Part shown: one piece after another, positions 1 to 64,000 of the stretch
Position numbering within the stretch: position 1 is the first letter of the stretch
Layout: the number at the start of each line of letters is the position of its first letter
Origin: Candidatus Campbellbacteria bacterium
Lineage (GTDB): Bacteria > Patescibacteriota > Minisyncoccia > Phycocordibacterales > JABAAK01
Reading direction: 5' to 3'
NCBI GenBank assembly: GCA_028817035.1
Contig: JAPPQH010000010.1
Location: 11,546 to 75,545, forward strand
DNA: 64,000 nucleotides
Position numbers and translations under genes: made by a program
Notes under the pieces: model-generated
What the model saw: the letters and a program-made list of their open reading frames with translations, nothing else
Database searches by the model: none
Told to the model about the DNA's origin: nothing

Positions 1-6
1 ATTGGA

Positions 7-351
7 ATGTTGTTTGGTCTTGTGAAGAACGAATGGACAAACGCAATAGCTAATGCTCAAAGTATTGATGTAACAGCATGGTGGTTTTTGTTTAAAGCAA
101 TTGGAAATTTGAGCTTCTTACTTGTTCCTACGGGAATAATATTTGCGTCAATTGTGTTGCTTGGTAACAAAAGCAAATTAGCAAAAGTTGCTGGTGTTTT
201 GGGGCTTACATTTGTCTTTCCTTTAGGATTTGGAATGTATATGCAATCTCTATTCCTATTTATTTTGCTTTGGGGACTGCTTTGGACACTCGTAGTTACA
301 GCGTTATTGTGGGTATGGGCAATAAACCCTAGCAAAATTGAAGAGCAATAG
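7..351 (+). CDS. hypothetical integral membrane protein (possibly 5'-truncated at window edge)
   Basis: ORF track; 114 aa with several hydrophobic helices; no recognisable motif. Confidence 0.35.
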   Translation: MLFGLVKNEWTNAIANAQSIDVTAWWFLFKAIGNLSFLLVPTGIIFASIVLLGNKSKLAKVAGVLGLTFVFPLGFGMYMQSLFLFILLWGLLWTLVVTALLWVWAINPSKIEEQ

Positions 352-367
352 AGTTAATCACTCCCTC

Positions 368-1048
368 CTACTCATCAAACAAGTCCTCCATGTTTTCTTT
401 CATTGAGTAGTAATGGTCTTTGGTGACGATTATGTGGTCCACAAATTCTACGCCGAGGATACTCCCTGCCTCTACCAATCTCTTAGTTACATTTATATCT
501 GCATCAGACGGCTCGCTATCATTAGAAGGATGATTGTGTGCTCCCAATATACTTGCCGCATTGTTTTTAACTGCGTATGAAAACACCTCTCTTGGATGAA
601 CCAAACTTGCGTTAACCGTTCCTATACTCACTATCTCTCTTGATATTTCTTTATTTCTTGAATCAAGAAAAAATATTATAAAATGCTCTTTCTGACTCAC
701 CCTGATATCAGCCAACTTCTCCCAAATCTCCTTTGGATCAACTGAAGTTATTGGATACCTGCCGCCCTTTAATCTTGCAGCCAACTCAACACAGGAAAGT
801 ATCTGGCTTATCTTCGCATCACCAAGCCCATTTATCTTTTCCAAATCAGCCCTCTCAATCTTATAATTCTTTTTGCTAAGAAGTCGCCATATCTCGCTTG
901 AGAGCCTTTTAACATCCTTGCCCCTTATTCCACTACCAAGCAATATCTGCATCAATTGGGCATCAGAAAGTTGCTCTGCCCCTTTTTCTTTGAGTATCTC
1001 TCTTGGTCTATCTTCAGTTTCTAATTCACTAAATTTTTTTATCGCCAT
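368..1048 (-). CDS. radC: RadC-family JAB/MPN domain protein
   Basis: 226 aa; C-terminal JAMM motif HNHPSNDSEPSDADINVTKRL and N-terminal helix-hairpin-helix-like GLGDAKISQIL typical of RadC/UPF0758. Confidence 0.85.
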   Translation of the reverse strand: MAIKKFSELETEDRPREILKEKGAEQLSDAQLMQILLGSGIRGKDVKRLSSEIWRLLSKKNYKIERADLEKINGLGDAKISQILSCVELAARLKGGRYPITSVDPKEIWEKLADIRVSQKEHFIIFFLDSRNKEISREIVSIGTVNASLVHPREVFSYAVKNNAASILGAHNHPSNDSEPSDADINVTKRLVEAGSILGVEFVDHIIVTKDHYYSMKENMEDLFDE

Positions 1049-1122
1049 ACAAAAACTATTGGTCTATGATGCCATACTCAGCCCATTGTTGCAATATGAT
1101 TTTATTGCCTTCTATTATTAAT

Positions 1123-1716
1123 TCACCACCTACCCCAAGCGCGATAGACAGTCCAAAGAAGAGCAAGGACGGATACTGTCAGTTGAATGGTTGTAATTGT
1201 GTTGTAAAAGATTAACTCTTTAATTCCTCCAAACTCTGGAGAAATTGAATACATTAGGTGTAGGTAAGTGAAAAGCGAAAGAACTGAAACTATTTTATAA
1301 AACCAAACCCTGGCATTTTCTCTTTTCGTTGTAGCAAAAAGAAATGCAAGTATAAAAAACAAATATGGTAATAAAACAATAAACCAAAACACTATCGGCG
1401 AATTACCAGAACTTAAATGTAAATCATATTCTACTCCAAAATAATTCTCTCCAAAAAAAATAACAGATACCCAAGCCAGTAAGAAAATTGCCAACAAAAC
1501 TTTTATTAATTTATTTGTCTTTTCTGGGGAAGAAAATCTATAAATCAAAACAAACAATGAACCAACTAAAAGCGGTAGTGTTAGAGATTGGAGTAACAAA
1601 GTCGGTGCATAAAACATGACAGATATGAGAACCAGCAAAGGAATAGCCGCCAATACATCTATCACATTTTTAACAACTCTTGAATTCATATATATATTAT
1701 ACACACAACCACTCAT
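1123..1716 (-). CDS. hypothetical polytopic membrane protein
   Basis: 197 aa, 5-6 hydrophobic segments, no conserved motif recognised. Confidence 0.45.
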   Translation of the reverse strand: MSGCVYNIYMNSRVVKNVIDVLAAIPLLVLISVMFYAPTLLLQSLTLPLLVGSLFVLIYRFSSPEKTNKLIKVLLAIFLLAWVSVIFFGENYFGVEYDLHLSSGNSPIVFWFIVLLPYLFFILAFLFATTKRENARVWFYKIVSVLSLFTYLHLMYSISPEFGGIKELIFYNTITTIQLTVSVLALLWTVYRAWGRW

Positions 1717-1953
1717 CCCCTGTCAAGCACGCAAAACCTGCTTGACATTAAGCCAGTAATTTATGCTTTTATTCTCTAACAAGTACTTATATAGGTGACA
1801 ATCAGAAAAGTTTAAAGGCAAAGATAGTTTATATAAACTATCCGAAAAAACTTTTTTGTTTTAGGAAGATGAGGAGGAGAAAGGTTTTTTCTTGGATAAT
1901 GACTAGAATCAATATTGAATATTGAGTTCGCGCTTCGCGCTCACACTATTTTC

Positions 1954-2838
1954 ACCTTATCTCCCCTTATTATCGGGGGCGACAGAAGTTCTAACCGCCT
2001 TATCTCCCCTTATTATCGGGGAGATAATACAACCACCGCGCCTTATCTCCCCTTATTATCGGGGTAGTTGTAATCTCACTGGGCCTTATCTCCCCTTATT
2101 ATCGGGGGGCCACAAACCAGCACGGGCCTTATCTCCCCTTATTATCGGGGCTCCTTTCTGACTTTGTCGCCTTATCTCCCCTTATTATCGGGGGGATGCA
2201 TTCTGCCCCTCGCCTTATCTCCCCTTATTATCGGGGTCGCTCGCATTCTATAATGCCTTATCTCCCCTTATTATCGGGGAAGCGTCAACACCCCCAGGCC
2301 TTATCTCCCCTTATTATCGGGGCGCAAAAGATAAAGACATGCCTTATCTCCCCTTATTATCGGGGATTTTACGCTTACAACAAGCCTTATCTCCCCTTAT
2401 TATCGGGGGGTTATAAAAGGCATCTCGCCTTATCTCCCCTTATTATCGGGGAGTGTCATATCATGACTAGCCTTATCTCCCCTTATTATCGGGGTGAGAT
2501 AATCCCACGGATGCCTTATCTCCCCTTATTATCGGGGAGTTAGTCCTTCGTTTTCGCCTTATCTCCCCTTATTATCGGGGTATATTCTCTCAGAATCGGC
2601 CTTATCTCCCCTTATTATCGGGGCAGGATTATATCGACCTCGCCTTATCTCCCCTTATTATCGGGGAAATACGATTACCGACATGCCTTATCTCCCCTTA
2701 TTATCGGGGACATCTTCAAAAGAACACGCCTTATCTCCCCTTATTATCGGGGTGCTCTTTTTGTATTCATGCCTTATCTCCCCTTATTATCGGGGTTTTC
2801 AATTTTTAAGGTTGCCTTATCTCCCCTTATTATCGGGG
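1954..2838. CRISPR. CRISPR array: 21 repeats of GCCTTATCTCCCCTTATTATCGGGG (25 nt) with 20 spacers of 18 nt, period 43 nt
   Basis: Repeat copies start at 1955+43k (k=0..20) by direct reading. Repeat contains internal palindrome CCCC-N8-GGGG. The base preceding the repeat is a instead of g at the 1955-side copy and at the 2384 copy. Short repeat and 17-19 nt spacers are characteristic of Cas12d/CasY arrays. Confidence 0.95.
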
Positions 2839-2951
2839 AGTTTATCCGATTTCCCCATATAAATACTTGTTAAAGAACAAAATTAACAAACAAAAGTCAT
2901 ATCAAAACACCAATGTTTATTAACTACTATTTAATTATAGCATACTTTTAT
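2839..2951 (-). promoter_or_regulatory. putative CRISPR leader / array promoter (AT-rich, TATAAT on minus strand)
   Basis: 113-nt AT-rich spacer between cas1 stop and first cas-proximal repeat; minus strand reads ...gtatgcTATAATtaaatag. Degenerate terminal repeat lies at the opposite (1955) end. Confidence 0.35.
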
Positions 2952-3995
2952 TTACTTGTCTCTATCGGTGTTGATAACCCAATCCTTTGAAACTCTTTCT
3001 GCTTCAATGTTAAAGTCGGTAGGTCCAGCAGAGCGACCATACAACTTATACCCAACTTTTTTAGGACGACCTCCAAGTGGCCTTCCGGGGATCGGAACAA
3101 TAAACTTTTTGGCATCGCCCAATAAATACGCCCTCAGTGCCAATATGTTACCATGCAAAAGTTCTTGAAAAGTAACTATCTGCCTTGTTTGATGTGTATA
3201 AACTTTTTTATCAAGTAAGTCTTCTACGCCCTTAGTCGCAAATGCAACCAAATTTTTGTTATCCCTGTTAGTTTTATGTACTCCTTTTATTGTTTCAAAA
3301 ATATTTTTTTCAATATAACCTCTGTAGGGTTCCATAAGATCATATACAAGTGATGGATAGTCAGTTGGTATATGCATAAATCCGTGGTATGGACTCATTT
3401 TGTGATAGGTTATATATCTCAAAATCACACCGCTGATTAACTTGGACACTGCGTTTAACACAGAGCTTATAACATTTTTTCTATTTCTTCTTTCTGATTC
3501 TTTGTTTCCCAATTTTGCATAATACTTCTTCCAATACCTCACCGCATGAAGTGCTTCTATAGATCTTAAGTCCTTTACACTTTTTGCAAATTTTATCTTA
3601 TGTATTGTGTGTTTATTGTTGGGCAGAAGCCACTCCATTGATTTCACTTTTGCTAACAATAATTTCCTTGCTATATGTAAAGATTTTATTTTATTTTCTC
3701 TGAAAATAATTTGTTTAGTCAGTATGTCATCTATATTCGTTGTTGTGGTACCAGTAATCCATATAGCCTTTGACATATGCCTTCTATGTATGCAAATTGG
3801 TATGTTATATCTAATGCATAACTGTAAAAACTCTTCATCCAAAGGACATACAGCACCATAAAATAAAATTGAGGAAATTCTACTCCATGGAATATCAAGC
3901 ACTCCGCCCTTGAATTTAAAAGTAGCCTTGTCTTTTTGCCAAGAAATATCGCTAGTATATGGCAACCAAATTGGTATTTTACTTTTTCCTGGCAT
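2952..3995 (-). CDS. cas1: CRISPR-associated endonuclease Cas1
   Basis: 347 aa; conserved Cas1 catalytic region SPYHGFMH...LVYDLMEPYR; directly flanks CRISPR array; 17-nt overlap with upstream effector gene. Confidence 0.9.
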   Translation of the reverse strand: MPGKSKIPIWLPYTSDISWQKDKATFKFKGGVLDIPWSRISSILFYGAVCPLDEEFLQLCIRYNIPICIHRRHMSKAIWITGTTTTNIDDILTKQIIFRENKIKSLHIARKLLLAKVKSMEWLLPNNKHTIHKIKFAKSVKDLRSIEALHAVRYWKKYYAKLGNKESERRNRKNVISSVLNAVSKLISGVILRYITYHKMSPYHGFMHIPTDYPSLVYDLMEPYRGYIEKNIFETIKGVHKTNRDNKNLVAFATKGVEDLLDKKVYTHQTRQIVTFQELLHGNILALRAYLLGDAKKFIVPIPGRPLGGRPKKVGYKLYGRSAGPTDFNIEAERVSKDWVINTDRDK

Positions 3996-6900
3996 TTTTA
4001 CTTATAATATCATTAAAGGATTTTCTTGGCATGTTTAACTTTACTGGTTTGAAACCCATATCTTTGTATTTGTTCATTTCATCTTGGAAATTGGCTTTTG
4101 TATTTTTCTTATCTTTCTTAAACCAAGCCCTTAAACCTATAATCAAAGATGCTTGTATATCTGCATCTGATATATGTCCACAGCCCTTAAATGGGCAAAC
4201 AAAAATTCCAGAGTTTCCTGCTGTCTCGTAAAACTTTTTCCGTTCCTTGTTATCATATTTCTTGAAGAAAGCGTCTTTTATAACTGGATGGTCTTTAAAA
4301 GACTCGCTGTTTAATTTAACATTCTTTTCATTTTCTACATCAAAGATTGGAGGTCTTGCAAAATCTTGTATAGATTTTATTAGTTCTTTTGTTTTCATAG
4401 CACCCTTCTTTTTATCTCCCTCCAAAAAGCCATACACTTCTTGCCCATTATCTATAGTTGCTTTTATATATTTACTATTATTGATTCTTTCCCACTCCCA
4501 AGAAACTTCTTCTGTTTCCTTCTTTTTGCTTGCTTTCTTTTTAGACTTTTCATTTTGCATATCTCTTATAGTGTACAAACTTCTCCAACATTCTGTACAT
4601 ACATAACTTGTCCCGTAAGCACTTTTATGAACACCAATAAAGTTACTAGTGCCCCATACATGCTCTCTTGTCATTTTTTCTGACGGATTATTTTCTGTTG
4701 CAACATCCGCAGTTTTTACTGTTTTATATAAAGCAGTCAATCGAGAGCTACCCGTCTCAAAGTTACTTATTGAAAGCTCATAACTTGGTATCGCATTATA
4801 CCGAACAGCCACATCATGTATACGGTTTTTTAATGAACTACTTATTGATTTTCTGATTTCTGCAAGTTTTGTATTAGAGGATGTAAAGGTCGCTGCTTTT
4901 TGTTTTTCTTTGTTCTCTTTGAATCGCTCTCTGACTTTCCTTATTCCTTTTTCATAATCAAACCAAGAAAATAAAAGTTTTTTATTTTTAATATCTATTA
5001 AAGAAAAGGCGAGACCATATTCACCAACATCTATGCCAAGATACCTATTCCTTTCTTCAAGCTCTGCCTTTATTTCTTTTTGTCCCAAATTCTTTTTTAC
5101 CTTTAACTCAAATGGAATAGAGATAAAGATTTTGGAACTACCCCTCACTTTATTAAAAACTGGCTGATCTTTTGACCAGTCAATTTGATAATCTTCTTCT
5201 CCTATAAATGAATAATCAGAAATTTTTACATCAAAATCCTTATTAATAGAATTGCCAAAAAATGGAGAAGATTCGTTCAAAAATTGAGTTTGGTATTTTG
5301 AACTTTGGATCTTAAAACCACAATTAATATTTTCAACTGGTATAAAGTTCTTCTTCTTTGATGGGTCCTTTGTCTTATCTGATAATTGTAAAAAGTCTGT
5401 TTCTGTTTTTGTTTTAGATAAGTTTTCCTTTTTGGCTATATACCAAAGATTATCTTTTTTATCAAAAACCAGAGGAAAATCAGCACCAGAACCCATGGGC
5501 TGAACAACATATCTTTCTTTAAATATTTTTTTGCTTAATATATTTAGCGTTCCCTTCATTTCTGCAAAGAAATATCTTTGCAAAATTGTATTAATTTTAT
5601 CTCCATCCAATGTCTTACCCTCTTGTAATTTTAGATATTCCCCAGCTTCTTCAAAACGTTTAGTTTTAGAGAAATTTTTTAGAAAATCACTTTTACTGAC
5701 ACTTATCTTTTTATAGTAAGTAATTAATCCTATTCTAATCTTTTCAAGTTCAATAGCATCAATATGTTCTCTTATATTTTCTAATTTTCTTTTCTTAAAA
5801 TCAGGTCTCAGTAAATCAATTAATTTTGGTATTGAATCAAAAATTTCTTCTATATTTTTACCTAATTCTAACTCTTTCCAATTTCCTCTTCTCTTATACT
5901 TTGTAAAAACTTCTTTCTCCTTAAGTCCTTTAATATCAATGCCTGTTGTTGTTGTGATTGCCTTTTGAATTATATTCTGTGCCCAAGGGGTTGAATCTTT
6001 GTATAGATTGTTTAAAGTATCAAATCTTCTTAACAATGTAATTTTTTCATTCTCAACATCTTCATCTTCAATTTTCCTTAATTCTAAATCATTATCTAAC
6101 ATCTTTCTTAATCGTTCAATTATATCCAAACCATCTTTGTACATTTCTTTTGAATTCAATATTTTTGTCAAGTGCTCTTTTTTTCTTATACCAGGAAAAG
6201 TTGGAAATTTTGGCAATGTCGCAAAAACTGATTTATATTTATTTCTCTCTTTCTTCAATTCTTTTTCTTCCATCTCTGGATTTTGTGCTTGTATAAATTT
6301 ATTTAATTCAACACGAAGATCGCCTAAAATTCTTGAGTATATATCAAATGATTTCGCCAATAAATTAGTTTTTATTGATTTATTTAGATTTATCAACTCA
6401 TTTGTTAAATTTTTTAATCTATCAATATTTTTATTATTTTTTTCTTTGATAATATCAAGCAAAGTTTTTAAATGCTCTTCATGTCCAGGAACCCCTACAT
6501 CTTTGCCATCCTTATCTTTTTTGGTATATCCAAACAAAACATGGTCTATGTCTTCTTTTTGATTTTCTGTATTACTTATCCAAGAACTTAATTTACCGCC
6601 CATCGTTGTTCTATATTCTGCCCAACTTTTTGCCATATATGGTGTTTCGGGTAATAATTTTGCACGGGACGATAACCATTTTAATCTTTTTTCTAATTCT
6701 TTTTCTTTACCCTTCCATAAATCAGAGTTAATATTTAATATCATTTCTTTTGCTTTATCTATATCACCTTCACGAACCGGTTTAAGGAATTTATTAAAGG
6801 CATAACTTAGTGGGTTATGATTGGTTGCCATAGCCAAAAAAGAGATTGGGTTTTCGCCATACTTTTTCCTTACTCTGTCTATTAAATCCTGTTCTTTAAC

Positions 6901-7650
6901 ATCTTCTTTGGCAAACTCAAAATCTGGGTGTATAAACAACGCACCTTCATTATTACCTTTTTCTATAAAACTAACTCCAAAATTTTTTGACCAAAATTCT
7001 TTTTGTTTATCTGCTTTTATAGTCTCGCCATCCGACTTACAAATCCCTTTGTATATCTGTTCTGTGTATTTCCTAACCTCTTTTCTATTTTTTATATATA
7101 TACTGTGCTTAAAAATACCTGTTTTACCCTTTAATTTTTCTTCATTTTTATCTTTTGATAAAATTCCTTCAATTCTATCTTGATTACCATAAAATATATT
7201 TTTTATTTCTTCTTCTCCAGATTTCTTTCTTACACCGCCAGAGAGCCTTATTTTATTATTAAAAGAATCAAAATCTATTAAATCAAAGAATTTTAGATCT
7301 TTCTTCTTCATATCCTTCTTGACCTCATTATTAGCACTGTCATCTATAAAACTCTTTATTTTAAATACATTGTCATGAAACACACTTCCAACTCTTAGAA
7401 AATCAAGATATAAATCAAATAATGAATATTCTCCTCTGCCATCTTTCAATGTTGTTGCATTAAACTGACCAACTTGACCTTCATAATCACATCTTATCTG
7501 ATTCATAAGATTTTCTGTTTCTGATTCATCCTTAAATACAATTGGAAATTTTATTGTTCTGATTGCCTTACCACCAGTATATTTTAACCTTCTTAGATGA
7601 AGTTTATAACCTGTCATTCCCTTGTATTTTCTTGATCGTTTTGCTTTCAT
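3979..7650 (-). CDS. cas12d: type V-D CRISPR effector Cas12d (CasY)-like nuclease
   Basis: 1223 aa. RuvC-I LGIDVGEYGLAFSLID (D874, codon at 5029-5031), RuvC-II ...IPSYELSISNFE (E958), zinc ribbon CTECW (C1018/C1021) ... CPFKGC (C1152/C1157), RuvC-III SDADIQASLIIG (D1162/D1164). N-terminus GYKLHLRRLKYTGGKAIRTIKFP and motif WAEYRTTMGGKLSSW resemble published CasY N-terminal/helical motifs as recalled. Operonic with cas1 and short-spacer array. Confidence 0.85.
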   Translation of the reverse strand: MKAKRSRKYKGMTGYKLHLRRLKYTGGKAIRTIKFPIVFKDESETENLMNQIRCDYEGQVGQFNATTLKDGRGEYSLFDLYLDFLRVGSVFHDNVFKIKSFIDDSANNEVKKDMKKKDLKFFDLIDFDSFNNKIRLSGGVRKKSGEEEIKNIFYGNQDRIEGILSKDKNEEKLKGKTGIFKHSIYIKNRKEVRKYTEQIYKGICKSDGETIKADKQKEFWSKNFGVSFIEKGNNEGALFIHPDFEFAKEDVKEQDLIDRVRKKYGENPISFLAMATNHNPLSYAFNKFLKPVREGDIDKAKEMILNINSDLWKGKEKELEKRLKWLSSRAKLLPETPYMAKSWAEYRTTMGGKLSSWISNTENQKEDIDHVLFGYTKKDKDGKDVGVPGHEEHLKTLLDIIKEKNNKNIDRLKNLTNELINLNKSIKTNLLAKSFDIYSRILGDLRVELNKFIQAQNPEMEEKELKKERNKYKSVFATLPKFPTFPGIRKKEHLTKILNSKEMYKDGLDIIERLRKMLDNDLELRKIEDEDVENEKITLLRRFDTLNNLYKDSTPWAQNIIQKAITTTTGIDIKGLKEKEVFTKYKRRGNWKELELGKNIEEIFDSIPKLIDLLRPDFKKRKLENIREHIDAIELEKIRIGLITYYKKISVSKSDFLKNFSKTKRFEEAGEYLKLQEGKTLDGDKINTILQRYFFAEMKGTLNILSKKIFKERYVVQPMGSGADFPLVFDKKDNLWYIAKKENLSKTKTETDFLQLSDKTKDPSKKKNFIPVENINCGFKIQSSKYQTQFLNESSPFFGNSINKDFDVKISDYSFIGEEDYQIDWSKDQPVFNKVRGSSKIFISIPFELKVKKNLGQKEIKAELEERNRYLGIDVGEYGLAFSLIDIKNKKLLFSWFDYEKGIRKVRERFKENKEKQKAATFTSSNTKLAEIRKSISSSLKNRIHDVAVRYNAIPSYELSISNFETGSSRLTALYKTVKTADVATENNPSEKMTREHVWGTSNFIGVHKSAYGTSYVCTECWRSLYTIRDMQNEKSKKKASKKKETEEVSWEWERINNSKYIKATIDNGQEVYGFLEGDKKKGAMKTKELIKSIQDFARPPIFDVENEKNVKLNSESFKDHPVIKDAFFKKYDNKERKKFYETAGNSGIFVCPFKGCGHISDADIQASLIIGLRAWFKKDKKNTKANFQDEMNKYKDMGFKPVKLNMPRKSFNDIISKNARKK

Positions 7651-7698
7651 ATCAGTTTATTTTAGCACAAAGACTTTTATTTTGGAATAAAGCGATAT

Positions 7699-7735
7699 AA
7701 AAAAAAAGCCCCGAGGCTCGAAGAGCACTCGGGGC
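7699..7735 (-). terminator. Rho-independent terminator for gene 7761..8234
   Basis: GC hairpin gccccgag-N12-ctcggggc (7708-7735) followed on minus strand by T9 (A-run 7699-7707 on plus). Confidence 0.7.
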
Positions 7736-7760
7736 GTAATTCGGTTAGAGGAGAAACGGT

Positions 7761-8234
7761 TTATTCACCATCCTGTGTTGAGTCAGCATCCTGCATCAAC
7801 TTCATAAACTCGTCTCGCGCAACCTCGTTTTGTTCCTGGTTGCGTTCACTATAACCTTCGTTTGCAGCATCTCGCAAATCACTCTCTGCAGGACCGATTT
7901 CAGGTGTTGGAGCTTTGTCATACTCTCGGACTTGCTCCTCAAGCAGAGGATTTGCGGGCTGTATCACCGTTTTGGGTCGATACCCCATTTCTACCTGTGA
8001 GTAGATAATGGCTGCCGCAAAAAACACCATCCAGAGACCGATGCACCACTTGTTTGACCAAAGTACATCGCCGACTGGAGACGCTCTTTCGCTTCCGTCA
8101 ACCATTTTGGGGTCTGCTTGCTCCACTTGGTTCGCCATCCTGCGCCAAATAGCAACTGCCGAAACAATCACTACAAGCCACAGAACAACTTTGATAAGAG
8201 CAAACCCAAAGACTGAGATGGCAGTGATATCCAT
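7761..8234 (-). CDS. hypothetical membrane protein (2 TM, acidic C-terminus), co-operonic with SPFH protein
   Basis: 157 aa; higher-GC than genome background; 13-nt gap to upstream SPFH gene. Confidence 0.5.
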   Translation of the reverse strand: MDITAISVFGFALIKVVLWLVVIVSAVAIWRRMANQVEQADPKMVDGSERASPVGDVLWSNKWCIGLWMVFFAAAIIYSQVEMGYRPKTVIQPANPLLEEQVREYDKAPTPEIGPAESDLRDAANEGYSERNQEQNEVARDEFMKLMQDADSTQDGE

Positions 8235-8246
8235 AACATACCTCCT

Positions 8247-9200
8247 TTACTTTTCTTGGTTCGATTCTGCCATGGCGTTGTTGAGTGTGCCCATAAGGAC
8301 TGCGGGATTCTTAAATCCCTCGAAGGGCATTACAAAGACACGACCATCTGGATTTTTGGCGAGTGTCTCCATAATCTTCAACCAACGCTGAGTGACAAAT
8401 GGTTCACTCACACTGTCAGCAAGTACGCGATTGACAAGCGCTTGAGTTTCTGCCTCCTTGAGGTCAACCTCCTGTTGTTTTTTAGCAACTTCAAGGGCAG
8501 CATCTGCCTGTTTCAAAGCTATCTGCTTTTCAGCTTCAGCTTTTTGAATCCCGATTTCGCGTTCTTTTCTGTTTTCCTGAGCAGTGACAACGATTTGGGG
8601 TGGCTGAATATCAGCCAAACCAAACCTTATGGTCGTGATAGGAGTCGATTTCAAACGCTCACGAATATCCTTCACAAGCATAGCAGAAATTTCGCTTCGG
8701 TTTTCCATCACCTGTGCGATACTGTGCTCGGCAAGGATTGAGCGGACTGCTTCACGAACGACCGGCTGTCCATAGGTGTTGTAGACCTTTGCCATTGAAA
8801 TCAGTCGGACACGATTGCTTGGTTGTTGGTCGGCAGTCACACGACTAAAGACCTTTTCAACATTTTCTTTGTCAGAGCTGATTGCAAACACGCCACGCAC
8901 ATCCACATTGAGGTTCAGTTGGTCCTTTGGCATAAAGATTACCATCTGTTCCAAAACCGCATGGTCTGATGCCTCAACGAGGATGAGAGAGTCACAGTTC
9001 CAACAAAAACCTTCCAGCCTAAACTTTGAAGGCTGTATGATCTTTTCTTGAAGACCAGACTCAGTCGAGAGTTTGCCGACATGGGCAGGTGGCACTTCAA
9101 CTCTCTCGCCACACCCCCCCATGGCAAACATGCCCAGCAAAATTGCCATCATTGCAATAGTTTTTTTCACGAGTTTTCCTCCTCTGTGTAAAAGGTTCAA
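8247..9200 (-). CDS. SPFH/band-7 (stomatin/prohibitin-like) lipoprotein
   Basis: 317 aa; signal peptide with lipobox-like AMGGC; band-7 core and long Ala/Glu/Lys coiled-coil (EREIGIQKAEAEKQIALKQADAALEVAKKQQEVDLKEAE); GC-rich. Confidence 0.7.
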   Translation of the reverse strand: MNLLHRGGKLVKKTIAMMAILLGMFAMGGCGERVEVPPAHVGKLSTESGLQEKIIQPSKFRLEGFCWNCDSLILVEASDHAVLEQMVIFMPKDQLNLNVDVRGVFAISSDKENVEKVFSRVTADQQPSNRVRLISMAKVYNTYGQPVVREAVRSILAEHSIAQVMENRSEISAMLVKDIRERLKSTPITTIRFGLADIQPPQIVVTAQENRKEREIGIQKAEAEKQIALKQADAALEVAKKQQEVDLKEAETQALVNRVLADSVSEPFVTQRWLKIMETLAKNPDGRVFVMPFEGFKNPAVLMGTLNNAMAESNQEK

Positions 9201-9363
9201 AACATGGGCTTTCTCAAGCCCAATGCTATTTTATAGAATAGCATATATATTGAAAAATATCAAGTACCCATATTTATGGCAAAAACCCTTTTTGCAACTC
9301 TTCGGTTTGGTGGCACAAAGGCACTTTGTGTGGGTGGAGTTGTTGGTCTTATGTTATGAAAAA

Positions 9364-9921
9364 TTATATTGATAGTTTTTTTCTTGCGGTTTCAAATAGA
9401 GTTAGAGTTTCGTCAGACAAAATGAAAGGTATGAAACGCTCTTTGTCTTCTTCGGCGAGTCTCGGAAGTATTTCAACGCTCCACACTTCAAAACCTAATA
9501 TCTCCCCCTCTTCTACGACAAGCGCCTCAATAGGTTGTGTGTGTGTGTATGCGTATTGCGCTCTGATGGTGTTGTTTATTAAACCTGTAGTTGTGTCTAT
9601 GGAACGCTCTGCGCTTTTAGTAAGAAAAATTAGTTCGCTTGAGTCAATGTCAATTCCTGTTTCTTCTCTGCATTCTTTGACGGCTGTTTCCTCGTAGGAC
9701 ATCCCTGGTTCAACATGACCACCCACACTGGCATCCAGTCGGTCTGGATATGTGTCTTTGTTTTTTGCTCTGTGTTGAAAGATAATTTCACCTCTCGGAG
9801 TAAAAAACCAAATATGCACTTCTCTGTGGAGTAGTCCCTCTTTGTGTATCTTTGTGCGATTTTCAAGACCAATAACTTCGTCTTGCTCGTTCACAACTTC
9901 AAGCATCTCATTATTGTTCAT
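9364..9921 (-). CDS. Nudix hydrolase
   Basis: 185 aa; Nudix box GGHVEPGMSYEETAVKECREETGI (Gx5Ex7REUxEExGU). Confidence 0.85.
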   Translation of the reverse strand: MNNNEMLEVVNEQDEVIGLENRTKIHKEGLLHREVHIWFFTPRGEIIFQHRAKNKDTYPDRLDASVGGHVEPGMSYEETAVKECREETGIDIDSSELIFLTKSAERSIDTTTGLINNTIRAQYAYTHTQPIEALVVEEGEILGFEVWSVEILPRLAEEDKERFIPFILSDETLTLFETARKKLSI

Positions 9922-9988
9922 TAGGGTAATTTTAACACGGAAATTTTTACCTCTTAACGAAAAGAAATTGCTCTGTGGGGAAACCCGA

Positions 9989-10399
9989 TCACTCGGCGAG
10001 ATTGAGTTGCCACGAGACGCCGTAGCGGTCTTCTACCCACACAAACAATTTACTAAAGCCGTAGTTGCCTAAGGGCATGTGTTCCCTGCCTTCATTACAG
10101 GGTTCTTTGTGGATATGTCTGATTTCATCTTCACTGTCACACTCAATAAAAATGGAGGTTGCGGGTGTAAATGAGAATTTGTGGTCTGCGGGGTTTTCTG
10201 ATGCCATGTACTCAGTGCCAGCGAGTGTAAACAGTGCAGTTTTGACTTGTCCTGCGACGCCCATTGGCTCATCGCCACTCCACCTTTTAATGCTCTTGAT
10301 TTCTGAGTTTGGTATAAGTGATGTGTAAAATTTTAGCGCTTCTTCTGCCTTACCACATTTATCACCAACAAACATAAGGAATGTTTTTGTTTTTTGCAT
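9989..10399 (-). CDS. VOC-family (PhnB / 3-demethylubiquinone-9 3-methyltransferase-like) protein
   Basis: 136 aa; C-terminal YGFSKLFVWVEDRYGVSWQLN typical of PhnB-like glyoxalase-fold proteins. Confidence 0.7.
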   Translation of the reverse strand: MQKTKTFLMFVGDKCGKAEEALKFYTSLIPNSEIKSIKRWSGDEPMGVAGQVKTALFTLAGTEYMASENPADHKFSFTPATSIFIECDSEDEIRHIHKEPCNEGREHMPLGNYGFSKLFVWVEDRYGVSWQLNLAE

Positions 10400-10485
10400 A
10401 GGGATAATTATATACTATATTTTTTTAACAAACATTGTCTGCCTGTTTTGACTTTTGTGACTTTTATAAATAAACAGCGACCTTG

Positions 10486-10557
10486 TGACCCTACGGGGAA
10501 TCGAACCCCGATTTTCGCCGTGAAAGGGCGATGTCCTGGCCGTTAGACGATAGGGCC
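10486..10557 (-). tRNA. tRNA-Glu (anticodon UUC)
   Basis: Reverse complement folds as GGCCCTA/TAGGGTC acceptor, anticodon stem TCGCC/GGCGA with loop CTTTCAC, T-arm CGGGG-TTCGATT-CCCCG; CCA not encoded. Confidence 0.8.
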
Positions 10558-10612
10558 AATGATAAGATTATACTCTAAAATTATAAACCCTTCCCAGTTA
10601 TGGGAAGGGTTG

Positions 10613-10685
10613 TGACCCAGCGGGGATTTGAACCCCGATTTTCGCCTTGAAAGGGCGATGTCCTCACCGGTTAGACGACAGGGTC
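10613..10685 (-). tRNA. tRNA-Glu (anticodon UUC), second copy with divergent acceptor stem
   Basis: Anticodon arm TCGCC-CTTTCAA-GGCGA; T-arm CGGGG-TTCAAAT-CCCCG; acceptor GACCCTG/CTGGGTC has one T-T mismatch in the canonical register (alternative register GTGACCC/GGGTCAC is perfect but gives non-canonical junctions). Confidence 0.6.
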
Positions 10686-10740
10686 ACGGTTGAAATTGTA
10701 AACCCCTCCCATTTGCGGGAGGGGCTGTATGCAAGGTGAA

Positions 10741-10902
10741 TCACTTCCTGCGGAGTTCCTTGTTGCGTTCCAAACCAAAAGCGACCTCTGGCGGTAGCGG
10801 TAAATCAGAAGGAAGTCCGCATTGATCACAAAAATCCACCGTGGGTTCGTTTTCCTTCAAGCATGTGGAACACTTCCAACCTTCTGCGCCTGCAAGACAC
10901 AT
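10741..10902 (-). CDS. small zinc-ribbon protein (53 aa), unannotated in ORF track
   Basis: Translates MCLAGAEGWKCSTCLKENEPTVDFCDQCGLPSDLPLPPEVAFGLERNKELRRK with CxxC...CxxC; GGAGG 8 nt upstream of ATG; followed by hairpin cccctccc-N6-gggagggg (10702-10728). Confidence 0.35.
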   Translation of the reverse strand: MCLAGAEGWKCSTCLKENEPTVDFCDQCGLPSDLPLPPEVAFGLERNKELRRK

Positions 10903-11052
10903 ATCAGTACCTCCGTTGATTTTTGCAAAAGAACTTTGGGGTTTAACCCATTTTTATATGCTATCATATCTCCCAAAATATGTCAAGTATAAGAAAAGCC
11001 GATAATCAAGCCCATTACCTTAACCTAAATCTTTTAGTATAATTACCATGTT

Positions 11053-11126
11053 GGGCGATTAGCTCAGTTGGCTAGAGCGCTCCCTTGACGTGGGAGAGGT
11101 CACAGGTTCGAATCCTGTATCGCCCA
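11053..11126 (+). tRNA. tRNA-Val (anticodon GAC)
   Basis: GGGCGAT/ATCGCCC acceptor, D-arm GCTC-AGTTGGCTA-GAGC, anticodon arm CTCCC-TTGACGT-GGGAG, T-arm ACAGG-TTCGAAT-CCTGT. Confidence 0.85.
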
Positions 11127-11174
11127 CATTCTCATATTTACATTTACACTTAATTATCATATTATATTATTTAT

Positions 11175-11792
11175 ATGAATAAACAAAAAATTCTATTGGT
11201 TTTAGTTGCTTTGGTTGTCGGAGTTGTGGGCGGTTTTGGCGGTGCTTATATGTTTGAATCTTTGGGTGATAAAAACCAAAACAAATTGATAAAAGATTAT
11301 TACTTGGTTGAGAATGCTGTTGGTGTGAGTCCGCATGGCTTGAGATTGAGGATGGATAAGGGTGATCAGACATTTATACTTGTTGATTTAAGAAGTCAGG
11401 AGGAATATGAAAGAGAGCACATCACGGGTGCGATAAATATCCCTGCATATAGTGATAAGTTTACAAGTGCGTATCATGAGGTGGAGAGGATTGTTGGTTC
11501 TTTTAGGGAGTTGCCAGAAGACAAGGAGATAATAACATATTGCTATAGTGTTCCGTGTATGACGAGTCGCAGAATTGGAAAGCTACTTGTTGAAAATGAT
11601 ATTTATGTTAAGCATCTTAATATAGGTTGGAATGAGTGGAGATATTTTTGGAATTTATGGAATGTTGAGCATGAACTTGCAGATACAAGTCCAGAGCAAT
11701 ATGTAACAGAGGGTCCCGAGCCAGGTGTCCTTGAAAATGCAAATCCTTTCCTTATTGACACAGGATGCACGGCAGGTGAATTTGGGTGTTAA
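11175..11792 (+). CDS. rhodanese-domain sulfurtransferase (membrane-anchored)
   Basis: 205 aa; N-terminal TM; rhodanese fold FILVDLRSQEEYEREHITGAINIP with active-site Cys loop ITYCYSVPCMTS. Confidence 0.75.
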   Translation: MNKQKILLVLVALVVGVVGGFGGAYMFESLGDKNQNKLIKDYYLVENAVGVSPHGLRLRMDKGDQTFILVDLRSQEEYEREHITGAINIPAYSDKFTSAYHEVERIVGSFRELPEDKEIITYCYSVPCMTSRRIGKLLVENDIYVKHLNIGWNEWRYFWNLWNVEHELADTSPEQYVTEGPEPGVLENANPFLIDTGCTAGEFGC

Positions 11793-11798
11793 GGTTTT

Positions 11799-12971
11799 AT
11801 GAGGTTGTTCGCTATTGAGACAAGTTGCGATGAAACTGCTGTTTGTTTTTTGGATGCGGTAGAGAAAGATGGTGGCGATCACAAGATAGAGGTTCTGTCT
11901 CATATATTAATCTCACAGGCAGAGAAACACGCTGAATATGGTGGCGTGTTCCCTACTCTTGCGAAACGCGAGCATGCTAAAAATCTTGTTCCCATCACTT
12001 TGAAAGCGCTTGAAGAGGTGGGTGTAGAAAAGGTTGGCGACAGGGTTATGGATAAAAATGATGAGGAGAAAATTGGAAAAATTCTTGAACGGGAGGAGGA
12101 GTTAAAGGAAAGTTTTATTGAGGAAATTGCGAAGTGTGGGGTGCCTGATGTGGATGCTATCGCTGTTTGTGTCGGTCCTGGTTTAGAGCCAACCCTTTGG
12201 GTGGGTATCAATTTTGCAGAGGCGCTTTCTGTTTTGTGGGATAAGCCGATAATACCTGTGAATCATATGGAGGGACACATTGTGTCTTCATTTTTTGATA
12301 ACAATACTTTGAAAAAATTTCCTATGCCGTTGCTTTCGCTTTTAATTTCTGGAGGACATACAGAGCTTGTCCTTTCAGAGAAACAAAATGATTATAGAAA
12401 AATTGGTTCCACGAGAGATGATGCTGTTGGTGAGAGTTTTGACAAGGTGGCGAGGCTTCTTGGTCTTTCTTATCCAGGGGGTCCTGAGGTGGCAAGGTTG
12501 GCAAGTCTATCACGCACAAGGGCTAAAAAGATTGATGTGAGATTTCCACGCCCAATGATAAAAGATGATGGTTTTGATTTCTCTTTCTCTGGTCTTAAAA
12601 CAGCGGTCAGGTATTTTGTTGAGGGAAAAAATTTAACTGATGCGGAGAAAGAAGATGTTGCTTGTGAGTTTGAGGATGCAGTCACAGAGGTCCTTGTGAC
12701 AAAGACAAAAATGGCTATTTTGAAACACCGACCGAGTGCGCTTGCCGTTGGCGGTGGCGTGGCTGCAAACAAGAATATAAAGGAGGCTATGACAAAGATG
12801 GTGGCGGAGCTTGATTTCCCTGTTTCGCTCCACATACCAAAACCAAAAGATGCGACTGACAACGCGATAATGATTGGTCTGTCGGGTTATCTCAACTCAA
12901 TGCAGAAAGATTATGGAATGGCTGTGTATGAGATAAGGGCTGACAGTTCCCTCTCATATCTAAAAAACTGA
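11799..12971 (+). CDS. tsaD: tRNA N6-adenosine threonylcarbamoyltransferase TsaD (Kae1/Gcp family)
   Basis: 390 aa; N-terminal IETSCDETAV and metal-binding region, 6-nt gap after rhodanese gene. Confidence 0.9.
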   Translation: MRLFAIETSCDETAVCFLDAVEKDGGDHKIEVLSHILISQAEKHAEYGGVFPTLAKREHAKNLVPITLKALEEVGVEKVGDRVMDKNDEEKIGKILEREEELKESFIEEIAKCGVPDVDAIAVCVGPGLEPTLWVGINFAEALSVLWDKPIIPVNHMEGHIVSSFFDNNTLKKFPMPLLSLLISGGHTELVLSEKQNDYRKIGSTRDDAVGESFDKVARLLGLSYPGGPEVARLASLSRTRAKKIDVRFPRPMIKDDGFDFSFSGLKTAVRYFVEGKNLTDAEKEDVACEFEDAVTEVLVTKTKMAILKHRPSALAVGGGVAANKNIKEAMTKMVAELDFPVSLHIPKPKDATDNAIMIGLSGYLNSMQKDYGMAVYEIRADSSLSYLKN

Positions 12972-13017
12972 GATTTACAAATTAGGAAAAACTAAATAAA
13001 TTGTATATTATATAGAT

Positions 13018-15216
13018 ATGGACGAGAAATTTTTGTCACCTTACGACCCTAAAAAATACGAGGGCGAGATTTATAAAAAATGGGAAAATAGCGGTTATTT
13101 TAACCCTGACAAGTGTGTAGCAGATGGTATCACAAGCCCTGATGCAGAGCCTTTTTGTATAGTTCTTCCCCCTCCAAATGTAACAGGTGTTTTGCATACC
13201 GGTCATGCTATGGTTGTTGCGGTTGAGGATCTTTTGATTCGCTACAACAGGATGAAGGGAAAAAGGACTCTGTGGATTCCAGGGACAGACCACGCTGCCA
13301 TCGCGACACAGGCGAAGGTGGAGAAGATTTTATACAAAGAGGAGAAAAAAACAAAGGAGGATTTGGGTAGAGAGAAATTTTTAGAATTGGTTAAAAAATT
13401 TGCAAAAGATAATTACAACACAATAGTTAGCCAGATAAGAAGGTCTGCTGCATCTCTTGATTGGAGTCGCGAGGCATACACACTTGATGAAAAGAGAGAG
13501 AAAGCAGTTTATACCGCTTTCAAAAGAATGTATGATGCAGGAATTATTTATCGTGGTAATCGCATAGTTAATTGGGATCCAAAATTGAAGACTTCTGTTT
13601 CTAATGATGAGATTGAATACAAGCAGGAGGTCTCCCCTTTTTATTATTTGAAATATGGACCGTTTGTTATTGGAACTTCAAGACCAGAAACAAAGTTTGG
13701 TGATAAATATGTGGTTGTTCATCCAGATGACAAAAGATACACGGAATACAAGCATGGACAAAAGATAAGTGTGGATTGGATAAATGGAAAGGTTGAGGCG
13801 ACAGTAATAAAAGATGAGTCAATTGATATGGAACTTGGAACAGGTGCGATGACTATAACCCCATGGCATGATGAAACTGACTATGAGATAGCAGAGAGGC
13901 ACAATCTTGATAAAGAACAGATTATTGATTTTAGGGGCGTCCTGCTCCCTATCGCCGGCGAGTTTGAGGGGATGCATATTAAAAAAGCAAGGGATAAGAT
14001 AGTAGAGAAATTCAAATCTCTTGGTCTGCTTGAAAAGATTGACGAAAAATACGAGCATAACATAGCGACAAATTCAAGGGGTGGTGGGATAATTGAGCCA
14101 CAGATAAAAGAGCAATGGTTTCTGGGGCTTGAAAGAGAGTTTGTCCTTGAGAAGTCAAATATAAAAGGGGTTAAATCGGGAGATAAAACAACGCTCAAAA
14201 AAATATTGTTGTGTGCTGTTGAAAATGGTCAGATAGAGATTTTGCCTGAGAGATATTCAAAAGTTTATTTTAATTGGATAAATAATATAAAAGATTGGTG
14301 CATCAGCAGACAGATATGGTTTGGGCATCGCATACCTGTATGGTATAAAGGTGATGATATACATTGTGACGCTGTTGCGCCTAAGGGTGATGGATGGGAA
14401 CAGGATTCTGACACATTGGACACATGGTTTTCTTCTGGGCTGTGGACTTTCTCAACACTTGGATGGCCAGACACAAAAGAAAAAGATTTTCAGGTGTATC
14501 ACCCTACCTCAACCCTTACGACTGGTTATGATATTTTAATTTTTTGGATTGTTAGGATGATACTTATGAGTGGTTTTTGTGTTGGCGATATTCCCTTTAA
14601 GACCGTATATCTGAATGGTCTTGTGAGAGATGAAAAAGGAAGGAAGATGAGTAAGTCGCTTGGCAACGCCATCAACCCTATTGATGTGATAGAGAAATAT
14701 GGAAATGATGCTCTTCGTTTTTCTATTCTTGTAAGCTCTACCCCAGGAAATGATCTGAATTTTTCAGATGACAGAGTGAAGTCGGCAAAACATTTTGCTA
14801 ACAAGATATGGAATATAACAAGGTTTATTCTTTCAAATATGCCTTCAAATTATGATTTTGAAAAAGATGTGGAATTTACAGACAAAGATTTGGTGCTGCA
14901 TAAAGAACTTCAAGTCCATATAAAACATGTTACTGACAATATTGATTCTTACTCATTTCACCTTGCGGCTGAGAAGTTGTATGCTTATGTCTGGCACAAT
15001 TTGGCGGATGTCATAATTGAAGAAAGCAAGGAGGTGTTGAACGGGCAGGACGAAGCCGCAAAGCAATCACGGGCAAGGGTGCTTTATGAAATCCTTACCA
15101 CAAACCTTAAAATGCTCCACCCGTTTATGCCGTCTATAACTGAGGAAATATGGTCTTCCCTGCCTCATAAAAATATGGACTTGCTTATGGTTGAAAAATG
15201 GCCCAAGTTGTCATAA
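13018..15216 (+). CDS. valS: valine--tRNA ligase (compact form)
   Basis: 732 aa class I aaRS; PPPNVTGVLHTGHA (HIGH) typical of ValRS and KMSKS (RKMSKSLGN); shorter than typical ValRS (no C-terminal coiled coil). Confidence 0.75.
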   Translation: MDEKFLSPYDPKKYEGEIYKKWENSGYFNPDKCVADGITSPDAEPFCIVLPPPNVTGVLHTGHAMVVAVEDLLIRYNRMKGKRTLWIPGTDHAAIATQAKVEKILYKEEKKTKEDLGREKFLELVKKFAKDNYNTIVSQIRRSAASLDWSREAYTLDEKREKAVYTAFKRMYDAGIIYRGNRIVNWDPKLKTSVSNDEIEYKQEVSPFYYLKYGPFVIGTSRPETKFGDKYVVVHPDDKRYTEYKHGQKISVDWINGKVEATVIKDESIDMELGTGAMTITPWHDETDYEIAERHNLDKEQIIDFRGVLLPIAGEFEGMHIKKARDKIVEKFKSLGLLEKIDEKYEHNIATNSRGGGIIEPQIKEQWFLGLEREFVLEKSNIKGVKSGDKTTLKKILLCAVENGQIEILPERYSKVYFNWINNIKDWCISRQIWFGHRIPVWYKGDDIHCDAVAPKGDGWEQDSDTLDTWFSSGLWTFSTLGWPDTKEKDFQVYHPTSTLTTGYDILIFWIVRMILMSGFCVGDIPFKTVYLNGLVRDEKGRKMSKSLGNAINPIDVIEKYGNDALRFSILVSSTPGNDLNFSDDRVKSAKHFANKIWNITRFILSNMPSNYDFEKDVEFTDKDLVLHKELQVHIKHVTDNIDSYSFHLAAEKLYAYVWHNLADVIIEESKEVLNGQDEAAKQSRARVLYEILTTNLKMLHPFMPSITEEIWSSLPHKNMDLLMVEKWPKLS

Positions 15217-15259
15217 ATTGTGATACAATTTTTAATAAGTAAGATTTTTTAAAATAAAT

Positions 15260-15742
15260 ATGAAAAATAAAAAAAGCAAAAAGAAAAAAGGGTTCAGTTT
15301 TTTTGAGTTGTTGACTGGGACAAACGAAGACGAACTGGAAGAGGAACTAAGTGATGAAGAAGAAGTAGAAGGGGGTGAAACAAGCAGGGCTTTACCTCAA
15401 AATGAAGATGAGGAGCGACACTTGCCGGTTGATTTGATAAACACGCCAGACGACATAATAATCAGAGCAAATCTTGCAGGGATTAACCCCGACAATATAG
15501 ATCTTTCAGTATCAAGAGAGGTTATTATAATTACCGCGAAAAATGCAAGAAAGCATGAAGAACAAGAATGTGATTATTTTTATCAAGAATTATATTGGGG
15601 AACTTTATCAAGGACTATTGTTCTGCCACAGGAAATAGAGGTAGAAGATGTTACTGCAGATACAAAGAATGGGATGCTTACCATTGTGCTTCCAAAAATA
15701 GATAAAGATAAAAAGACAAAGGTTAGGGTTTCTAAGAGATAA
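15260..15742 (+). CDS. Hsp20/alpha-crystallin family small heat-shock protein
   Basis: 160 aa; acidic N-terminus then alpha-crystallin domain LPVDLINTPDDIIIRANLAGINPDNIDLSV...GMLTIVLPK. Confidence 0.85.
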   Translation: MKNKKSKKKKGFSFFELLTGTNEDELEEELSDEEEVEGGETSRALPQNEDEERHLPVDLINTPDDIIIRANLAGINPDNIDLSVSREVIIITAKNARKHEEQECDYFYQELYWGTLSRTIVLPQEIEVEDVTADTKNGMLTIVLPKIDKDKKTKVRVSKR

Positions 15743-15751
15743 AAATAAAAA

Positions 15752-15794
15752 GGCATCGCCTCCAAAACCACTTGTGGTTTTTTCAGCGATGCCC
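15752..15794 (+). terminator. nested-hairpin terminator after hsp20
   Basis: ggcatcgc...gcgatgcc outer stem enclosing aaaacca-cttg-tggtttt followed by T-run. Confidence 0.55.
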
Positions 15795-15808
15795 GCCCTT
15801 GCGTGCGG

Positions 15809-16054
15809 CTATCCGCTTATGGGATTCTCCTGCAAGAGTTGTTCGCAGTAGGCTGCGACCTGAGGGTCCCTCTTTCGCATCTCCTGCCTATCGTCGGAAG
15901 ACAGTGCTCTATATGTGCGAAGCAACTCCGTGTCCTTCTGGGGTCTTATCAACCACAAAAGAAATGTCTCCATGCTAACTGAACGGTCGTACTCTATGGG
16001 CTCTACAGCCACACTAGAATCCATCCCTTCTGGGATGTGCTCTACAGTTTTCAT
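15809..16054 (-). CDS. small hypothetical protein in GC-rich patch (start moved to RBS-supported ATG)
   Basis: ORF track 15809..16099; internal Met (MKTVEH...) preceded by AAGGAGG at 7 nt and a TTGACA -35 element upstream; GC content well above background. Confidence 0.4.
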   Translation of the reverse strand: MKTVEHIPEGMDSSVAVEPIEYDRSVSMETFLLWLIRPQKDTELLRTYRALSSDDRQEMRKRDPQVAAYCEQLLQENPISG

Positions 16055-16448
16055 ACCTTTTTCCTCCTTTTGAAGAATGAAAAGTTCAGTGATGGACAAA
16101 CTGCCATCTTCTATAATGTTACTACAAACTCTTTAATTTGTCAAGTAGTTCCAAAAATGAAAAGATCCAAGCGGAATGCTTGGCTCTTTGGTTCAACTGC
16201 AGGACGAGAAAATGCAGACCGCAGCATCAGCGATATAAACGGTTGTTATCAAAGCGATGACGGTAATCAAGGACTTGTCAAAATCGTCAAAACCTGAGTC
16301 TTCTGAGGTATGTTTTTCATTCATACCATTTACCCTCCTGTTTTGAAAAGATTATTCGGCAACGAGTTGCCTTCTATTATTAAGTATAGGGTATATAAAT
16401 GTTGGTGTCAAATGAAAAGAGCCAAGCAAATGGAATAGATTGGAATGT

Positions 16449-16611
16449 GTAAGTCTGACCGCAACGAGCCTGCGAGTTGCGTCAAGCGTTCAAATAGTGA
16501 AGTAATGGGTTGGAGGGCGTGAAACTTGACCTTTGCGAGCTTGCGAGCAAAATCAAGCGAGTGGCGAAGCCACGAGCGATAATAAATAAGGTGTGCCGAG
16601 AGTGGGTCTCG
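16449..16611. repeat. diverged tandem copy of the tRNA-Phe 3'-flank, ending in a 19-nt duplicate of the tRNA-Phe 3' end (gtgccgagagtgggtctcg, 16593-16611)
   Basis: taagtctgaccgcaacgagcctgcgagttgcgtcaagcg at 16449-16487 and 16704-16742; gtgccgagagtgggtctcg at 16593-16611 and 16787-16805 (the latter inside tRNA-Phe). Confidence 0.6.
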
Positions 16612-16786
16612 GCGTCAAGTTTCTAAACTCGCTATCGCTCGTTAAGAACTTCCTGCCCAAATTTGCGATATAGCAAAAGTGATAGATTGGGAGAGAATAA
16701 GTCTGACCGCAACGAGCCTGCGAGTTGCGTCAAGCGAACAGCGGAGCTGTTCGCGTTAATAAATAGAAGCGAGTGAAACGAGCGAG

Positions 16787-16859
16787 TGCCGAGAGTGGGT
16801 CTCGAACCCACGACCCCTTGTTCTTCAGACAAGTGCTCTACCAACTGAGCTATCTCGGC
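16787..16859 (-). tRNA. tRNA-Phe (anticodon GAA)
   Basis: Reverse complement: GCCGAGA/TCTCGGC acceptor, D-arm GCTC-AGTTGGTA-GAGC, anticodon arm CTTGT-CTGAAGA-ACAAG, T-arm GTGGG-TTCGAGA-CCCAC, discriminator A. Confidence 0.85.
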
Positions 16860-16868
16860 GGATTTTGG

Positions 16869-17183
16869 TTAGTTCTCTTTATTTTCAGGTGGAACGACAA
16901 GATTGTCAATCACTTCAACAACGGCTTTATATCTTTCTGTTTCATCTTCTATTTTTTCTTCAACACTTTCAACTTTCTGTTCAAATGCCCTGAACACATC
17001 TATTGCTGGGACAACAAAATTTATAGTTCCGTAGTAACCAAAAGCAATCACGATTATAATAAACAAAAAACGAATTATGCTCCCTATCGCAGTGGATCTC
17101 CTGAGAGCACGCAACAATCTATAGTTCTCACGAGATAACTTTATGTTTTGTTTCAATAGTTTTTCTATTTCTTCGTTGTTCAT
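16869..17183 (-). CDS. hypothetical small membrane protein with coiled-coil
   Basis: 104 aa, one central TM segment, no motif. Confidence 0.4.
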   Translation of the reverse strand: MNNEEIEKLLKQNIKLSRENYRLLRALRRSTAIGSIIRFLFIIIVIAFGYYGTINFVVPAIDVFRAFEQKVESVEEKIEDETERYKAVVEVIDNLVVPPENKEN

Positions 17184-17209
17184 TTTAATCTTGTTTATTC
17201 CGAACTCCC

Positions 17210-17283
17210 TGGTCTCCCTGCCAGGAATCGAACCTGAATCTGATCCTTAGGAGGGATCTGTTTTTCCCTTAAACTACAGGGAG
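17210..17283 (-). tRNA. tRNA-Arg (anticodon CCU), CCA encoded
   Basis: Reverse complement: CTCCCTG/CAGGGAG acceptor, anticodon arm GATCC-CTCCTAA-GGATC, T-arm TCAGG-TTCGATT-CCTGG, discriminator A followed by genomically encoded CCA. Confidence 0.8.
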
Positions 17284-17291
17284 CTTGATTG

Positions 17292-17528
17292 TTATAATCC
17301 CAACGCTTTCTTCAACGCATCTTCATCAAAACCTATAATCATTTCTTCACCAACAAATGTAACCGGTATGTGTGCTTGACCGCTGCGTTCTGTTAATTCT
17401 GCCCTCTTTTCTTCGTCTTCAAGAATGTTGATTTCTTTGAAATCTATTTTATTTTCTTCCAAAAAATCTTTCACCTGAACACAGAAAGGACAGGTTGGGC
17501 TGCTGTAAACTTCTACTTTTTTATCCAT
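17292..17528 (-). CDS. glutaredoxin (NrdH/Grx-like thioredoxin-fold protein)
   Basis: 78 aa; CPFC active site (YSSPTCPFCVQVKDFL). Confidence 0.8.
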   Translation of the reverse strand: MDKKVEVYSSPTCPFCVQVKDFLEENKIDFKEINILEDEEKRAELTERSGQAHIPVTFVGEEMIIGFDEDALKKALGL

Positions 17529-17583
17529 ATTTATTACTGATAAATCTTAATTTAATTGTAATAATATAGAAAGTATACCACTT

Positions 17584-17979
17584 TTAGAAAGAGACATCAA
17601 AGGAATATGTGCTGTCTTTAGGAAAGGTTTTTGGTTTATTATCGCCATTTTTCCTCTCTTTCTCATATATGAGAATGAGCTTTTCGCCCTCACCTGATAT
17701 ATTCAAGTAATCGCGGATTTTCTGCTCACGGCTGAATGGGTTTTTTAGGTTTTCTATTTCCGCCATAATTGATGCGTTATGCTGGCTTGTTTCTATGAGT
17801 TTGTTGGTATGTACCCTGTCTATTCTCCACGCATATATGGTCTTTTTTGCGGAATCTATAAGTGAAGGAAGGAGTATGAGGATAAACAACAGCAAAACAC
17901 CATAGTGGAAGATGCTGGATTTAAAGAAACTGCGTTTATAAAATCTTCGCCTTAATGTCATACTAATATGATATAACAA
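17584..17979 (-). CDS. hypothetical single-TM protein, possibly FtsL/DivIC-like septum formation initiator
   Basis: 131 aa; basic N-terminus, one TM, short extracytoplasmic coiled-coil region; weak assignment. Confidence 0.3.
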   Translation of the reverse strand: MLYHISMTLRRRFYKRSFFKSSIFHYGVLLLFILILLPSLIDSAKKTIYAWRIDRVHTNKLIETSQHNASIMAEIENLKNPFSREQKIRDYLNISGEGEKLILIYEKERKNGDNKPKTFPKDSTYSFDVSF

Positions 17980-18148
17980 AAATGCTGATTAATGTGATAT
18001 AATTAGGAAATAATAAATGTATTAAGAATACTATGGAAAAAATGAGAAAAATAATAGCGACAATAATAGCGATATTGCTCGCGATAATAATGATAGCTTC
18101 TTTATTCCTGCCGTTCTTCTATTAATATTTGCAGTATTTATAGGGGGG

Positions 18149-18177
18149 TTGACAAGATTGGGGTTGTTTGATATACT
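18149..18177 (+). promoter_or_regulatory. sigma70-type promoter TTGACA-N17-TATACT for first REC/zinc-finger gene
   Basis: Direct reading 18149-18154 TTGACA, 18172-18177 TATACT; the whole promoter/5'UTR block is duplicated at 19164-19330. Confidence 0.55.
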
Positions 18178-18315
18178 CAAAAATAGTACTGCTCTTTCAC
18201 AAAAAAGGAGGTAAAAGGCAGACAAAGAATTTATGTTTTGAAAGGGTGCCCTTAGGTGCCCAAAATGCCACTCGCAACCGTGAGTGGTCCCACAAACCAA
18301 CAAAAGGAGAACGGT

Positions 18316-19089
18316 ATGCAAAAGCAAACCAACCCTGCCCTGGGTAAAGAGGGCACCACCCCCCTTCGCGTTCTCGTCATTGATGACAGCGAACGCCACC
18401 AAAAGAGTGCGCGACTCACCCTCGCGGACCACGATCTCACGATCGTTGGGACTTACGAGGAGGCAGAGAAGATCCTGCTTCCTGCCATCTATAAGGCAGG
18501 TGGCCCGAAGGTGGAGGAAGAGATGGAGCGTCTCGGTTTTAGCACTGACGTTAAGTCATACAAGGACTGGGAAGAGTTCCGCAAGGTCCAGAAAGAAATC
18601 GCCAAGAAGCTCTTCCCGACCTTTGACGCAGTCCTCTGCGACCTGCTTATGCCAGTGGTGCATATGTCGGTTTTGAGGGAGCAGAAGAATGAGGAGTATG
18701 CCGGGGAGGAAATGCCCTTCGGCTTCAGCCTCGCTTTCCAGGCAGCTAAGCATGGTGCGAAGTATGTGGCGGTTGTGACTGACACCGGTCATCACGACCA
18801 CCCTGCATCCGCAATGCTTGACCCCCTAAGTTTTAAGGTTCAATTCACAATTACCGGCTTCCATCGCCATCGCGGTGTAACAACTGGCGACAGATATGGT
18901 GCTGCTGTAGGTTTCTACAACAGCCCAAAGATGGTGGAAGTGGAAGGGGTATGCCATGCCTGCGACGGCACTGGACAACGGCATGACAGCGAATACAAGT
19001 GCCCGACCTGCAGAGGGTCTGGCAGCGCTCGGGGTAAGGACTGGGGGTGTATCCTCAAGAAACTCCTTGCCGCTGGCGAGACTGCCTGA
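18316..19089 (+). CDS. receiver (REC)-like domain protein with C-terminal DnaJ-type CxxCxGxG zinc-finger pair, paralog 1
   Basis: ATG at 18316 with AAGGAG RBS (ORF track starts at an upstream GTG, 18256). RVLVIDDSE beta1-like, VLCDLLMP phospho-acceptor-like Asp, His-rich TDTGHHDHP, C-terminal CHACDGTG...CPTCRGSGSARG; ~55 percent GC. Confidence 0.6.
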   Translation: MQKQTNPALGKEGTTPLRVLVIDDSERHQKSARLTLADHDLTIVGTYEEAEKILLPAIYKAGGPKVEEEMERLGFSTDVKSYKDWEEFRKVQKEIAKKLFPTFDAVLCDLLMPVVHMSVLREQKNEEYAGEEMPFGFSLAFQAAKHGAKYVAVVTDTGHHDHPASAMLDPLSFKVQFTITGFHRHRGVTTGDRYGAAVGFYNSPKMVEVEGVCHACDGTGQRHDSEYKCPTCRGSGSARGKDWGCILKKLLAAGETA

Positions 19090-19111
19090 CACCTCCGACG
19101 ACGACCACACG

Positions 19112-19153
19112 GCCGCTCAAGAGCTTTTGCTTGCGAGCGGTCGTTTTTATTTT
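19112..19153 (+). terminator. Rho-independent terminator after paralog 1
   Basis: gccgctc...gagcggtc hairpin followed by gtttttatttt. Confidence 0.6.
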
Positions 19154-19163
19154 AATCTTGGGC

Positions 19164-19193
19164 TTGACAAGATTGGGGGTCTTGTGCTACAAT
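19164..19193 (+). promoter_or_regulatory. sigma70-type promoter TTGACA-N18-TACAAT for paralog 2
   Basis: 19164-19169 TTGACA, 19188-19193 TACAAT; preceded by the same ttttattttaatcttggg junction as the paralog-3 promoter. Confidence 0.55.
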
Positions 19194-19331
19194 TAAAAAT
19201 AGTACTGCTCTTTCACAAAAAAGGAGGTAAAAGGCAGACAAAGAATTTATGTTTTGAAAGGGTGCCCTTAGGTGCCCAAAATGCCACTCGCAACCGTGAG
19301 TGGTCCCACAAACCAACAAAAGGAGAACGGT

Positions 19332-20117
19332 ATGCAAAAGCAAACCAACCCTGCCCTGGGTAAAGAGGGCACCACCCCCCTTCGCGTTCTCGTCATTGAT
19401 GACAGCGAACGCCACCAAAAGAGCGCCCGACTCACCCTCGCGGACCACGATCTCACAATCATCGAGACGCATCAGGAGGCGCTTGTGACCTTGAATCGGG
19501 AAGATTTTCCCAGGCTTTATAGCAAAAAGGTGAAGGAAGAGATGGAGTGTCTCGAGCTTAACCCCGATTCATATGGGAGTCCGAGTGAGTATCTTAGGGC
19601 ATGTGACAAGGCAAGGGAGGAGATTGTTAACAAGCACTTTCCACCCTTTGCCTTTGATGTCGTCCTCTGCGATCTGTTCATGAAGCCAGCGGCAAATATA
19701 GTGAACACCATGGATGGTAGAGAAAGCTTGAGGTGGAGGAAGGAGAAGTTTGCCCGAGAGGAAATGCCGGCTGGTTTCGGTCTTGTCCTCATGGCAGTGG
19801 ACAACCCCTTTCATAGTGTGAAGTATGCGGCGGTTGTGACTGATACCAATCACCATGACCACCCTGTTTCTGCTATGCTTGACTATGTAACCCATAGTCA
19901 AGGAGAGAAACCTCGCTTCAAAATCAACGGAGCGACGGTAGGTTTCTACAACAGCCCAGAGATGGTGGAAGTGGAAGGGGTATGCCATGCCTGCGAAGGT
20001 ACTGGGCAAATTGACAGCGACTACGATTGCGAGACCTGCAGAGGGTCTGGCAACGCCCGGGGTAAGGACTGGGGACTCGTCCTCAAGGACCTCCTTGCCG
20101 CTGGCGAGACTGCCTAA
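19332..20117 (+). CDS. receiver (REC)-like domain protein with C-terminal DnaJ-type CxxCxGxG zinc-finger pair, paralog 2
   Basis: First ~40 codons and 5'UTR identical to paralog 1, then diverges; VVLCDLFMKP, TDTNHHDHP, CHACEGTGQ...CETCRGSGNARG. Confidence 0.6.
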   Translation: MQKQTNPALGKEGTTPLRVLVIDDSERHQKSARLTLADHDLTIIETHQEALVTLNREDFPRLYSKKVKEEMECLELNPDSYGSPSEYLRACDKAREEIVNKHFPPFAFDVVLCDLFMKPAANIVNTMDGRESLRWRKEKFAREEMPAGFGLVLMAVDNPFHSVKYAAVVTDTNHHDHPVSAMLDYVTHSQGEKPRFKINGATVGFYNSPEMVEVEGVCHACEGTGQIDSDYDCETCRGSGNARGKDWGLVLKDLLAAGETA

Positions 20118-20135
20118 CGCCTCCGACGACCACAC

Positions 20136-20178
20136 GACCGCTCAAAAGCTATGGCTTGCGAGCGGTCGTTTTTATTTT
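20136..20178 (+). terminator. Rho-independent terminator after paralog 2
   Basis: gaccgctc-N16-gagcggtc then gtttttatttt. Confidence 0.65.
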
Positions 20179-20188
20179 AATCTTGGGG

Positions 20189-20217
20189 TTGACATAAGAG
20201 ATTTAATATATTATCCT
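20189..20217 (+). promoter_or_regulatory. putative promoter (TTGACA, weaker -10) for third REC-like gene
   Basis: ggggTTGACAtaagagatttaatatattatcc; AAGGAGG RBS 8 nt before ATG 20253. Confidence 0.4.
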
Positions 20218-20252
20218 TAATTTAGCTGAACTTTTCAAAAAGGAGGAAAGAT

Positions 20253-20681
20253 ATGATTGTTAGCGTCTACATCGTGGACCATCGGATCCACAGGGCCAAA
20301 AGGCTCTGGAAACTTTCTGGCTGTGGGAATCGCAAAGATGCCTTTGAACTACTGCCTGCCGAACCGTTTAATTCTATTGAACGGACTTGCGAAAGGGTGA
20401 AGAATCTCAGACCAAATGTGATATTGGTCAATTATGACCTGGGGCAAGGTCGGCGTCTTAATGGCGTTAATGTTGTTCGTGCTCTTATCATTGAAGGGTA
20501 TAAAGGTCACATCGTCGCAAACTGTGCCAAAGGTGCTGAGAGATTCGGTCCATCTGGTGTGAAAGTGGATGGAGATACAAACAGAAAGCCTCGTGGTTTG
20601 TGGAATGCACTTGAGCAATCTCGCAAGTGGTATGATAAAAATAGACCACTGTTAGAGGTACCCTCAAGTCCATCTGCTTGA
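20253..20681 (+). CDS. single-domain receiver (REC)-like protein, degenerate
   Basis: 142 aa; VYIVDH (beta1-like), NVILVNYDLGQG (phospho-acceptor-like Asp), VVRALIIEGYKGHIVANCAKG; no output domain; GC-rich. Confidence 0.45.
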   Translation: MIVSVYIVDHRIHRAKRLWKLSGCGNRKDAFELLPAEPFNSIERTCERVKNLRPNVILVNYDLGQGRRLNGVNVVRALIIEGYKGHIVANCAKGAERFGPSGVKVDGDTNRKPRGLWNALEQSRKWYDKNRPLLEVPSSPSA

Positions 20682-20696
20682 TCCCACCCAACGAAC

Positions 20697-20740
20697 GACC
20701 TTCCGCGGTTATAAAAACTGCGGAAGGTCGTTTTTATTTT
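20697..20740 (+). terminator. Rho-independent terminator after third REC-like gene
   Basis: perfect 10-bp stem gaccttccgc / gcggaaggtc followed by tttttatttt. Confidence 0.8.
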
Positions 20741-20767
20741 GGTTTCTTTTGAGTATCTGTCTAGATC

Positions 20768-21721
20768 TTAATCTCCGTGGAAGATTGAGAGCATCATCCT
20801 AAGAACATGGTCTGGGAATGAGGAGTCGTAGTTCTTCCAACTGCTGTATTTGTCTAATTTAATTTTTTGTGGAAGGACATCAAACAATCCATAAACTGCA
20901 AATGGCCCTTGTTCTTTTTGAACTTTAACAATTTCTGCATACACAACATCATATAGGTCGTTGTAATATTCTGCTCCTTCTATGAGCAACTGTGGGTCTG
21001 TGGATTCTGTGTGTGTGCTTATCGCGTGTGTTATGTCCCATTCTTTTATGGTGTTTAAGATTTTTCTTGTTCCTGTGAAGTTCTTATCATCAACCCAGTT
21101 TTTATGTGTGATTTCCTTGTATTCATACATATCTGCTGTAAGAACAATTCCTTCGTCACGGAGAGCTATAACAGTAGTCGCGTCACCGTCTCCTGGTCCA
21201 AAGTGATATAAGTCAACTTTTTTGTCACCTATGTTTATCGTTCTTTGTGTTGTGAAGGTTTCATCTACTTCTGGGACATCACCGAGTGTGTTAAGGTCAA
21301 AGATTGGCTGACAATTTACATGACAATACACTCGCGCATCAGGAAAGATGCTTGTTCCTCCTGCATGGTCATAGTGTTCGTGTGTAAGAGCTATGTGAGA
21401 TACTGGTTTGTCCGTTAGTGTTGCTACATAACTTTTAAGGGCTTCTGCGCGTGGGTCGTTAGATGGATCTGTGATTAAGACATCATCGCCAGAGATTACA
21501 ATAAGACTGTTTGTGAAAAATCCAAACCAACTATAAACCCCATCAGTAAGTTTCTTTGAGGTTGGCTCTGAAGGGATCATTGGTTCTGAGTGATCGTGTC
21601 CGTCATCCATTTCCTTTCTGTCTTCAGAATAATAGGAATCATCTGTTTCACTTGTGCTGAAAAATATTGCTATTATGACAAGCACGACTATAAGTAATAT
21701 GATTATTGTTTTTGTATTCAT
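20768..21721 (-). CDS. metallo-beta-lactamase-fold hydrolase, membrane-anchored
   Basis: 317 aa; N-terminal TM; HxHxDH motif ALTHEHYDHAGG. Confidence 0.8.
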   Translation of the reverse strand: MNTKTIIILLIVVLVIIAIFFSTSETDDSYYSEDRKEMDDGHDHSEPMIPSEPTSKKLTDGVYSWFGFFTNSLIVISGDDVLITDPSNDPRAEALKSYVATLTDKPVSHIALTHEHYDHAGGTSIFPDARVYCHVNCQPIFDLNTLGDVPEVDETFTTQRTINIGDKKVDLYHFGPGDGDATTVIALRDEGIVLTADMYEYKEITHKNWVDDKNFTGTRKILNTIKEWDITHAISTHTESTDPQLLIEGAEYYNDLYDVVYAEIVKVQKEQGPFAVYGLFDVLPQKIKLDKYSSWKNYDSSFPDHVLRMMLSIFHGD

Positions 21722-21784
21722 GATAATGTTAAAAATTCTTACTTTTTATTATGTAATAAATCCTATCACAGCAATCAAATTTTG

Positions 21785-23584
21785 TTAAGAGTCCTTGCCT
21801 CTTATCACTTTTAGCAGGACATCATGCGGTATCTGGACCCGCCCTACTTCTTTCATTTTCTTTTTCCCCTTTTTCTGTTTCTCGCGGAGTTTCATTTTTC
21901 TTGTTATATCACCGCCATATAGTTTTGCTGTAACATCTTTGCGAAGTGCTGATATGGTCCTTGAGGCGATTATCCTGCCGTTTGCCTGTGCTTGTATTTT
22001 TACCACAAACATTCGTTTTGGGAGAGATTTTGATATGAGCTCAGCAAGTGTTTTTGCTTCTTCCTGTAGTCTTCTGTTGGCGACTATTTTTGTAAACTCG
22101 GGTGCAACAGATCCAGCAACCAGAACATCAAGACGGGTTACTGATGCTTCACGGGGTTCGTCTGTGGCGTAAGAGAAAGACGCATAACCAGATGTTATGC
22201 TTTTTAATTTATCAAAAAAGTTTCGCATCAGTTCTCTCAGTGGCATTTTAGATGTTATTCTCATTCTGTCTTCACCAAAGGATTCTGTGCTTTCGTGTTC
22301 AACCTCATACTCAAAGAAAAGTTTCATTACTTCTCCGACATAATCAGAGGGGGTGATGATTGTTATTGAGACCCATGGCTCTATTATTTTTTCTATGAGA
22401 TTGGTATCAACAAAATTCTCTGGAGAATGAACTTCGTATGATTTGCCATTTTTTTCGTATATAACATAACGGACAGTTGGCGGAAGAAGTATAAACTGAA
22501 GATTGTTTTCTCTTTTTATTCTTTCAACCACAACTTCAAGGTGTAACATTCCCAAAAAACCACATCTGAAACCTCTGCCGAAGGATTGTGAGTGTTCTTC
22601 CTCAAATACAAGGGATGCGTCTGACAGGTGCATTGTTCCAAGTGCTTTTTTCATAAGGCTGAAATCGTTTTGATTTTCAGGGTATATTGAGGTCCATATC
22701 ATTGGTTGTGGGTCGTGATACCCAGAGAGGGGGTTGCTTTTGTCATATTCTTCCGCTGCGGTGTCCCCCACTTTTGCTATTCCTGTTTCTTTTATGCCGG
22801 TTACTATGTAGCCTATGTTGCCTTCTCCGATACTTTTCATTTTTGTTCTGTTTGGGATAAATACACCTACTTCCTGTGCTGCAAAAACTTTGCCTGCTAT
22901 TTTTAGTTTTAATTTGTCTCCTGTTTTTACAAATCCACTCATAACGCGAACATAAAGAATCACTCCTAAATGGCTTGAGTATGAGAAATCAAAGACCAAT
23001 GATGTGAAGGAATCTTTATTTTCTGTTTCTGGTGATGGTATTTTGTCTATTATTCCATCAATTAATTTCTGAACGCCTTCTCCTGTTTTTCCAGACACAA
23101 CAAATATGTCTTCTTCGTTGCATTTTATGAGTTCCATTATTTCTTTTTTTGATTCTTCTATTTGTGCGTTTTTTGAATCTGCCTTTGTGAGAACTGGGAT
23201 GATAATTAAATTGGATTCTTTTGCTCTATCAAGTGTTGATAAGGTCTGTGCTTCTACTCCCTGCGTGGAGTCAACCAAAAGTAAGACGCCTTCAACTGCT
23301 GCGAGTGCGCGAGATACTTCATATGAAAAATCTATGTGTCCTGGTGTGTCTATCAGGTTCAGCGTGTATGTTGTGCCGTCTTTTTCATAATGCATTTTTG
23401 CTGGTTGCATTTTTATGGTGATTCCTCTTTCTCTTTCTATATCCATCTGATCCAATACTTGATCTTTCATTTCCCTTGCGCTTATTGTTTTTGTTATTTC
23501 AAGCATCCTGTCGCAGAGCGTGGATTTGCCGTGGTCTATGTGCGCTATGACAGAAAAATTTCTTATGTTTTTTATATTACTCAT
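21785..23584 (-). CDS. lepA: elongation factor 4 (LepA)
   Basis: 599 aa; GTPase G1 AHIDHGKST, LepA-specific C-terminal domain; 4-nt overlap with murJ. Confidence 0.9.
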   Translation of the reverse strand: MSNIKNIRNFSVIAHIDHGKSTLCDRMLEITKTISAREMKDQVLDQMDIERERGITIKMQPAKMHYEKDGTTYTLNLIDTPGHIDFSYEVSRALAAVEGVLLLVDSTQGVEAQTLSTLDRAKESNLIIIPVLTKADSKNAQIEESKKEIMELIKCNEEDIFVVSGKTGEGVQKLIDGIIDKIPSPETENKDSFTSLVFDFSYSSHLGVILYVRVMSGFVKTGDKLKLKIAGKVFAAQEVGVFIPNRTKMKSIGEGNIGYIVTGIKETGIAKVGDTAAEEYDKSNPLSGYHDPQPMIWTSIYPENQNDFSLMKKALGTMHLSDASLVFEEEHSQSFGRGFRCGFLGMLHLEVVVERIKRENNLQFILLPPTVRYVIYEKNGKSYEVHSPENFVDTNLIEKIIEPWVSITIITPSDYVGEVMKLFFEYEVEHESTESFGEDRMRITSKMPLRELMRNFFDKLKSITSGYASFSYATDEPREASVTRLDVLVAGSVAPEFTKIVANRRLQEEAKTLAELISKSLPKRMFVVKIQAQANGRIIASRTISALRKDVTAKLYGGDITRKMKLREKQKKGKKKMKEVGRVQIPHDVLLKVIRGKDS

Positions 23585-25251
23585 CTTTTTATTTTACTCT
23601 GTGCCCACAACAAGACAGGTCTCGCTGTGTCCAAAAATTCCAGCAATTCCCTGCTTCTTGAGATAAATAGGATTATAAACCAAGCCACAATCCCGACTAT
23701 CGCCGCTATGAAGCCGTTCATAAACACGCCTATGAATGTGTTTATATCAAAGACACCGTCTAAAAGGCGCAATACCACATAAGCCGACAAGCCAAACACA
23801 CCGCCCGCTATTGCGCTTTTCCAGAACGCAAGCCACACATCTCTTGATATCAGTTTATATACTGCGTTTATATATATTAAAAGTATTGACATCTGTATCA
23901 CGGATCCAATCACAAAGGCGGCTGGTAGAATTATGATTTCAGAACCTGGGACATCAAGGATTCTGAATGCTGCTGCTATGCTTTGACTTATTTCGTTGTT
24001 CGCCTCGTAAATTTTTAAGAATAAAAGACCTATTGATACAGAGACTATTGTTGATAGAAAACTTGATACCACTGGGATCATTGTTTTGTTTGAGGCATAA
24101 CAAGCCCTTATCAACAAGAGCGATATGCTTTGTGTGATTATAAAGATGGAGAATATCGCAAGTGCTGCTGCGGTCAAACGGGTGTCATACCAATCAAACT
24201 CACCAGATCCCAAAATTATCCTAACTATGTGTGCGCGAAGGACAACAAAAAAGGCAACTGCTGGGAATGCCCAAAAGATAATATGTCTGAGAGCAGTTTG
24301 AAGTCTTTGAATAAATGTATCTATTTTTCCTTCTATGAAGAGTTTTGAGAGTATTGGAAAAGAAACAACAGAGTAACTTACACCTATGAGTGTTAATGGG
24401 ACTTGTCCTAAGTTATAAGCAAAAGAAAAGACACTGATTGATCCTGCGCTAAGCAAAGATGCGATACCTATGAGAACAAAAAGGGTTATGTTGTTTGCGG
24501 ATAGGACCGCTGCACGCGGGAATGATGTCTTTATTACCCTTATTATCTCGGAATCAAACTTAATTTTCGGTCTGTAGCGTGGAAGTGATTTTTCAGACAA
24601 TAGAAAGGGTATGACAAGTGCCATATGGAAAATTGCGCCAAGAACAACGCCGTAGACAACACCCGTTATTCCAAATATAGGGTTTAGGAAGATTATGCCT
24701 AAAATTATTCCTAAATTATAAAGGACTGGGCTTAAACCAAATATTATAAAACGATGTTTCAACTGTGCAATGCTTGAGAAAAAACTGGAAGCACCAAGAA
24801 AAATTGGCTGAAGTAAAAGCAGGCGAGAAAGTGCTATCACATTTTCACGGACATCAGCATCAAGTCCTTTAAAAACTATATCTGCTATTGCGGGCATAAG
24901 AATATATGCCGCTGCAGATATTATTATCAACATTGTAAGAAAAAATGAGAATGTGTTGTCTATAAACTCTTTGAATTTTTCTTGTGATTCTGCGAGTTTT
25001 CTTTCAAAAAAAGGAAGTAGTGCGTAGACGGACATAAAAGAAACAAGTAGCGCAAAAATTATGTCGGGTATGCGAAACGCTGCGAAGTATATGTCAAGAA
25101 TTTCACCTGCACCGAATATATTAGCAAGAAGACGATCTCTTGCGAACGCCATTATTAAAGACAGCAAAAACATGCCTGTCAGTGCATAGGATGCGAGATG
25201 CAATTCAGATATTTTTTTATGAACTACCGAAACAAGAAATTTTCTTACCAT
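23581..25251 (-). CDS. murJ: lipid II flippase MurJ (MviN family)
   Basis: 556 aa, ~14 TM; N-terminal MurJ signature ARDRLLANIFGAGEILDIYFAAFRIPDIIFALL. Confidence 0.75.
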   Translation of the reverse strand: MVRKFLVSVVHKKISELHLASYALTGMFLLSLIMAFARDRLLANIFGAGEILDIYFAAFRIPDIIFALLVSFMSVYALLPFFERKLAESQEKFKEFIDNTFSFFLTMLIIISAAAYILMPAIADIVFKGLDADVRENVIALSRLLLLQPIFLGASSFFSSIAQLKHRFIIFGLSPVLYNLGIILGIIFLNPIFGITGVVYGVVLGAIFHMALVIPFLLSEKSLPRYRPKIKFDSEIIRVIKTSFPRAAVLSANNITLFVLIGIASLLSAGSISVFSFAYNLGQVPLTLIGVSYSVVSFPILSKLFIEGKIDTFIQRLQTALRHIIFWAFPAVAFFVVLRAHIVRIILGSGEFDWYDTRLTAAALAIFSIFIITQSISLLLIRACYASNKTMIPVVSSFLSTIVSVSIGLLFLKIYEANNEISQSIAAAFRILDVPGSEIIILPAAFVIGSVIQMSILLIYINAVYKLISRDVWLAFWKSAIAGGVFGLSAYVVLRLLDGVFDINTFIGVFMNGFIAAIVGIVAWFIILFISRSRELLEFLDTARPVLLWAQSKIKR

Positions 25252-25318
25252 TTTTTTATTTATTATATGCTTTCAATGAGTATACCAAAAAACACACCTT
25301 TTTATCAGTGTGCTTTTT

Positions 25319-25655
25319 GGCGCTTGATCTATAAACCGGATTCTGTATCTCTTGCGAGACAACGATTATTTATCTGGGATCTGCGTTACCGCAAACCTCA
25401 TGCGACACTCCGCCAATTAAGACGACACGGTCTTGCACCCAGATGGGATTTTTGCCGTTTCACCTCGTATGTCACCATACAAGCTCACCTCAAATGAGGT
25501 GCCACATATCTCTCGATTTGTGGCGTCTCTGCTCGCATCCCTCGCTTTGCAGCGGACGGGCGTTACCCGCCATCCTGCTCCGAATTTCTTCGGGGGTGTC
25601 CGGATTTTCCTCATACATCACCTATGTATGTACGCAATCGTTCAACCAAGCATTT
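25319..25655 (-). ncRNA. rnpB: RNase P RNA (bacterial type A), not in ORF track
   Basis: Minus strand contains P4 5' strand GAGGAAAAUCCGGACACC (rc of 25595-25612), GGCGGGUAACGCC (rc of 25560-25572), P4 3' strand ACAGAAUCCGGUUUAUAG (rc of 25331-25348), P3 hairpin CAUACAUAGGUGAUGUAUG. Ends approximate (P1 GCUUG/CAAGC). Confidence 0.8.
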
Positions 25656-25663
25656 ACATTATA

Positions 25664-26122
25664 TCACTTATTCTCCAAAAGTGAAATACCCCCTATTGTG
25701 CCGCCCTTTTGAAGCCCAGATCTTTCAAAAACGCCTGCGTTTACTTCAATGACATAAAGCGCTGGCTCATCTGGTCTGAAGACTGTCGGATAGGTTTCTG
25801 GCTTTACATCTGTTTCAATATGGACGATATTGTAATCTGAATTTATCCAAATTATATCAATTGGAAATCTGGTGTCTTTCATCCAAAACCCCCAAAGACC
25901 TTCTTCCTCAAAAACAAACAGCATTCCCCTATTTTGTGCGAGTGAATCTCTTCCTCCCAAGCCAAGAGTTCTTTTATCTTTAGTGTCTGCAATTTCTGTG
26001 TGAATTGTGAGGTTGCCAAATGATATTGGTATGGTTCCGTCTTCCCTATTTCCATTGGGGTAGAGGAAAAAGCCGAGTATAAATAATAAAGCAATTATTA
26101 TTATAATTATGGTTTTTTTCAT
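25664..26122 (-). CDS. DUF192-domain protein (secreted/membrane-anchored)
   Basis: 152 aa; N-terminal TM; GMLFVFEEEG...IDIIWIN core typical of DUF192/COG1430. Confidence 0.65.
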   Translation of the reverse strand: MKKTIIIIIIALLFILGFFLYPNGNREDGTIPISFGNLTIHTEIADTKDKRTLGLGGRDSLAQNRGMLFVFEEEGLWGFWMKDTRFPIDIIWINSDYNIVHIETDVKPETYPTVFRPDEPALYVIEVNAGVFERSGLQKGGTIGGISLLENK

Positions 26123-26823
26123 TGGGATCGTTTTTTATTATTTTCTCTTTCAACCAAGCGAGGTAAAAGTGAAACCATAACTGCTATTATAACAAGCGGT
26201 ATGATGATTATGAGGAAATTGCTGGCTGTGGTGCCATTTGTAAATATCATAGATATCCCTGTTCCAGAATAGACGAGAAGTGTGGTTGAAATTATATTTG
26301 TTATAAATGTTGCTGAAACATAAGGAATGAATTTTAACTCTTTTATTGTCCCCAGTACCAATGACAGAGGTATGTAAGGCAAGAAAAGTAAACGGAGTAT
26401 TGCTACGCTGATAAATCCGTGTCTACCAGTGTGGACTGATATTTTGTTAAATATGTGTGATAATTTGCCTTTGTTATTTTTTTTCCATTCATATACTTTT
26501 TCACTAAACAACTTGCCTATAAAAAAGGCTATTGAAGCGCTTATGGTTGCTGAGATTATCGCTATCACTACTCCCCACCAGACACCAAACAAAACTCCTG
26601 CGAGAATTGTGAGGGCTAACGCTGAAAATCCCACCATGGTCAAAGACACATAAATGATGACATAAAAGAGTGCTGATTCCACCATATTGTCGCCAACGCT
26701 TTCAATAAATGATACAATCATATCTTGTATGCTCATAAAATCCACTCTGGAGATAAAGAAGAAAAGGGCAATTATCACTAATACCACAATGGCTGTTATT
26801 ATTTTTTTACTTGCATTTTTCAT
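26119..26823 (-). CDS. TVP38/TMEM64 (DedA-like, SNARE-associated) family membrane protein
   Basis: 234 aa; multi-TM with LTILAGVLFG...FIGK core. Confidence 0.65.
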   Translation of the reverse strand: MKNASKKIITAIVVLVIIALFFFISRVDFMSIQDMIVSFIESVGDNMVESALFYVIIYVSLTMVGFSALALTILAGVLFGVWWGVVIAIISATISASIAFFIGKLFSEKVYEWKKNNKGKLSHIFNKISVHTGRHGFISVAILRLLFLPYIPLSLVLGTIKELKFIPYVSATFITNIISTTLLVYSGTGISMIFTNGTTASNFLIIIIPLVIIAVMVSLLPRLVERENNKKRSQ

Positions 26824-26850
26824 TAAAATAAATATATACTATATAACAAT

Positions 26851-27303
26851 ATGATACCTGATATCACAGAAATGATAGCAAAAGCAATGAAAGAAAGGGA
26901 CTCCCTGAGGCTAAGCGTATTGAGGGATATAAGGACCTCAATCACAAATGAGTTGGTGGCGAGCGGGAAAAAGCCCACTGATACTTTGCCGAATGAAGCG
27001 TTAGAAAAAATCATAAGACGGCTTCTAAAACAAAGGAATGAAGCGCAGGAGAAATATGAGGAGGCAAATGCGCAAGAAAAAGCAGAACTTGAACGAAAAG
27101 AAGCAGAAATATTGAGCGAGTTATTACCCGAGCAGGCAACGGATGAAGAATTGGAAAAAGTTTTGAAAGAGTGTGTGGAAGAGATTGGTCTTTCATCCCC
27201 TGCTGATAAGGGTCGTGTGATAAAAACTGTTCTTGAAAGACTTGCAGGAAAAGTAGATGGAAAAAGAGTGTCGCAAGCACTTAGTAAGATGGGGGACAAC
27301 TAA
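26851..27303 (+). CDS. yqeY: GatB/YqeY domain protein
   Basis: 150 aa; MKERDSLRLSVLRDIRTSI ... matches YqeY family pattern. Confidence 0.8.
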   Translation: MIPDITEMIAKAMKERDSLRLSVLRDIRTSITNELVASGKKPTDTLPNEALEKIIRRLLKQRNEAQEKYEEANAQEKAELERKEAEILSELLPEQATDEELEKVLKECVEEIGLSSPADKGRVIKTVLERLAGKVDGKRVSQALSKMGDN

Positions 27304-27329
27304 TCATTTAGTTGTTCTGCCTTTTTGTT

Positions 27330-29399
27330 TTAGGCGTTTGTGCTATACTGCCTCTCATGGATCATTGCGTCACCTATAATTTTTTCCACTTGCTCAATTT
27401 TTCCACTCAACTTAATACCCTTTACTTTTTCAATATGTCTCAAAAAGTCGTGGAGCATAATAGATTTAGAAAGCATTATGCTTGTCTGCTTATATAATTC
27501 TTCCCCTTTGGATAAATAAGATTGGTTATCTATTTGGTCAAGTAGAAATAAAGTTTCTTGCGAAAGACTCTCAACTATCTCTGTAATTCCCAACATACCT
27601 TCTGTATTGTAGAAAATCATATCTGCATTTGCATCAATTTTTTTATATAAGTCTCTATTGTGCCTCTTCTCCTTTTTGATATTGTTTATATAGGTCTTGT
27701 TGAACTCTTTGGCTTCTTCGTCTGTCTTTATGTCGCTTTCATACAACTTTGAGATGTAGTCAAAGAGTACTCTGCTTCTATGAGCCAGTCTTTGCTTGGA
27801 GAAGTGCGCATCTTCTTTTAGCTTCATCTTTTCCATTATAATTTCTTTACTATCGTTGAGGTCTGCAAGTTGTTCTACTGTTTCTTCATAGTTTATTTCA
27901 TCGTTTTCCATCATACCCTCCAGCTTTTTTATCTCTTTGATTTTTGCACCTAATTCCAATAAGTCTTCCTTGTCGTGTTGGTATGGAATTGAATTTATTT
28001 TTTCCTCTGCCTTTGCATATATTTTTTCTAATCTTTTGGATAACACAGACATCCCATCAATTGATTTTCCAGACAAAATACCTTCTGGCTGTCTCTCCAG
28101 TTTTTCATTATATCTATTTATCGCCCCACCAAGATTTTCTTTTATTTGTTTAGAAATAGGGAGTCCATTTGATATATAATCATTAATCACTTTTGATAGG
28201 TTTGGTGAAGATGCTTCATATTTTTCGGTTTTATTATTTTCTTTTAATAGACTTGCATATAAATCATCAAGTTTATCGCTAGTTGTCATAGCGCCTATGT
28301 CTAACATCATAATCTCTATTTTTTCTAACCTATAATTTTTATACTCTGAATCTTTTTCTTTTAACAGACTTGCCTGACAATCATACAATTTACTTAGTGT
28401 TGTGGCTTTTAATTCTTCCACTTGTTTTTCGGACATTTCTTCTAGAACGGAAAATGATAGCGGTGACAGTGAATCTATCACGATTTCATTAATTTTTTTC
28501 TCTGACATTTGCTTTATCATATCTTCCAATGCTGGAAGTGGTTCTGCCATATTAATCTTCTCCACACCAAAAAATGCCATTTTATCCGAAACATTTTTCG
28601 CAACCTCAGAATTTATAAGATCATAAAATTTCATTTTTGATTCATTTATCTTGTTCAAATCTTCTTGGCTTGGGTATGCCTCGCCAACGTCAAATGGAGA
28701 AACTGAGCCTTCACCCACATCTGTTTCTTCCCCTTCACCAGTCGGTGACACTTGTGGTGGTGCTTGTGGGGTCTTATCTTTCCCTTCACCGGTTGGTTGT
28801 GCTTGTGGATTTGTATCTCCAAGTCTGTTTGATGGGATTCTCAAAGAACCTTCGCCTAATCCTGTTGGCGGTGCTTGTGGTGGTGCTTGTGGGGTCTTAT
28901 CTTCCCCTTCACTGGTTGTTGGTGCTTGTGGGGTCCCATCTTCCTCTTCACCGGGAAGTATCAAAAAATCTTTGCCTAGTCCTGTTGGCGGTGCTTGTGG
29001 AATTGTCTTTTCAAGCTCATCTACTGTTGCTTTCTGTTTCGCTGCCTTTATTGCTTCCTGTCTCGCTTTATCTTTCTTTGCGCTTGCTATTATTATTTTT
29101 ATTACTCTTGGTGACATTCCTTTAAATAATGCTTCTAATTTATCCAATACCTCTGACTTTCTCATCAATTTAACCCTCGCCATATTTTCATTAGCCAACT
29201 TTTTCGCATCCACACATAGACCTTCAATTTTCCGACGAGTTTCTTTATCTTCAATAGTATCGGCAAGTTGAACTATTTCATTTAATTTTTCCAGTATTTT
29301 AAAATCAATCTGATCTGCTGATTCAATAAATCGCCTAAACACCTTCCACTGGACTCTTATATCTTCACCTTCTCTACTTTTATAAAATCTCTCATCCAT
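27330..29399 (-). CDS. hypothetical coiled-coil protein with Pro/Gln-rich TPQAPPTGLG/TPQAPPQAPPTGEG repeats
   Basis: 689 aa; low-complexity repeat block around residues 130-230; no TM; adjacent to ATPase gene. Confidence 0.5.
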   Translation of the reverse strand: MDERFYKSREGEDIRVQWKVFRRFIESADQIDFKILEKLNEIVQLADTIEDKETRRKIEGLCVDAKKLANENMARVKLMRKSEVLDKLEALFKGMSPRVIKIIIASAKKDKARQEAIKAAKQKATVDELEKTIPQAPPTGLGKDFLILPGEEEDGTPQAPTTSEGEDKTPQAPPQAPPTGLGEGSLRIPSNRLGDTNPQAQPTGEGKDKTPQAPPQVSPTGEGEETDVGEGSVSPFDVGEAYPSQEDLNKINESKMKFYDLINSEVAKNVSDKMAFFGVEKINMAEPLPALEDMIKQMSEKKINEIVIDSLSPLSFSVLEEMSEKQVEELKATTLSKLYDCQASLLKEKDSEYKNYRLEKIEIMMLDIGAMTTSDKLDDLYASLLKENNKTEKYEASSPNLSKVINDYISNGLPISKQIKENLGGAINRYNEKLERQPEGILSGKSIDGMSVLSKRLEKIYAKAEEKINSIPYQHDKEDLLELGAKIKEIKKLEGMMENDEINYEETVEQLADLNDSKEIIMEKMKLKEDAHFSKQRLAHRSRVLFDYISKLYESDIKTDEEAKEFNKTYINNIKKEKRHNRDLYKKIDANADMIFYNTEGMLGITEIVESLSQETLFLLDQIDNQSYLSKGEELYKQTSIMLSKSIMLHDFLRHIEKVKGIKLSGKIEQVEKIIGDAMIHERQYSTNA

Positions 29400-29410
29400 A
29401 ATTATATATA

Positions 29411-31801
29411 CTACATTTGTGTAATTTTTCTTATATTATCTTCAACCTCTTCTGATGGACTTCCATATCTTTCAAGTGATTTCATAACAATGAAATCGGC
29501 TATCTCCCTATCCCCTCTATCTACAAACTTAACATTCATAGAAAACGGTTTCTTGGGATGACCGCCAGAGAGAATGCGAACTGCGGCATTCAGATTTTTC
29601 ATTGATATGAGATCATAAGCAGAGAAGGATGGCTCCAGTTGTTTTTCAAGAATCTCGGCGTCCTCATTTCCTATCCTAAAACTCACTATTGTTCCGACAT
29701 TTCCAAAGACAGCACCTTTTATCTTGTCGGACAGTTGTTGGACATACTGGTGGGCTATCATCAGATTCAATCTATACTTTCTCGCCTCTGAAAGTATTGT
29801 TGATATGGTGTCGGTGGTGAAATTCTGAAACTCGTCAATATATAGATAAAAATCTTTTCTTGATTCTTCTGGGATATCTTCGCGAGCAAATGCAGCAAGT
29901 GTGAGTTTGTTTGTTATCATCATTCCGAGTAGGTGTTGATTTATTTCCCCTATACGACCTTTTGATAATTTTACCAGAAGAACATTACCTTCATCAATTA
30001 TTTTTCTAAAATCTATTGAGGAATACGGCTGTCCCATAATCGGACGGATGTAGTCATTTGCTATAAAAACATTGAATTTTGAGGTTATATATGGCGTTAT
30101 GTTGGAGAGTGATGCCTCACCTGTAACCACTGATGCCTCTTTCTCCCAAAAGTCAATGACGATGCCCGTCTTGGCAAGAGATATTTTTCTCCTACGGAAT
30201 TCTTCATCAACAAAAATACGCGGAAGTTCTATGAGTGTTGAGGGTCTTCCCTCTTCTGATTCCATAAGTAGCAACAGCGCGTTTCTCATGTATTGTTCAA
30301 ACATTGGACCCATTGTTTCTTCCGAAAAGAGTGATTTGAATATATTTAATATTTCGTTTACTATAAAAGTTTTTTCCTCTGGTCTTGAGTGGTCGTATTC
30401 GAGCATATTGAGAGCAAATGGTCTTTCCAAATTGTCGGGATTAAACAAAATTGTGTCTTCGCTTCTGTGCTCTGGTATTAGACTGGAAAGATCGTCTATC
30501 ATGTCACCTGCGGGATCAAGAACGCACACACCTCTTCCTTCATATATATCTTGAACCACCATACTTTTTATGAGACTTGTTTTACCTGTTCCTGTCTGTC
30601 CGATGGAATAAATATGTCTTCTTCTGTCTTCATGTGACAGTCGGATTTCTTTTGTTCCATCTTTGCCTACATATTCTCCAAGCAAAAGTCCTTCGGTTGG
30701 AAGATCGTGTGGTGGTGCAACTGTTTTGTTCTCTTCCCACTCAACAAGCCTGTGTCTATCTGTAAATGTGGGCAAGTGAAAGATACTTACCAACTCGGCA
30801 AGGTTCAGACGCATCCTTTTGCTTTCATCAAAAAGAGAGAAGGACAAGTCAGAAGCAAACTTAGATATATCTTTTGCCTTCTTTACCACAAACTCATTAT
30901 AATTTGTTCCTAAAAATTGACCGAAGCCGCTTGAAAGAACATCAAAAAGGCTCTCTGCGGCGTCTTCTGTTGTTGCAGATGCACACACCCTAACAACAAC
31001 ATCCAGTATCGGCTTTTCCACCTTTGCTTTCAATATTTCTACCTCATCCTGATTGACTTCTGGTTGCTGTGGTACCTCCCCTTTTTTCTTATCTTTAGCA
31101 CCAGAAAAAGAGGAAACGAGAGAATGAAAAGCATTTTCTGCCTTGATTGCTTTTTTCAAGGAAGAGCCCTTTGTTAATCTGCCCAATATACGATGGACTG
31201 TACTGCTGTTGCTTTTTGAACTTTGGCGGACAATTACTTGCATCATAAGACCTATGTTTTTTTGCGAAGCGCCTGTAAAAGTGTTTAGTATCGGAAGAAA
31301 GGTGTCTTTTTCAGTTAGTTTATATGTTCGTATTGGAATTGAGAAATGCTTTTTTGTTTCTACATACCCTCCAACTGCGTGCGATTTTTCACTAAAAATA
31401 GTGTAGTCATTTGTCTTTACCACTTTTGCTTCTGGAAATATTCCCTTTATTTGTTCTTCTGTAACATCTTCTTTATCTCTTGCAACTCTTATAAAAAATT
31501 GTAAAGATGGTTTTCCATAAGGAAGCGCCATTTCAAAAGCAAACACGCTGTTCACCGCAGCAAGTGCGTTGAATAACTGTTCGGATCTTGCAACCTCTTC
31601 TATTGGATTTTTTGTTTCTTTTTGTTTTTCATCCCTATATATAGATACAGAAAGAAGTGTCATCTGAAGAGATTGGGCAATCATCTTTTTTTTATTGATT
31701 TTGCGGATAAAAAATAAAAAAAGAATTATCAGACCAAGAATAATGGCAGACGCCCCCGCTATTATCAGAATTAGTATTGGATTTGAAAGAAGATTCAACA
31801 T
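29411..31801 (-). CDS. membrane-anchored AAA-like ATPase (DUF87; VirB4/TraD/HerA-like), putative DNA/protein translocation ATPase
   Basis: 796 aa; N-terminal TM; Walker A IYSIGQTGTGKTS, downstream VCVLDPAGD and Walker B-like LYIDEFQNF. Confidence 0.5.
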   Translation of the reverse strand: MLNLLSNPILILIIAGASAIILGLIILFLFFIRKINKKKMIAQSLQMTLLSVSIYRDEKQKETKNPIEEVARSEQLFNALAAVNSVFAFEMALPYGKPSLQFFIRVARDKEDVTEEQIKGIFPEAKVVKTNDYTIFSEKSHAVGGYVETKKHFSIPIRTYKLTEKDTFLPILNTFTGASQKNIGLMMQVIVRQSSKSNSSTVHRILGRLTKGSSLKKAIKAENAFHSLVSSFSGAKDKKKGEVPQQPEVNQDEVEILKAKVEKPILDVVVRVCASATTEDAAESLFDVLSSGFGQFLGTNYNEFVVKKAKDISKFASDLSFSLFDESKRMRLNLAELVSIFHLPTFTDRHRLVEWEENKTVAPPHDLPTEGLLLGEYVGKDGTKEIRLSHEDRRRHIYSIGQTGTGKTSLIKSMVVQDIYEGRGVCVLDPAGDMIDDLSSLIPEHRSEDTILFNPDNLERPFALNMLEYDHSRPEEKTFIVNEILNIFKSLFSEETMGPMFEQYMRNALLLLMESEEGRPSTLIELPRIFVDEEFRRRKISLAKTGIVIDFWEKEASVVTGEASLSNITPYITSKFNVFIANDYIRPIMGQPYSSIDFRKIIDEGNVLLVKLSKGRIGEINQHLLGMMITNKLTLAAFAREDIPEESRKDFYLYIDEFQNFTTDTISTILSEARKYRLNLMIAHQYVQQLSDKIKGAVFGNVGTIVSFRIGNEDAEILEKQLEPSFSAYDLISMKNLNAAVRILSGGHPKKPFSMNVKFVDRGDREIADFIVMKSLERYGSPSEEVEDNIRKITQM

Positions 31802-31802
31802 A

Positions 31803-32255
31803 TTACTTGTTTTTTTCTTTTATTATCCCCTTTTTGACAAAGTCATCATAAAGAAAATCTGCAACGACATCATGAAACGCATCAATAACAAAAGGGCTTT
31901 GTTTGTTCAGTTCTTTTATAAATTTTGCGCTTATTTTTTCATTGTTTAATAGGTCAAAAATCTTTTCAAGTTGTTTCGCGGTCTCGCCATCTATATCTTG
32001 TGTGTAGTGTTTTGAGTTTTGGTTGGTTACATTGTTATTCACAATAGGTAAAGATTTGCCTATCTGTTTATTTTTCCACGGATTCTCAATTTTTATTTTC
32101 TCAGATTCCAGAGTTTTTTCAATTTTTTCTTCTCCTATGGATTCCAAGTCAAGCTCTATATCCTTCTCTTCACCACCGAGTCGCTCCTCTAATCGCCCTA
32201 TCACCGAGTTTAGTATGTCCTGTTTTTCAAGGGATGCTTTATCGCTTTTTGCCAT
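31803..32255 (-). CDS. hypothetical acidic protein
   Basis: 150 aa; 2-nt gap to ATPase gene; no motif. Confidence 0.4.
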   Translation of the reverse strand: MAKSDKASLEKQDILNSVIGRLEERLGGEEKDIELDLESIGEEKIEKTLESEKIKIENPWKNKQIGKSLPIVNNNVTNQNSKHYTQDIDGETAKQLEKIFDLLNNEKISAKFIKELNKQSPFVIDAFHDVVADFLYDDFVKKGIIKEKNK

Positions 32256-32305
32256 TGCCTTAATTATAACAAATACAGGTAATATTTTAATAAAAAACTA
32301 TAAAA

Positions 32306-33259
32306 TTAAGTTGATTGTTCTGTTTCATCGGCCGCCTCTTCCTTTGTATTTATATGCCTAATGGTTCTATTTACAAGCGTTTTTACATCAATAAACCTCT
32401 TCTCCTTTGTTGAGCCAAGCACGGTGACTATGAAAGGGTTTGACACACCAGGGGCAAAGGAAAGCACGAGATTGCCGCCTGCCTGATCTGTAAATCCAGT
32501 CTTGGAGGAAAATAGGAAGGGTATGTCATCGGTGCTTATGTTTGTGTTCCTCGCCTTTTTGGGCAAACCGCCTATGGGAGATTTAACTATTTCTTTCTGT
32601 GATGTCGCCTCCGAAAGAGATGGGAATTCTTTTATAAAGATTTTCATTAAAATGGCGACTTCGTAGGCAGAACCATAACCTCCGGCTATCGCAGGGGTCA
32701 TATCAAGCCCTGTAGGGTTCAAAAACACGGTCTGAACAAAGCCAAGGTCGTTCGCCTTTTTGTTCATCAGTTCAACAAAAGATTTATACTCTCCGCTGTT
32801 CTGAAAAGATGCCTCCTCAGCGCTTCTTGCAATCGCGGAGACACCGTCATTTGATGAGACAACGAGAGAGTAAGCAGAAAGGTCTTCAAGGGTCCATTTT
32901 TCTCCCACGCGGAGATTGCTTTCACCTTCCACATCTGTATCTGATTTTTTAATAACTATTATTGAATCACTGGAAAGGTAGTCATAAGCGGTTATCACCG
33001 TCATCAATTTTGTTATGGAAGCAAGAGGCAGAGGCACTCTCTCATTTTTTCCATAAAGAACCATATCTTTATCAATATCATAAACAACAGCACCAAGACC
33101 TTCTATGTTTGGCACTTCAAGGGATGGTATTCTTTCTTCCTCTTCAGATTCAGCTAACACACCTTCTGTTGTGTTTCTTTCAAAGACAACAAAAAATAGA
33201 GAAGCGACAAACACCACTATCAATAACCCAACTGCGAGTATAAATATATTTTTTCTCAT
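32306..33259 (-). CDS. dacA: D-alanyl-D-alanine carboxypeptidase (peptidase S11, PBP5-like)
   Basis: 317 aa; N-terminal TM; SxxK (ASITKLMT), SxN (SSNDG), KTG (KTGFT) motifs. Confidence 0.8.
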   Translation of the reverse strand: MRKNIFILAVGLLIVVFVASLFFVVFERNTTEGVLAESEEEERIPSLEVPNIEGLGAVVYDIDKDMVLYGKNERVPLPLASITKLMTVITAYDYLSSDSIIVIKKSDTDVEGESNLRVGEKWTLEDLSAYSLVVSSNDGVSAIARSAEEASFQNSGEYKSFVELMNKKANDLGFVQTVFLNPTGLDMTPAIAGGYGSAYEVAILMKIFIKEFPSLSEATSQKEIVKSPIGGLPKKARNTNISTDDIPFLFSSKTGFTDQAGGNLVLSFAPGVSNPFIVTVLGSTKEKRFIDVKTLVNRTIRHINTKEEAADETEQST

Positions 33260-33262
33260 AAA

Positions 33263-33820
33263 TTATTCTTCTGATTTGTTCAAGCTCTCTTGTCTTTGAT
33301 TAAGTAATTCTTGCAATTTTGTTTTCACACTTTCGTATTCAGGAAGTTCTTCTTTGCTTTTTACACCAAGATGTGAGAGAGAGTTTATGCTCAATGTATA
33401 TTTTGGAGTCCTTTTGTCTTCTCCTGATTCTGCCCTTTCGATAAGACCTCTTATAAGAAGTTTTCTAACTATGAACTGCGAGTTAACCCCTCTTATGTAA
33501 TCAATGGTCGCACGCGATACCGGACCCATATAGGAAATGATAGCAAGAGTTTCGGCACCTGCGTTACCAATTTCACCTTTTAGTTGTTCTTTCCTATATT
33601 TTTCTATTATATCAGCGTTATTTTTACCAGTTACCAAGGCGATTTTACTACCACTATCCACAACAGAAATGCCCCTGTCTTCATATATTGCCTTTATTTC
33701 ACTTATTGCTTCTTCTAATTCTTCTTTTTTTATGCCAAGAATTTTTGAAACCTCATCGCGTGCCATTGGCTCACCAGTATAAAATAAAAGTGCTTCAAGT
33801 TGTTTTGTTATATTATTCAT
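33263..33820 (-). CDS. scpB: segregation and condensation protein B
   Basis: 185 aa; tandem winged-helix ScpB pattern (LEALLFYTGEPMARDEV..., LAIISYMGPVSRATIDYIRG). Confidence 0.85.
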   Translation of the reverse strand: MNNITKQLEALLFYTGEPMARDEVSKILGIKKEELEEAISEIKAIYEDRGISVVDSGSKIALVTGKNNADIIEKYRKEQLKGEIGNAGAETLAIISYMGPVSRATIDYIRGVNSQFIVRKLLIRGLIERAESGEDKRTPKYTLSINSLSHLGVKSKEELPEYESVKTKLQELLNQRQESLNKSEE

Positions 33821-34548
33821 AAAGATTTTGGAACCATACTTATTTCAACAAATAAATCATCCTGCGAGACCAACAGCATATCCTGTTTGACCAGTTCAAG
33901 AAGTGCGAGAAAAGAAACTACTGTGTCGTAACGATTCTTTCCTATCTCTGAAACAAAATCTGAAAATGTCGTCTGTTTGAGTGTGGTTGTAATGCGCTCT
34001 GTTATTTCTTTCATCACTTCTTCAAGTGTTACTGTTGCACGAACAACTTTCTTTGGCAGTTCTTCTTTAACGGTATACTCTTTGTTGGACATGCCATAAA
34101 CTGCACTTAACATTTGATTACTGCTCACAAAACTGTCGGGAAAAAACACAACAGTTGCATCTCTCATTTTTTTTCTTTCTAATGGATAAAGAAAATTTGA
34201 GTCATAATCAGCAGAGATCTGTTTTGCAATCTTTTTTATATGAGAATATATTTTAAGACGCCTTTCCAACTCACTGACATTCTCCTCCTCTTCCTGAGTA
34301 AGTTCAAAGAGAGGAAGAAGTGAACGGGCTTTTATCAGCATCAATGTTGCTATTATTACTGATGTTTCTGCTACCTCATTTGCTGGAAACGGCTGTATTG
34401 TCTTTATTTTTTCAAGGTATGTAGATGCAACTTCTGACAATGAAACCCTATCTATAGAGAGTTTTTTCTCTACCACCATATCGTACAGCATTGGCAATGG
34501 ACCTTTAAATGCTGTTGTATTCACGCTGTAATCAGTATTTATTGTCAT
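33817..34548 (-). CDS. scpA: segregation and condensation protein A
   Basis: 243 aa; kleisin ScpA; 4-nt overlap with scpB. Confidence 0.8.
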   Translation of the reverse strand: MTINTDYSVNTTAFKGPLPMLYDMVVEKKLSIDRVSLSEVASTYLEKIKTIQPFPANEVAETSVIIATLMLIKARSLLPLFELTQEEEENVSELERRLKIYSHIKKIAKQISADYDSNFLYPLERKKMRDATVVFFPDSFVSSNQMLSAVYGMSNKEYTVKEELPKKVVRATVTLEEVMKEITERITTTLKQTTFSDFVSEIGKNRYDTVVSFLALLELVKQDMLLVSQDDLFVEISMVPKSL

Positions 34549-35870
34549 ATATCCTTTAATGGTTTATCTATACGACCCATATCTCTTGGAAATAAGCTTG
34601 CTTCCTTTACATTTTGTATGCCAAGCAGTGCTGCTGTTATCCTTTCAAGTCCAAGACCGGCGCCCCCATGTGGAGGCATTCCATATTTAAACGCTTGTAA
34701 GTAAAAAGAAAAGTTTTCAATATTTAGATTGCGTTTCTTTATGTTTTCTTTTAGTTGTTCGTATGAGTGTATTCGTTGACCGCCAGTTGCAATTTCTTTT
34801 CCACGAAACAATAGATCAAAACTTTTTGTAAGCCCTTTTGCGTTTTCATCTTCGTATGTATACATAGGTCTTTTACTGATTGGATAATGTGTAACAAATA
34901 TAACATCTGACTTATATTCTTTTTTGGAAAACTCACAGAGTATTCTTTCATGTGATGGATCAAGGTCCGATGCACCAACACATTTTTCATCGGACTCCTT
35001 CTCAACTATCTCCTGCGCCTCTTTCAGCGTTACCAAAGGAAAGGTCTCTTTAGGAAGCAATACTTTTGGAACATCAAATTTCTCAACATATTCATTACAA
35101 ACATTTTCAATGTTGGACACTGCTTGTCTTATAAAACCTTCCGCGTGTTTCATTACATCTTTATGATCATCAATGAAACCAAGTTCAAAGTCTAAACTTG
35201 TGTATTCATTAAGATGGCGGGTTGTGCTGTGCTTCTCTGCCCTATAGACATTTCCTATGGTAAAGACTCTTTCAAACACACCGACCATTATCTGTTTGTA
35301 GAGTTGCGGACTTGTTGCAAGACACGCTTCATAACCGAAGTATTGTGTTTTGAATACGCCTGCACCACCCTCTGCATCATCACCGACTAATTTTGGCGAT
35401 TGAAATTCAACAAAATCATTTTTATTAAAATATTCTCTGAAAGCGTTAACAACACACTCCTGAATCATAAAAATTGCCATTTGGTTTTTGGATCTCAGAG
35501 TTATGGGTCTGTTATCAAGAAGTGTGTCTATATTTAGGTTTGTATTCAAATCAAATGGCAATTCTTCTGCTTGAGATATAACATTTATGGACTCAATAGA
35601 TATCTCCACATCTTCCTCATCGCGCTTCTCTTTTGACGGTCTTTCAGTTGCAGTCCCAGTTATTTCAACTATACTTTCTGGGTTTAATGATTTCGCAACA
35701 CCGCAAAGATTTTCATTTTTTGCCACACACTGAACAGTGCCACTTCTATCACGCAATACTACAAAAACCACTTTACTGTGGTCGCGAACTTTTTGAACCC
35801 ATCCTAAACAACGGATTGTATTGCCTATATTTTTCTTTATGTCTTTTATAACAGTTCTTTCCATCATCAT
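34545..35870 (-). CDS. aspS: aspartate--tRNA ligase (class IIb, archaeal/type-2 compact form)
   Basis: 441 aa; N-terminal OB fold; motif 3 region GMPPHGGAGLGLERI; size matches non-discriminating type-2 AspRS (AsnRS not excluded). Confidence 0.65.
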   Translation of the reverse strand: MMMERTVIKDIKKNIGNTIRCLGWVQKVRDHSKVVFVVLRDRSGTVQCVAKNENLCGVAKSLNPESIVEITGTATERPSKEKRDEEDVEISIESINVISQAEELPFDLNTNLNIDTLLDNRPITLRSKNQMAIFMIQECVVNAFREYFNKNDFVEFQSPKLVGDDAEGGAGVFKTQYFGYEACLATSPQLYKQIMVGVFERVFTIGNVYRAEKHSTTRHLNEYTSLDFELGFIDDHKDVMKHAEGFIRQAVSNIENVCNEYVEKFDVPKVLLPKETFPLVTLKEAQEIVEKESDEKCVGASDLDPSHERILCEFSKKEYKSDVIFVTHYPISKRPMYTYEDENAKGLTKSFDLLFRGKEIATGGQRIHSYEQLKENIKKRNLNIENFSFYLQAFKYGMPPHGGAGLGLERITAALLGIQNVKEASLFPRDMGRIDKPLKDI

Positions 35871-35886
35871 TTATTATAAATCTTTA

Positions 35887-36870
35887 TCAGAGGATTCCAA
35901 CAGTTTTTTTGATTTGTTTGAGAATTTCTGTTATTTTGCTCCTTGCCTGTGAAGTTCCTTTCTCAAGAATTTCTGACACAAGTTGTGGATTGTCCTCATA
36001 TTCTTTACGCTTTTTTTCAAAAGGAGCAAAATAAGAGATTATACTATCAACGAGTATTTCTTTGGATTCTTTGTAATTTATTTTTCCACTTTTATATCTG
36101 TCCTCAATGTCTGAAAGTGCATCTTTGCTGAATATGGTGTGATAATTAAAGACAGTGCAATTTGACGGATCAAGTGGCTCCCCTTCTTTTTTAGAGTCAG
36201 TTACTATACCCATTACAGCTTTTTTTATATCATCTTTACCGACAAATAAAGGTATTGTGTTTTTGTATGATTTGCTCATCTTTCTTCCATCCGTTCCGAC
36301 AACTTCTTCCATATCACAAAAATGCCCTTTTGGTATTTTCAAAAGTTCACATTTATAATTGCTGTTAAACTTTCTTGCTATTTCCCTTGTAAGTTCTAAA
36401 TGTTGTTTTTGATCTTTACCAACAGGCACAACATCAGCAGATACAGACAATATGTCTGATGCCATAAGCAATGGATATGCAAACAAACCAAACATAAGCT
36501 CCTTCTTACTGGACTTTGCCGCTTTGTAGGCATGACCCAAGGATAAAGTCGGAACCGTTATGAAATTGGAGAGAATCCACATTATCTCTGATATTTCTGG
36601 TATTTCTGATTGCTTATATATATAAGTTTCATCTGGATTAACACCAAGTGCGAGAGAGTCCAAGACTATATCATTAATGAAGTCATTAAATTTTTTTGAA
36701 TCTTTTTGTATTTCATTTGAGGTTATGGCGTGTAAATCTGCGATAAAAAAATATGACTCATATGTGTTTTGTAATTCTACAAACTGATGAAATGCGCCAA
36801 AATAATTTCCTATGTGTAACCTACCTGTCGGTTGAATTCCTGTTACTAATGTTTTTGTTTTGTTTGTCAT
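35887..36870 (-). CDS. trpS: tryptophan--tRNA ligase
   Basis: 327 aa; TGIQPTGRLHIGNYFGA (HIGH-like) and KMSKS (GRKMSKSYKNTI). Confidence 0.85.
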   Translation of the reverse strand: MTNKTKTLVTGIQPTGRLHIGNYFGAFHQFVELQNTYESYFFIADLHAITSNEIQKDSKKFNDFINDIVLDSLALGVNPDETYIYKQSEIPEISEIMWILSNFITVPTLSLGHAYKAAKSSKKELMFGLFAYPLLMASDILSVSADVVPVGKDQKQHLELTREIARKFNSNYKCELLKIPKGHFCDMEEVVGTDGRKMSKSYKNTIPLFVGKDDIKKAVMGIVTDSKKEGEPLDPSNCTVFNYHTIFSKDALSDIEDRYKSGKINYKESKEILVDSIISYFAPFEKKRKEYEDNPQLVSEILEKGTSQARSKITEILKQIKKTVGIL

Positions 36871-36871
36871 A

Positions 36872-37342
36872 TTAACGAGTTGCGAGATAAACTAATACAA
36901 GGGGGATGAGTTGTTGGTAAAAATTGTATGGCTTGCCGAATATAGTGTCTATTATATCAGAAGTTTCAAAAACATTATTCAGACCGATTGTGTTGTAAAC
37001 AACAAGGGCAACCAGTATTCCAAAACTTATCCCTAACAATACTGCTTCCCAAAATGCTACATTTACTTCACCCAGAGAATCTGAAATTATTTGATGCACA
37101 ACCATAAACGAAAATACATAAAATATCAAAAACAAAAGAAGTGCTTCATAATTAACCCAAGATTCTGGCAAAAAGTTTTCAAAAGGAGTGAGCGGATATA
37201 ATATGAGCGCAGGATAAAAAGATATTATGAGTGCAAGTGTTAACTCCTTACGCATCACTGCGAACACAGAACCAACTATAACCAACAAAATAAAAGAGAG
37301 AAGGTCATAGGGTATGAATAGACTTCCAATTGTTACACCCAT
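36872..37342 (-). CDS. hypothetical membrane protein
   Basis: 156 aa; 4-5 TM; 1-nt gap to trpS. Confidence 0.4.
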   Translation of the reverse strand: MGVTIGSLFIPYDLLSFILLVIVGSVFAVMRKELTLALIISFYPALILYPLTPFENFLPESWVNYEALLLFLIFYVFSFMVVHQIISDSLGEVNVAFWEAVLLGISFGILVALVVYNTIGLNNVFETSDIIDTIFGKPYNFYQQLIPLVLVYLATR

Positions 37343-37349
37343 AAAAGTA

Positions 37350-38396
37350 TTATACCCCTTCCCCTTTCAAATCTTCTATTAAGCGTTTTGCTTTTGTAGA
37401 AAGTTTTTGTGGCATACTCAAAGATACTTCTATCATTACATTCTTATATATACCTTCTTTGAGCGGTATGCCCCCTATGCGTATCCTAAATCGCTCTCCA
37501 TGTGTGGCTCCTGGTGGGACTTTTATACTAAGCGGTTTTTTGTTGAGTGTCTGAATGGAGTAAGAGCCGCCAAGAAGGGCATCTGTTATCTTTACGGGAA
37601 GCCTGTATATAAGTGTCTGTCCTTCACGAAACCAATTTTTGTCTTGAATTATATGGATTTTTACATATAAATCACCCGATATGCCCTTGCTCACAGCCTC
37701 ACCAAAGCCGTTCATACGGATGACATTACTGTCTTCAATGCCCGATGGTATCACGATATTAATTGATTCTGTCATACGGCTGACCCCTTCACCAAGACAT
37801 TTTTTGCATTTTACTTTTGGAATTTTACCAGAACCCAAACATATCTCACATGTGACTGTTGCGCTTATAGATCCAAATATTGTCCTACGACTTTCATTTA
37901 TAGAACCATTGCCCCCACACTTCGTGCAAGTTATTTCTTCTGAACCTGCTTCTCCTCCAGAGCCACCACACGCACCACACTTTGTTCTATGTGTTAATTC
38001 TATTTTTCTCTCCACTCCATACACAGCCTCAGCAAGTGTTATCTCTATATCAACCGCTATGTCTGCGCCTCTACTCTTTCTTCTTGATCCGCCAAAAAAT
38101 GTTTCAAAAATGTTGCTAAAGTCAGCCGTGTTTCTAAAAGAAGAAAAGTCAAAATCATTTGCTCCGCCTTGAAAACCAGACGAGAAAGACATTCCGTATG
38201 TGTCATACTCAGCGCGTTTTTTATCATTAGACAAAACATTATACGCTTCACTTATATCTTTAAAAGATGCCTCATCCCCTCCTTTGTCGGGATGATGTTT
38301 GTGTGCGAGTTTCCTAAATGCTTTTTTTATCTCTTCTTTTGTCGCGTTTTTTGAGACGCCAAGTATTTTGTAATAATCTTTCTTTGACATATACAA
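37350..38396 (-). CDS. dnaJ: chaperone DnaJ
   Basis: 348 aa; J domain with HPD (KHHPDKG), four CxxCxGxG repeats ([32 protein letters not shown]). Confidence 0.9.
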
Positions 38397-38399
38397 TGG

Positions 38400-40286
38400 T
38401 TATTTGTCTTTGTCGTCTTTTGCTTCTTCTCCTTCTGTCGCATCGGCATCCCGTGTTTCTTTTTTGTCTGCTTGATTCTCTGCGTTTGTTTTCACATTAC
38501 GCTGTGCAACTTCTTGAATAATACTTGTAAGTGAGTTTGTTGCTTCTTTCAATTTTTCAGTTCCAACTTCTTTTTTTGCTGATTTTAAGTCTTCTATAGA
38601 TTTTGTTATCTTATTTTTATCATCATCACTTATTGTTTCTTTGTTGTCATTTAGAAACTTTTCAGCTGTATAAATCGCCTGATCTGCAAAGTTGTTTGCC
38701 TCTACTTCTTCTTTTTTCTTAAGATCTTCTTCGCCATGTGTTTCAGCATCAGTCTTCATTTTTTCTATCTCTTCATCAGAAAGACCAGATGTCGCCTCAA
38801 TTCTTATGGACTGCTCTTTCTTTGTTTTTTCATCAACCGCCTTTACATCAAGTATTCCATTGGCATCAACATCAAATGACACCTTGATTTGTGGAACACC
38901 GCGAGGTGCTGGAGATATTCCGTCTAAAAGAAACCTGCCTAAACTTTTGTTATCAGAAGCCATGGCGCGTTCACCTTGAACTATGTGTATATCAACAGAT
39001 GGCTGGTTGTCTGTTGCTGTAGAAAAAACCTGTGAATGACTTGTTGGTAGTGTTGTATTCCTATCAATGAGTTTTGTGGAGACGCCCCCCATAGTCTCAA
39101 TTCCAAGAGAAAGCGGTATGACATCAAGCAATAATATGTCTTTCACATCACCTGCAAGTATGCCCGCTTGAATTGCAGCGCCTTGTGCTACAACTTCATC
39201 TGGATTTATGCTTAGATTGGGCTCTTTATTGAAGAATTCTTTAACTTTTTCCTGTATCAATGGCATGCGGGTCTGACCACCGACAAGTATAACCTCGTTT
39301 ATTTCATTAACCGTTATACCGGAATCTTCAACTGCTTTTTTTGTTATATCAAGTGCACGGTCAACATATTCCCCAGCGAGTTTATCAAGCTGTGCTCTGT
39401 TAATCTGCATAACAAGATGTTTTGGACCAGACGCATCGGATGTTATGAAAGGTATGTTTATGTCTGTTTGGCTTGCTTGCGACAACTCAATTTTTGCTTT
39501 TTCTGCTGCCTCATCCAATCTTTGGAGTGCTAACGGATCTTTAACTATATCTATACCCTGTTCTTTTTTAAATTCATCAGCAATGAAATAAATTAATTTT
39601 CTGTCTATATCACGACCTCCCATATGAGAATCACCGTTAGTAGATTTTACTTCAACAGTGTCATCTCCAACCTCCAATATAGACACATCAAATGTTCCGC
39701 CACCAAAATCAAACACAACAATTTTTTCATTTTTCTTTTTCTCAAAACCATAAGCAAGCGCTGCGGCAGTTGGCTCATTTATTATTCTCTTAACCTCAAG
39801 ACCTGCGATTTTACCCGCATCTTTTGTTGCTTTTCTCTGTGAATCATTGAAATATGCAGGAACAGTTATTATCGCCTCTGTGACAGGAGTGCCAAGTTTC
39901 TGACTCGCATCTTCTTTTAGTTTTCGCAATATCATTGCTGATATCTCTTCTGGTCTGTACTCCTTGCCGTCCATAACAACGAGCACACCACCATTTTCAC
40001 TTTTTTTCACTTCGTATGGGACTGTTTTTTTATCTTCCTGGACTACCTTGTCATCAAAATTATGACCTATGAACCGTTTTATTCCATATACTGTATTCTT
40101 CGGATTTGTTACCGCCTGTCTTTTTGACAAAAGACCAACAAGCCGCTGTCCGTTCTTTGAAATTGCGACCGTTGAAGGAGTCGTTCTATTACCCTCTGTG
40201 TTTTCAATTATTCTTGCACCATCAGGGGTCATATACGCCATTGCGGAATTTGTTGTTCCTAAGTCTATGCCTATTATTTTTCCCAT
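38400..40286 (-). CDS. dnaK: chaperone DnaK (Hsp70)
   Basis: 628 aa; [18 protein letters not shown] signatures. Confidence 0.95.
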
Positions 40287-40322
40287 AATTTGATATTAAT
40301 TAAAAGTTTTTTATAATTTATT

Positions 40323-40829
40323 TTATTTTTTTTCTTCCCAAAAACCTATCATAACTTTTGCAGGTCTGAGAATCGTTTTTTCTATCTTATACCCCTTCTG
40401 CACAACCTCAACAATCCTACCGTCATCTTTCTTTTTCTCAACGGGGCAAGACCCTACAGATTCATGGTTCATAGGATCAAACATCTCATCAGTTGGATCA
40501 AATTGTGAAACACCACACGACTTTAATGAATCTATGAATTGCTTGTGGATGCCTACGATACCTTTGTGTAAAGTTTTGTCCGAAGAATCGTGAGAAAGTG
40601 CGATTTCAATGCTATCTATCACTTGGATAATGTTCTTTGCACAATATATTATCCCGTTCAATCTTGACTGTTCACCCATTTTTTCAAATTGCTTTCTCTC
40701 GTTTGCCGAATCCGCAAGAGCACGCTTCCATCCTTTTAAGTATTCTTCTCGCTCCTTTTTGCATTTTTCAAGTTCTTTCAATACCTTTTCTTCGTTATCG
40801 CCCACTTTTTGTTGTGGCTTTTTCTTCAT
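40323..40829 (-). CDS. grpE: nucleotide exchange factor GrpE
   Basis: 168 aa; coiled-coil N-terminus and C-terminal GrpE beta domain (IVEVVQKGYKIEKTILRPAKV). Confidence 0.8.
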   Translation of the reverse strand: MKKKPQQKVGDNEEKVLKELEKCKKEREEYLKGWKRALADSANERKQFEKMGEQSRLNGIIYCAKNIIQVIDSIEIALSHDSSDKTLHKGIVGIHKQFIDSLKSCGVSQFDPTDEMFDPMNHESVGSCPVEKKKDDGRIVEVVQKGYKIEKTILRPAKVMIGFWEEKK

Positions 40830-40833
40830 ACCA

Positions 40834-41262
40834 CTATCTCTTGCTCCACTGTGGAGCCCTTCTTGCTTTTTTCAAGCCATATTTCTTCCTCTCTTTCCTT
40901 CTCGGATCTCTTCTCAAAAGAGAATTCTGTTTTAATAATTTTCTATGCTCCTGTTTGTGTTTTACAACCGCCCTTGCAATCCCAAGACAAACCGCGTCTG
41001 CTTGGGATGTGAGACCGCCACCTGTTACTCTTGCATCCACTGTAAATGCATCGTCAATAACCTCAAATGGAGATTTTACTTTCTTCTGGTGGCTCTTGTT
41101 CTTAAAATATTGCTCAAGGTCTGACTTGTTTACTGATATAACTGTATTAGAACTTGGCACGACACGAACACGAGCCACAGAAGTTTTTCTCCTTCCTATT
41201 CCTTCTGTGTATCTACTGCTATTAGTATTCTTTTTTTGCTTGGTTTCCACGGTCATACGCAT
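40834..41262 (-). CDS. rpsI: 30S ribosomal protein S9
   Basis: 142 aa; GGGLTSQADAVCLGIARAV, C-terminal ...RRAPQWSKR. Confidence 0.9.
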   Translation of the reverse strand: MRMTVETKQKKNTNSSRYTEGIGRRKTSVARVRVVPSSNTVISVNKSDLEQYFKNKSHQKKVKSPFEVIDDAFTVDARVTGGGLTSQADAVCLGIARAVVKHKQEHRKLLKQNSLLRRDPRRKERKKYGLKKARRAPQWSKR

Positions 41263-41597
41263 TTTATTTTATTTAATTTTACTTGTCTTAGTTTGTTTTT
41301 AGGAAGCATCCCCGACACTGCACGCATCAAAACTTCTTCCTTACCCTTTGCCTCAATCACTTGTTTGACTGTTTTTGTTTTGTCGTTTCCAACATAACCA
41401 GAATGTGAGAAATATTTTTTATCTGTCAGCTTGTTTCCGCTTATTTTCATCTGTGGCACATTCTTAACCAACACGGAAACATCAAGCACACGATTTGGAG
41501 CATAATTTACATCTGTTTTTCCGTTTAACACATTGGCGACTTCTGTAGCGACCCTGCCTAAACTTTGTCCTTTTGCATCAATAGTAACTTCTTTCAT
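41253..41597 (-). CDS. rplM: 50S ribosomal protein L13
   Basis: 114 aa; L13 pattern (GQSLGRVATEVANVLNGK, SGYVGN). Confidence 0.85.
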   Translation of the reverse strand: MKEVTIDAKGQSLGRVATEVANVLNGKTDVNYAPNRVLDVSVLVKNVPQMKISGNKLTDKKYFSHSGYVGNDKTKTVKQVIEAKGKEEVLMRAVSGMLPKNKLRQVKLNKIKCV

Positions 41598-41600
41598 ATT

Positions 41601-41954
41601 TTATACAAATTCAATTATTGCTTCTTTAGCACCGTCTGTACGATTAGAAGATATTTTGGTTATGCGTGTATATCCCCCGTTTCTTTCCATATATCGCGGA
41701 CCTATCGCACTTAGAAGTTTGGACACTGTTTTGTTGTCATTACCAAGCGCCTTTAACAAAATCCTTCTTGAGTGAAGAGTGTTTGTTTTTGAACGGGTTA
41801 TCATTTTTTCAACCTGTGGGCGCAACTCCTTTGCTTTTGCTTCTGTTGTCTTTATTTTTTCATTGAGAATAAGAGAACGAGCAAGAGAACGCATAAGCGC
41901 ATTCCTTATATCTCGAGTTCTGCCAAATTTTCTTTCTTTTATTCTCTTTTTCAT
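41601..41954 (-). CDS. rplQ: 50S ribosomal protein L17
   Basis: 117 aa; RHRK-like KERKFGRTRDIRNALMRSLARSL, ...GGYTRI. Confidence 0.9.
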   Translation of the reverse strand: MKKRIKERKFGRTRDIRNALMRSLARSLILNEKIKTTEAKAKELRPQVEKMITRSKTNTLHSRRILLKALGNDNKTVSKLLSAIGPRYMERNGGYTRITKISSNRTDGAKEAIIEFV

Positions 41955-41957
41955 AAA

Positions 41958-42905
41958 TTATTTATCTGCTTTTCTGATTGAAAGACCTCTCTCTGCGAGA
42001 ACCATCTCAATTTCATCTATTGCCCTTTCACCAAGACCTGGGAGGGCTGCAAGCTCTTTTCTTGTCTTTTCTTCCAAATGATTTAAGCTTACTATCCCTG
42101 CTTTTTTGAGGGCATTTGTTACGCGATTTTTCAAGCCAAGCTGATCAACCGTTCCCCTCTCCGCCTCAAGTTCTTTTTCTGTCATCTTAATCTCCTCGCT
42201 GTCTGAATCATCCTTAAACCCTACAATAGCCTGAAGCTGCGTTATGATTATTGAAACAGTTCTGCGAAATACTTCTTTTGGTGTTATCGTCCCATCTGTT
42301 TCTATAAACACGCGAAGCCTGTTGAAATCAATCCTATCACCAACTCTCATTGGCTCTACTTCATAATTCACTCTTCTTATAGGAGAGAAAAAAGAATCAA
42401 CAACTATGGTTCCAATCTCAACACGATCTTTGTGACTATCTCTCTGAACAAAACCAACACCTCTTTCAATTGTCAGTTCTGCAGAGAACTCTACTTTAGG
42501 ATCAGTTATTTCGGCTATATTATAATCTTTATTCACCACTTCAACCTGTGGGTTGTTTGATATGTCCCCCGCTGTTATAACACCTATGCCTTTTTTCTTA
42601 ATTTTTACTTTCTGCGGTTCATTTGTATGCATTTTGAATAATATTCTCTTTAAGTTAAGAAGTATTATCAAAACTTCTTCTTTTATTCCTTTTATGGTAG
42701 TGAACTCGTGAGACACTCCATCTATCTTCACGCTTGTAATCGCTGTTCCTGGTATTGAAGAAAGGATAACACGGCGTAAAATATTTCCTAATGTATATCC
42801 ATAACCTGGATACAGACCATCTATCTCATAGACGGCACTTGTCTCGTTTTCCTTTACCACACGGGGTTTAGAAGGAAGATTTATGCTATATTCATCTAAC
42901 ATCAT
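41958..42905 (-). CDS. rpoA: DNA-directed RNA polymerase subunit alpha
   Basis: 315 aa; N-terminal dimerisation domain and C-terminal alphaCTD (ALPGLGERAIDEIEMVL). Confidence 0.9.
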   Translation of the reverse strand: MMLDEYSINLPSKPRVVKENETSAVYEIDGLYPGYGYTLGNILRRVILSSIPGTAITSVKIDGVSHEFTTIKGIKEEVLIILLNLKRILFKMHTNEPQKVKIKKKGIGVITAGDISNNPQVEVVNKDYNIAEITDPKVEFSAELTIERGVGFVQRDSHKDRVEIGTIVVDSFFSPIRRVNYEVEPMRVGDRIDFNRLRVFIETDGTITPKEVFRRTVSIIITQLQAIVGFKDDSDSEEIKMTEKELEAERGTVDQLGLKNRVTNALKKAGIVSLNHLEEKTRKELAALPGLGERAIDEIEMVLAERGLSIRKADK

Positions 42906-42908
42906 AAT

Positions 42909-43517
42909 TTATCTACTGTAATATTCAAACACTCTTGAAACATCAAACAATATGTCCTGAGGTGTAGTTGTTGGTAATTCTTTTACAGTTCCTGCACTGG
43001 TTTTGTTGTCAAATGACAGCCAGCTTGGAATTTTTCGTTCCTTCTGCAATTCTGCCATTCCATCAAAATTCTTTTTATTCTTGCTCGCCTCTCGGATGCC
43101 TACGACATCACCCACACGAAGGGCTCGTGAAGGTATGCGGATTTTTCTTCCGTTTACTGTGATGTGCCCGTGTGAAACCATCTGCCTTGCTTTTTTTCTT
43201 GTCTCTGCAAATGAAAGACGATACACCACATTATCAACCCTTCTCTCAAGTGAACAAATAAAATAATCAGTTACTCCTATGCCTTTTTGTTTTTCGGCTT
43301 CTCTTACATATTTCTTTAACTGACCTTCACGTATTCCATAGGTATATCTTGCTTTTTGTTTTTCAACAAGCTGTTTGCCATATTCTGACACGCCAGAATA
43401 AGAAGATTTGCTTTTTCTTTTTCTCTCTTCGGAGCGAGTATATTTAGCAGTCTGACACTTCTCAAACACAGGAGCGCCGAGTCGTCTACTTATTTTATAT
43501 TTTTTAAGTTTAATCAT
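42909..43517 (-). CDS. rpsD: 30S ribosomal protein S4
   Basis: 202 aa; MIKLKKYKISRRLGAPVFEKC N-terminus and S4 domain. Confidence 0.9.
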   Translation of the reverse strand: MIKLKKYKISRRLGAPVFEKCQTAKYTRSEERKRKSKSSYSGVSEYGKQLVEKQKARYTYGIREGQLKKYVREAEKQKGIGVTDYFICSLERRVDNVVYRLSFAETRKKARQMVSHGHITVNGRKIRIPSRALRVGDVVGIREASKNKKNFDGMAELQKERKIPSWLSFDNKTSAGTVKELPTTTPQDILFDVSRVFEYYSR

Positions 43518-43523
43518 ACTAAT

Positions 43524-43958
43524 CTATACTCTTCTTGGTTTTCTTCTCTTAGGTCCGTTATGTGGAATTGGTGTTTTGTCTACGATAGAACCAATTACAA
43601 AACCTTTATTAACAAAAGAACGCATAGCCGATTCTCTTCCAGGACCCACTCCTTTTATCACCACATCAACATCTTGAAGACCTATTGCTTCTGCTTTGTC
43701 TGCGAGAAGTGCTGCAACCTTTGCTGCCGCAAAAGGAGTTGATTTTTTGGTTCCCTTGAAACCAAGCGCACCGGTTGATGACCACATAACAGAATTTCCC
43801 TTTTCATCACACAAAGACAATTTTGTGTTGTTATATGTAGCATTTACATGCAATACACCAGTTTTTATCTTGCGTTTTGGAAGGCGTGAAAGCGACCTTG
43901 AAAGAAGGCCTCTATCTGCTGTCCCACCCGCTTTTTGAACAGATCGTTTCTTACCCAT
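43524..43958 (-). CDS. rpsK: 30S ribosomal protein S11
   Basis: 144 aa; GTKKSTPFAAAKVAALLADKA...KGVGPGRESAMRSF. Confidence 0.9.
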   Translation of the reverse strand: MGKKRSVQKAGGTADRGLLSRSLSRLPKRKIKTGVLHVNATYNNTKLSLCDEKGNSVMWSSTGALGFKGTKKSTPFAAAKVAALLADKAEAIGLQDVDVVIKGVGPGRESAMRSFVNKGFVIGSIVDKTPIPHNGPKRRKPRRV

Positions 43959-43959
43959 A

Positions 43960-44337
43960 CTACTTCTTCTGCAATTTTACGCGACCAGAACCCATTGTTT
44001 TAACGGCACCCTTCCTTGTTCTTGCGTTTGTCTTTGTTCTTTGTCCACGAACAGGCAATCTGACCATATGTCTTTTTCCCTGATAAGAACCTATATCTTT
44101 TTTTCTTTTTATATTAGAGGAAACCTCCCTTCTTAAGTCACCTTCTATTTTCAGAGACTCAATAGATTTTCTTATTGCTTGATCTTGAGCTTCTGTTAAA
44201 TTTTCTGGGGTGGTGTGCTCTTTTATATTAGCTTCCTTTAATATGCGACGCGCACTTACACGACCTACACCGTATATGGTTGTTAGGCCTATCTCAAGAT
44301 GAGTTTTTTCTGGAATTGTTATCCCTGCTATTCTCAT
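43960..44337 (-). CDS. rpsM: 30S ribosomal protein S13
   Basis: 125 aa; MRIAGITIPEKTHLEIGLTTIYGVG. Confidence 0.9.
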   Translation of the reverse strand: MRIAGITIPEKTHLEIGLTTIYGVGRVSARRILKEANIKEHTTPENLTEAQDQAIRKSIESLKIEGDLRREVSSNIKRKKDIGSYQGKRHMVRLPVRGQRTKTNARTRKGAVKTMGSGRVKLQKK

Positions 44338-44340
44338 ATT

Positions 44341-44457
44341 TTATCTTTGTCGCTGCTTATTTCTTGGGTTCTTTTTGTTAATTACATAAATTCGTCCCCC
44401 GCGACGGACAATCTGATCGTTTTTATCTCTTTTCTTAATAGAGGATTTTACTTTCAT
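44341..44457 (-). CDS. rpmJ: 50S ribosomal protein L36 (38 aa), below ORF-track size cutoff
   Basis: Minus-strand translation [38 protein letters not shown]; sits between rpsM and infA as in conserved operon. Confidence 0.8.
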
Positions 44458-44491
44458 ACTTTGTTTACCAAGAAGTCAAAACACACAAAGA

Positions 44492-44713
44492 TTAAAGACG
44501 CTGAATAATACGCGCCTTACCTCCATATTCGTCTAATACAATCATCACTTTGTCGCCAACAAGTACACGGATTCGATTTATTCTCATCTTTCCAGAAACA
44601 TAGGCAATAACCTGCTCCTTTGTATCATCGACTGTTACAAGGAAGTTTGCATTGGAAAGTGATTCGTCAATCGTCCCCATGACACCCTTAGCTTTCTTAT
44701 TATTTGCTTCCAT
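44492..44713 (-). CDS. infA: translation initiation factor IF-1
   Basis: 73 aa; S1-like OB fold, ...GKMRINRIRVLVGDKVMIVLDEYGGKARIIQRL. Confidence 0.9.
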   Translation of the reverse strand: MEANNKKAKGVMGTIDESLSNANFLVTVDDTKEQVIAYVSGKMRINRIRVLVGDKVMIVLDEYGGKARIIQRL

Positions 44714-44769
44714 CTATCATTGTTTTGACAAGTTATATAATAACAGATAGGCCAATTATTTGCAAGTGT

Positions 44770-45414
44770 CTATTTTCTGCCCTTTTTCCATTTATCTATA
44801 TCCCCGTGATGACCTGATAAAAGGACCTTTGGGACCCTATATTTCCTATTCTTATAGCAAAATACCTCTGGTCTCGTATATACCTCGCTATTTGAGACAC
44901 GGGATTCCTCTATGGAATCTGGGTTACCAAGGACATTCGGCAGATGTCTTGAAATGGCGTCTATGACAAACATGGCAGGCAGTTCGCCGCCCGTCAATAT
45001 GCACCTACCAACCGAAATTTTTTTTGCTTTTGTTATTTTTTGAACACGCGCATCAATCCCCTCATAATGACCGGATATCAGTATTATGTGTTTATATTTT
45101 TTTCTGATTCTGTTTGATATGGAAGATGTAAATTCTTCACCGCTTGGTGTAAAGAAAAAAGATACCACATCTTTTTTTCTTCCAACCGCTTTTTCAAAAG
45201 CTTTAAGCACCGGCATTGGTTCAATAACCATCCCTGGTCCACCACCGTATGGTCTTTTGTCTATTCTCTTTCCTTTCTTTTCAGAAAAATCAATTGGGTT
45301 GTAAAAAGATACTTTTATTGATTTTTGTTTTACTGCACGCCCTATTATTGAGGTATTAAGATATTCTTTGAATACATCTGGGAACAAAGTTATTATGTGA
45401 AAATGCATAGACAT
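44770..45414 (-). CDS. trmD: tRNA (guanine37-N1)-methyltransferase
   Basis: 214 aa; MHFHIITLFPDVF N-terminus, RPYGGGPGMV SAM-binding knot. Confidence 0.9.
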   Translation of the reverse strand: MSMHFHIITLFPDVFKEYLNTSIIGRAVKQKSIKVSFYNPIDFSEKKGKRIDKRPYGGGPGMVIEPMPVLKAFEKAVGRKKDVVSFFFTPSGEEFTSSISNRIRKKYKHIILISGHYEGIDARVQKITKAKKISVGRCILTGGELPAMFVIDAISRHLPNVLGNPDSIEESRVSNSEVYTRPEVFCYKNRKYRVPKVLLSGHHGDIDKWKKGRK

Positions 45415-45470
45415 AACTAACCTCGCCTTGTGGGCGACAAATTTATAGTTTTATTGATTTCTTAATTTAT

Positions 45471-45749
45471 CTACTCGTTTCGTGGGGGTCGCTCCGACTC
45501 ATCAAGTCGAAAACTTACATAAGCATTGTTTTTTCTTCCGACTGCCCTCAAAAGTGTTCTTATTGCATCTCTGGTTTTTCCGGACCTTCCTATAATTTTA
45601 CCTCTCTCCGCTGGGTCAACAGAAAGCGTTAGCAATACCCCCTTAGGGTCTACTCTTCTATCCACTTTAACGCTGTCTGTATTATCAACGAGTGCCTTAA
45701 CTATGAATTCCAAAAAATCCTGATCTAAATTTGCTGAACTATTATCCAT
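45471..45749 (-). CDS. KH-domain RNA-binding protein (UPF0109/YlqC-like)
   Basis: 92 aa; KH GxxG loop IIGRSGKTRDAIR; conserved neighbour of rpsP/trmD. Confidence 0.8.
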   Translation of the reverse strand: MDNSSANLDQDFLEFIVKALVDNTDSVKVDRRVDPKGVLLTLSVDPAERGKIIGRSGKTRDAIRTLLRAVGRKNNAYVSFRLDESERPPRNE

Positions 45750-45890
45750 ACTAATCTCCTCTAAATTACCTTGTTCTTAAAAACGACTCAAAGAAAATCT
45801 TCCTGTCGTATAGATTAATTCTATATTATCCCTCCCATTTTGGTCAAGTATCCTCAGGGCTCGCATTCATCCACCCCATTTGTGCCCTAT

Positions 45891-45934
45891 TTTAATTAAA
45901 AAACCACCCACAGCGACAAGGTCGCGTGGGTGGT
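45891..45934 (-). terminator. bidirectional-looking terminator hairpin after paralog A
   Basis: aaccacccac-agcgacaaggtcgc-gtgggtggtt perfect stem, T-run on minus strand (A-run 45893-45900 on plus). Confidence 0.7.
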
Positions 45935-45981
45935 TGAAAACTTGGGTGGCACATATGATTTCAATAGCGTCTGCCAGGGGC

Positions 45982-46674
45982 TTAAAGGACTTGGTTGACA
46001 TTCCGAGAAAGGTTTTCAACACCTTCCAAAGATATCCCACTTGAAGACTCTCTAGCATACTCTTTGCCCAATCTCTCGATACACCACTCTTTGACTTCCC
46101 TGAAGTGTTCTGGACGACAATCCTCGTTATCCAAGAGTTTGCCAATTTTCATGAGTGCTGCAAGAACATTGCGATCATTTCGCGCATTGCCAAGATACCA
46201 TTGGTATCCGCGTATGCCGTGGTGTAGGCGATATCTTCCAAACCACCTGTCCTTACCATCGAGAACATCATTGTAAGCATTGCCGATGATGTAACCACCA
46301 AAACCCATTCTCATCAAAAAACAGATGTCATCATGACAATAATATGGGTTGTTAAGGTAGTGTCCAACAACTAAAAAGTCCAGTTTGGCAGATCTTACAA
46401 TACAAGCTGTTTTTCTTGGGTCAAGAGCGACTGAAACAATGTCGTCACCTTTGGGTGGGACGTATTTCTTCGCCATAGGGTCAACAGGTACACGGTACAC
46501 TACAAAGAAGGTAGCTTCGTATACTTCGCCTTCTTCCCACGCCACCATGTTCTTCATATTCTTCTCCAACAAATTTTTGGTTTTTTTCCACAAACTTCTA
46601 GTGAAAGATAGCGATTCGTCATCACAAAGAAACCCTACCCTGAATTCCTTCTTAGGCTTTTTCTCAGTAGCCAT
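45982..46674 (-). CDS. hypothetical protein, triplicated family copy A (possible Rossmann-like fold)
   Basis: 230 aa; shares FRVGFLCDDESLSF, LDFLVVGHYLNNPYYCHDDICFLMRMGFGGYIIGNAY with copy B (~85 percent) and more distantly with copy C. Confidence 0.6.
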   Translation of the reverse strand: MATEKKPKKEFRVGFLCDDESLSFTRSLWKKTKNLLEKNMKNMVAWEEGEVYEATFFVVYRVPVDPMAKKYVPPKGDDIVSVALDPRKTACIVRSAKLDFLVVGHYLNNPYYCHDDICFLMRMGFGGYIIGNAYNDVLDGKDRWFGRYRLHHGIRGYQWYLGNARNDRNVLAALMKIGKLLDNEDCRPEHFREVKEWCIERLGKEYARESSSGISLEGVENLSRNVNQVL

Positions 46675-46813
46675 AAGATTTTCCTCCTCTTTCCTTTACT
46701 TCCACAAAGTGAAACCTGTTTTCGGGATGCGACAAGCATCCCTTTCAAAGAACACGCGAGGACTTTCGTCCCCACATTGCTTTTATTATATTACCAAAAC
46801 AAGCATTTTGTCA
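46675..46813 (-). promoter_or_regulatory. promoter (TTGACA-N18-TATAAT) plus conserved structured 5' leader of copy A
   Basis: Minus strand: TTGACA (rc 46808-46813), TATAAT (rc 46784-46789), then ~105-nt leader with GGAC-GAAA-GUCC tetraloop hairpin, GGGAUGC-UUGUC-GCAUCCC hairpin, UUCAC-UUU-GUGGA hairpin, AGGAGG RBS; leader identical in all three copies. Confidence 0.6.
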
Positions 46814-46860
46814 AACCACTCAGTTCTTCTATTTCATTATCGCTCTGTGGTTTCATTGCT

Positions 46861-46904
46861 TTAATTAAAAAACCACCCACGGCGACAAGGTCGCGTGGGT
46901 GGTT
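46861..46904 (-). terminator. terminator hairpin after paralog B
   Basis: aaccacccacggcgacaaggtcgcgtgggtggtt preceded by A-run on plus strand. Confidence 0.7.
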
Positions 46905-46939
46905 GAAAACTTGGGTGGCACATATGCCAACCCGAGATG

Positions 46940-47647
46940 TCAATAGGGTCTGTCAGGGGCATCAAGGACTTGGACGACATTCCGAGAAAAGTTTTCAGCA
47001 CCTTCCAAAGATATCTCACCTGAAGACTCTCTAACATACTCTTTGCCCAATCTCTTGATACACCACTCTTTGACTTCCCCGAAGTGTTCTGGATAACTAG
47101 GATTGTTATCCAAAAGTTTGCCAATTTTCATGAGTGCTGCAAGAACATTGCAATCTTTACGCGCATTGCCAAGATACCAATTGTGTCCTCGCCATTTCCC
47201 AAACCATCCGTTTTGTTCATCGGGAACATCATCGTAAGCATTGCCGATGATGTAACCACCAAAACCCATTTGCATCAAAAAACAGATGTCATCATGACAA
47301 TAATATGGGTTGTTAAGGTAGTGTCCAGCAACCAAAAAGTCCAGTTTGGCAGCTCTTACAACACAAGACGCTTTTCTTTTGTCTTCGTAAGCAGTGGCTG
47401 AAACGATTGAAACAATGTCGTCACCTTTGGGTGGGATGTATTTCTTCGTCTGGTCAACAGGTACACGGTACACTACAAAGAAGGTAGCTTCGTATACTTC
47501 GCCTTCTTCCCACGCCACCATGTTCTTCATATTCTTCTCCAACAAATTTTTGGTTTTTTTCCACAAACTTCTAGTGAAAGATAGCGATTCGTCATCACAA
47601 AGAAACCCTACCCTGAATTCCTTCTTAGGCTTTTTCTCAGTAGCCAT
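46940..47647 (-). CDS. hypothetical protein, triplicated family copy B
   Basis: 235 aa; paralog of 45982..46674. Confidence 0.6.
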   Translation of the reverse strand: MATEKKPKKEFRVGFLCDDESLSFTRSLWKKTKNLLEKNMKNMVAWEEGEVYEATFFVVYRVPVDQTKKYIPPKGDDIVSIVSATAYEDKRKASCVVRAAKLDFLVAGHYLNNPYYCHDDICFLMQMGFGGYIIGNAYDDVPDEQNGWFGKWRGHNWYLGNARKDCNVLAALMKIGKLLDNNPSYPEHFGEVKEWCIKRLGKEYVRESSGEISLEGAENFSRNVVQVLDAPDRPY

Positions 47648-47786
47648 AAGATTTTCCTCCTCTTTCCTTTACTTCCACAAAGTGAAACCTGTTTTCGGGA
47701 TGCGACAAGCATCCCTTTCAAAGAACACGCGAGGACTTTCGTCCCCACATTGCTTTTATTATATTACCAAAACAAGCATTTTGTCA
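47648..47786 (-). promoter_or_regulatory. promoter plus conserved structured 5' leader of copy B
   Basis: Same leader sequence as copy A; minus strand TTGACAaaatgcttgttttggtaaTATAAT upstream. Confidence 0.6.
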
Positions 47787-47837
47787 AACCACTCAGTTCT
47801 TCTATTTCATTATCGCTCGGCAGTTTCATTTTCATTA

Positions 47838-47878
47838 ATTAAAAAACCACCCACGACGACAAAGTCGCGTGGGTGGTT
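47838..47878 (-). terminator. terminator hairpin after paralog C
   Basis: aaccacccacgacgacaaagtcgcgtgggtggtt with flanking A-run on plus strand. Confidence 0.7.
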
Positions 47879-47888
47879 TGGGTCAACC

Positions 47889-48740
47889 TCAACCTGTGCG
47901 TTCCATTATGCTAAGAACACTACCCTGTGTGCGAAAGTCAAGGGCAGAGAGAATATCTCTACCTAAAAATACAAGCTTTTCACAACATTCTTCGTTTGGG
48001 TCTTCACCCCAGTATTCAGGTTTTTCTTTACCAACAAAATCTTGGATAAACCCAAGAATGCAGTCGGCATCTATTTTCTGTAAGCAATCACGAGCGCTCA
48101 AAGAATGGCGTTCATCCACTCCGTGATTAACGATTCCCATGGATCGTATAAACAACTTAAGAAGATGAGGATTTTCGCTCATATCGCCAAGGTAGTTCGC
48201 TACACCATAGGGTGGTCTAACGGGAAGCCTGCCCAAACCCACGGTCCCCTTGAGATCATAACCTCCCTCGTTGCCGATGAAATAACAACCTCCACATCCA
48301 CCATGTAACAAAGAAACGTAGAAATCATGACCACTAAATTTCCCACCACCACTAAGATAGTTCCCATCTCCAAGATAGGGGTTGATGATGAGAAAATCTG
48401 GTCTGACAGTTTTTACAAGATCTTTTGTTTCTTTCTTGCCATTGCGGTAGAACAACAATATATTGTCGTCTTCGCGTTCGGGTATAGGACTGCCATCACA
48501 AGACACAACATAGAAATCTTTGTAGATGTTGTATGCATCCCATTTCTCCTTGCCCTTTCTCAGGAGTTCTCTCGTTTTCCTCCAAAAATCTTGTGTTTGC
48601 GGTAACTCACTGAGATGACAGAGAAACGCAATCCTTACTGTTCTCTCAATCCTCCCATTGACTTTTGCTTCTGTGCTCATTTCTTTTCCTCCTCTTTCCT
48701 TTACTTCCACAAAGTGAAACCTGTTTTCGGGATGCGACAA
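47889..48740 (-). CDS. hypothetical protein, triplicated family copy C (divergent, Gly/Cys-rich insert)
   Basis: 283 aa; conserved blocks VRIAFLCHLSE, PDFLIINPYLGDGNY...GHDFYVSLLHGGCGGCYFIGNEGG align with copies A/B. Confidence 0.55.
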   Translation of the reverse strand: MSHPENRFHFVEVKERGGKEMSTEAKVNGRIERTVRIAFLCHLSELPQTQDFWRKTRELLRKGKEKWDAYNIYKDFYVVSCDGSPIPEREDDNILLFYRNGKKETKDLVKTVRPDFLIINPYLGDGNYLSGGGKFSGHDFYVSLLHGGCGGCYFIGNEGGYDLKGTVGLGRLPVRPPYGVANYLGDMSENPHLLKLFIRSMGIVNHGVDERHSLSARDCLQKIDADCILGFIQDFVGKEKPEYWGEDPNEECCEKLVFLGRDILSALDFRTQGSVLSIMERTG

Positions 48741-48819
48741 GCATCCCTTTCAAAGAACACGCGAGGACTTTCGTCCCCACATTGCTTTTATTATATCTCA
48801 CTAACCAAAGTTTTGTCAA
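48741..48819 (-). promoter_or_regulatory. promoter (TTGACA rc 48814-48819, TATAAT rc 48790-48795) plus conserved leader of copy C, immediately downstream of rpsP
   Basis: Leader identical to copies A/B although coding sequence is strongly diverged. Confidence 0.6.
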
Positions 48820-48853
48820 ACCCGCGCTCTGCGACCTATTACTTCCCCCTTCT

Positions 48854-49444
48854 TTATTGTTCTTTCTTTTCTTCGGTTGGCGCTTCACCCTCTGTTTTCT
48901 GTTCTGCTGTTGCTTCCTTATTTTCCACCACCTCTTCTTTTTGTTCTGGCTTCTGCTCTGTCGTCTCCTCTGGCTTCTGCTCTGTCGCCTCCTCTACCTT
49001 TTGTTCTGCCTGTGGTTGTTCGGTTGGTGCTTTTTCCTCGCCAACTTTTTCCTCTCCACTTTTTTGTTCAGCTGACACTTCACCCTCTGCTTTTTGAGTG
49101 GCTACTTCTTCTGTCTTATTTTCATTGGCAACACCAGCCTCTTGTTTTTCTTCGTTAACTTCTTTCTTTATAGGTGTTTTCTTTGGTAGGACATTTTTCT
49201 TTTTTCCTTTGAGCATACCGTCTGCTACCAATATATTAAAAACTGTCTCAGACACTTCTGCACCGTTGTTCATCCAATGTTGTATTCTCTCCTTTTCTAT
49301 TGATTTGGTTTTTCTTATGCTGTCGTAAGTTCCCAACTTTTCTATATACTTTCCACTTTTAGGACCAACGCTGGAGTCCACAACAATAATACGATATGAA
49401 GGATTGTTTTTTCTTCCTGTTCTTTGTAATCTTATTTTAAGCAT
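48854..49444 (-). CDS. rpsP: 30S ribosomal protein S16 with long Lys/Glu-rich C-terminal extension
   Basis: 196 aa; MLKIRLQRTGRKNNPSYRIIVVDS N-terminal S16 domain (~80 aa) then low-complexity KE-rich tail. Confidence 0.85.
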   Translation of the reverse strand: MLKIRLQRTGRKNNPSYRIIVVDSSVGPKSGKYIEKLGTYDSIRKTKSIEKERIQHWMNNGAEVSETVFNILVADGMLKGKKKNVLPKKTPIKKEVNEEKQEAGVANENKTEEVATQKAEGEVSAEQKSGEEKVGEEKAPTEQPQAEQKVEEATEQKPEETTEQKPEQKEEVVENKEATAEQKTEGEAPTEEKKEQ

Positions 49445-49487
49445 TATAGTGTTTAATAGTAGGTGTCATTGAATAATTTGTCAATGT

Positions 49488-50870
49488 TTAGTAATAATTC
49501 TTTAGATTCTTTGTCTTTTTGTGTGATTGAATCTTGTTTATCGCTTTTGCCTCAATCTGCCTTATTCTCTCACGGGTTACACTGAATTTCTTACCCACTT
49601 CTTCAAGAGTTCTCGCGTGTCCGTCCTTTAGTCCGTGCCTCATTTCAATAACTTCTCTTTCTTTTTCAGTGAGGTCTCCAAGAATTTCCTGTATTTGTGT
49701 TGACAGGATACTTTTTGATGCCTGTGTGTCTGGTGATTCTGTGGTTGTGTCAGCAGTAAATTCACCCAATGACGATCTTTCTGGGTCACTTGAATCACCG
49801 ATTTGCTTATCAAGTGATGCGGTGTCTTGCCTTATTCTCTGTATCATCCACACTTTCTCAACAGGAATATCCATCTCAACTGCGACTTCTTCTGCATGTG
49901 GTTCGCGACCAAATTCTTGTGTGAGACGATTACAAACCTTGCGATACTGGTGAATTGTGTCCACCATGTGAACTGGTATGCGGATAATTCTTGATTGGTC
50001 TGCAAGAGCTCTGCTTATTGATTGTCTTATCCACCAAGTCGCGTATGTAGAGAATTTGTAGTCCATTCTATAATCAAATTTTTCAGCCGCTTTGAAAAGT
50101 CCAAATGTTCCTTCCTGAATCAAATCAAGCAGGGTTAAATTAGGGTTTTTGTTTACATATCTCCTTGCATGTGAAACAACCAAGCGCAAGTTTGCTTGTA
50201 TCAATATTTTTTTAGCATCTTCGTCCCCATTTTGTATTCTTTTACTCAATTCTTTTTCTTCTTGGGCTGTTAAAAGCTTATGCCTTCCTATCTCTTTCAG
50301 ATACATCTGAACAAGGTCGCTTGAAGAGGTCTTTACATTTCCTCTTGTCGGAGTGTTTGTTATTCCAGGTAGTGTTATTTTGGACAAATCATCAAAATTG
50401 CTTATTGATTCTGCGACTTTTATATTCCTTATATCCATCTCGTCATAAAGTTTCTCAAGTAGTTGTATCTTCTTTTCTATCAAAGGGAATTGTTTCAATA
50501 TCTCATCGTATGTTATAAAGCCCCTTTGCTGACCGACTTTAACCAATGTATTAATTCTGGATTGCGCGATTTTTGAAAGAGTAAATGGCTTTTTCCTTCC
50601 GACCTTTTTCACTTTCACTTTTTTCTTCGCAACTTTTTTTGGCGCCCTTTTTACAACCTTCTTTGCTTTTTTCTTCGTGACTTTTTTCACCTTTTTTCTT
50701 CCAACCTTTCTTCCGACTTTTCTTGCTTTTCTTGGAACTTTTTTTACAACCCTCCTCTTCTTTGTCTTTTTGGTTGTTGATTTTCTCTTTTTAGACACTC
50801 TTTTAGACAGAGAAGTTTTTCTTCTTGTTGTCTTTTTTGATTTTTTTGTGGTTTTTGTCTTTTTGGGCAT
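49488..50870 (-). CDS. rpoD: RNA polymerase sigma factor RpoD (sigma-70) with Lys-rich N-terminal extension
   Basis: 460 aa; region 2 (DLIQEGTFGLFKAAEKFDYRMDYKFSTYATWWIRQSISRA), region 4 HTH; ~100-aa KKx-rich N-terminus. Confidence 0.9.
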   Translation of the reverse strand: MPKKTKTTKKSKKTTRRKTSLSKRVSKKRKSTTKKTKKRRVVKKVPRKARKVGRKVGRKKVKKVTKKKAKKVVKRAPKKVAKKKVKVKKVGRKKPFTLSKIAQSRINTLVKVGQQRGFITYDEILKQFPLIEKKIQLLEKLYDEMDIRNIKVAESISNFDDLSKITLPGITNTPTRGNVKTSSSDLVQMYLKEIGRHKLLTAQEEKELSKRIQNGDEDAKKILIQANLRLVVSHARRYVNKNPNLTLLDLIQEGTFGLFKAAEKFDYRMDYKFSTYATWWIRQSISRALADQSRIIRIPVHMVDTIHQYRKVCNRLTQEFGREPHAEEVAVEMDIPVEKVWMIQRIRQDTASLDKQIGDSSDPERSSLGEFTADTTTESPDTQASKSILSTQIQEILGDLTEKEREVIEMRHGLKDGHARTLEEVGKKFSVTRERIRQIEAKAINKIQSHKKTKNLKNYY

Positions 50871-50873
50871 ATA

Positions 50874-52568
50874 TTAATCTGTATGTTTTTCAAGTGACTT
50901 CAACTTATTTAATATATCATACAACTCTCTCTCAAACTTCTCCTTGTTTTCTGAGTCCGCTTCGTCAATTGCTTTTGCTATATTATTTTGGCGCTCCTTT
51001 AGCAAAACTCGGAAAAGTCTTTCTGTTATCTCTTCAAGGGCTATGAGCATGTTTGATACCCTGTGCGTTTCATCTGGGTACTCCTGCTCAAAACGAAGGG
51101 CAGCAACTTCAGGATCAACTGGATTTTTCTCGTCCATATATTCCTCCGTGATTTCTTCAATGAGATTTTTAAGCGAGTCCTTACACTCTATGCTATTTGT
51201 TTTTATATAACTCAAATATGCAAAAAATTCATTTGATAATTTCTCTTTCGGCAATTTGTCAGTTTGAGGGTTGGGTGTCTTTTGAGTATAGATTACTTTA
51301 TTTTCCTTTGTTTTTTCATATTGCCTTCTTACATCATCAATAGGCACATCAAACTCTTTTGATACTTTGTTAAGCAATGTCGCCTGCAACAAATCATCAG
51401 AAGAAGCGTTTATAAGAGAAAATACAAGTTCGTTTGTTTTCTTTATCTGTTTTACCACATCACCTTCTTTTTTCACCTGTGCGATAAAAAAGTCAAACAC
51501 ATCGGCAGACTCTCTTATGACTTTCTTCCAATTTGATGAATCTTCGTTTATTATGTCTGCGGGATCTTTATTCTCGGGCATACCCACAACCTTTACAGTC
51601 ATTGAGTTTTTTACTGCTTTTAATGCAGCCCTATGAAGTGCTTTTAACCCAGCTTCATCTGCATCAAACGCAAAGAGTATATTGTCTGAAAACCTTTTAA
51701 TAACCATTATGTGTTCATCCGTCATCGCTGTTCCGCAGACCGCTAATGCGTTTGCATAATCTGCTTGGGCAGAAAAAACAACATCCAAATGACCTTCAAC
51801 AATAATTGAGAATTTATATTTTCTTATATTCTGTTTCGCCTCGTAAATTCCATATAGAGCCCGCGATTTCTTGTATAAAATTGTTTCAGGTCCGTTTATA
51901 TACTTTCCAGCGTTTTTATTCTCCTTTATCAACCTTCCAGAAAACGAGATTACATTTCCCTCTGTGTCTTTTATAGGAAACATTACCCTGTCTCTAAAAT
52001 GTGAATATATATCTTTGTTGTCTGCCTGTTTTGCAAGACCTGCCTTTATGACTTCTTCTTTTGTGAAACCTTTTAACACCAAGTGCTGAATTAGTGAGTT
52101 GTTACTGGGCGCATAACCTATCTCAAAAAAATTAATTGATTTTTGTGATACTCCGCGAGTTTCTAAATATTTTTTTGATTGGTCGGTGTGATTGTTTGAA
52201 AAAAACTTGTTTGCTTCTTTTAGCACATCCCTCAAACGATTGATTTCATTTTTGTTTGTGGAAGTTTTGTAAGAATACTCATTAGGATCTATGCCAGACC
52301 TTTCTGCGAGTAATTTAACGGCATCCTTGAAATCTAATCCCTCTACCTCTTGGATAAAAGTGAATATATCACCACCTCTATTTGTAGAGAAACAATAAAA
52401 TAAATTTTTATCAGGTGAAACAATAAATGAAGGTGTTTTCTCATTGGAAAAAGGTGACTTGCCTTTCATATTTTTACCCGCACGGACTAACTTTACATAC
52501 TGAGAAGCGACATCCTGCATTGAGAGGCGTGATTTTATTTCATCAACGATTGAATTTTGATGCTTCAT
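50874..52568 (-). CDS. dnaG: DNA primase DnaG
   Basis: 564 aa; N-terminal zinc-binding region (SPFSNEKTPSFIVSPDKNLFYCFSTNRGGD), TOPRIM (EGHLDV...DADEAG). Confidence 0.85.
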   Translation of the reverse strand: MKHQNSIVDEIKSRLSMQDVASQYVKLVRAGKNMKGKSPFSNEKTPSFIVSPDKNLFYCFSTNRGGDIFTFIQEVEGLDFKDAVKLLAERSGIDPNEYSYKTSTNKNEINRLRDVLKEANKFFSNNHTDQSKKYLETRGVSQKSINFFEIGYAPSNNSLIQHLVLKGFTKEEVIKAGLAKQADNKDIYSHFRDRVMFPIKDTEGNVISFSGRLIKENKNAGKYINGPETILYKKSRALYGIYEAKQNIRKYKFSIIVEGHLDVVFSAQADYANALAVCGTAMTDEHIMVIKRFSDNILFAFDADEAGLKALHRAALKAVKNSMTVKVVGMPENKDPADIINEDSSNWKKVIRESADVFDFFIAQVKKEGDVVKQIKKTNELVFSLINASSDDLLQATLLNKVSKEFDVPIDDVRRQYEKTKENKVIYTQKTPNPQTDKLPKEKLSNEFFAYLSYIKTNSIECKDSLKNLIEEITEEYMDEKNPVDPEVAALRFEQEYPDETHRVSNMLIALEEITERLFRVLLKERQNNIAKAIDEADSENKEKFERELYDILNKLKSLEKHTD

Positions 52569-52569
52569 A

Positions 52570-55500
52570 TTATTGTTGAGAATCTACTTCTTCAACATCA
52601 AGCTCTTTTTCCTGTCTACGCCTTTCCTCTTCTTCATCAAGTCGCTTCTGAAGGTCGGCAATCATTGAGTGTTTTTTACTTCCCTTATACCCTGTTCCTG
52701 CTGGGAGAAGTCGACCTGTTATAACATTCTCCTTAAGCCCTTCAAGGTGATCTGTGGTTCCGTTAAGAGCCGCCCGTATCAGAACATAAGTTGTGTTTTG
52801 GAAAGATGCAGCCGATAGGAAGCCTGGTCTGAATATAGACATTTTAGTTATTCCAAGCAAAATAGGCTCTATTTTCACCAAATTCCTTCCTTCTTTTTTG
52901 AACGCCTCATTAATTCTGTCGCACTCTTCATGCTCAATCAAATCACCGGCAACATATAGCGTATCTCCAGGTTCTTTGACAGAACAGGAAGAGAACATCT
53001 GTTTCAAAATCAGTTCAAAGTGCTTTGTTGCCAGAGATCTTCCCTGCAATTCATAAATCTTTGTTATCTCATCAAACATGTATTTTTGTGTTGCCTCCTT
53101 GCCGACATATTTGTATAGGTCTGATAGGTTGATGGAACCATCTGTCATAATTTTTCCTTTTTTCACTTCATCTCCTTTGTTTACAAAAACATGTCTATAC
53201 TTATTCACACTATACTCTGTTTCTTTCTTTGATGCCTTTGTGTCATTTTTAGGAGAGATTATTATTATCTTTTCATTTCCTTCAACTCTTATGTCACTTA
53301 TGATGCCGTCAATCATTGCGATAACTGCTGGTGATTTTGGGGTTCTATTTTCAAAAATCTCAACCACACGAGGCAAACCTGTTGTTATGTCACCAGATGC
53401 CGAGTATGCACCAGCAAAGTGAACGGTGTTCATGGTAAGCTGTGTTCCTGGCTCACCTATTGCTTGTGCGGCTATTGTTCCCACTGCTTCTCCCAAATCA
53501 ACTTCTTTGTTGGTTGATGGGTCATCACCATAACACTTTTTGCAAACCCCTCTTTTGTTTTTACAGCTAATAGGAGAACGAGCGGTGATATGTTCAACCC
53601 CAGAATTATCAATCTTGATTGATAATTCTTGATCTATGTATTCACCCTTTTTAGCAATGACCTTCTTTGAAGAATCTACGACATCTTTTGCGAGATATCT
53701 TCCTTTTATCTTTTTGTAGAAAGGAAACTCAATACCAGAGGCACTTGTACGATACAGATTGAAACCACCTGTTGTTCTACAATTGTCGGAGTTTATTATC
53801 ACATCCTGAGCCACATCAAACAATCTCCTTCCAAAATAACCTGACTCTGAAGTTTTTAGAGCCGAGTCCGAAAGTCCTTTTCTTCCGCCATAACCATCAA
53901 TGAAATACTCAACAGGGTTAAGACCTTTTTTGTAAGAACTTATGATTGGTGTCTCAATAGGCATTCCTTTTGCGCTGGCAATTATTCCTTTTATTCCGAT
54001 TATATATGTCAAATCCACAGCAGAACCTCTTGCTCCTGAGGCTATTATATCTTTTGTTGATCCGTCTTCATCCAAACCTTGCATGACAAAATCATTTTTC
54101 AATTTTGAAAATATTCCATGCCATACTTCAATACGCAACCTTCTCTGCTCTACACTAGACAAAAGACCATCTCTATATTGGTCTATTATCTCAGAAGATT
54201 TTTTGAGACCTTCATCAATAAGTGCATCAAGTTCTTTTGGCTCGGGTGTATCACTCAGAGACCAAGAAGCACCCGAAACCGTTGAGTACTTGAAACCAAA
54301 TCTTTTTATTTTATCAAGCGATTCAAGGACATCCTCTAATGGATATCTCTCTATTATATCGCTTATTATTTTTGATATATATTTTTTCGTTATCAGCTCA
54401 TTTATAAAAGGAAAGTCATCTGGTAACACAGTGTTGAACAACAACCGACCTACTGTTGTTTCAAAAGGTTTGTTATTAAATTTCTCATACTTTTTCTTTT
54501 CAGTTCCCAAAACTTTTATCTTTGCCCTTATATCAACGGCACCATATTCATATGCTGATATGGCTTCATTTGGATATGTAAACAGTTTTCCTTCACCTTC
54601 TGCGCCATCAATCATCTTTGTCATCCAATAACAGCCAAGTGCCATGTCCTGTTGGTTTGGTGATGCGATTATTTCTCCGTCACCAGGGTTAAGCACATTT
54701 TGACTTGCCGCCATGATATTTTTTGCCTCAAACTGTGACTCTTCCATAAGAGGAACATGAACTGCCATCTGGTCACCGTCAAAGTCAGCGTTGAATGCCT
54801 TACACACAAGCGGGTGTAGTTGTATCGCCTTTGTCTCTATCAAAAGTGGTTTGAAGGCTTGTAGACCCTGTCTGTGAAGTGTCGGAGCCCTGTTTAGTAA
54901 GACATATTTCTCTTTCACGACTTCTTCAAGCGCCTTCCAAACTTCTGCACCGCGATCATCAATCAATCTTCCAGCGGCTCTTATGTTGTAAGCAAGGTCT
55001 CTCTTGAATAGTTTCTCCATTACAAACGGCTTGAACAATTCCAAAGCCATTTCTTTTGGAATACCACATTCGTTCAATTTCAGCTCTGGACCTGCAACAA
55101 TAACAGAACGCCCAGAGTAGTCCACTCTTTTTCCGAGAAGATTGGAACGGAAACATCCTCTTTTACCACCCAAATGTTCGGCAAGTGATTTTAATTCCCT
55201 TTTTTGGAACTGTCTCATGCCACCTGAATTTGTCCTTGAACGGATGGAGTTATCAAGCAAAGCATCTACCGCTTCCTGCAACAATCTTTTTTCATTTCTC
55301 AATATTACTTCTGGCGCACCAAGTGAAATAAGTCGCTTCAATCTTATATTTCTATTTATGATACGGCGATACAAATCATTTATATCAGATGTGGCATAGC
55401 GACCACCGTCAAGGGCAACCATCGGTCTTAAACCAGCAGGTATTATCGGCAAATGTAGGAAAAACATCCACTCTGGACGCGTTTTTGATTTTATGAAAGA

Positions 55501-56325
55501 ACGAACCAAGCTCAATCGTCTGCGCATTTTCTCCCCTTCAATCTTGGATGCCGACTGAATCTTTTTGACAAGATTTTTTTCAAGAGAACGAAGATCTATT
55601 GACTTCAACGCCTCATATACGATTTCACCACCAATCCCTGCTTTGAACATAGAAGAGTATCTGAGAACATAGCGATAATATCTGTCCTCCCTTATCACAG
55701 CGCCCTTTTGTATTGACTGTATTTCTTTTTGTCTTATTTGATATGTCTCTTTAACCTTCTTCGCTTTTTTGTCATCTCCTTTTACCTCTTTCGCTTCTTT
55801 GGTATATTCTTTTCTCAGATTTTCAAGCAATACCTTTCTTTCATCTTCGTTCGTGTCTGTTATCATATATCCACCGAAGTAAACAACACTTTGCACTTCT
55901 GTAGCAGTAACGCCAAGCATCAAAGCTATGCGGGAAGGGACTGATTTCAAATACCATATATGAGCGACAGGTGCTGCGAGTTCAATATGACCCATCCTGT
56001 TTCTTCTCACCCCTGAGTGTGTAACTTCAACACCACACTTGTCACACACAATTCCTTTGTAACGAATATCGCGATACTTTCCACAAGAACATTCATAGTT
56101 ACGCTCTGTTCCAAACACACGCTCATCAAACAAGCCATCTTTTTCTGCTCTTTGTGTTCTGTAGTTTATAGTTTCTGCCTTTTTTATTTCTCCTCTTGAC
56201 CAATTCAATATTTCTTCTGGCGATGAAATACTTAAAGTTATGGATTCAAAATCGCTTCTTGAGTTAATCTTTTTTTCTTTTTTTATATTTTTGTTTTCCA
56301 TATTATTCTTCTTCTTCTTCATCAT
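52570..56325 (-). CDS. rpoC: DNA-directed RNA polymerase subunit beta'
   Basis: 1251 aa; NADFDGDQMAVHVP catalytic motif, zinc-binding CxxC N-terminus. Confidence 0.95.
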   Translation of the reverse strand: MMKKKKNNMENKNIKKEKKINSRSDFESITLSISSPEEILNWSRGEIKKAETINYRTQRAEKDGLFDERVFGTERNYECSCGKYRDIRYKGIVCDKCGVEVTHSGVRRNRMGHIELAAPVAHIWYLKSVPSRIALMLGVTATEVQSVVYFGGYMITDTNEDERKVLLENLRKEYTKEAKEVKGDDKKAKKVKETYQIRQKEIQSIQKGAVIREDRYYRYVLRYSSMFKAGIGGEIVYEALKSIDLRSLEKNLVKKIQSASKIEGEKMRRRLSLVRSFIKSKTRPEWMFFLHLPIIPAGLRPMVALDGGRYATSDINDLYRRIINRNIRLKRLISLGAPEVILRNEKRLLQEAVDALLDNSIRSRTNSGGMRQFQKRELKSLAEHLGGKRGCFRSNLLGKRVDYSGRSVIVAGPELKLNECGIPKEMALELFKPFVMEKLFKRDLAYNIRAAGRLIDDRGAEVWKALEEVVKEKYVLLNRAPTLHRQGLQAFKPLLIETKAIQLHPLVCKAFNADFDGDQMAVHVPLMEESQFEAKNIMAASQNVLNPGDGEIIASPNQQDMALGCYWMTKMIDGAEGEGKLFTYPNEAISAYEYGAVDIRAKIKVLGTEKKKYEKFNNKPFETTVGRLLFNTVLPDDFPFINELITKKYISKIISDIIERYPLEDVLESLDKIKRFGFKYSTVSGASWSLSDTPEPKELDALIDEGLKKSSEIIDQYRDGLLSSVEQRRLRIEVWHGIFSKLKNDFVMQGLDEDGSTKDIIASGARGSAVDLTYIIGIKGIIASAKGMPIETPIISSYKKGLNPVEYFIDGYGGRKGLSDSALKTSESGYFGRRLFDVAQDVIINSDNCRTTGGFNLYRTSASGIEFPFYKKIKGRYLAKDVVDSSKKVIAKKGEYIDQELSIKIDNSGVEHITARSPISCKNKRGVCKKCYGDDPSTNKEVDLGEAVGTIAAQAIGEPGTQLTMNTVHFAGAYSASGDITTGLPRVVEIFENRTPKSPAVIAMIDGIISDIRVEGNEKIIIISPKNDTKASKKETEYSVNKYRHVFVNKGDEVKKGKIMTDGSINLSDLYKYVGKEATQKYMFDEITKIYELQGRSLATKHFELILKQMFSSCSVKEPGDTLYVAGDLIEHEECDRINEAFKKEGRNLVKIEPILLGITKMSIFRPGFLSAASFQNTTYVLIRAALNGTTDHLEGLKENVITGRLLPAGTGYKGSKKHSMIADLQKRLDEEEERRRQEKELDVEEVDSQQ

Positions 56326-59300
56326 TGTTTTCTCTATTAAAAGTCATATTCAGACCAAGACCGCGGAGATAATGAATAAGCACATTAAAAGACTCAGGCA
56401 GATTAATCTGCTTTATGCGATCCCCATCTATCATTGCCTTAAACGCTGCAGAACGACCATACATATCGTCTGATTTTATAGTCATCATTTCGCGCAGATT
56501 GTAAGCCGCACCATAACCAAGAAACGCCCATACTTCCATTTCACCCAATCTCTGACCTCCTTCGCGAGTTCTACCCTGTAGCGGTTGCTGATGAACGATA
56601 GCATAGTTTCCAAAAGATCTCATATGCAACTTGTCTTCAACCATGTGGCTAATTTTCATAAGATACATATTTCCTACTGTTACTTTTCTTGCAAGTTTTT
56701 CACCTGTTCTTCCGTCATAAAGTGTCTCTTTTCCTGTTTTATCAAACCCTGCTTTTACAAGTTCCTCTCTTACCTCTTCTTCTGTTGCTCCGCTGAATGA
56801 CGGAACCACAGCTTGATAACCGAGGGCTTGTGCGGCAAGTCCAAGGTGTGCTTCAAATACCTGACCGACATTCGCTCTTGAAGCAATTCCAAGAGGGCTC
56901 AAAACTATATCAACCGGCTCACCATCTTCTGTGTGTGGCATATCTTCAGCGGGAAGTATTCTTGCGACCACACCTTTATTTCCGTGCCGTCCTGTGAGCT
57001 TGTCACCCACAGTTATATTTCTCATCTGCGCTATAGTAACTCTTATTTCTTCAAGAACACCTGGGTCTAATTGATCACCATTTTCTTTATTAAAGACCTT
57101 AACATTTATCACGCGACCTTGATGACCTGGGCTTAGTTTTTCAGAAGAGTCTTTTATGTCGCGTGCCCTTTCACCAAAGATGGAACGAAGCAACCTTTCT
57201 TCTGGAGTCAATTGTGTTTCACCCTTAGGGGTTACCTTACCTACTAAAATATCTCCAGGTTTTACTTCTGCACCTATGCGGACAATACCCCTCTCATCAA
57301 GGTTTCTAAGTTTTGCTTCTGATACATTTGGTATATCAAAAGTTGTCATTTCTGGTCCCAACTTTGTGTCTCTTACGCTGACCTTAAAATCTTTTGCGTG
57401 TAGTGAAACAAACTTTCCCTGCTCCACAATTTTGCTTGAAATCAAAATCGCATCTTCATAAGTCATGCCGTGCCAACACACAAACGCAACTCTAAGATTT
57501 TGACCGAGAGCAAGTTGACCTTGATCGGTTGATGCTGCGTCTGCCAATATCTGACCCTGCTTGACTTTTTGTTTGAGAGAAACGATGGATCTTTGATGAT
57601 GTATGGAAGGGCTGTTGGTTCTGCCAAATTTAATCAAGTGGTAATGATAGTTTTTACCACTCACCCCTTTCATTTTTATCTCCTCTGCATCAACATATGT
57701 TATTTCGCCATCCTCTTCCGCGACAATCATACGCCTTGAGCTTTTTGCGACATCACCCTCAATTCCCGTTGAAACATAAGGGGCTTCTGGTGAAACATAT
57801 ATCGTTGCCTGTTTTTGTGTGTTCGCACCGAGAAGCGCTCTGTGTGCGGCATCATGCTCAATAAAAGGAATAAGCGCTGCTGCTACAGACAAAGTTTGAT
57901 TGCTTGAGACATCTATGTATTCTATTTTTTTAGGAGAACTAAATCTTGGCTTGCTGTCTTTTCTGATTATCACTTGTTTATCTAAAATTTTTCCGTCCTT
58001 ATCACACGACACAACCCTATGAGCAATCCTATATTTTTCTTCTTCCTCTGCATTTAGGCTGACTACTTTTTTTGTTATAACACCATCCTCAACTTTGGCA
58101 TAAGTTGTTTCAATGATTCCATATCTGTTGACATCTGCATACAGTGCCAACTGAAGATTCAAACCAATGTTTGGACCTTCTGGCGTATGAACAGGACAAA
58201 TACGACCGTAGTGTGATGGGTGCAAGTCGCGAACAGCGATGCCGGCATGCTCGCGCGTCAAACCACCAGGACCAAGTGCAGAAATTGTTCTTCTATGCTC
58301 AATCTCTGCAACTATGTTTTCCTGTTTCATAACATGAGAAAGTTGGTCTGTAAGGAAAAATTCATTAACAGAAGAACGAAAAGGCTGCGGGTTTAGAAAA
58401 TGTGGAGTTGTAAAAGAAGTATCTATCGTTGTCATACGATCTTGCGTGTTTTTGGCCAATCGTGCTATTCCCCTCCTTATCCTTAACTGAAAAAGTTCAC
58501 CTACATATCTAACCCTTCTTGAAGAAAGATTGTCTATATCATCTGGCTGTGCTTTTGGATCATTGTTGAGACGGACAATCTCCCCAAGTATAGTCATCAC
58601 ATCTTCAATAGAAATAGTTCTTCTTTCTATAGAACCTTTTGTCATTTTTATACCAAATCTTTTGTTAAATCTGATTCTTCCGAGCTCAGAGATATCGTAT
58701 TGCTCTTTGGAAAACATATCATTTATCTTTGCTTTTGCATTTTCTGGCGTCAATTGGTCTCCTGACCGTATTTTCTTGTAGAATTCAACACAGGCATCAT
58801 CTACTGTCTCTATGCTGTCTTTAAGTATCGTCTTTTTTAGCATATCGCGAACATCTTTGTTAGATGTTGCTTTTAATATCTGGTCGTCTGTTTTTAACCC
58901 AAAAGCACGCAAAAAAGTACTCACATACACCTTTCCAGTCCTATCCACGCGGACAGAACATGTTCCATTTATGTCCGTCTCAAACTCAAGCCACGGACCT
59001 TTTGATGGGGTAATTCTCGCAGAGAAACACCGCACATTTTTCACATCTTTTGCATTAAAGAAAACACCAAATGACCGTGTCAATTGTGACATTATAATTC
59101 TCTCAACACCGTTTATTATAAATGTTCCCCTGTCTGTCATAATTGGCACTTTGCCAAACAGAATTTCTTGTTTCTTTTCCGTTTTCTGAATTTTGTTTTT
59201 GAACTTTACCATTACTTTTAGCGGCGCATCATAAGTAAGCATGTTTTCTTTTGCATGCTGTTCGCTATATTTTGGAGAATCAAAACTATAAGAGACAAAA

Positions 59301-59488
59301 GATAGTTCAAATTTATCTCCGCTGTAGTCAGATATAGGAGAGTAGCTTTTAAACATTTCCCACATCCCCTCTTCCATAAACCAATTAAAAGACTCCTTTT
59401 GTGGTCCCAAAAGGTCTGGCAATTTAAGTAATGGTTTTTTATAACCAAGAAAATATTTTTTCTTTTTTGATCCTACTGTTTCACCCAT
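56303..59488 (-). CDS. rpoB: DNA-directed RNA polymerase subunit beta
   Basis: 1061 aa; conserved beta-subunit blocks; 23-nt overlap with rpoC start. Confidence 0.95.
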   Translation of the reverse strand: MGETVGSKKKKYFLGYKKPLLKLPDLLGPQKESFNWFMEEGMWEMFKSYSPISDYSGDKFELSFVSYSFDSPKYSEQHAKENMLTYDAPLKVMVKFKNKIQKTEKKQEILFGKVPIMTDRGTFIINGVERIIMSQLTRSFGVFFNAKDVKNVRCFSARITPSKGPWLEFETDINGTCSVRVDRTGKVYVSTFLRAFGLKTDDQILKATSNKDVRDMLKKTILKDSIETVDDACVEFYKKIRSGDQLTPENAKAKINDMFSKEQYDISELGRIRFNKRFGIKMTKGSIERRTISIEDVMTILGEIVRLNNDPKAQPDDIDNLSSRRVRYVGELFQLRIRRGIARLAKNTQDRMTTIDTSFTTPHFLNPQPFRSSVNEFFLTDQLSHVMKQENIVAEIEHRRTISALGPGGLTREHAGIAVRDLHPSHYGRICPVHTPEGPNIGLNLQLALYADVNRYGIIETTYAKVEDGVITKKVVSLNAEEEEKYRIAHRVVSCDKDGKILDKQVIIRKDSKPRFSSPKKIEYIDVSSNQTLSVAAALIPFIEHDAAHRALLGANTQKQATIYVSPEAPYVSTGIEGDVAKSSRRMIVAEEDGEITYVDAEEIKMKGVSGKNYHYHLIKFGRTNSPSIHHQRSIVSLKQKVKQGQILADAASTDQGQLALGQNLRVAFVCWHGMTYEDAILISSKIVEQGKFVSLHAKDFKVSVRDTKLGPEMTTFDIPNVSEAKLRNLDERGIVRIGAEVKPGDILVGKVTPKGETQLTPEERLLRSIFGERARDIKDSSEKLSPGHQGRVINVKVFNKENGDQLDPGVLEEIRVTIAQMRNITVGDKLTGRHGNKGVVARILPAEDMPHTEDGEPVDIVLSPLGIASRANVGQVFEAHLGLAAQALGYQAVVPSFSGATEEEVREELVKAGFDKTGKETLYDGRTGEKLARKVTVGNMYLMKISHMVEDKLHMRSFGNYAIVHQQPLQGRTREGGQRLGEMEVWAFLGYGAAYNLREMMTIKSDDMYGRSAAFKAMIDGDRIKQINLPESFNVLIHYLRGLGLNMTFNRENNDEEEEE

Positions 59489-59656
59489 GCGTCAATAAGA
59501 CAATAATAAGTAAACAAAAAACTAAACGCTTAAACGCGTAAAGTGTTTTTTATACCCCTTTTATATAATTATTTATAATTTTTATGTGTATTAAAAATAA
59601 ACCCCACTGGTCATTGATTTTCTCACCTTTGCCACAATGTCTGAACACAATCATAA

Positions 59657-59684
59657 ATTATAGCAAATCTCAATATATTGTCAA
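59657..59684 (-). promoter_or_regulatory. rpoBC promoter TTGACA-N16-TATAAT with ~170-nt leader
   Basis: Minus strand reads ggggtggTTGACAatatattgagatttgcTATAATttatg (rc of 59657-59684). Confidence 0.6.
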
Positions 59685-59704
59685 CCACCCCTATTTTTAG
59701 GGCT

Positions 59705-61012
59705 TTATTCACCCTCCGTGAAAGAAACAGATATTGAGTCAGGGTCGTCAGGTATTGTTGATTTCCACGATGGGAAAACGCTTGCCTCTCCACTCTCTAT
59801 ACTTGGAAATGTTGAGAGTATATTGGGTATATTAGACAGTTTCTTCCCCTTTATCTCATCAATCAGCTTATTCTCATTGACAGACCAACCAAGTTTCACA
59901 GAACCATTTAGAGTAAATTCTATATCCTCCAAGTCGTCTGGGTCGTCCAAATCCTCCTCAAAAGAAATATCAAGCGAGTTGTAATCAAGAAATGTTTGTG
60001 GCGTTTCGTCAAAATTTATATTCCTTGTTACCAAACCGATTAATACCGCCTCATTGAACGCAAGAGCCCTTGCCGTTGCCCTCTCTCTTAAAATTATTGA
60101 TTCATTTTCTTTGTTGTCTGTCTGAGATACAGATTCGTATGTTATGAAAAGAGTGTCATCAAGGTCAAAAATCAGCGCACCATCAAGTGTTGTTGTTTTT
60201 ATTATGTCCTCTGCTTTTGTTTTAAGTTTTTCTCTCAATCTGTTTCTTGCACTTTCTATTAATGTATCCTCAGCAACAAAACGAGTTCCCGAAAAACCAC
60301 CCTTTATACTTGCATCTGAACGAGCAGTAAGTTTTGCATATAGTTCAAGATCGCCCGCTTCTTTTAATCCTGGAAAACGAAATGTTGTAGGACCTATGTT
60401 GTATTCCTCACCAGCAGCATCTGCAAATATCTCTACCTCAATTGTTCCAGGGACTTCATTTCCATCAACAACCTTGAGCGCAGGAACCGTTGTTCTTTTA
60501 GGAGTGCGGTATATAAGACCATCCTCTGTCTCAAAACGGGTTGTCGCCTTCAGTCTTATAGGGGTTTTGCTTATCGCGTTTATTATCGTTACCTTACCTG
60601 TCGCATTTAAGTTTACTTCCTTTGAACCATCAGCAGGTATCGCAACAGTATCTTCAATTTCTATGGACTCGGTTATTATGTATGTTGGCTGACTGCCTAT
60701 ATCACTCTCCTTTTTACCCGTATAAGATCCATCAACCTCAACAGTCTGCTCCTTCAAAGTAATCTCAACAGAAGCGCTTGAGAAAAAGGTTGTCAGTAAA
60801 ACACCGACCAACGCAACAATGATTAAAACAAAAATAGACAACCTCACAAGTGCCCTTAATACAAGACCCCTGCCACTCCGCCTCCGCCTCACCTTACCAT
60901 TAAACTCAGAAGAATGAGTTTGTTCTACAGATTTGTTCCCCTGTCTTGAGGGCTTTTTTACTTTCGGCTTTTCAATAGCGCTTATTCTATTTGTCGGCTC
61001 ATCACCATTCAT
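59705..61012 (-). CDS. hypothetical membrane-anchored protein (basic N-terminus, one TM, large acidic ectodomain)
   Basis: 435 aa; RRRRSGRGLVLRALVRLSIFVLIIVALVGVLL TM; no motif recognised. Confidence 0.5.
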   Translation of the reverse strand: MNGDEPTNRISAIEKPKVKKPSRQGNKSVEQTHSSEFNGKVRRRRSGRGLVLRALVRLSIFVLIIVALVGVLLTTFFSSASVEITLKEQTVEVDGSYTGKKESDIGSQPTYIITESIEIEDTVAIPADGSKEVNLNATGKVTIINAISKTPIRLKATTRFETEDGLIYRTPKRTTVPALKVVDGNEVPGTIEVEIFADAAGEEYNIGPTTFRFPGLKEAGDLELYAKLTARSDASIKGGFSGTRFVAEDTLIESARNRLREKLKTKAEDIIKTTTLDGALIFDLDDTLFITYESVSQTDNKENESIILRERATARALAFNEAVLIGLVTRNINFDETPQTFLDYNSLDISFEEDLDDPDDLEDIEFTLNGSVKLGWSVNENKLIDEIKGKKLSNIPNILSTFPSIESGEASVFPSWKSTIPDDPDSISVSFTEGE

Positions 61013-61033
61013 ATATTTAATATTATACTACAA

Positions 61034-61094
61034 AAGGCAGGGGTCATGTGGTGGGGGTGTGAAACTGGGTTGATTGTGTAGGTGGTTATTCTTT
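61034..61094. repeat. conserved ~60-nt 3'-flank shared by both LRR paralogs (second copy 63590-63648)
   Basis: aggcaggggtcatgtggtgggggtgtgaaactgggttgattgtgtaggtggttattctttt present downstream of both stop codons. Confidence 0.7.
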
Positions 61095-61095
61095 T

Positions 61096-63552
61096 CTATT
61101 TTTCTAACCTATGAATATGAATATTGGGATATTGCCTTTCGAGTTTATTAAATTCTTCATCACTCATATTTCGGCTAACAACTAGTCTTTCTAAATTATA
61201 AGGACGACGTGGTGGTGGAAATTCTTCTGCATTTGTGAGACCTTTGAGTTCAAGCCACCAAACACTCTCAGGTATCTTCAACCCTTCTGCAGTTTTGAGA
61301 CCGTTGAGAGAAAGCCTCTTCACACTCTCAGGCATCTTCAACCCTTCTGGGTTTGTGAGACCGTTGAGAGAAAGAATCTTCACACCCCCAGGTATATTCA
61401 ACCCTTCTGGGTTTGTGAGACCGTTGAGTTCAAGATGCTTCACACCCTCAGGTATATTCAACCCTTCTGGGTTTGTGAGACCGTTGAGTTCAAGATGCTT
61501 CACACCCTCAGGTATATTCAACCCTTCTGGGTTTGTGAGACCGTTGAGTTCAAGATGCTTCACACCCTCAGGTATCTTCAACCCTTCTGCAGTTTTGAGA
61601 CCGTTGAGATAAAGCTCCTCCACACCCTCAGGTATATTCAACCCTTCTGGGTTTGTGAGACCGTTGAGATAAAGCCACCTCACACCCTCAGGTATATTCA
61701 ACCTTTCTGGGTTTGTGAGACCGTTGAGAGAAAGACCCCTCACACCCTTAGGTATCTTCAACCCTTCTGGGTTTGTGAGACCGTCGAGAGAAAGAATCTT
61801 CATGCCCTCAGGTATATTCAACCCTTCTGGGTTTGTGAGACCGTTGAGAAAAAGTGCCATCACACCCTTAGGTATCTTCAACCCTTCTGCAGTTTTGAGA
61901 CCGTTGAAATCAAGTTCCAACACACCCTCAGGTATATTCAACCCTTCTGGGTTTGTGAGACCGTTGAGATGAAGATGCTGCACGCCCTCAGGTATATTCA
62001 ACCCTTCTGGGTTTGTGAGACCGTTGAGAGAAAGTGACCACACACCCTCAGGTATATTCAACCCTTCTGGGTTTGTGAGACCATTGAGTTCAAGATTCTC
62101 CACACCCTCAGGTAATGGCGGAATGTCTTTTATATTTGTGGTTGAAAGAATAATTATGTATTCACCCCCAACAACAATTGGAAATTTAGTTCCGCCGTTT
62201 CTTTTTAGTTCTGCTAATTCTTTATCTTCAATTAATAAATTCCCAAGGTGATACACGCATTTACCAGATAGGGCTTCTTCTTCCGAAGTGCTTATTTGAT
62301 CCTTTGGAACACCAAAGATATATGCAACATCTTCTATTTTATCTCTTCCTCTCAGTATTTCTTCTATCATCTCTTCACCTCCTAAGAAGTTGTGTATCTT
62401 GCCATCAATTTCATATAGAAAGCGTAGGTCTTCTTTTGATATTGATAGTGGGCTGTTGTGGATCTCTGTAACCCGTTTCATGTCCTCCGCTGCCTTGTTG
62501 TATCTCTCCGCTTCTTGTGGGTATTCCTCAAGCTTTTCTTTGAGGACAGGGAATATGTATTCATCTAATGTTTGCCCCTCTTCTATCCCGCTTATCTCGC
62601 GTATACCTTTCCCTCTAAACGCTATCGTCAATCTTGGGATAGTGGGGTCTCCTCTTTTATCATTGGAATAGTAGATAAGGGCATCTCCATTGTCTAAGTA
62701 CCCTTCGCAAGTATTGATAGAACCTTCTAAACACCAGCCAGTGTGATGTCCTTGAAGTGAATCAAACATTTCTTTTTCTTGTCCTTTTGTAAATCTTCTC
62801 CACTTACCATCAATCACCTCAAGATGCTCAGCACCTCTGTTTCTTTTCAATATCTCCATCCTTCTGATGTATGCCTTTACAAAGTTTTTGTTCTCTAAGT
62901 ATGTTCTAAATTCCTCATCTTCTGTTTCTATGTCCTTACCTTCCACTATCTTATTGAAATGCTCATATATTCCCGCAAGGGCTTGTTTGTTTAATGTTAG
63001 GAATGGTTTTGCTGTGTATTTTGTTCTTTTGTAGAATTGCTTCTCATTTACTTTGTATTCACCCACACGCAACACATTCTTTAGGGCAAGGAACTTAAAC
63101 CAAAGGGGATATGCGTCTGTCTCATGTGATGCAAAATACTCTATCCAATTGTAGAGACTATCCTCTTGGTCTCCTATCACCCTTTCTGCATATTCTTTCT
63201 TCAGTCTTGGAATCTCACTCTTTGTTATGTCCTCACCCCATGATATGTCCTTACCCCTATCTCTTTCTATTTTTAGATGATTATTAAATGCCTTAGATAT
63301 ATTCTCCTCTTTTATGATATGGTTTCTCTTCACCATCCTCCATATCGCCTCTACCCCTCTTTCCCTCTTTTGTTCGTCCTCCCTTTGCAACACTTGTGCA
63401 TAACGATCCAGAAATACCTTAATAATTTCTTCTGGCTTGTCTATCTTTTCACCAGTCCTTACCTCCTCCCTTTTTGCAGGTCCTCTAATCTTTTTGAATA
63501 AATGTTGGTCGGCACCTCCCAAGAACTCTGCACCCATCTTGTTTTCTTTCAT
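61096..63552 (-). CDS. leucine-rich-repeat protein (about 20 tandem 22-aa LNGLTNPEGLNIPEGVxxLxLNG repeats) with ~470-aa N-terminal domain of unknown function
   Basis: 818 aa; repeats encoded by near-identical 66-bp DNA units; no signal peptide seen; conserved C-terminal tail ERLVVSRNMSDEEFNKLERQYPNIHIHRLEK. Confidence 0.7.
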   Translation of the reverse strand: MKENKMGAEFLGGADQHLFKKIRGPAKREEVRTGEKIDKPEEIIKVFLDRYAQVLQREDEQKRERGVEAIWRMVKRNHIIKEENISKAFNNHLKIERDRGKDISWGEDITKSEIPRLKKEYAERVIGDQEDSLYNWIEYFASHETDAYPLWFKFLALKNVLRVGEYKVNEKQFYKRTKYTAKPFLTLNKQALAGIYEHFNKIVEGKDIETEDEEFRTYLENKNFVKAYIRRMEILKRNRGAEHLEVIDGKWRRFTKGQEKEMFDSLQGHHTGWCLEGSINTCEGYLDNGDALIYYSNDKRGDPTIPRLTIAFRGKGIREISGIEEGQTLDEYIFPVLKEKLEEYPQEAERYNKAAEDMKRVTEIHNSPLSISKEDLRFLYEIDGKIHNFLGGEEMIEEILRGRDKIEDVAYIFGVPKDQISTSEEEALSGKCVYHLGNLLIEDKELAELKRNGGTKFPIVVGGEYIIILSTTNIKDIPPLPEGVENLELNGLTNPEGLNIPEGVWSLSLNGLTNPEGLNIPEGVQHLHLNGLTNPEGLNIPEGVLELDFNGLKTAEGLKIPKGVMALFLNGLTNPEGLNIPEGMKILSLDGLTNPEGLKIPKGVRGLSLNGLTNPERLNIPEGVRWLYLNGLTNPEGLNIPEGVEELYLNGLKTAEGLKIPEGVKHLELNGLTNPEGLNIPEGVKHLELNGLTNPEGLNIPEGVKHLELNGLTNPEGLNIPGGVKILSLNGLTNPEGLKMPESVKRLSLNGLKTAEGLKIPESVWWLELKGLTNAEEFPPPRRPYNLERLVVSRNMSDEEFNKLERQYPNIHIHRLEK
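61235..62110. repeat. array of ~13 tandem 66-bp coding repeats (several copies 100 percent identical)
   Basis: e.g. cacaccctcaggtatattcaacccttctgggtttgtgagaccgttgagttcaagatgctt repeated back-to-back at 61440, 61506. Confidence 0.85.
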
Positions 63553-63654
63553 ATATTCTTATTATACCTTACTCAAAAGCGAGGAAGGGCAGGGGTCATG
63601 TGGTGGGGGTGTGAAACTGGGTTGATTGTGTAGGTGGTTATTCTTTTATTCTGG

Positions 63655-64000
63655 TTATCTCCGCTCAATTTCAATATGAGGATATTGCTCTTTGAGTTTA
63701 TTAACTTCTTCATCACTCATATGTTGGCTAACAGTTAGTCTTTCTAAATCATTAGGAAGTGGTGGAAATTCTTCTGCACTTGGGAGACCCTTGAGTTCAA
63801 GCCACACCACCCTCTCAGGCATATTCAACCCTTCTGGGTTTGTGAGACCGTTGAGAGAAAGATCCAGCACACTCTCAGGTATCTTCAACCCTTCTGGGTT
63901 TGTGAGACCGTTGAGTTCAAGATTCTGCACACCCTCAGGTATATTCAACCCTTCTGGGTTTGTGAGACCGTTGAGAGAAAGACACCTCACACCCTCAGGT
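63655..64000 (-). CDS. LRR protein paralog, C-terminal part (5' end beyond window)
   Basis: Same 22-aa repeats and C-terminal tail (ERLTVSQHMSDEEVNKLKEQYPHIEIERR) as 61096..63552. Confidence 0.65.
   Translation of the reverse strand, partial: PEGVRCLSLNGLTNPEGLNIPEGVQNLELNGLTNPEGLKIPESVLDLSLNGLTNPEGLNMPERVVWLELKGLPSAEEFPPLPNDLERLTVSQHMSDEEVNKLKEQYPHIEIERR

Follow-up and report, generated by a model that had tools for sequence, protein, structure and literature searches.

Cas12d is activated jointly by a scoutRNA and a crRNA, through a short pairing between a dock in the former and an anchor in the latter, and the locus described here raises the question of where its scoutRNA is encoded and how that RNA would be joined to the crRNAs. 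The locus lies in a stretch of 64,000 nucleotides from Candidatus Campbellbacteria, the whole of which is referred to as the window. On the minus strand the order is cas12d (7650-3979), cas1 (3995-2952), a 113-nt gap, a CRISPR array (2838-1955), a second gap, and a small membrane-protein open reading frame (ORF). The cas12d product (1223 amino acids) matches the NCBIfam Cas12d/CasY equivalog model NF033951 over its full length with 1054 bits (cut-off 250), and NCBI has the identical protein, under the name Cas12d, from a Ca. Campbellbacteria MAG. Its relation to Cas12c is distant only (36 bits with the Cas12c profile; PDB match 7v93, E = 2e-7), and no deposited Cas12d structure was found in the PDB. 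The cas1 gene scores 77.4 bits with TIGR00287, above the cut-off. The array comprises 21 repeats of 25 nt each (CCCCGAUAAUAAGGGGAGAUAAGGC on the minus strand) and spacers of approximately 18 nt, so that the locus combines a Cas12d effector with the 25-26 nt repeats and 17-19 nt spacers of type V-D. In the last repeat a terminal U replaces C, a degeneracy expected at the old end of an array.

The gap beyond the last repeat (which ends at 1955) had been called non-coding in an initial annotation of this DNA, and this was borne out: no ORF longer than 32 amino acids is present between the last repeat and the ORF at 1123-1716, and the short ORFs all start with TTG. The neighbouring membrane protein has 188 amino acids in NCBI and starts at ATG 1689, not 1716, so the non-coding stretch amounts to approximately 265 nt (1690-1954). 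The same annotation had proposed a candidate scoutRNA on the minus strand of this gap on the basis of a GCCUU complementary to the AAGGC at the repeat end. The GCCUU is indeed on that strand, at 1819-1815 (AAGGC at 1815-1819 on the plus strand), and its proposed location of 1805-1822 was about 5 nt off; the minus strand over 1827-1810 reads cuaucuuuGCCUUuaaac. A 5-mer alone had rightly been considered weak evidence, such a match being expected by chance about once per 1-2 kb per strand.

Minimum-energy folding placed this motif within a putative scoutRNA core at 1857-1803 (minus strand), which follows the plan AAAAGUUU / UUUC / GGAUAGUUU-AUAU-AAACUAUCU / UUGCCUUU / AAACUUUU: a closing stem (1855-1848 with 1813-1806), a UUUC linker (1847-1844), an inner hairpin (1843-1822), and a single-stranded dock region (1821-1814) with the GCCUU, the dock having a mean unpaired probability of 0.94. 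The predicted fold has a free energy of -11.9 kcal/mol (z = -3.0), and the closing stem is composed of AU pairs only and is weak (-6 kcal/mol). The AAGGC to which the GCCUU is complementary terminates each repeat on its 3' side, where it adjoins the spacer, and is predicted to lie in a single-stranded tail 3' of a 4-bp repeat hairpin. A distance of 97 nt separates the last repeat from the start of the core, which shares the (minus) strand of the crRNA.

The same architecture is found in an RNA of demonstrated activity. The shortest active scoutRNA of KbCas12d, scoutRNA1, has 44 nt (aaaggguuuccaguuuuuaacuaaacuuuagccuuccacccuuu; bioRxiv 10.1101/2023.12.12.571249), and its sequence and that of the crRNA are given in the supplement of that preprint. 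The window repeat has the same form as the KbCas12d crRNA repeat (CUCCGAAAGUAUCGGGGAUAAAGGC), with which the crRNA orientation also agrees. In both scouts the closing stem surrounds an inner hairpin and, before the 3' arm, an unpaired GCCUU that is complementary to an AAGGC repeat end, and a YCUGAUU tail is common to both. Their sequences are otherwise unrelated: stem and hairpin differ completely, the enclosed segment begins with UUUCG in the window and with UUUCC in Kb, and the scout follows the array in the window but lies upstream of it in Kb (bioRxiv 10.1101/2023.12.12.571249). The tail of a further RNA of this system, KbCas12d/CasY.1 scoutRNA3, reads CCUGAUUUUGUUGAUAAU. In the Cas12c2 structure a dock of 3-5 nt pairs with the 3' anchor of the repeat and forms a pseudoknot (PMC9522604); given the closing stem, the dock:anchor pairing predicted in the window would likewise be a pseudoknot by topology. 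The Cas12c2 RNA makes further contacts with the repeat (PK1, stem 4), whereas the dock:anchor pairing alone is predicted in the window. No second pseudoknot of the Cas12c2 kind was found when covariation between UUUCC/UUUCG and the repeat was considered, and L003 and L010 have nearly the same repeat yet differ at the UUUCC/UUUCG base.

Other Cas12d loci were fetched via protein homologs; those that included an array (14) gave, with the window, a set of 15 loci, several of them related to each other. A genome scan provided two loci only. A metagenome scan with the Cas12d alignment returned nothing, and a metagenome scan with the repeat pattern returned one locus (L014), which was discarded as an unrelated tRNA-linked repeat. 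An element of the scout plan adjoins the array on the crRNA strand in 14/14 of the other loci. The GCCUU does not vary among the 15 loci and Kb, and its predicted unpaired probability in 13 folded sequences was 0.73-0.94 (0.47 in the short Kb construct). Loss of the complementarity to the repeat, a possibility raised in the initial annotation, was not seen: 5 bp are formed in the loci checked (L004, L015, and L016 by eye), except for L013 with 4 bp, and one of the pairs in L010 is G.U. The enclosed segment starts with UUUCC (most loci) or UUUCG in all but three, with UUCC in L013 and AUUCC in the L009 group. Neither the closing stems nor the inner hairpins share sequence from one locus to another, and L007 and L013 dispense with the inner hairpin and measure 34-35 nt. 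Independent folding of the window, Kb, and 10 loci nevertheless gave the same minimum-energy architecture; the exceptions were the L004 duplicate, which folds differently, and the short Kb construct, in which the closing stem is shifted. Closing-stem arms pair with their own partners at a mean of -7.4 kcal/mol vs. -3.1 kcal/mol with the partners from other loci (permutation p <= 5e-5), which indicates compensatory variation of the stem. This permutation took the place of a covariance-model-fitted alignment (A3), in which the closing stem was only 71% paired due to a linker of 0-2 nt between dock and 3' arm that varies among the loci.

A covariance model (R1) was constructed from Kb and 10 loci with the window left out, and 10 of its 11 training sequences were self-predicted. 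Searched against both strands of the 64 kb, R1 gave one match, at 1855-1805 on the minus strand (31.2 bits, E = 2e-4; next best 17.3 bits), so that the whole motif, unlike the 5-mer, is no weak evidence. With filters off over positions 1-9000 the E-value of this match was 2.8e-5 and nothing else fell below 0.09, and hence neither the gaps at 2839-2951 and 7651-7760 nor cas1, which the initial annotation had listed as other places to look, hold a scout. Across 278 kb of fetched DNA, 10/10 matches at E < 0.05 lie beside Cas12d arrays. R1 is crude, since it misses the scouts of L004, L009, L015, and L016, which were found by eye or by regular expression. Rfam, which has no scoutRNA family, gave no scout or tracrRNA family match at a permissive threshold over 1-9000 or at the gathering score over the whole window, only chance-level matches; one of these, at 7701-7756, was rejected as the terminator of the upstream gene.

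Two simpler readings of the element were weighed against these results. The GCCUU could be a chance match, frequent as such 5-mers are, with the real scoutRNA in the leader gap, upstream of cas12d, or inside cas1; the locus with the closest Cas12d relative (L001) does have a scout-like motif antisense within the 3' end of cas1. That motif receives no R1 score, the model built without the window finds only 1855-1805, and both remaining gaps are otherwise accounted for, that at 2839-2951 by a conserved leader and that at 7651-7760 by a canonical terminator belonging to the upstream gene, together with a TG-extended -10 located 8 nt before the cas12d ATG. We regard a chance match as extremely improbable. 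Alternatively, the stem-loop at 1857-1803 could be no more than a terminator or trailer structure with which the array transcript ends, without any scoutRNA function; in favour of this one can cite the U-rich tract that the 3' arm of the closing stem enters in several loci (CUUUUC, CUUUUUG, GUUUUG). The clear terminators of this genome are GC hairpins followed by T runs, in contrast to the weak AU-rich closing stem, and the terminator scan lists none at this place; nor would a terminator explain the invariant single-stranded GCCUU or the likeness to an active scoutRNA. This too is very unlikely, if slightly less so. The element has the features of a V-D scoutRNA, i.e., a position next to the array on the crRNA strand, a conserved 5-nt complement to the repeat 3' end, and the fold of the family, and the candidate of the initial annotation is upheld by the shared architecture, the independent covariance model, and the conservation and covariation in 14 other Cas12d loci. 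In all likelihood, then, the gap holds a type V-D (Cas12d) scoutRNA gene followed by an 'anti-leader' arm, which is described below. Judged by its sequence, the window scoutRNA, whose expression and activity we infer, adds one more ordinary member to a known family.

How the scoutRNA would be transcribed depends on the orientation of the array. The gap between cas1 and the array (2951-2839, minus strand) can be aligned from end to end with the leaders of six other Cas12d loci, and an ATGnTAT motif is invariant approximately 105 nt from repeat 1 in these seven loci (alignment A4), where the TG-extended -10 of the window reads ATGCTATAAT. The promoter scan identified the corresponding leader promoter at 2962-2934 (minus strand; GAGACA, 17 nt, TG-extended TATAAT). 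The conservation of this leader indicates that the array is read on the minus strand, and with the leader at the cas1-proximal end the scout comes to lie at the trailer end, as in 12/15 loci; it is upstream of the array in L009, L015, and L016. Neither the promoter scan nor inspection by eye revealed a consensus promoter of the scout's own directly upstream of it, and in L008 the scout begins directly after the last repeat, which implies co-transcription. We infer that the scout would be made as the 3' part of the pre-crRNA transcript, array and scout being read as one minus-strand RNA from the leader promoter.

The initial annotation had also drawn attention to a perfect palindrome in the gap, with which an alternative plus-strand promoter of the array was associated. 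The inverted repeat is exactly as described (1721-1747; TGTCAAGCA at 1721-1729, a 9-nt loop, and TGCTTGACA at 1739-1747), but the promoter is not supported, since the array is read on the minus strand and its conserved leader promoter lies at the other end, beside cas1. A plus-strand promoter starting from its TTGACA was rejected, as only 4/6 positions of a -10 match. Instead, the minus-strand TTGACA arm (1726-1721) supplies the -35 hexamer to a putative promoter of the neighbouring gene (1726-1696) that matches the consensus perfectly; the arm is followed after 19 nt by TATAAT (1701-1696) and after a further 6 nt by ATG 1689. Both hexamers of a sigma-70 promoter are thus present upstream of a gene start within the usual 16-19 nt of each other, and perfect TTGACA-N15-19-TATAAT sites number five in the window vs. 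0.09 expected, the other four being upstream of genes as well. The segment 1726-1696 is the predicted promoter of the neighbouring gene, with the palindrome arm as its -35. An ATG only 6 nt after the -10 suggests a leaderless mRNA, and ATG 1716 is an unlikely start as it lies inside the promoter spacer. A homology search for the membrane protein returned none beyond itself.

The palindrome may have a role beyond contributing a -35. It is unusual, though not strongly beyond chance: a perfect 9-bp inverted repeat with a loop of 3-20 nt arose in 160/5000 shuffles of the gap (3.2%), and some 15 comparable inverted repeats are present in the 64 kb, the palindrome sequence itself once. The idea that it is an intrinsic terminator failed for want of a U tract on either strand (the next bases being GGGGAUG on the minus and UUAAGCC on the plus strand), and it is absent from the terminator scan. 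It could be the operator of a dimeric regulator of the neighbouring gene, given that it is perfect and overlaps a perfect -35, or a hairpin that ends or stabilizes the CRISPR-scout transcript, given that on the minus strand it starts 4 nt after the anti-leader arm and that the hairpin is present in the minimum-energy fold of the gap. The missing U tract, the single occurrence and the comparable repeats elsewhere speak against such a function over a chance repeat; we consider an operator or 3'-end hairpin role doubtful on balance, possible but unsupported.

The largest feature of the gap, an arm at 1807-1752 (minus strand), was absent from the initial annotation. The 40-55 nt 3' of the scout are an imperfect reverse complement of the leader, with G.U-rich mismatches. 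The anti-leader (trailer) arm starts 7 nt after the GCCUU, where it overlaps the final two bases of the closing stem (3' arm), and would pair with a leader arm at 2897-2844 that ends 5 nt before repeat 1; RNAduplex gave -48 kcal/mol for this duplex. Its ungapped core (1767-1795 with 2854-2882) was the only long inverted repeat in the region in an inverted-repeat search, and the arm does not belong to a dispersed repeat. When the entire putative transcript of 1186 nt was folded, the helix was retained in both the minimum-energy and the centroid structure. Co-folding of candidate transcripts with the repeat, a check proposed in the initial annotation, supported the arrangement: leader, repeat 1 and spacer 1 together with scout and arm reached -74.4 kcal/mol vs. 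-37.4 kcal/mol apart, and the dock was paired to the anchor.

Leader:trailer pairing is predicted in 12/12 loci in which the scout follows the array. In a first group of seven loci (the window, L002, L004, L005, L006, L007, and L013), local alignment of the reverse-complemented leader with the trailer gave z = 5-15, and the duplexes within a locus reached -34 to -49 kcal/mol vs. a cross-locus mean of -16 kcal/mol. The geometry is constant in 6/7 of these, the helix ending 5 nt before repeat 1 (0 nt in L013) and starting 3-7 nt after the GCCUU; in L006 it ends 3 nt before repeat 1 and starts 19 nt after the GCCUU. An unfitted MAFFT alignment (leader plus repeat, dock plus trailer) yielded a consensus helix of 36 pairs with 79.8% of cells paired vs. 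65.4% when shuffled, and with 21 double-change pairs vs. 11.3 +- 2.1; 0/500 shuffles reached either value, and slid-register controls were 38-60% paired. For the five other loci (L003, L008, L010, L011, and L012), 0-2 of 1000 shuffles matched the duplex of the own leader with the 30 nt 3' of the scout; the helix starts 5-7 nt after the GCCUU and the leader arm lies 49-126 nt from repeat 1. In L009, L015, and L016 the homologous arms are adjacent and form a local hairpin directly 3' of the scout, and the remainder of the leader in the L009 group aligns with those of L003 and L010. Trailer-type helix and L009-group hairpin thus appear to be the same pairing kept in two topologies.

Complementarity of this kind could also be a feature of the DNA without any RNA helix, through an inverted duplication of the leader-repeat junction that gave rise to the scout, paired sites for a protein such as an integrase or host factor, or gene conversion. 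The leader-proximal segment is conserved among loci, as an integration signal would be, and the scout sits where an antisense 'first repeat' would flank an inverted leader copy; antisense-repeat origins have been proposed for tracrRNAs. Gene conversion between inverted repeats would likewise keep the arms complementary. Against this, per-locus alignments gave 32 mismatches of G.U type vs. 4 of A.C type in the sense-strand arms, with G.U ahead in 7/7 loci, and the sense duplex is more stable than the antisense duplex in 12/12 loci. A fixed-column alignment, which puts parts of L007 and L013 out of frame, reduces the G.U excess (to 35 vs. 14 cells), and at column level the excess is not significant (18 vs. 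10 columns, p = 0.18). The trailer arm keeps a fixed distance from the scout except in L006, whereas the leader arm is found 5-126 nt from repeat 1, and an arm so mobile fits a fixed DNA site poorly. The hairpin formed by the adjacent arms in L009, L015, and L016, and the fact that the arm sequence is not dispersed, likewise favour RNA pairing, and we consider an explanation at the DNA level alone unlikely, though a serious rival.

The predicted RNA helix would couple the scout to the pre-crRNA as a built-in, leader-specific 'anti-repeat', conserved either as a long-range helix (13-46 bp over approximately 0.5-2.3 kb) where the scout follows the array or as a local hairpin where it precedes the array, and would determine the termini of both the scout and the first crRNA and/or bias the loading of Cas12d towards the newest spacer. 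We offer this reading tentatively, as one that has nearly even prospects of being correct. Pairing between a leader and the 3' flank of a scout was not described in the searchable literature, which did not cover the founding paper (Harrington et al., 2020). Within the locus, the leader-complementary arm is the part that deserves follow-up.

Several known systems resemble parts of this arrangement. Like the tracrRNAs of type II and V-B/E/F systems, the window RNA is predicted to be trans-acting, array-adjacent, crRNA-pairing, and required by the effector. In those systems every repeat is bound by the tracrRNA through a long anti-repeat duplex; in the window, pairing with the repeats would be limited to 5 nt, and the duplex of 40-50 bp would be formed with the leader, once per transcript. 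With 5 bp in place of an extended anti-repeat of 10 nt or more, classification of the window RNA as a tracrRNA was rejected. The leader-trailer helices (processing stalks) of bacterial pre-rRNA are classic substrates of RNase III, and in these as well the flanks of a long transcript pair to enclose a unit; the unit enclosed here, by a helix predicted from the sequence, is a CRISPR array and a scoutRNA, unlike in pre-rRNA. In S. pyogenes, Liao et al. reportedly showed in 2022 that the CRISPR-Cas9 leader RNA prioritizes the first spacer by pairing with the first repeat. The structure of the leader RNA would influence the biogenesis of the leader-proximal crRNA in both cases, but the leader in the window would pair with the flank of a helper RNA and that of S. 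pyogenes with the first repeat.

The following mechanism is proposed. After transcription of array and scout as one RNA, the 40-55 nt that follow the scout would pair with the leader segment ending 5 nt before repeat 1, and would so close array and scout into a long-range helix; the palindrome may cap the 3' end of the transcript. The dock would pair with the repeat anchor of each crRNA, and Cas12d would bind the pair to become an active nuclease. Through the helix the scout 3' end and the 5' end of the first repeat would become neighbours, just as the engineered sgRNA links the scout, by its 3' end, to the crRNA 5' end. The most likely role of the helix in this model would be in the assembly or processing of the scout with the leader-proximal crRNA: it may be a substrate of a double-strand RNase that frees the ends, it may keep the scout tethered to the newest crRNA and so favour the newest spacer, or it may protect the transcript. 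The scoutRNA is said, in the abstract of Harrington et al. from 2020, to free Cas12c/d from RNase III, which argues against an obligatory RNase III step. Maturation of Cas12d RNAs is listed as unknown in a 2024 review.

For the family, these comparisons provide a compact definition of the V-D scoutRNA, i.e., a closing stem, UUUCC/G, an optional hairpin, and UUU-GCCUU, with minimal versions of 34-35 nt. For Campbellbacteria, the parts list of the locus is complete (Cas12d, Cas1, leader promoter, array, and a 55-nt scoutRNA), and the Campbellbacteria Cas12d could therefore be reconstituted directly. If the helix is real at the RNA level, it would offer a testable route for the maturation and joining of scout and crRNA in Cas12d systems, and a new way for a CRISPR leader RNA to take part in guide biogenesis.

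In the interval between the array and the predicted scoutRNA, the small RNA beside the array whose GCCUU dock is complementary to the AAGGC at the 3' end of the CRISPR repeat, the minus strand of the window carries a polypyrimidine tract (CCUUUCUCCUCCUCAUCUUCC; 1862-1891). An AU-only inverted repeat (arms 1844-1855 and 1880-1891) could compete with the 5' closing arm of the scoutRNA. A 19-codon plus-strand ORF in this region has no usable ribosome-binding site.

The gap at 7651-7760 contains the canonical terminator of the gene upstream of cas12d (GCCCCGAG...CUCGGGGC, then a run of U) and, after it, a TG-extended -10 element (TGCTAAAAT). Because this element lies 8 nt ahead of the cas12d ATG (7650), the arrangement suggests that the cas12d mRNA is leaderless or near-leaderless. 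The membrane-protein gene near the array is similar, with TATAAT separated by 6 nt from its ATG at 1689, and adjoins a RadC family gene (368-1048, minus strand).

Elsewhere in the window five tRNA genes (10486-17283) and a bacterial RNase P RNA (25316-25653, minus strand; 136 bits) were identified. Three cassettes were also found in tandem on the minus strand at 45900-48820, each with a perfect TTGACA-N18-TATAAT promoter (46814-46785, 47787-47758 and 48819-48790) and an ORF of 230-283 aa; GC-hairpin terminators were located at 45902-45935, 46871-46904 and 47844-47879. None of the three ORFs had a Pfam match. A leader of approximately 100 nt (AAAAGCAAUGUGGGGACGAAAGUCCUCGCG...), nearly identical in all three cassettes, may be an undescribed cis-regulatory leader; its top Rfam match was the ylbH leader at 20.6 bits, well under the family threshold.

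Among the other Cas12d loci, the scoutRNA of L004 (5985-6081) contains an internal duplication of the hairpin-dock unit, in which the first copy reads UCCUU in place of GCCUU, the second is intact, and the outer closing stem encloses both. Minimal scoutRNAs of 34-35 nt without the inner hairpin were found in L007 (4703-4737) and L013 (6881-6915). In L001, the closest Cas12d relative, the array is absent because the contig stops 58 nt past cas1. A scout-like motif (UUUCC, a hairpin and UUUGCCUU, with CCAAA/UUUGG flanks) lies antisense within the 3' end of cas1 (10561-10599, minus strand), and the covariance model gave it no score.

The start codon of cas1 in L007 and L013, and of cas12d in L006, overlaps with the trailer arm, the segment 3' of the scoutRNA that is complementary to the CRISPR leader. 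Each of these is the downstream cas gene of its locus, and the predicted leader:trailer helix could thus occlude its start codon as well.

The repeat ends in AGGGC in L010, leaving one G.U pair, and in CAGGC in L013, leaving only 4 bp. GCCUU is kept in both scoutRNAs despite these altered repeat ends, and the dock sequence is therefore under constraint beyond pairing, perhaps through protein contacts.

What the first reader, a model, noticed from the sequence alone, without database searches (positions are those of the whole stretch)
1954..7650. Compact type V-D (Cas12d/CasY-like) CRISPR-Cas locus: effector + cas1 + short-spacer array
The 1223-aa minus-strand ORF has the Cas12 hallmarks in order: RuvC-I (GIDVGEYG, D874), RuvC-II (E958), a CxxC...CxxxxC zinc ribbon, then RuvC-III (SDADIQAS). 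Its N-terminus (GYKLHLRRLKYTGGKAIRTIKFP), the WxxYRxxxxGKLSSW motif and the FARPPIFD block match what I recall of published CasY proteins. It overlaps cas1 by 17 nt and is followed by a 21-repeat array with 25-nt repeats and 18-nt spacers, and no other cas gene is visible in the window. Read on the minus strand the repeat is CCCCGATAATAAGGGGAGATAAGGC, which shares the 3' ...GGGGA.ATAAGGC pattern I recall for CasY.1 repeats. Cas12d is a small, CPR-restricted family, so a new ortholog with an intact adaptation gene and array is valuable.
Basis: partly seen in the sequence, partly recalled or inferred. Interest (0 to 1): 0.9.

Follow-up and report, generated by a model that had tools for sequence, protein, structure and literature searches.

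The report
Cas12d (type V-D) CRISPR locus
This is a complete, apparently intact type V-D (Cas12d/CasY) CRISPR immune locus of a candidate-phyla-radiation bacterium; GenBank already annotates its effector and cas1 genes as Cas12d and Cas1, so the locus itself is ordinary, but its unannotated helper RNA (scoutRNA) and a conserved leader-trailer RNA helix around the array are worth a note.

Summary
There are 21 repeats of 25 nt with 18-nt spacers at 1954-2838. cas1 lies at 2952-3995(-). A 1223-aa ORF at 3979-7650(-) overlaps cas1 by 17 nt.

The ORF matches NCBI's Cas12d equivalog model end to end (1054 bits, cutoff 250). It aligns over its full length (30% identity) with a protein I identify as CasY.1. 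D874 and E958 fall on the residues shown experimentally to be catalytic there.

The interpretation (type V-D) is supported, but the locus is not new. The exact protein is GenBank MDD9867988.1, named Cas12d, from a Campbellbacteria MAG. The family now has at least 145 clusters at 50% identity.

I add two items. First, the scoutRNA lies at 1805-1856(-), 3' of the array. It has the same two-stem fold and GCCUU dock as the published CasY.1 scoutRNA, and both stems covary across seven loci. Second, a ~40-nt helix pairs the leader end (2842-2882) with the sequence just 3' of the scoutRNA (1767-1809). It recurs in five divergent loci, and its mismatches are mostly G·U in the sense RNA. The helix could tether the scoutRNA to the first repeat or form a processing stem; this is untested. 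No protospacers were found.

The parts
3979..7650 (-). cas12d (casY) effector gene, 1223 aa. RuvC-I D874, RuvC-II E958, zinc-ribbon cysteines C1018/C1021 and C1152/C1157, RuvC-III D1162.
   Evidence: NCBIfam NF033951 Cas12d scores 1054 bits against a cutoff of 250, full length. PADLOC Cas12d gives 5.9e-136. Identity to CasY.1 (P0020) is 30% over the full length, E 2e-119, with D874 and E958 on its catalytic positions. Motif positions were verified. The sequence is identical to GenBank MDD9867988.1.
2952..3995 (-). cas1, 347 aa, overlapping the cas12d stop by 17 nt. It is the only adaptation gene found.
   Evidence: Pfam Cas_Cas1 6.4e-24 and TIGR00287 77.4 bits against a cutoff of 71.7. The motifs containing E147, H208 and D219/E222 align with the matching motifs of Cas1 in PDB 6opm. 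GenBank MDD9867987.1.
2934..2962 (-). Putative promoter of the pre-crRNA: GAGACA, 17 nt, TG-n-TATAAT (extended -10), overlapping the cas1 stop codon about 95 nt upstream of the first repeat.
   Evidence: Best sigma-70-like match in 1650-3050, 10 of 12 positions plus the TG. The motif TGCTATAAT recurs at the same place in L002 and L003, and as variants in L004, L005 and L007. Function is inferred.
2839..2933 (-). CRISPR leader (AT-rich). Its last ~40 nt form the 5' arm of the leader-trailer helix.
   Evidence: Position lies between the promoter and the first repeat. The leader-proximal block TTTAACAAGTAT.TATA.GGGGAA...ATAAAC is conserved in relatives.
2842..2882 (-). Leader arm of a long-range inverted repeat / putative RNA helix. 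It ends 3 nt before the first repeat.
   Evidence: the repeat finder reports arms 1767-1795 and 2854-2882, 29 nt, 86% complementary. A local alignment extends this to about 41 nt, score 40 against a shuffle maximum of 33. The arrangement is conserved in L002-L005, with 95.5% of cells paired.
1954..2838 (-). CRISPR array transcribed on the minus strand: 21 repeats (CCCCGAUAAUAAGGGGAGAUAAGGC) and 20 unique 18-nt spacers. The terminal repeat at 1954-1978 is degenerate (final C changed to U).
   Evidence: Orientation follows from the published KbCas12d crRNA (repeat then spacer), from relatives whose arrays have the same sense as cas12d, and from the degenerate repeat lying at the leader-distal end.
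1805..1856 (-). scoutRNA core: P1 AAAAGUUU/AAACUUUU, 5' internal loop UUUCG, P2 hairpin GAUAGUUU-AUAU-AAACUAUC, 3' internal loop UUUGCCUUU. The dock GCCUU (1815-1819) is complementary to the repeat 3' end AAGGC.
   Evidence: Architecture and conserved loops match the published KbCas12d scoutRNA1. Across 7 loci, 97.7% of cells are paired and 15 of 16 pairs change on both sides, with 0 of 500 shuffles reaching this and slid controls at 30-45%. The MFE fold of the isolated sequence gives both stems. This is the only covariance-model hit in the 64-kb window (E 0.004), though the window sequence was in the training set. The model also found untrained scouts in L125 and L128. Expression was not tested.
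1767..1809 (-). Trailer arm of the leader-trailer helix. It starts inside the 3' strand of scoutRNA P1 and is complementary to 2842-2882.
1923..1943 (-). G+C-rich hairpin (UGAGCGCGAAGCGCGAACUCA) 10 nt after the last repeat, with no U-run. Role unknown.
   Evidence: Read from the sequence. It forms in the MFE of the mini-transcript.

Best explanation
The region is a canonical, apparently functional type V-D CRISPR-Cas system in a Candidatus Campbellbacteria (CPR/Patescibacteria) genome. Its order on the minus strand is cas12d, cas1, promoter and leader, 21-repeat array, scoutRNA.

Proposed mechanism, step by step:
1. Cas1, without Cas2 or Cas4, inserts 18-nt spacers at the leader-proximal repeat (inferred from gene content).
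2. The array is transcribed from an extended -10 promoter at the cas1 stop. Transcription probably reads through into the scoutRNA, because no promoter-like or terminator-like site separates them (inferred).
3. The scoutRNA folds into two stems and presents GCCUU, which pairs with the AAGGC at the 3' end of each repeat. The fold and complementarity are shown by sequence and covariation; the function is taken from the CasY.1/CasY15 literature.
4. Cas12d binds the scoutRNA:crRNA pair and uses the 18-nt guide to find DNA next to a 5'-TA/TG PAM (literature; not testable here). It cuts with a single RuvC site formed by D874, E958 and D1162. These residues are shown to align with experimentally validated positions; activity is inferred.
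5. In addition, the last ~40 nt of the leader can pair with the ~40 nt directly 3' of the scoutRNA. In a co-transcript this would close the whole array-scoutRNA unit and place the scoutRNA next to the first, newest repeat. The complementarity and its conservation are shown; its role is hypothetical.
For: - Cas12d equivalog HMM scores 1054 bits against a cutoff of 250, end to end; PADLOC Cas12d 5.9e-136.
- Full-length alignment to P0020 (30% identity, E 2e-119) places D874 and E958 on P0020 D828 and E914. These correspond to KbCas12d D827 and E913, a consistent offset of one residue; their alanine mutants lack nuclease activity.
- P0020 is identified as CasY.1 because the 87 nt upstream of its gene reproduce the published scoutRNA3 exactly.
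- The RuvC and Zn-ribbon motifs are conserved in all full-length relatives.
- Cas1 exceeds curated cutoffs and keeps the E/H/D motifs.
- The array has 21 repeats, 20 identical, with 20 unique 18-nt spacers.
- The repeat shares the 5' CCCCGA...GGGG hairpin and the 3' AAGGC with relatives and CasY.1.
- The scoutRNA covaries across loci, and the covariance model found scouts it was not trained on.
- A promoter-like site lies at the cas1 stop.
- Leader-trailer helix.
- GenBank itself names the proteins Cas12d and Cas1.
Against: - Nothing here shows expression or activity.
- No protospacer was found. There is no self-target in the window. Four of the 20 spacers were scanned against IMG/VR; only one spacer gave hits, and those look like chance (no TA/TG flank, GC 0.43-0.55). 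The PAM and the targets are therefore unknown.
- The structure model of residues 780-1200 is poor (pLDDT 49.9). Its Cas12c2 and Cas12a matches (E 3e-4, TM about 0.22) are only weak support for the fold.
- Absence of cas2 and cas4 was checked only in the roughly 5 kb on each side.
- The scoutRNA alignment was registered by hand on the proposed stems, which favours the structure.
- Two close relatives (L006, L007) carry fragmented cas12d genes, so decay does occur in this clade.
Confidence: 0.93

Rival explanations
1. The effector belongs to another type V subtype, with Cas12c (V-C) the nearest, rather than V-D.
For: Cas12c profiles hit the RuvC region weakly: NCBIfam 36 bits and PADLOC 5.4e-25. 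The only solved structure found by sequence is Cas12c2 7v93, E 2e-7, and it is also the top Foldseek hit.
Against: The Cas12c equivalog score is 36 bits against a cutoff of 250 and covers about 170 residues. Cas12d scores 1054 bits over the whole protein. The N-terminal 800 residues align with CasY.1. The PDB holds no Cas12d chain detectable by sequence, so Cas12c2 is simply the nearest solved relative.
Confidence: 0.01
2. The large ORF is a transposon-associated TnpB/IscB-like nuclease that happens to lie next to a repeat array.
For: Type V effectors descend from TnpB. Precomputed Pfam lists a faint PF07282 (Cas12f1-like TNB) hit on CasY.1-like relatives.
Against: No TnpB, OrfB or PF07282 match to this protein was reported at the E<=1 threshold. 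At 1223 aa it is about three times the size of TnpB. It overlaps cas1, sits beside a regular array with unique spacers, and has a scoutRNA with a dock for the repeat.
Confidence: 0.01
3. The locus is a type V-D system that is inactive or decaying, or is used for something other than interference.
For: No targets were found for any spacer tested. The relatives P0004 and P0005 are truncated. The cas genes have much lower G+C (29.5% and 34.7%) than their surroundings (42.5%), which suggests a foreign origin.
Against: Both ORFs are intact and the catalytic residues are kept. Twenty of 21 repeats are identical, all 20 spacers are unique and of uniform length, and the scoutRNA, promoter motif and leader are conserved. 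Failure to find protospacers for 18-nt spacers of a CPR bacterium in current virus collections is not informative.
Confidence: 0.07
4. Sub-claim rival: the leader/trailer inverted repeat is not an RNA helix but a DNA-level feature. It could be a relic of the inverted duplication of leader plus repeat that created the scoutRNA anti-repeat, or two copies of a protein-binding or promoter element.
For: The antisense of the trailer plus scoutRNA reads like a leader end followed by ...AAAGGC, that is, leader plus the 3' end of a repeat. tracrRNA anti-repeats are generally thought to arise this way (my own knowledge). L006 lacks the feature, it is weak in L126 and L127, and L128/L129 use an 11-nt anti-repeat instead. 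The loci share ancestry, so cell counts overstate the number of independent events.
Against: Complementarity within each locus is 95.5% when G·U pairs are counted, while leader arms of different loci are only 32-84% identical. 29 of 48 pairs changed on both sides. Mismatches are G·U in the sense RNA 19 times against A·C 3 times, or 10 columns against 3 (p about 4e-4 by cells, 0.046 by columns). Pairing falls to 87.6% on the antisense strand. In all five loci with the long helix the alignment places a single unpaired trailer base at the corresponding point near the repeat-proximal end. L125, in the CasY.1 clade, has a perfect 16-nt pair with an unrelated sequence.
Confidence: 0.4

Closest known systems
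KbCas12d / CasY.1 (Katanobacteria; Burstein et al. 2017, cited from my own knowledge; Harrington et al. 2020, known here only through citing papers; bioRxiv 10.1101/2023.12.12.571249)
   Same: - Full-length homology and the same RuvC D/E positions.
- cas1 is the only adaptation gene.
- Repeats are 25-26 nt ending in AAGGC, with 17-18-nt spacers.
- The scoutRNA has the same P1 / UUUCC loop / P2 / UUU(A)GCCUU design and lies 3' of the last repeat on the crRNA strand.
   Different: - Only 30% protein identity; 1223 aa against 1125 aa.
- Gene order here is cas12d-cas1-array-scoutRNA. The CasY.1 contig shows last repeat, scoutRNA, then casY.1, the same order as array-scoutRNA-cas12d in its relatives L125-L127.
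- About 97 nt separate the last repeat from the scoutRNA here, whereas in CasY.1 the scoutRNA starts inside the last degenerate repeat.
- The repeat stem is CCCC/GGGG with an 8-nt loop, not CUCCGAAAGUAUCGGGG.
Closest relatives by sequence: unnamed ENA metagenome proteins P0002, P0003, P0004, P0005, P0008 and P0006
   Same: Protein identity is 41-52% for P0002-P0005 and P0008, and 30% for P0006. L001-L003 share the gene order cas12d-cas1. L002 and L003 also show the array and scoutRNA downstream; the L001 contig ends after cas1. They share the CCCCGA...GGGG.GA.AAGGC repeat, the TGCTATAAT promoter motif, the scoutRNA and the leader-trailer helix.
   Different: No relative exceeds about 52% identity. 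Spacer content is unrelated. L006 has the array upstream of cas12d and lacks the helix. The cas12d genes in L006 and L007 are fragmented.
Cas12c (type V-C) with its scoutRNA/tracrRNA
   Same: Nearest other subtype and nearest solved structure (7v93/7v94). It uses short 3-5-nt dock-anchor pairing between the helper RNA and the repeat, and has short (about 18 nt) guides.
   Different: The Cas12c profile scores far below its cutoff (36 against 250 bits). The N-terminal half is unrelated at sequence level apart from one W..YR....GGK..SW block.
Other RNA duplexes that organise crRNA maturation: the Cas9 tracrRNA:repeat duplex cut by RNase III, and the type II-A leader RNA that prioritises the first spacer (Liao et al. 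2022; both cited from my own knowledge, not checked here)
   Same: A long duplex involving the helper RNA's flank would tie the helper RNA to the pre-crRNA. It would favour the leader-proximal unit and would be a natural RNase III substrate.
   Different: Here the duplex would be anti-leader:leader rather than anti-repeat:repeat. It lies in cis at the two ends of one transcript and encloses the whole array. No experiment supports it yet.

Membership tests
Type V-D CRISPR-Cas (Cas12d/CasY) | Effector matches the curated Cas12d family model above its cutoff, over its full length | tested here: met
   NF033951 scores 1054.3 bits against a cutoff of 250, with profile positions 1-1180 of 1180 matched. 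PADLOC Cas12d 5.9e-136.
Type V-D CRISPR-Cas (Cas12d/CasY) | Single C-terminal split RuvC domain with the catalytic D...E...D | tested here: met
   D874, E958 and D1162 are present and conserved in all full-length relatives. D874 and E958 align with CasY.1 residues whose D827A and E913A mutants are nuclease-dead.
Type V-D CRISPR-Cas (Cas12d/CasY) | Zinc-ribbon (target-nucleic-acid-binding) insertion between RuvC-II and RuvC-III | tested here: inconclusive
   CxxC (1018) and CxxxxC (1152) are present, and cysteine pairs lie at the aligned positions in relatives and CasY.1. The AF2 model is too poor (pLDDT 49.9) to show the fold.
Type V-D CRISPR-Cas (Cas12d/CasY) | Minimal locus: cas1 only, no cas2 or cas4 | tested here: met
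   cas1 is present. The eight flanking genes are RadC, SPFH, NUDIX, TsaD and similar. The rest of the 64-kb window was not scanned with Cas profiles.
Type V-D CRISPR-Cas (Cas12d/CasY) | Short repeats (about 25-26 nt) and unusually short spacers (17-19 nt) | tested here: met
   25-nt repeats, and all 20 spacers are 18 nt. The literature values appear.
Type V-D CRISPR-Cas (Cas12d/CasY) | scoutRNA with a short dock complementary to the repeat | tested here: met
   The element at 1805-1856(-) carries GCCUU complementary to the repeat's AAGGC. Its fold and loops match the published KbCas12d scoutRNA, and both stems covary. Transcription was not tested.
Type V-D CRISPR-Cas (Cas12d/CasY) | 5'-TA/TG (TR) PAM and scoutRNA-dependent dsDNA cleavage | not testable with these tools
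   No credible protospacers were found. Biochemistry is needed.
Type V-D CRISPR-Cas (Cas12d/CasY) | Host in the Candidate Phyla Radiation | tested here: met
   GenBank labels the MAG Candidatus Campbellbacteria, which the taxonomy places in the Parcubacteria / Patescibacteria group. Relatives come from Paceibacterota, Spechtbacteria and the Patescibacteria group.
Type V-C (Cas12c) | Effector matches the Cas12c family model above its cutoff | tested here: not met
   NF033950 scores 36.2 bits against a cutoff of 250, covering residues 807-980 only.
TnpB / IS200-IS605 OrfB nucleases | OrfB/TnpB Pfam domains and a transposon context | tested here: not met
   No such Pfam family was reported at the E<=1 threshold. 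The gene overlaps cas1 and neighbours an array. Transposon ends were not searched for.

The most novel reading that the evidence does not exclude
In many type V-D loci, including this one, the pre-crRNA and the scoutRNA may be one transcript. Its 5' leader end and 3' trailer would pair into a ~40-bp helix that abuts scoutRNA stem P1 on one strand and ends 3-6 nt before the first repeat on the other. Such an anti-leader:leader duplex would act as a natural split single-guide scaffold. It would hold the scoutRNA next to the newest repeat-spacer unit, giving spacer prioritisation, or provide an RNase III-type processing or stabilising stem, or both. This bears on how Cas12d crRNAs mature, which reviews list as unknown or unconfirmed. 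I found no description of it in the papers I could search. I could not read Harrington et al. 2020.
Probability: 0.4. Interest if true: 0.6.

Novelty: new member of a known kind. Interest (0 to 1): 0.3.

Why it matters
As a Cas12d locus it adds little. The kind is well described, the protein is already in GenBank under the correct name, and well over a hundred comparably diverged sequences detected with this query exist (145 clusters at E<=1e-30).

Its practical value is as a complete parts list for a divergent ortholog, only 30% identical to CasY.1. The list covers effector, Cas1, repeat, 18-nt guide length and, newly located here, the scoutRNA, so the system could be reconstituted directly.

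The comparative by-product may matter more. The scoutRNA fold is supported by covariation across clades. A conserved leader-trailer helix also suggests a concrete, testable model for how V-D pre-crRNA and scoutRNA are produced and assembled, a step still listed as unknown.

Tried and rejected
- Protospacer search. No spacer matches the window outside the array with 2 or fewer mismatches. Exact scans of IMG/VR with spacers 4, 5, 8 and 13 gave hits only for spacer 5. Those 4 hits (two are the same phage) have GC/CC 5' flanks instead of TA/TG, no second spacer match, and G+C of 0.43-0.55. At 18 nt this is about what chance gives, so no PAM could be inferred.
- More relatives. Protein-pattern scans of JGI metagenome contigs and IMG/VR found none. 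A repeat-pattern scan of metagenome contigs gave only isolated single matches and no arrays (loci from L008 on can be ignored). The word-indexed protein search returned only six proteins even with a profile. The exhaustive HMMER scan was needed to see the family.
- Structure. AF2 on residues 780-1200 with a 5-sequence alignment gave pLDDT 49.9. Foldseek ranks Cas12c2 and Cas12a first but with TM about 0.22. I do not use this as evidence for the fold.
- Rfam has no family matching the scoutRNA or the repeat at gathering thresholds. It reports only RNase P RNA and five tRNAs in the window.
- MAFFT alone misaligned the scoutRNAs. I used a hand-registered, N-padded alignment instead, which biases the result towards the structure.
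- I looked for a separate scoutRNA promoter or a terminator between the array and the scoutRNA and found none.
- Harrington et al. 2020 (PMC8196889) is not in the held library. What it says is known here only through citing papers.
- The preprint's statement that the scoutRNA lies 'upstream of the array' is not borne out by the CasY.1 contig. There the scoutRNA follows the last degenerate repeat.


Full report
OBSERVATION

A 25-nt unit (GCCTTATCTCCCCTTATTATCGGGG on the + strand) occurs 21 times between 1954 and 2838 with a constant period of 43. Twenty copies are identical, the copy at 1954 has one mismatch, and shuffled sequence gives none. The 20 spacers are all 18 nt and all different. On the minus strand, a 347-aa ORF (2952-3995) and a 1223-aa ORF (3979-7650) overlap by 17 nt. 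The quoted motifs and residue numbers are correct: D874, E958, C1018xxC, C1152xxxxC and SDADIQAS at 1161.

WHAT IT IS

The large protein matches NCBI's Cas12d/CasY equivalog model from the first to the last profile position, at 1054 bits against a curated cutoff of 250. The Cas12c model reaches 36 bits over the RuvC region only. PADLOC agrees, with Cas12d at 5.9e-136. Pfam has no family for it, and no TnpB/OrfB match was reported.

The small protein is Cas1: Pfam 6.4e-24 and TIGR00287 above its cutoff. It has the E147, H208 and D219/E222 motifs aligned to a solved Cas1.

An exact-sequence look-up shows both proteins are already in GenBank as MDD9867988.1, 'type V CRISPR-associated protein Cas12d', and MDD9867987.1, 'CRISPR-associated endonuclease Cas1'. 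They come from a Candidatus Campbellbacteria MAG on a 96.8-kb contig. The lineage is Patescibacteria/Parcubacteria.

COMPARISON WITH THE CHARACTERISED ENZYME

An exhaustive HMMER scan of 1.84 billion cluster representatives found 249 relatives at E<=1e-3 and 145 at E<=1e-30. I did not separate Cas12d from Cas12c-like proteins in that count. Only P0003, P0004 and P0008 there, plus P0002 from the word-indexed search, exceed 40% identity. Of the remaining full-length relatives, none exceeds about 36%.

One representative, P0020 (1125 aa), is CasY.1/KbCas12d. The 87 nt upstream of its gene reproduce the published KbCas12d scoutRNA3 exactly. The window protein aligns with it over the full length (30% identity, E 2e-119).

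D874 and E958 align with P0020 D828 and E914. These correspond to the D827A and E913A nuclease-dead mutants of the preprint, with a consistent offset of one residue. The same residues, the Zn-ribbon cysteines and the RuvC-III motif are conserved in all full-length close relatives.

The PDB holds no Cas12d chain detectable by sequence; the nearest is Cas12c2. An AlphaFold model of residues 780-1200 was too poor to use (pLDDT 49.9). Its best Foldseek matches were nevertheless Cas12c2 and Cas12a.

ORIENTATION AND EXPRESSION SIGNALS

The published KbCas12d crRNA is repeat (…GGGGAUAAAGGC) followed by spacer. The window repeat has that sense on the minus strand (CCCCGAUAAUAAGGGGAGAUAAGGC, 16 of 25 positions identical). 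Relatives have arrays in the same sense as cas12d. The one degenerate repeat lies at the cas-distal end.

The best promoter-like site in the region is GAGACA, 17 nt, TG-n-TATAAT at 2962-2934(-), overlapping the cas1 stop. The same TGCTATAAT sits at that position in L002 and L003, with variants in L004, L005 and L007.

An intrinsic-terminator-like hairpin plus T-run at 7706-7723(-) separates cas12d from the upstream gene. Flanking genes are housekeeping (RadC, SPFH, NUDIX, rhodanese, TsaD), and none is cas2 or cas4.

THE scoutRNA

Type V-D needs a scoutRNA. The published KbCas12d scoutRNA1 is AAAGGG-uuucca-[GUUU-uuaacu-AAAC]-uuuaGCCUUcca-CCCUUU. Its GCCUU is complementary to the repeat's 3' AAGGC.

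In the window, on the crRNA strand 97 nt past the last repeat, lies AAAAGUUU-uuucg-[GAUAGUUU-auau-AAACUAUC]-uuuGCCUUU-AAACUUUU (1855-1806). Equivalent elements follow the arrays of L002, L003, L004, L006 and L007.

I aligned these elements in a hand-registered alignment of seven sequences that includes the published one.
- 97.7% of cells form standard pairs.
- 15 of 16 pairs show changes on both sides.
- No shuffle out of 500 reaches this.
- Sliding the partner strand drops pairing to 30-45%.

Single-sequence MFE folds give both stems for window, L002, L003 and L006.

A covariance model built from this alignment has one hit in the 64-kb window (1805-1856, E 0.004; by construction). It also finds elements it was not trained on:
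- directly upstream of cas12d in L125 (E 0.027) and L128 (E 0.064);
- after the array in L005 (E 0.73).

In the CasY.1 contig the scoutRNA begins inside the last degenerate repeat and ends just before the casY.1 start codon. The arrangement 'array then scoutRNA, same strand' is therefore shared with the characterised system. The preprint's word 'upstream' does not fit that sequence.

A CONSERVED LEADER-TRAILER HELIX (not part of the original finding)

The repeat finder reports an inverted repeat bracketing the array plus scoutRNA. In the window the arms are 2854-2882 and 1767-1795 (29 nt, 86% complementary). The same layout occurs in L003 (29 nt, 86%) and L004 (33 nt, 85%).

Local alignment of the leader against the reverse-complemented trailer extends this to about 40 nt in window, L002, L003, L004 and L005. 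Scores are 40-46, against shuffle maxima of 24-33. The leader arm ends 3-6 nt before the first repeat. In the window the trailer arm starts at, or inside, the 3' strand of scoutRNA P1; in the other loci it follows the scoutRNA closely. In all five loci the alignment places a single unpaired trailer base at the corresponding point.

Across the five loci:
- 95.5% of 202 cells pair, and 29 of 48 pairs changed on both sides. Slid controls give 42-52%.
- Leader arms of different loci are only 32-84% identical.
- The mismatches are strand-specific. There are 19 G·U against 3 A·C in the sense RNA, or 10 columns against 3.
- Pairing is 95.5% in the sense RNA and 87.6% in the antisense.
- Several G·U pairs sit at the same column in three or four loci.

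The nominal p-values are about 4e-4 by cells and 0.046 by columns. The loci are related, so the cell-based value overstates the independence of the events.

In MFE folds of mini-transcripts (leader, two repeats, last repeat, trailer), all five loci form the long helix. Where I traced the pairing, the AAGGC of the first repeat sits on the scoutRNA's GCCUU.

Other loci vary.
- L125, whose protein is 57% identical to CasY.1, has a one-spacer array. Its leader ATACCAATAAAATCGG recurs as a perfect inverted copy right after the scoutRNA.
- The feature is weak in L007, L126 and L127 and absent in L006.
- In the L128/L129 clade the scoutRNA is not next to the array. It is instead preceded by an 11-nt anti-repeat.

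My reading is that an RNA helix forms in a pre-crRNA-scoutRNA co-transcript. It would tether the scoutRNA to the newest repeat or serve as a processing or stabilising stem. The rival is a DNA-level relic of the inverted duplication that created the anti-repeat, or a pair of protein-binding sites. I put the RNA-helix reading at about 0.4-0.6 and the specific functional model at about 0.4. Reviews list Cas12d pre-crRNA processing as unknown or unconfirmed.

WHAT COULD NOT BE SHOWN

No protospacers were found, so the PAM and the targets are unknown. Expression, processing and cleavage are inferred from homology. The cas genes are much poorer in G+C (29.5% and 34.7%) than the neighbourhood (42.5%). 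This fits horizontal acquisition but was not pursued.

VERDICT

Novelty is low. This is a divergent but typical member of a known subtype, already deposited and correctly named by an automatic pipeline. I give 0.3, and that mainly for the located scoutRNA and the conserved leader-trailer helix, which give a testable handle on V-D guide-RNA biogenesis.

Noticed in passing
window 1805-1856 (-): An unannotated scoutRNA lies 3' of the array. It has a two-stem fold with a GCCUU dock, is homologous in design to the published KbCas12d scoutRNA, and both stems covary across seven loci.
   Followed up: yes
window 2842-2882 (-) with 1767-1809 (-); also L002, L003, L004, L005, L125: The last ~40 nt of the leader are complementary to the ~40 nt directly 3' of the scoutRNA. 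The feature is conserved across loci whose proteins are only about 30% identical. Both arms change together, mismatches are mostly G·U in the sense RNA, and the alignments place one unpaired trailer base at the corresponding point in all five loci.
   Followed up: yes
window 2952-7650 versus 8000-20000: cas12d (29.5% G+C) and cas1 (34.7%) are much more AT-rich than the adjacent 12 kb (42.5%) and the window as a whole (38.8%). This suggests the locus is a horizontally acquired island.
   Followed up: partly
window 1923-1943 (-): An isolated G+C-rich hairpin (UGAGCGCGAAGCGCGAACUCA) lies 10 nt after the last repeat in an otherwise AT-rich spacer region, with no U-run. It could be a processing or pause signal.
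   Followed up: no
window 7706-7723 (-) and 7651-7705: A terminator-like hairpin plus T9 ends the upstream gene, leaving about 55 nt for a cas12d promoter. A TGCTAAAAT (extended -10-like) motif ends 10 nt before the ATG, which implies a very short 5' UTR. No full sigma-70 match was found.
   Followed up: partly
window 61262-62114 and 63808-64000: A 60-nt tandem repeat has about 14 copies at the first site and resumes at the window end. It is probably a protein with 20-aa repeats.
   Followed up: no
window 25316-25653 (-); tRNAs at 10486-11126, 16787-16859 and 17213-17283: Rfam finds bacterial RNase P RNA (class A, 136 bits) and five tRNA genes. Three of the tRNAs lie within 3.5 kb of the cas locus.
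   Followed up: no
L125 5860-5990: This CasY.1-like locus has a one-spacer mini-array. Its second repeat is truncated and fused directly to the scoutRNA, and a perfect 16-nt leader/trailer inverted repeat flanks it, making it look like a natural single-guide arrangement.
   Followed up: partly
L128 5905-5990, L129 5875-5975, L132 array 10017-10397: A separate Cas12d clade has the repeat C.(T/G)CGAAAGTTAGGAACTAAAAGGC. In L128 and L129 the scoutRNA sits upstream of cas12d, away from the array, and is preceded by an 11-nt anti-repeat (AGTTCCTAACT). This is more like a tracrRNA. L132 shares the repeat type only; its scoutRNA was not located.
   Followed up: partly
L006 (P0004, 900 aa) and L007 (P0005, 1012 aa): The closest relatives' cas12d genes are split or truncated within long contigs. 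This could be real decay or frameshift errors in long-read assemblies. The L007 scoutRNA has a duplicated P2 hairpin, one copy followed by a mutated dock.
   Followed up: no
L002 12691-12704: An orphan repeat 3' end (GAGAAGGC) lies 6 nt after the last full repeat.
   Followed up: no

Follow-up and report, generated by a model that had tools for sequence, protein, structure and literature searches.

The window, by which we mean the whole 64-kb stretch of DNA from a Candidatus Campbellbacteria MAG that was analysed here, carries a CRISPR array at 1954..2838 together with a set of features that all lie on the minus strand. Read along that strand, cas12d and cas1 come first, then promoter and leader, the array, the scoutRNA and the trailer, the promoter, scoutRNA and trailer being predicted elements. 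Our full explanation of the region, which we hold with high confidence, is that 1954-2838 is the array of a complete type V-D (Cas12d/CasY) system in a CPR bacterium. The locus is an ordinary, apparently intact member of this type, and its effector is already annotated in NCBI.

The effector gene cas12d (casY) occupies 3979..7650 on the minus strand and encodes 1223 aa. Against the NCBIfam Cas12d equivalog NF033951 the protein scores 1054.3 bits (cutoff 250) over profile positions 1-1180 of 1180, PADLOC also calls it Cas12d (5.9e-136), and NCBI has a protein with 100% identity to it under the name 'type V CRISPR-associated protein Cas12d [Candidatus Campbellbacteria bacterium]'. Its single RuvC nuclease domain has the catalytic D/E/D intact, in GIDVGE (D874), SYELS (E958) and DAD (1162-1164), and CxxC pairs occur as well; the D/E/D residues were assigned by alignment only, with GIDVGE and SYELS aligned to the RuvC of Cas12c2. 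Cas12c2 is the only solved structure with sequence similarity to the effector, which lies in the RuvC region (E = 2e-7). The match to the Cas12c model NF033950 is likewise confined to the RuvC region and reaches 36.2 bits against a cutoff of 250, which does not make the protein a Cas12c. The Cas12d relatives that we retrieved are ~30-50% identical to the window effector. A profile re-search of the protein database returned the same six proteins only, a genome scan gave two loci only, and no relatives came from JGI metagenomes scanned with a protein pattern based on the Cas12d alignment.

The cas1 gene (2952..3995, minus strand, 347 aa; Pfam 6.4e-24) overlaps the end of cas12d by 17 nt, and the two genes share one strand, as a previous sequence-only reading of this DNA had stated. 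Six neighbouring ORFs, from 368 to 10399, were tested for Cas2 and Cas4 and gave no match. An adaptation module consisting of cas1 alone fits type V-D; in both V-C and V-D, adaptation is by cas1, with cas2 absent (PMC6977970). Ahead of cas12d, the region 7659..7723 holds the intrinsic terminator of the upstream gene (7723-7700, minus strand) and a −10-like TGCTAAAAT (7659-7667, minus strand) that is 8 nt ahead of the cas12d ATG.

The array is made of 21 repeats of 25 nt (CCCCGAUAAUAAGGGGAGAUAAGGC in crRNA sense, GCCTTATCTCCCCTTATTATCGGGG on the plus strand) and 20 spacers, with a period of 43 nt. Every one of the 20 spacers is exactly 18 nt long and no two are alike, while 20 of the 21 repeat copies are identical at all 25 positions; a series of 21 near-identical 25-mers, one every 43 nt, lies far outside what chance would give. 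The period and the 20 uniform 18-nt spacers had been noticed from the sequence alone and were borne out by our repeat analysis. So was a substitution (a not g) in the repeat at the 1955 end: the copy at 1954 has A in place of G at its outer base on the plus strand, and it is the sole substituted copy. A second substitution had been claimed for the copy at 2384, mistakenly, since position 2384 is a G and that copy is intact. In crRNA sense the change turns the 3' anchor of the terminal, distal repeat (1954..1978, minus strand) from AAGGC into AAGGU, and no spacer follows this repeat. Directly past it lies a small GC hairpin, GCGC-GAA-GCGC (1926..1942, minus strand), without a T-run behind it. 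At the opposite end is the first, leader-proximal repeat (2814..2838, minus strand), the putative integration site for new spacers; we infer this polarity of integration from the conservation of the leader and the decay of terminal repeats.

The spacers had been singled out as strikingly short. Their length stands but carries no novelty, because it is a hallmark of a known type: spacers of 17-19 nt are a published trait of type V-D, along with ~25-26-nt repeats, a cas1-only module and a required scoutRNA (bioRxiv 10.1101/2023.12.12.571249). The 25-nt repeats and 18-nt spacers of the window fall within these ranges. The short-spacer trait also recurs in ~30 related arrays retrieved here, whose repeats follow the consensus seen in the window and in KbCas12d. 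Work by Wright in 2019 is said to have tied short spacers to a Cas2-less 'mini-integrase'.

Four independent lines of comparison support the minus strand as the crRNA strand, with the leader at the cas1 side and the degenerate repeat distal. On the minus strand the window repeat reads CCCCGATAATAAGGGGAGATAAGGC and shares with the KbCas12d repeat CTCCGAAAGTATCGGGGATAAAGGC its orientation, its hairpin and the 3' AAGGC next to the guide. The KbCas12d crRNA that is active in vitro consists of cuccgaaaguaucggggauaaaggc and then an 18-nt guide, and its target has a 5'-TA PAM (bioRxiv 10.1101/2023.12.12.571249 supplement). The repeat is co-oriented with cas12d in all five sibling loci that have arrays (L001, L002, L004, L005, L006), in loci with the array upstream of cas12d and in loci with it downstream of cas1 alike. 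A metagenome pattern scan for the repeat class added 43 further loci. Decay of the 3' AAGGC affects the terminal repeat (crRNA sense) of 14 distinct arrays, for example as AAGGT here and AAGTT in L006, against two arrays in which the first repeat varies; a terminal repeat with no spacer after it is dispensable only in the minus-strand orientation. A minus-strand array with a distal degenerate repeat is what the sequence-only reading had proposed, and comparing repeat ends in related contigs, which it had suggested as a check, came out in its favour.

The same proposal had placed the leader in the AT-rich segment 2839-2951 with a minus-strand TATAAT, and this also holds up. The segment has 23% GC, and at 2934-2942 we find an extended −10 element, TGCTATAAT, with TATAAT at 2939-2934 and TG before it on the minus strand. 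It belongs to a promoter-like site, GAGACA-17-TATAAT with extended TG (2934..2962, minus strand), that overlaps the cas1 stop codon and is conserved in L001, L003, L004 and L006; the leader proper then runs over 2839..2933 (minus strand). When the ~113-nt leader is aligned with those of L001, L004 and L006, an ATGCTAT.AT box ~96 nt from repeat 1 is invariant, and a repeat-proximal block is conserved too; in the window this block is 2844-2882, the 5' arm of a predicted long-range helix. The L001 array is not next to cas1, yet it keeps the leader and the −10 box, which indicates that the array has its own promoter and leader. The effector, cas1 and the array had been thought to form one transcription unit; the shared strand is real, but the array's own conserved promoter makes a single transcript unnecessary. 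No terminator-like site was found when we looked between cas1 and the array, so read-through from cas1 would be possible, though not needed. The transcription start, the cas1 read-through, the scoutRNA ends and the helix are all predictions.

Past the array, a predicted scoutRNA core occupies 1800..1861 on the minus strand, with the layout AAACAAAAAAGUUU-UUUCG-GAUAGUUUAUAUAAACUAUC-UUUGCCUUU-AAACUUUUCUGAUU. Its outer stem pairs 1848-1861 with 1800-1813 and encloses UUUCG, an inner hairpin at 1823-1842 and the unpaired dock UUUGCCUUU (1814-1822, minus strand), in which GCCUU, running from 1819 to 1815, is the complement of the repeat's 3' AAGGC. The stems were found by an inverted-repeat search, and the dock is unpaired in the MFE fold. 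The layout is the same as in the minimal active scoutRNA1 of KbCas12d, aaaggguuuccaguuuuuaacuaaacuuuagccuuccacccuuu: outer stem, UUYC, hairpin, GCCUU, outer stem. The element thus shows, in sequence and predicted fold, what marks a type V-D scoutRNA, that is, a place near the array, the same strand and a 5-nt dock complementary to the repeat. The sequence-only reading did not mention it.

A scout-type element built of the same parts (outer stem, UUYC(C/G), inner hairpin, unpaired ..GCCUU.., closing outer-stem strand) was found in 16 loci including the window, 45-150 nt downstream of the last repeat and on the same strand. A descriptor of the scout was also written by hand. It is loose, its first version giving 1-7 hits per shuffled window; it took the place of a covariance model because MAFFT alignments of the scout elements put the 3' strand of the outer stem in inconsistent registers. 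When made strict, it has hits in 11 of 27 eligible loci inside the 250 nt that follow the array on the sense strand, where ~0.02 are expected per 250-nt window, and its best-scoring match in the 64-kb window is 1806-1855 on the minus strand. Since the descriptor alone is unspecific, the evidence for the scout lies in its position and in its match to the validated KbCas12d RNA. The scout sits downstream of the array here and in the 15 other loci, whereas that of KbCas12d is described as upstream (bioRxiv 10.1101/2023.12.12.571249). A promoter scan for a scout-specific promoter found none, and Rfam gave no family matching the scout or leader region, only weak chance hits. The Rfam search also located three tRNAs, at 10.5-11.1 kb.

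Deriving a PAM from spacer matches had been suggested, and none could be derived from the seven spacers (2-8) that were scanned against viral contigs, where matches stayed at chance level. Three of these seven gave eight exact matches, two with 5'-TA and six without, with ~1 expected by chance; the known Cas12d PAM is 5'-TA/TG (PMC6509639). Spacers 2 and 3 had two matches each, of which those in L056 and L054 have 5'-TA (crRNA sense) and those in L057 and L055 do not. Spacer 5 had four, all flanked by GC/CC, three in contigs of 54-55% GC and one in a contig of 43% GC; we judged the spacer 5 matches to be chance hits. Spacers 4, 6, 7 and 8 had no match in the viral contigs, and no viral contig was matched by two spacers. 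Two of eight against ~1 of 8 expected, with no contig matched twice, is the chance level for 18-mers. Searches for further spacer matches found none elsewhere in the window at up to 2 mismatches and none in any fetched locus at up to 1.

The flanks of the array and scout are complementary to each other. An inverted-repeat search found a 29-nt inverted repeat, 1767-1795 and 2854-2882, with 86% complementarity; as minus-strand RNA this core would form 25 Watson-Crick and four G·U pairs, so that all four of its non-Watson-Crick positions are G·U. With RNAduplex the pairing extends over ~40 nt, joining leader 2844-2882 to a trailer arm at 1767..1807 (minus strand) and ending 5 nt ahead of repeat 1 on one side and 7 nt past the dock on the other. 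The predicted duplex energy is −53.9 kcal/mol in the sense orientation, compared with −27.1 in the antisense, and shuffled sequences give −21 ± 4. Folding the 1181-nt minus-strand RNA recovers the helix in the MFE structure and in the centroid alike, and a two-strand fold contains it together with the hairpins of repeat 1 and the scout and with the anchor:dock pairing. We looked for a terminator-like site after the trailer and found none. The arms were also considered as a sigma-70 promoter pair, a candidate that we rejected, as only ~6 nt separate their TTGACA-like box from the TATA-like one and the promoter scan calls none.

Leader:trailer pairing is found in 12 of the 14 loci for which both flanks are available (z from −4 to −9), and in 10 of these 12 the sense duplex is more stable than the antisense one. 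Across the 12 loci every leader finds its best partner in the trailer of its own locus, the mean being −43.3 kcal/mol on the diagonal and −22.1 ± 5.7 off it. In an alignment of six loci over a 27-pair core, pairing holds in 93% of cells and compensatory changes are seen at 13 of the pairs; none of 500 shuffles reaches what was observed, and sliding the partner leaves 38-58% paired. One core pair is G·U in five of the six loci. Counted over the arms of all 12 loci there are 251 Watson-Crick, 31 G·U, 8 A·C and 8 other pairs, an excess of G·U that is partly to be expected from the T/A-rich composition of the arms. The pairing in 12 loci, the compensatory changes and the sense-strand G·U bias together point to an RNA helix that would enclose the array and the scout. 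We found no description of it in the type V-D literature searched (Harrington 2020 and Burstein 2017 lay outside that coverage), and we regard it as a lead, possibly an undescribed RNA feature.

A possible objection to the account of the locus as a whole is that the region is no CRISPR array at all, being instead a tandem repeat within coding sequence or an orphan, inactive array. Two plus-strand ORFs, 1922-2161 and 2196-2543 (79 and 115 aa), do overlap it, and the spacer searches gave no protospacer, but a period of 43 nt is no whole number of codons, invariant repeats with wholly unique spacers are the signature of CRISPR, and an intact cas12d, cas1, leader and scoutRNA adjoin the region; we consider this objection barely tenable. 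It is also very improbable, in our estimation, that a plus-strand transcript coming in from 1717-1953 covers array and scout, giving crRNAs of GCCUUAUCUCCCCUUAUUAUCGGGG plus spacer. The scout region consists of inverted repeats that fold on either strand, the dock/anchor complementarity is indifferent to strand, and the scout would then precede the array, as the bioRxiv preprint says it does for KbCas12d. Yet the active KbCas12d crRNA carries its ...AAGGC end next to the guide, the promoter scan finds no promoter-like site facing the array in 1717-1953, and it is the cas1 side that has the conserved leader and −10 box. Plus-strand transcription would moreover make the decayed repeat of 14 arrays the first one, which is needed for the first crRNA; it would leave the leader:trailer duplex at −27 instead of −54 kcal/mol, and weaker in 10 of 12 loci, and would turn the G·U pair kept in five of six loci into C·A. 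A milder departure has the array without its own promoter, merely the 3' end of a single cas12d-cas1-array transcript. All parts being on one strand, the 17-nt cas12d/cas1 overlap and the lack of a terminator-like site in the cas1-array interval would suit this, but it leaves unaccounted for the extended −10 TGCTATAAT with GAGACA 17 nt upstream at the cas1 stop, which is invariant ~96 nt from repeat 1 in L001, L004 and L006 although the L001 array is not preceded by cas1. In many loci, too, array and scout are upstream of cas12d, and we think the single transcript improbable.

For the complementary flanks the question is whether the constraint acts on RNA or DNA. We tentatively propose, at somewhat less than even confidence, that the leader of Cas12d loci and the segment directly 3' of the scoutRNA pair as an RNA helix of ~30-40 bp, conserved and covarying, that closes array and scout into one domain. 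Such a helix would place the GCCUU dock a few nt from the first repeat, making a non-covalent 'single guide' for the newest spacer, and/or would be a stem for processing or stability through which pre-crRNA and scoutRNA are freed from longer transcripts; at loci with cas12d after the scout, such a longer transcript would include the cas12d mRNA. That the inverted repeat works instead at the DNA level, with no RNA helix, seems to us rather unlikely, though it deserves weight: the arms might bind Cas1 or a regulator as a pair of sites, act as promoter elements, or be remnants of the terminal inverted repeats bounding a mobile array-scout module. The arms hold TTGACA-like and TATA-like boxes, the trailer arm stops 8-25 nt before the cas12d ATG where the array is upstream of that gene, the array-scout module occurs in two different positions relative to the cas genes, and Watson-Crick covariation by itself cannot tell a DNA constraint from an RNA one. 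Set against this, the sense-strand non-Watson-Crick positions are 31 G·U to 8 A·C, one pair stays G·U in five of six loci, sense duplexes are the stabler in 10 of 12 loci, and two promoters facing the same direction would be direct rather than inverted repeats.

On our main explanation of the region, the system would work as follows. Transcription would start at the TGCTATAAT promoter overlapping the cas1 stop and run through the ~90-nt leader into the array. By homology to the KbCas12d crRNA, each crRNA should comprise the 25-nt repeat as 5' handle (a CCCC/GGGG hairpin, then AGAUAAGGC) and an 18-nt guide, giving a predicted minus-strand RNA of ~43 nt that starts 5' with CCCCGAUAAU. The scoutRNA at 1800-1861 would offer its unpaired GCCUU dock to AAGGC, the 3' anchor of every repeat. 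The requirement of Cas12d for a scoutRNA is established (bioRxiv 10.1101/2023.12.12.571249), and the dock:anchor pairing that Cas12d needs for DNA cutting is predicted here from the match in sequence and fold. Cas1, acting without Cas2, would insert ~18-bp spacers at the leader-proximal repeat 2814-2838, as suggested by the V-C/V-D literature and the polarity of the array; such Cas1-only insertion would account for both the short, uniform spacers and the decayed, dispensable repeat at 1954. Leader 2844-2882 would pair with 1767-1807, directly 3' of the scout, in a long-range RNA helix around array and scout, and this helix would probably be a stem for processing or stabilisation, or a tether setting the scout dock beside the first repeat.

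CPR type V-D systems have reportedly been described in Burstein 2017 and Harrington 2020. The window system resembles these and KbCas12d/CasY.1 (Chen 2019, PMC6509639; bioRxiv 10.1101/2023.12.12.571249) in its ~1200-aa Cas12d and cas1 without cas2, in the 25-nt repeat C.CCG...GGGG..AAGGC with 17-19-nt spacers and a crRNA of repeat then 18-nt guide, and in a scoutRNA whose unpaired GCCUU dock sits in a fold of outer stem and hairpin. It differs in that its 20 spacers are all exactly 18 nt. With type V-C (Cas12c) it shares Cas1 as the only adaptation gene, the RuvC-region similarity of the effector to Cas12c2, and the anchor-dock layout: in Cas12c a short 3' anchor of the repeat pairs with a dock in the scoutRNA/tracrRNA, but the Cas12c tracrRNA makes additional repeat contacts (PMC9522604).

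The helix itself has analogues in other RNA precursors. In type II-A systems, where leader RNA and tracrRNA interplay, the structure of the leader RNA affects the use of the first crRNA, and the precursors of rRNA operons have processing stems that are cut by RNase III. The likeness is one of analogy, a long-range duplex flanking a multi-unit RNA precursor, whereas the duplex predicted here joins a CRISPR leader to the 3' flank of a scoutRNA. We know of no RNase III dependence for V-D.

In itself the locus contributes a further Cas12d orthologue. Its 20-spacer record is clean, its crRNA orientation is defined and its scoutRNA is predicted, which suffices for guide RNA design for this enzyme. 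The wider point is the leader:trailer pairing across 12 divergent Cas12d loci. G·U-biased helices of this kind offer a means of orienting V-D arrays from sequence alone. If the helix is an RNA element, V-D arrays and their scoutRNAs would be made and handled as one structured precursor, which could explain how the ends of the scoutRNA are set, how the newest spacer may be favoured, and how the array-scout module can work either before cas12d or after cas1.

The part of the leader at 2844-2882 in the window, directly upstream of repeat 1 (the leader-proximal repeat), is complementary to the segment directly 3' of the predicted scoutRNA (1767-1807), and this leader:trailer pairing encloses both the array and the scout. 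We found the same complementarity in 11 of the related loci carrying Cas12d-type arrays (L001, L002, L004, L006, L014, L018, L028, L031, L032, L034 and L042). The pairs covary among loci, with a G·U bias on the crRNA-sense strand.

L006 has a 29-nt direct repeat (copies at 5759-5787 and 12270-12298, 26/29 identical), with one copy lying 214 nt upstream of cas12d and the other, past the scout, in the trailer. This repeat may be a remnant of a move of the array-scout module, which would once have stood upstream of cas12d, to its place downstream of cas1. No counterpart of this direct repeat was found in the window. In L021 the module is duplicated: two short arrays at ~4570-5000 (crRNA-sense coordinates) each have the same scoutRNA sequence (TTAAGGGTTTCAGGTTCTTCAGGGAACCTTTGCCTTGACCTTAA) after them.

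The GCCTT scout element was absent within 300 nt downstream of the Cas12d-type arrays of L019, L020, L037, L039, L044 and L047, whose repeat is CGCCGAAAGTTAGGAACTAAAAGGC, and likewise downstream of those of L029/L045 and L035; the scout of these lineages may be located elsewhere or take a different form.

The window's CRISPR-Cas locus is flanked by two minus-strand ORFs, one of 157 aa (7761-8234) and, on the other side, one of 197 aa (1123-1716), both with zero matches in Pfam, NCBIfam and PADLOC. The −10-like boxes TGCTAAAAT (7659-7667) and TGTGTATAAT (~1716-1735) precede the ATG of cas12d and of the 197-aa ORF, respectively; the gap from box end to ATG is only ~8-10 nt, suggesting that both mRNAs are leaderless or near-leaderless. 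Three tRNA genes lie ~3 kb past cas12d (10486-11126). At the far end of the window, 14.2 copies of a 60-nt tandem repeat unit (61262-62114) fall within a minus-strand ORF of 818 aa (61096-63552) whose Pfam matches were all sub-threshold and LRR-like, and are probably part of a repetitive surface protein; a further 3.2 copies of a 60-nt unit (63808-64000) lie outside this ORF and reach the window edge.

Along the window array (1979-2813), mean spacer GC is ~0.34 in the 12 leader-proximal spacers versus ~0.51 in the eight distal ones, a shift that may reflect a change over time in the elements targeted.
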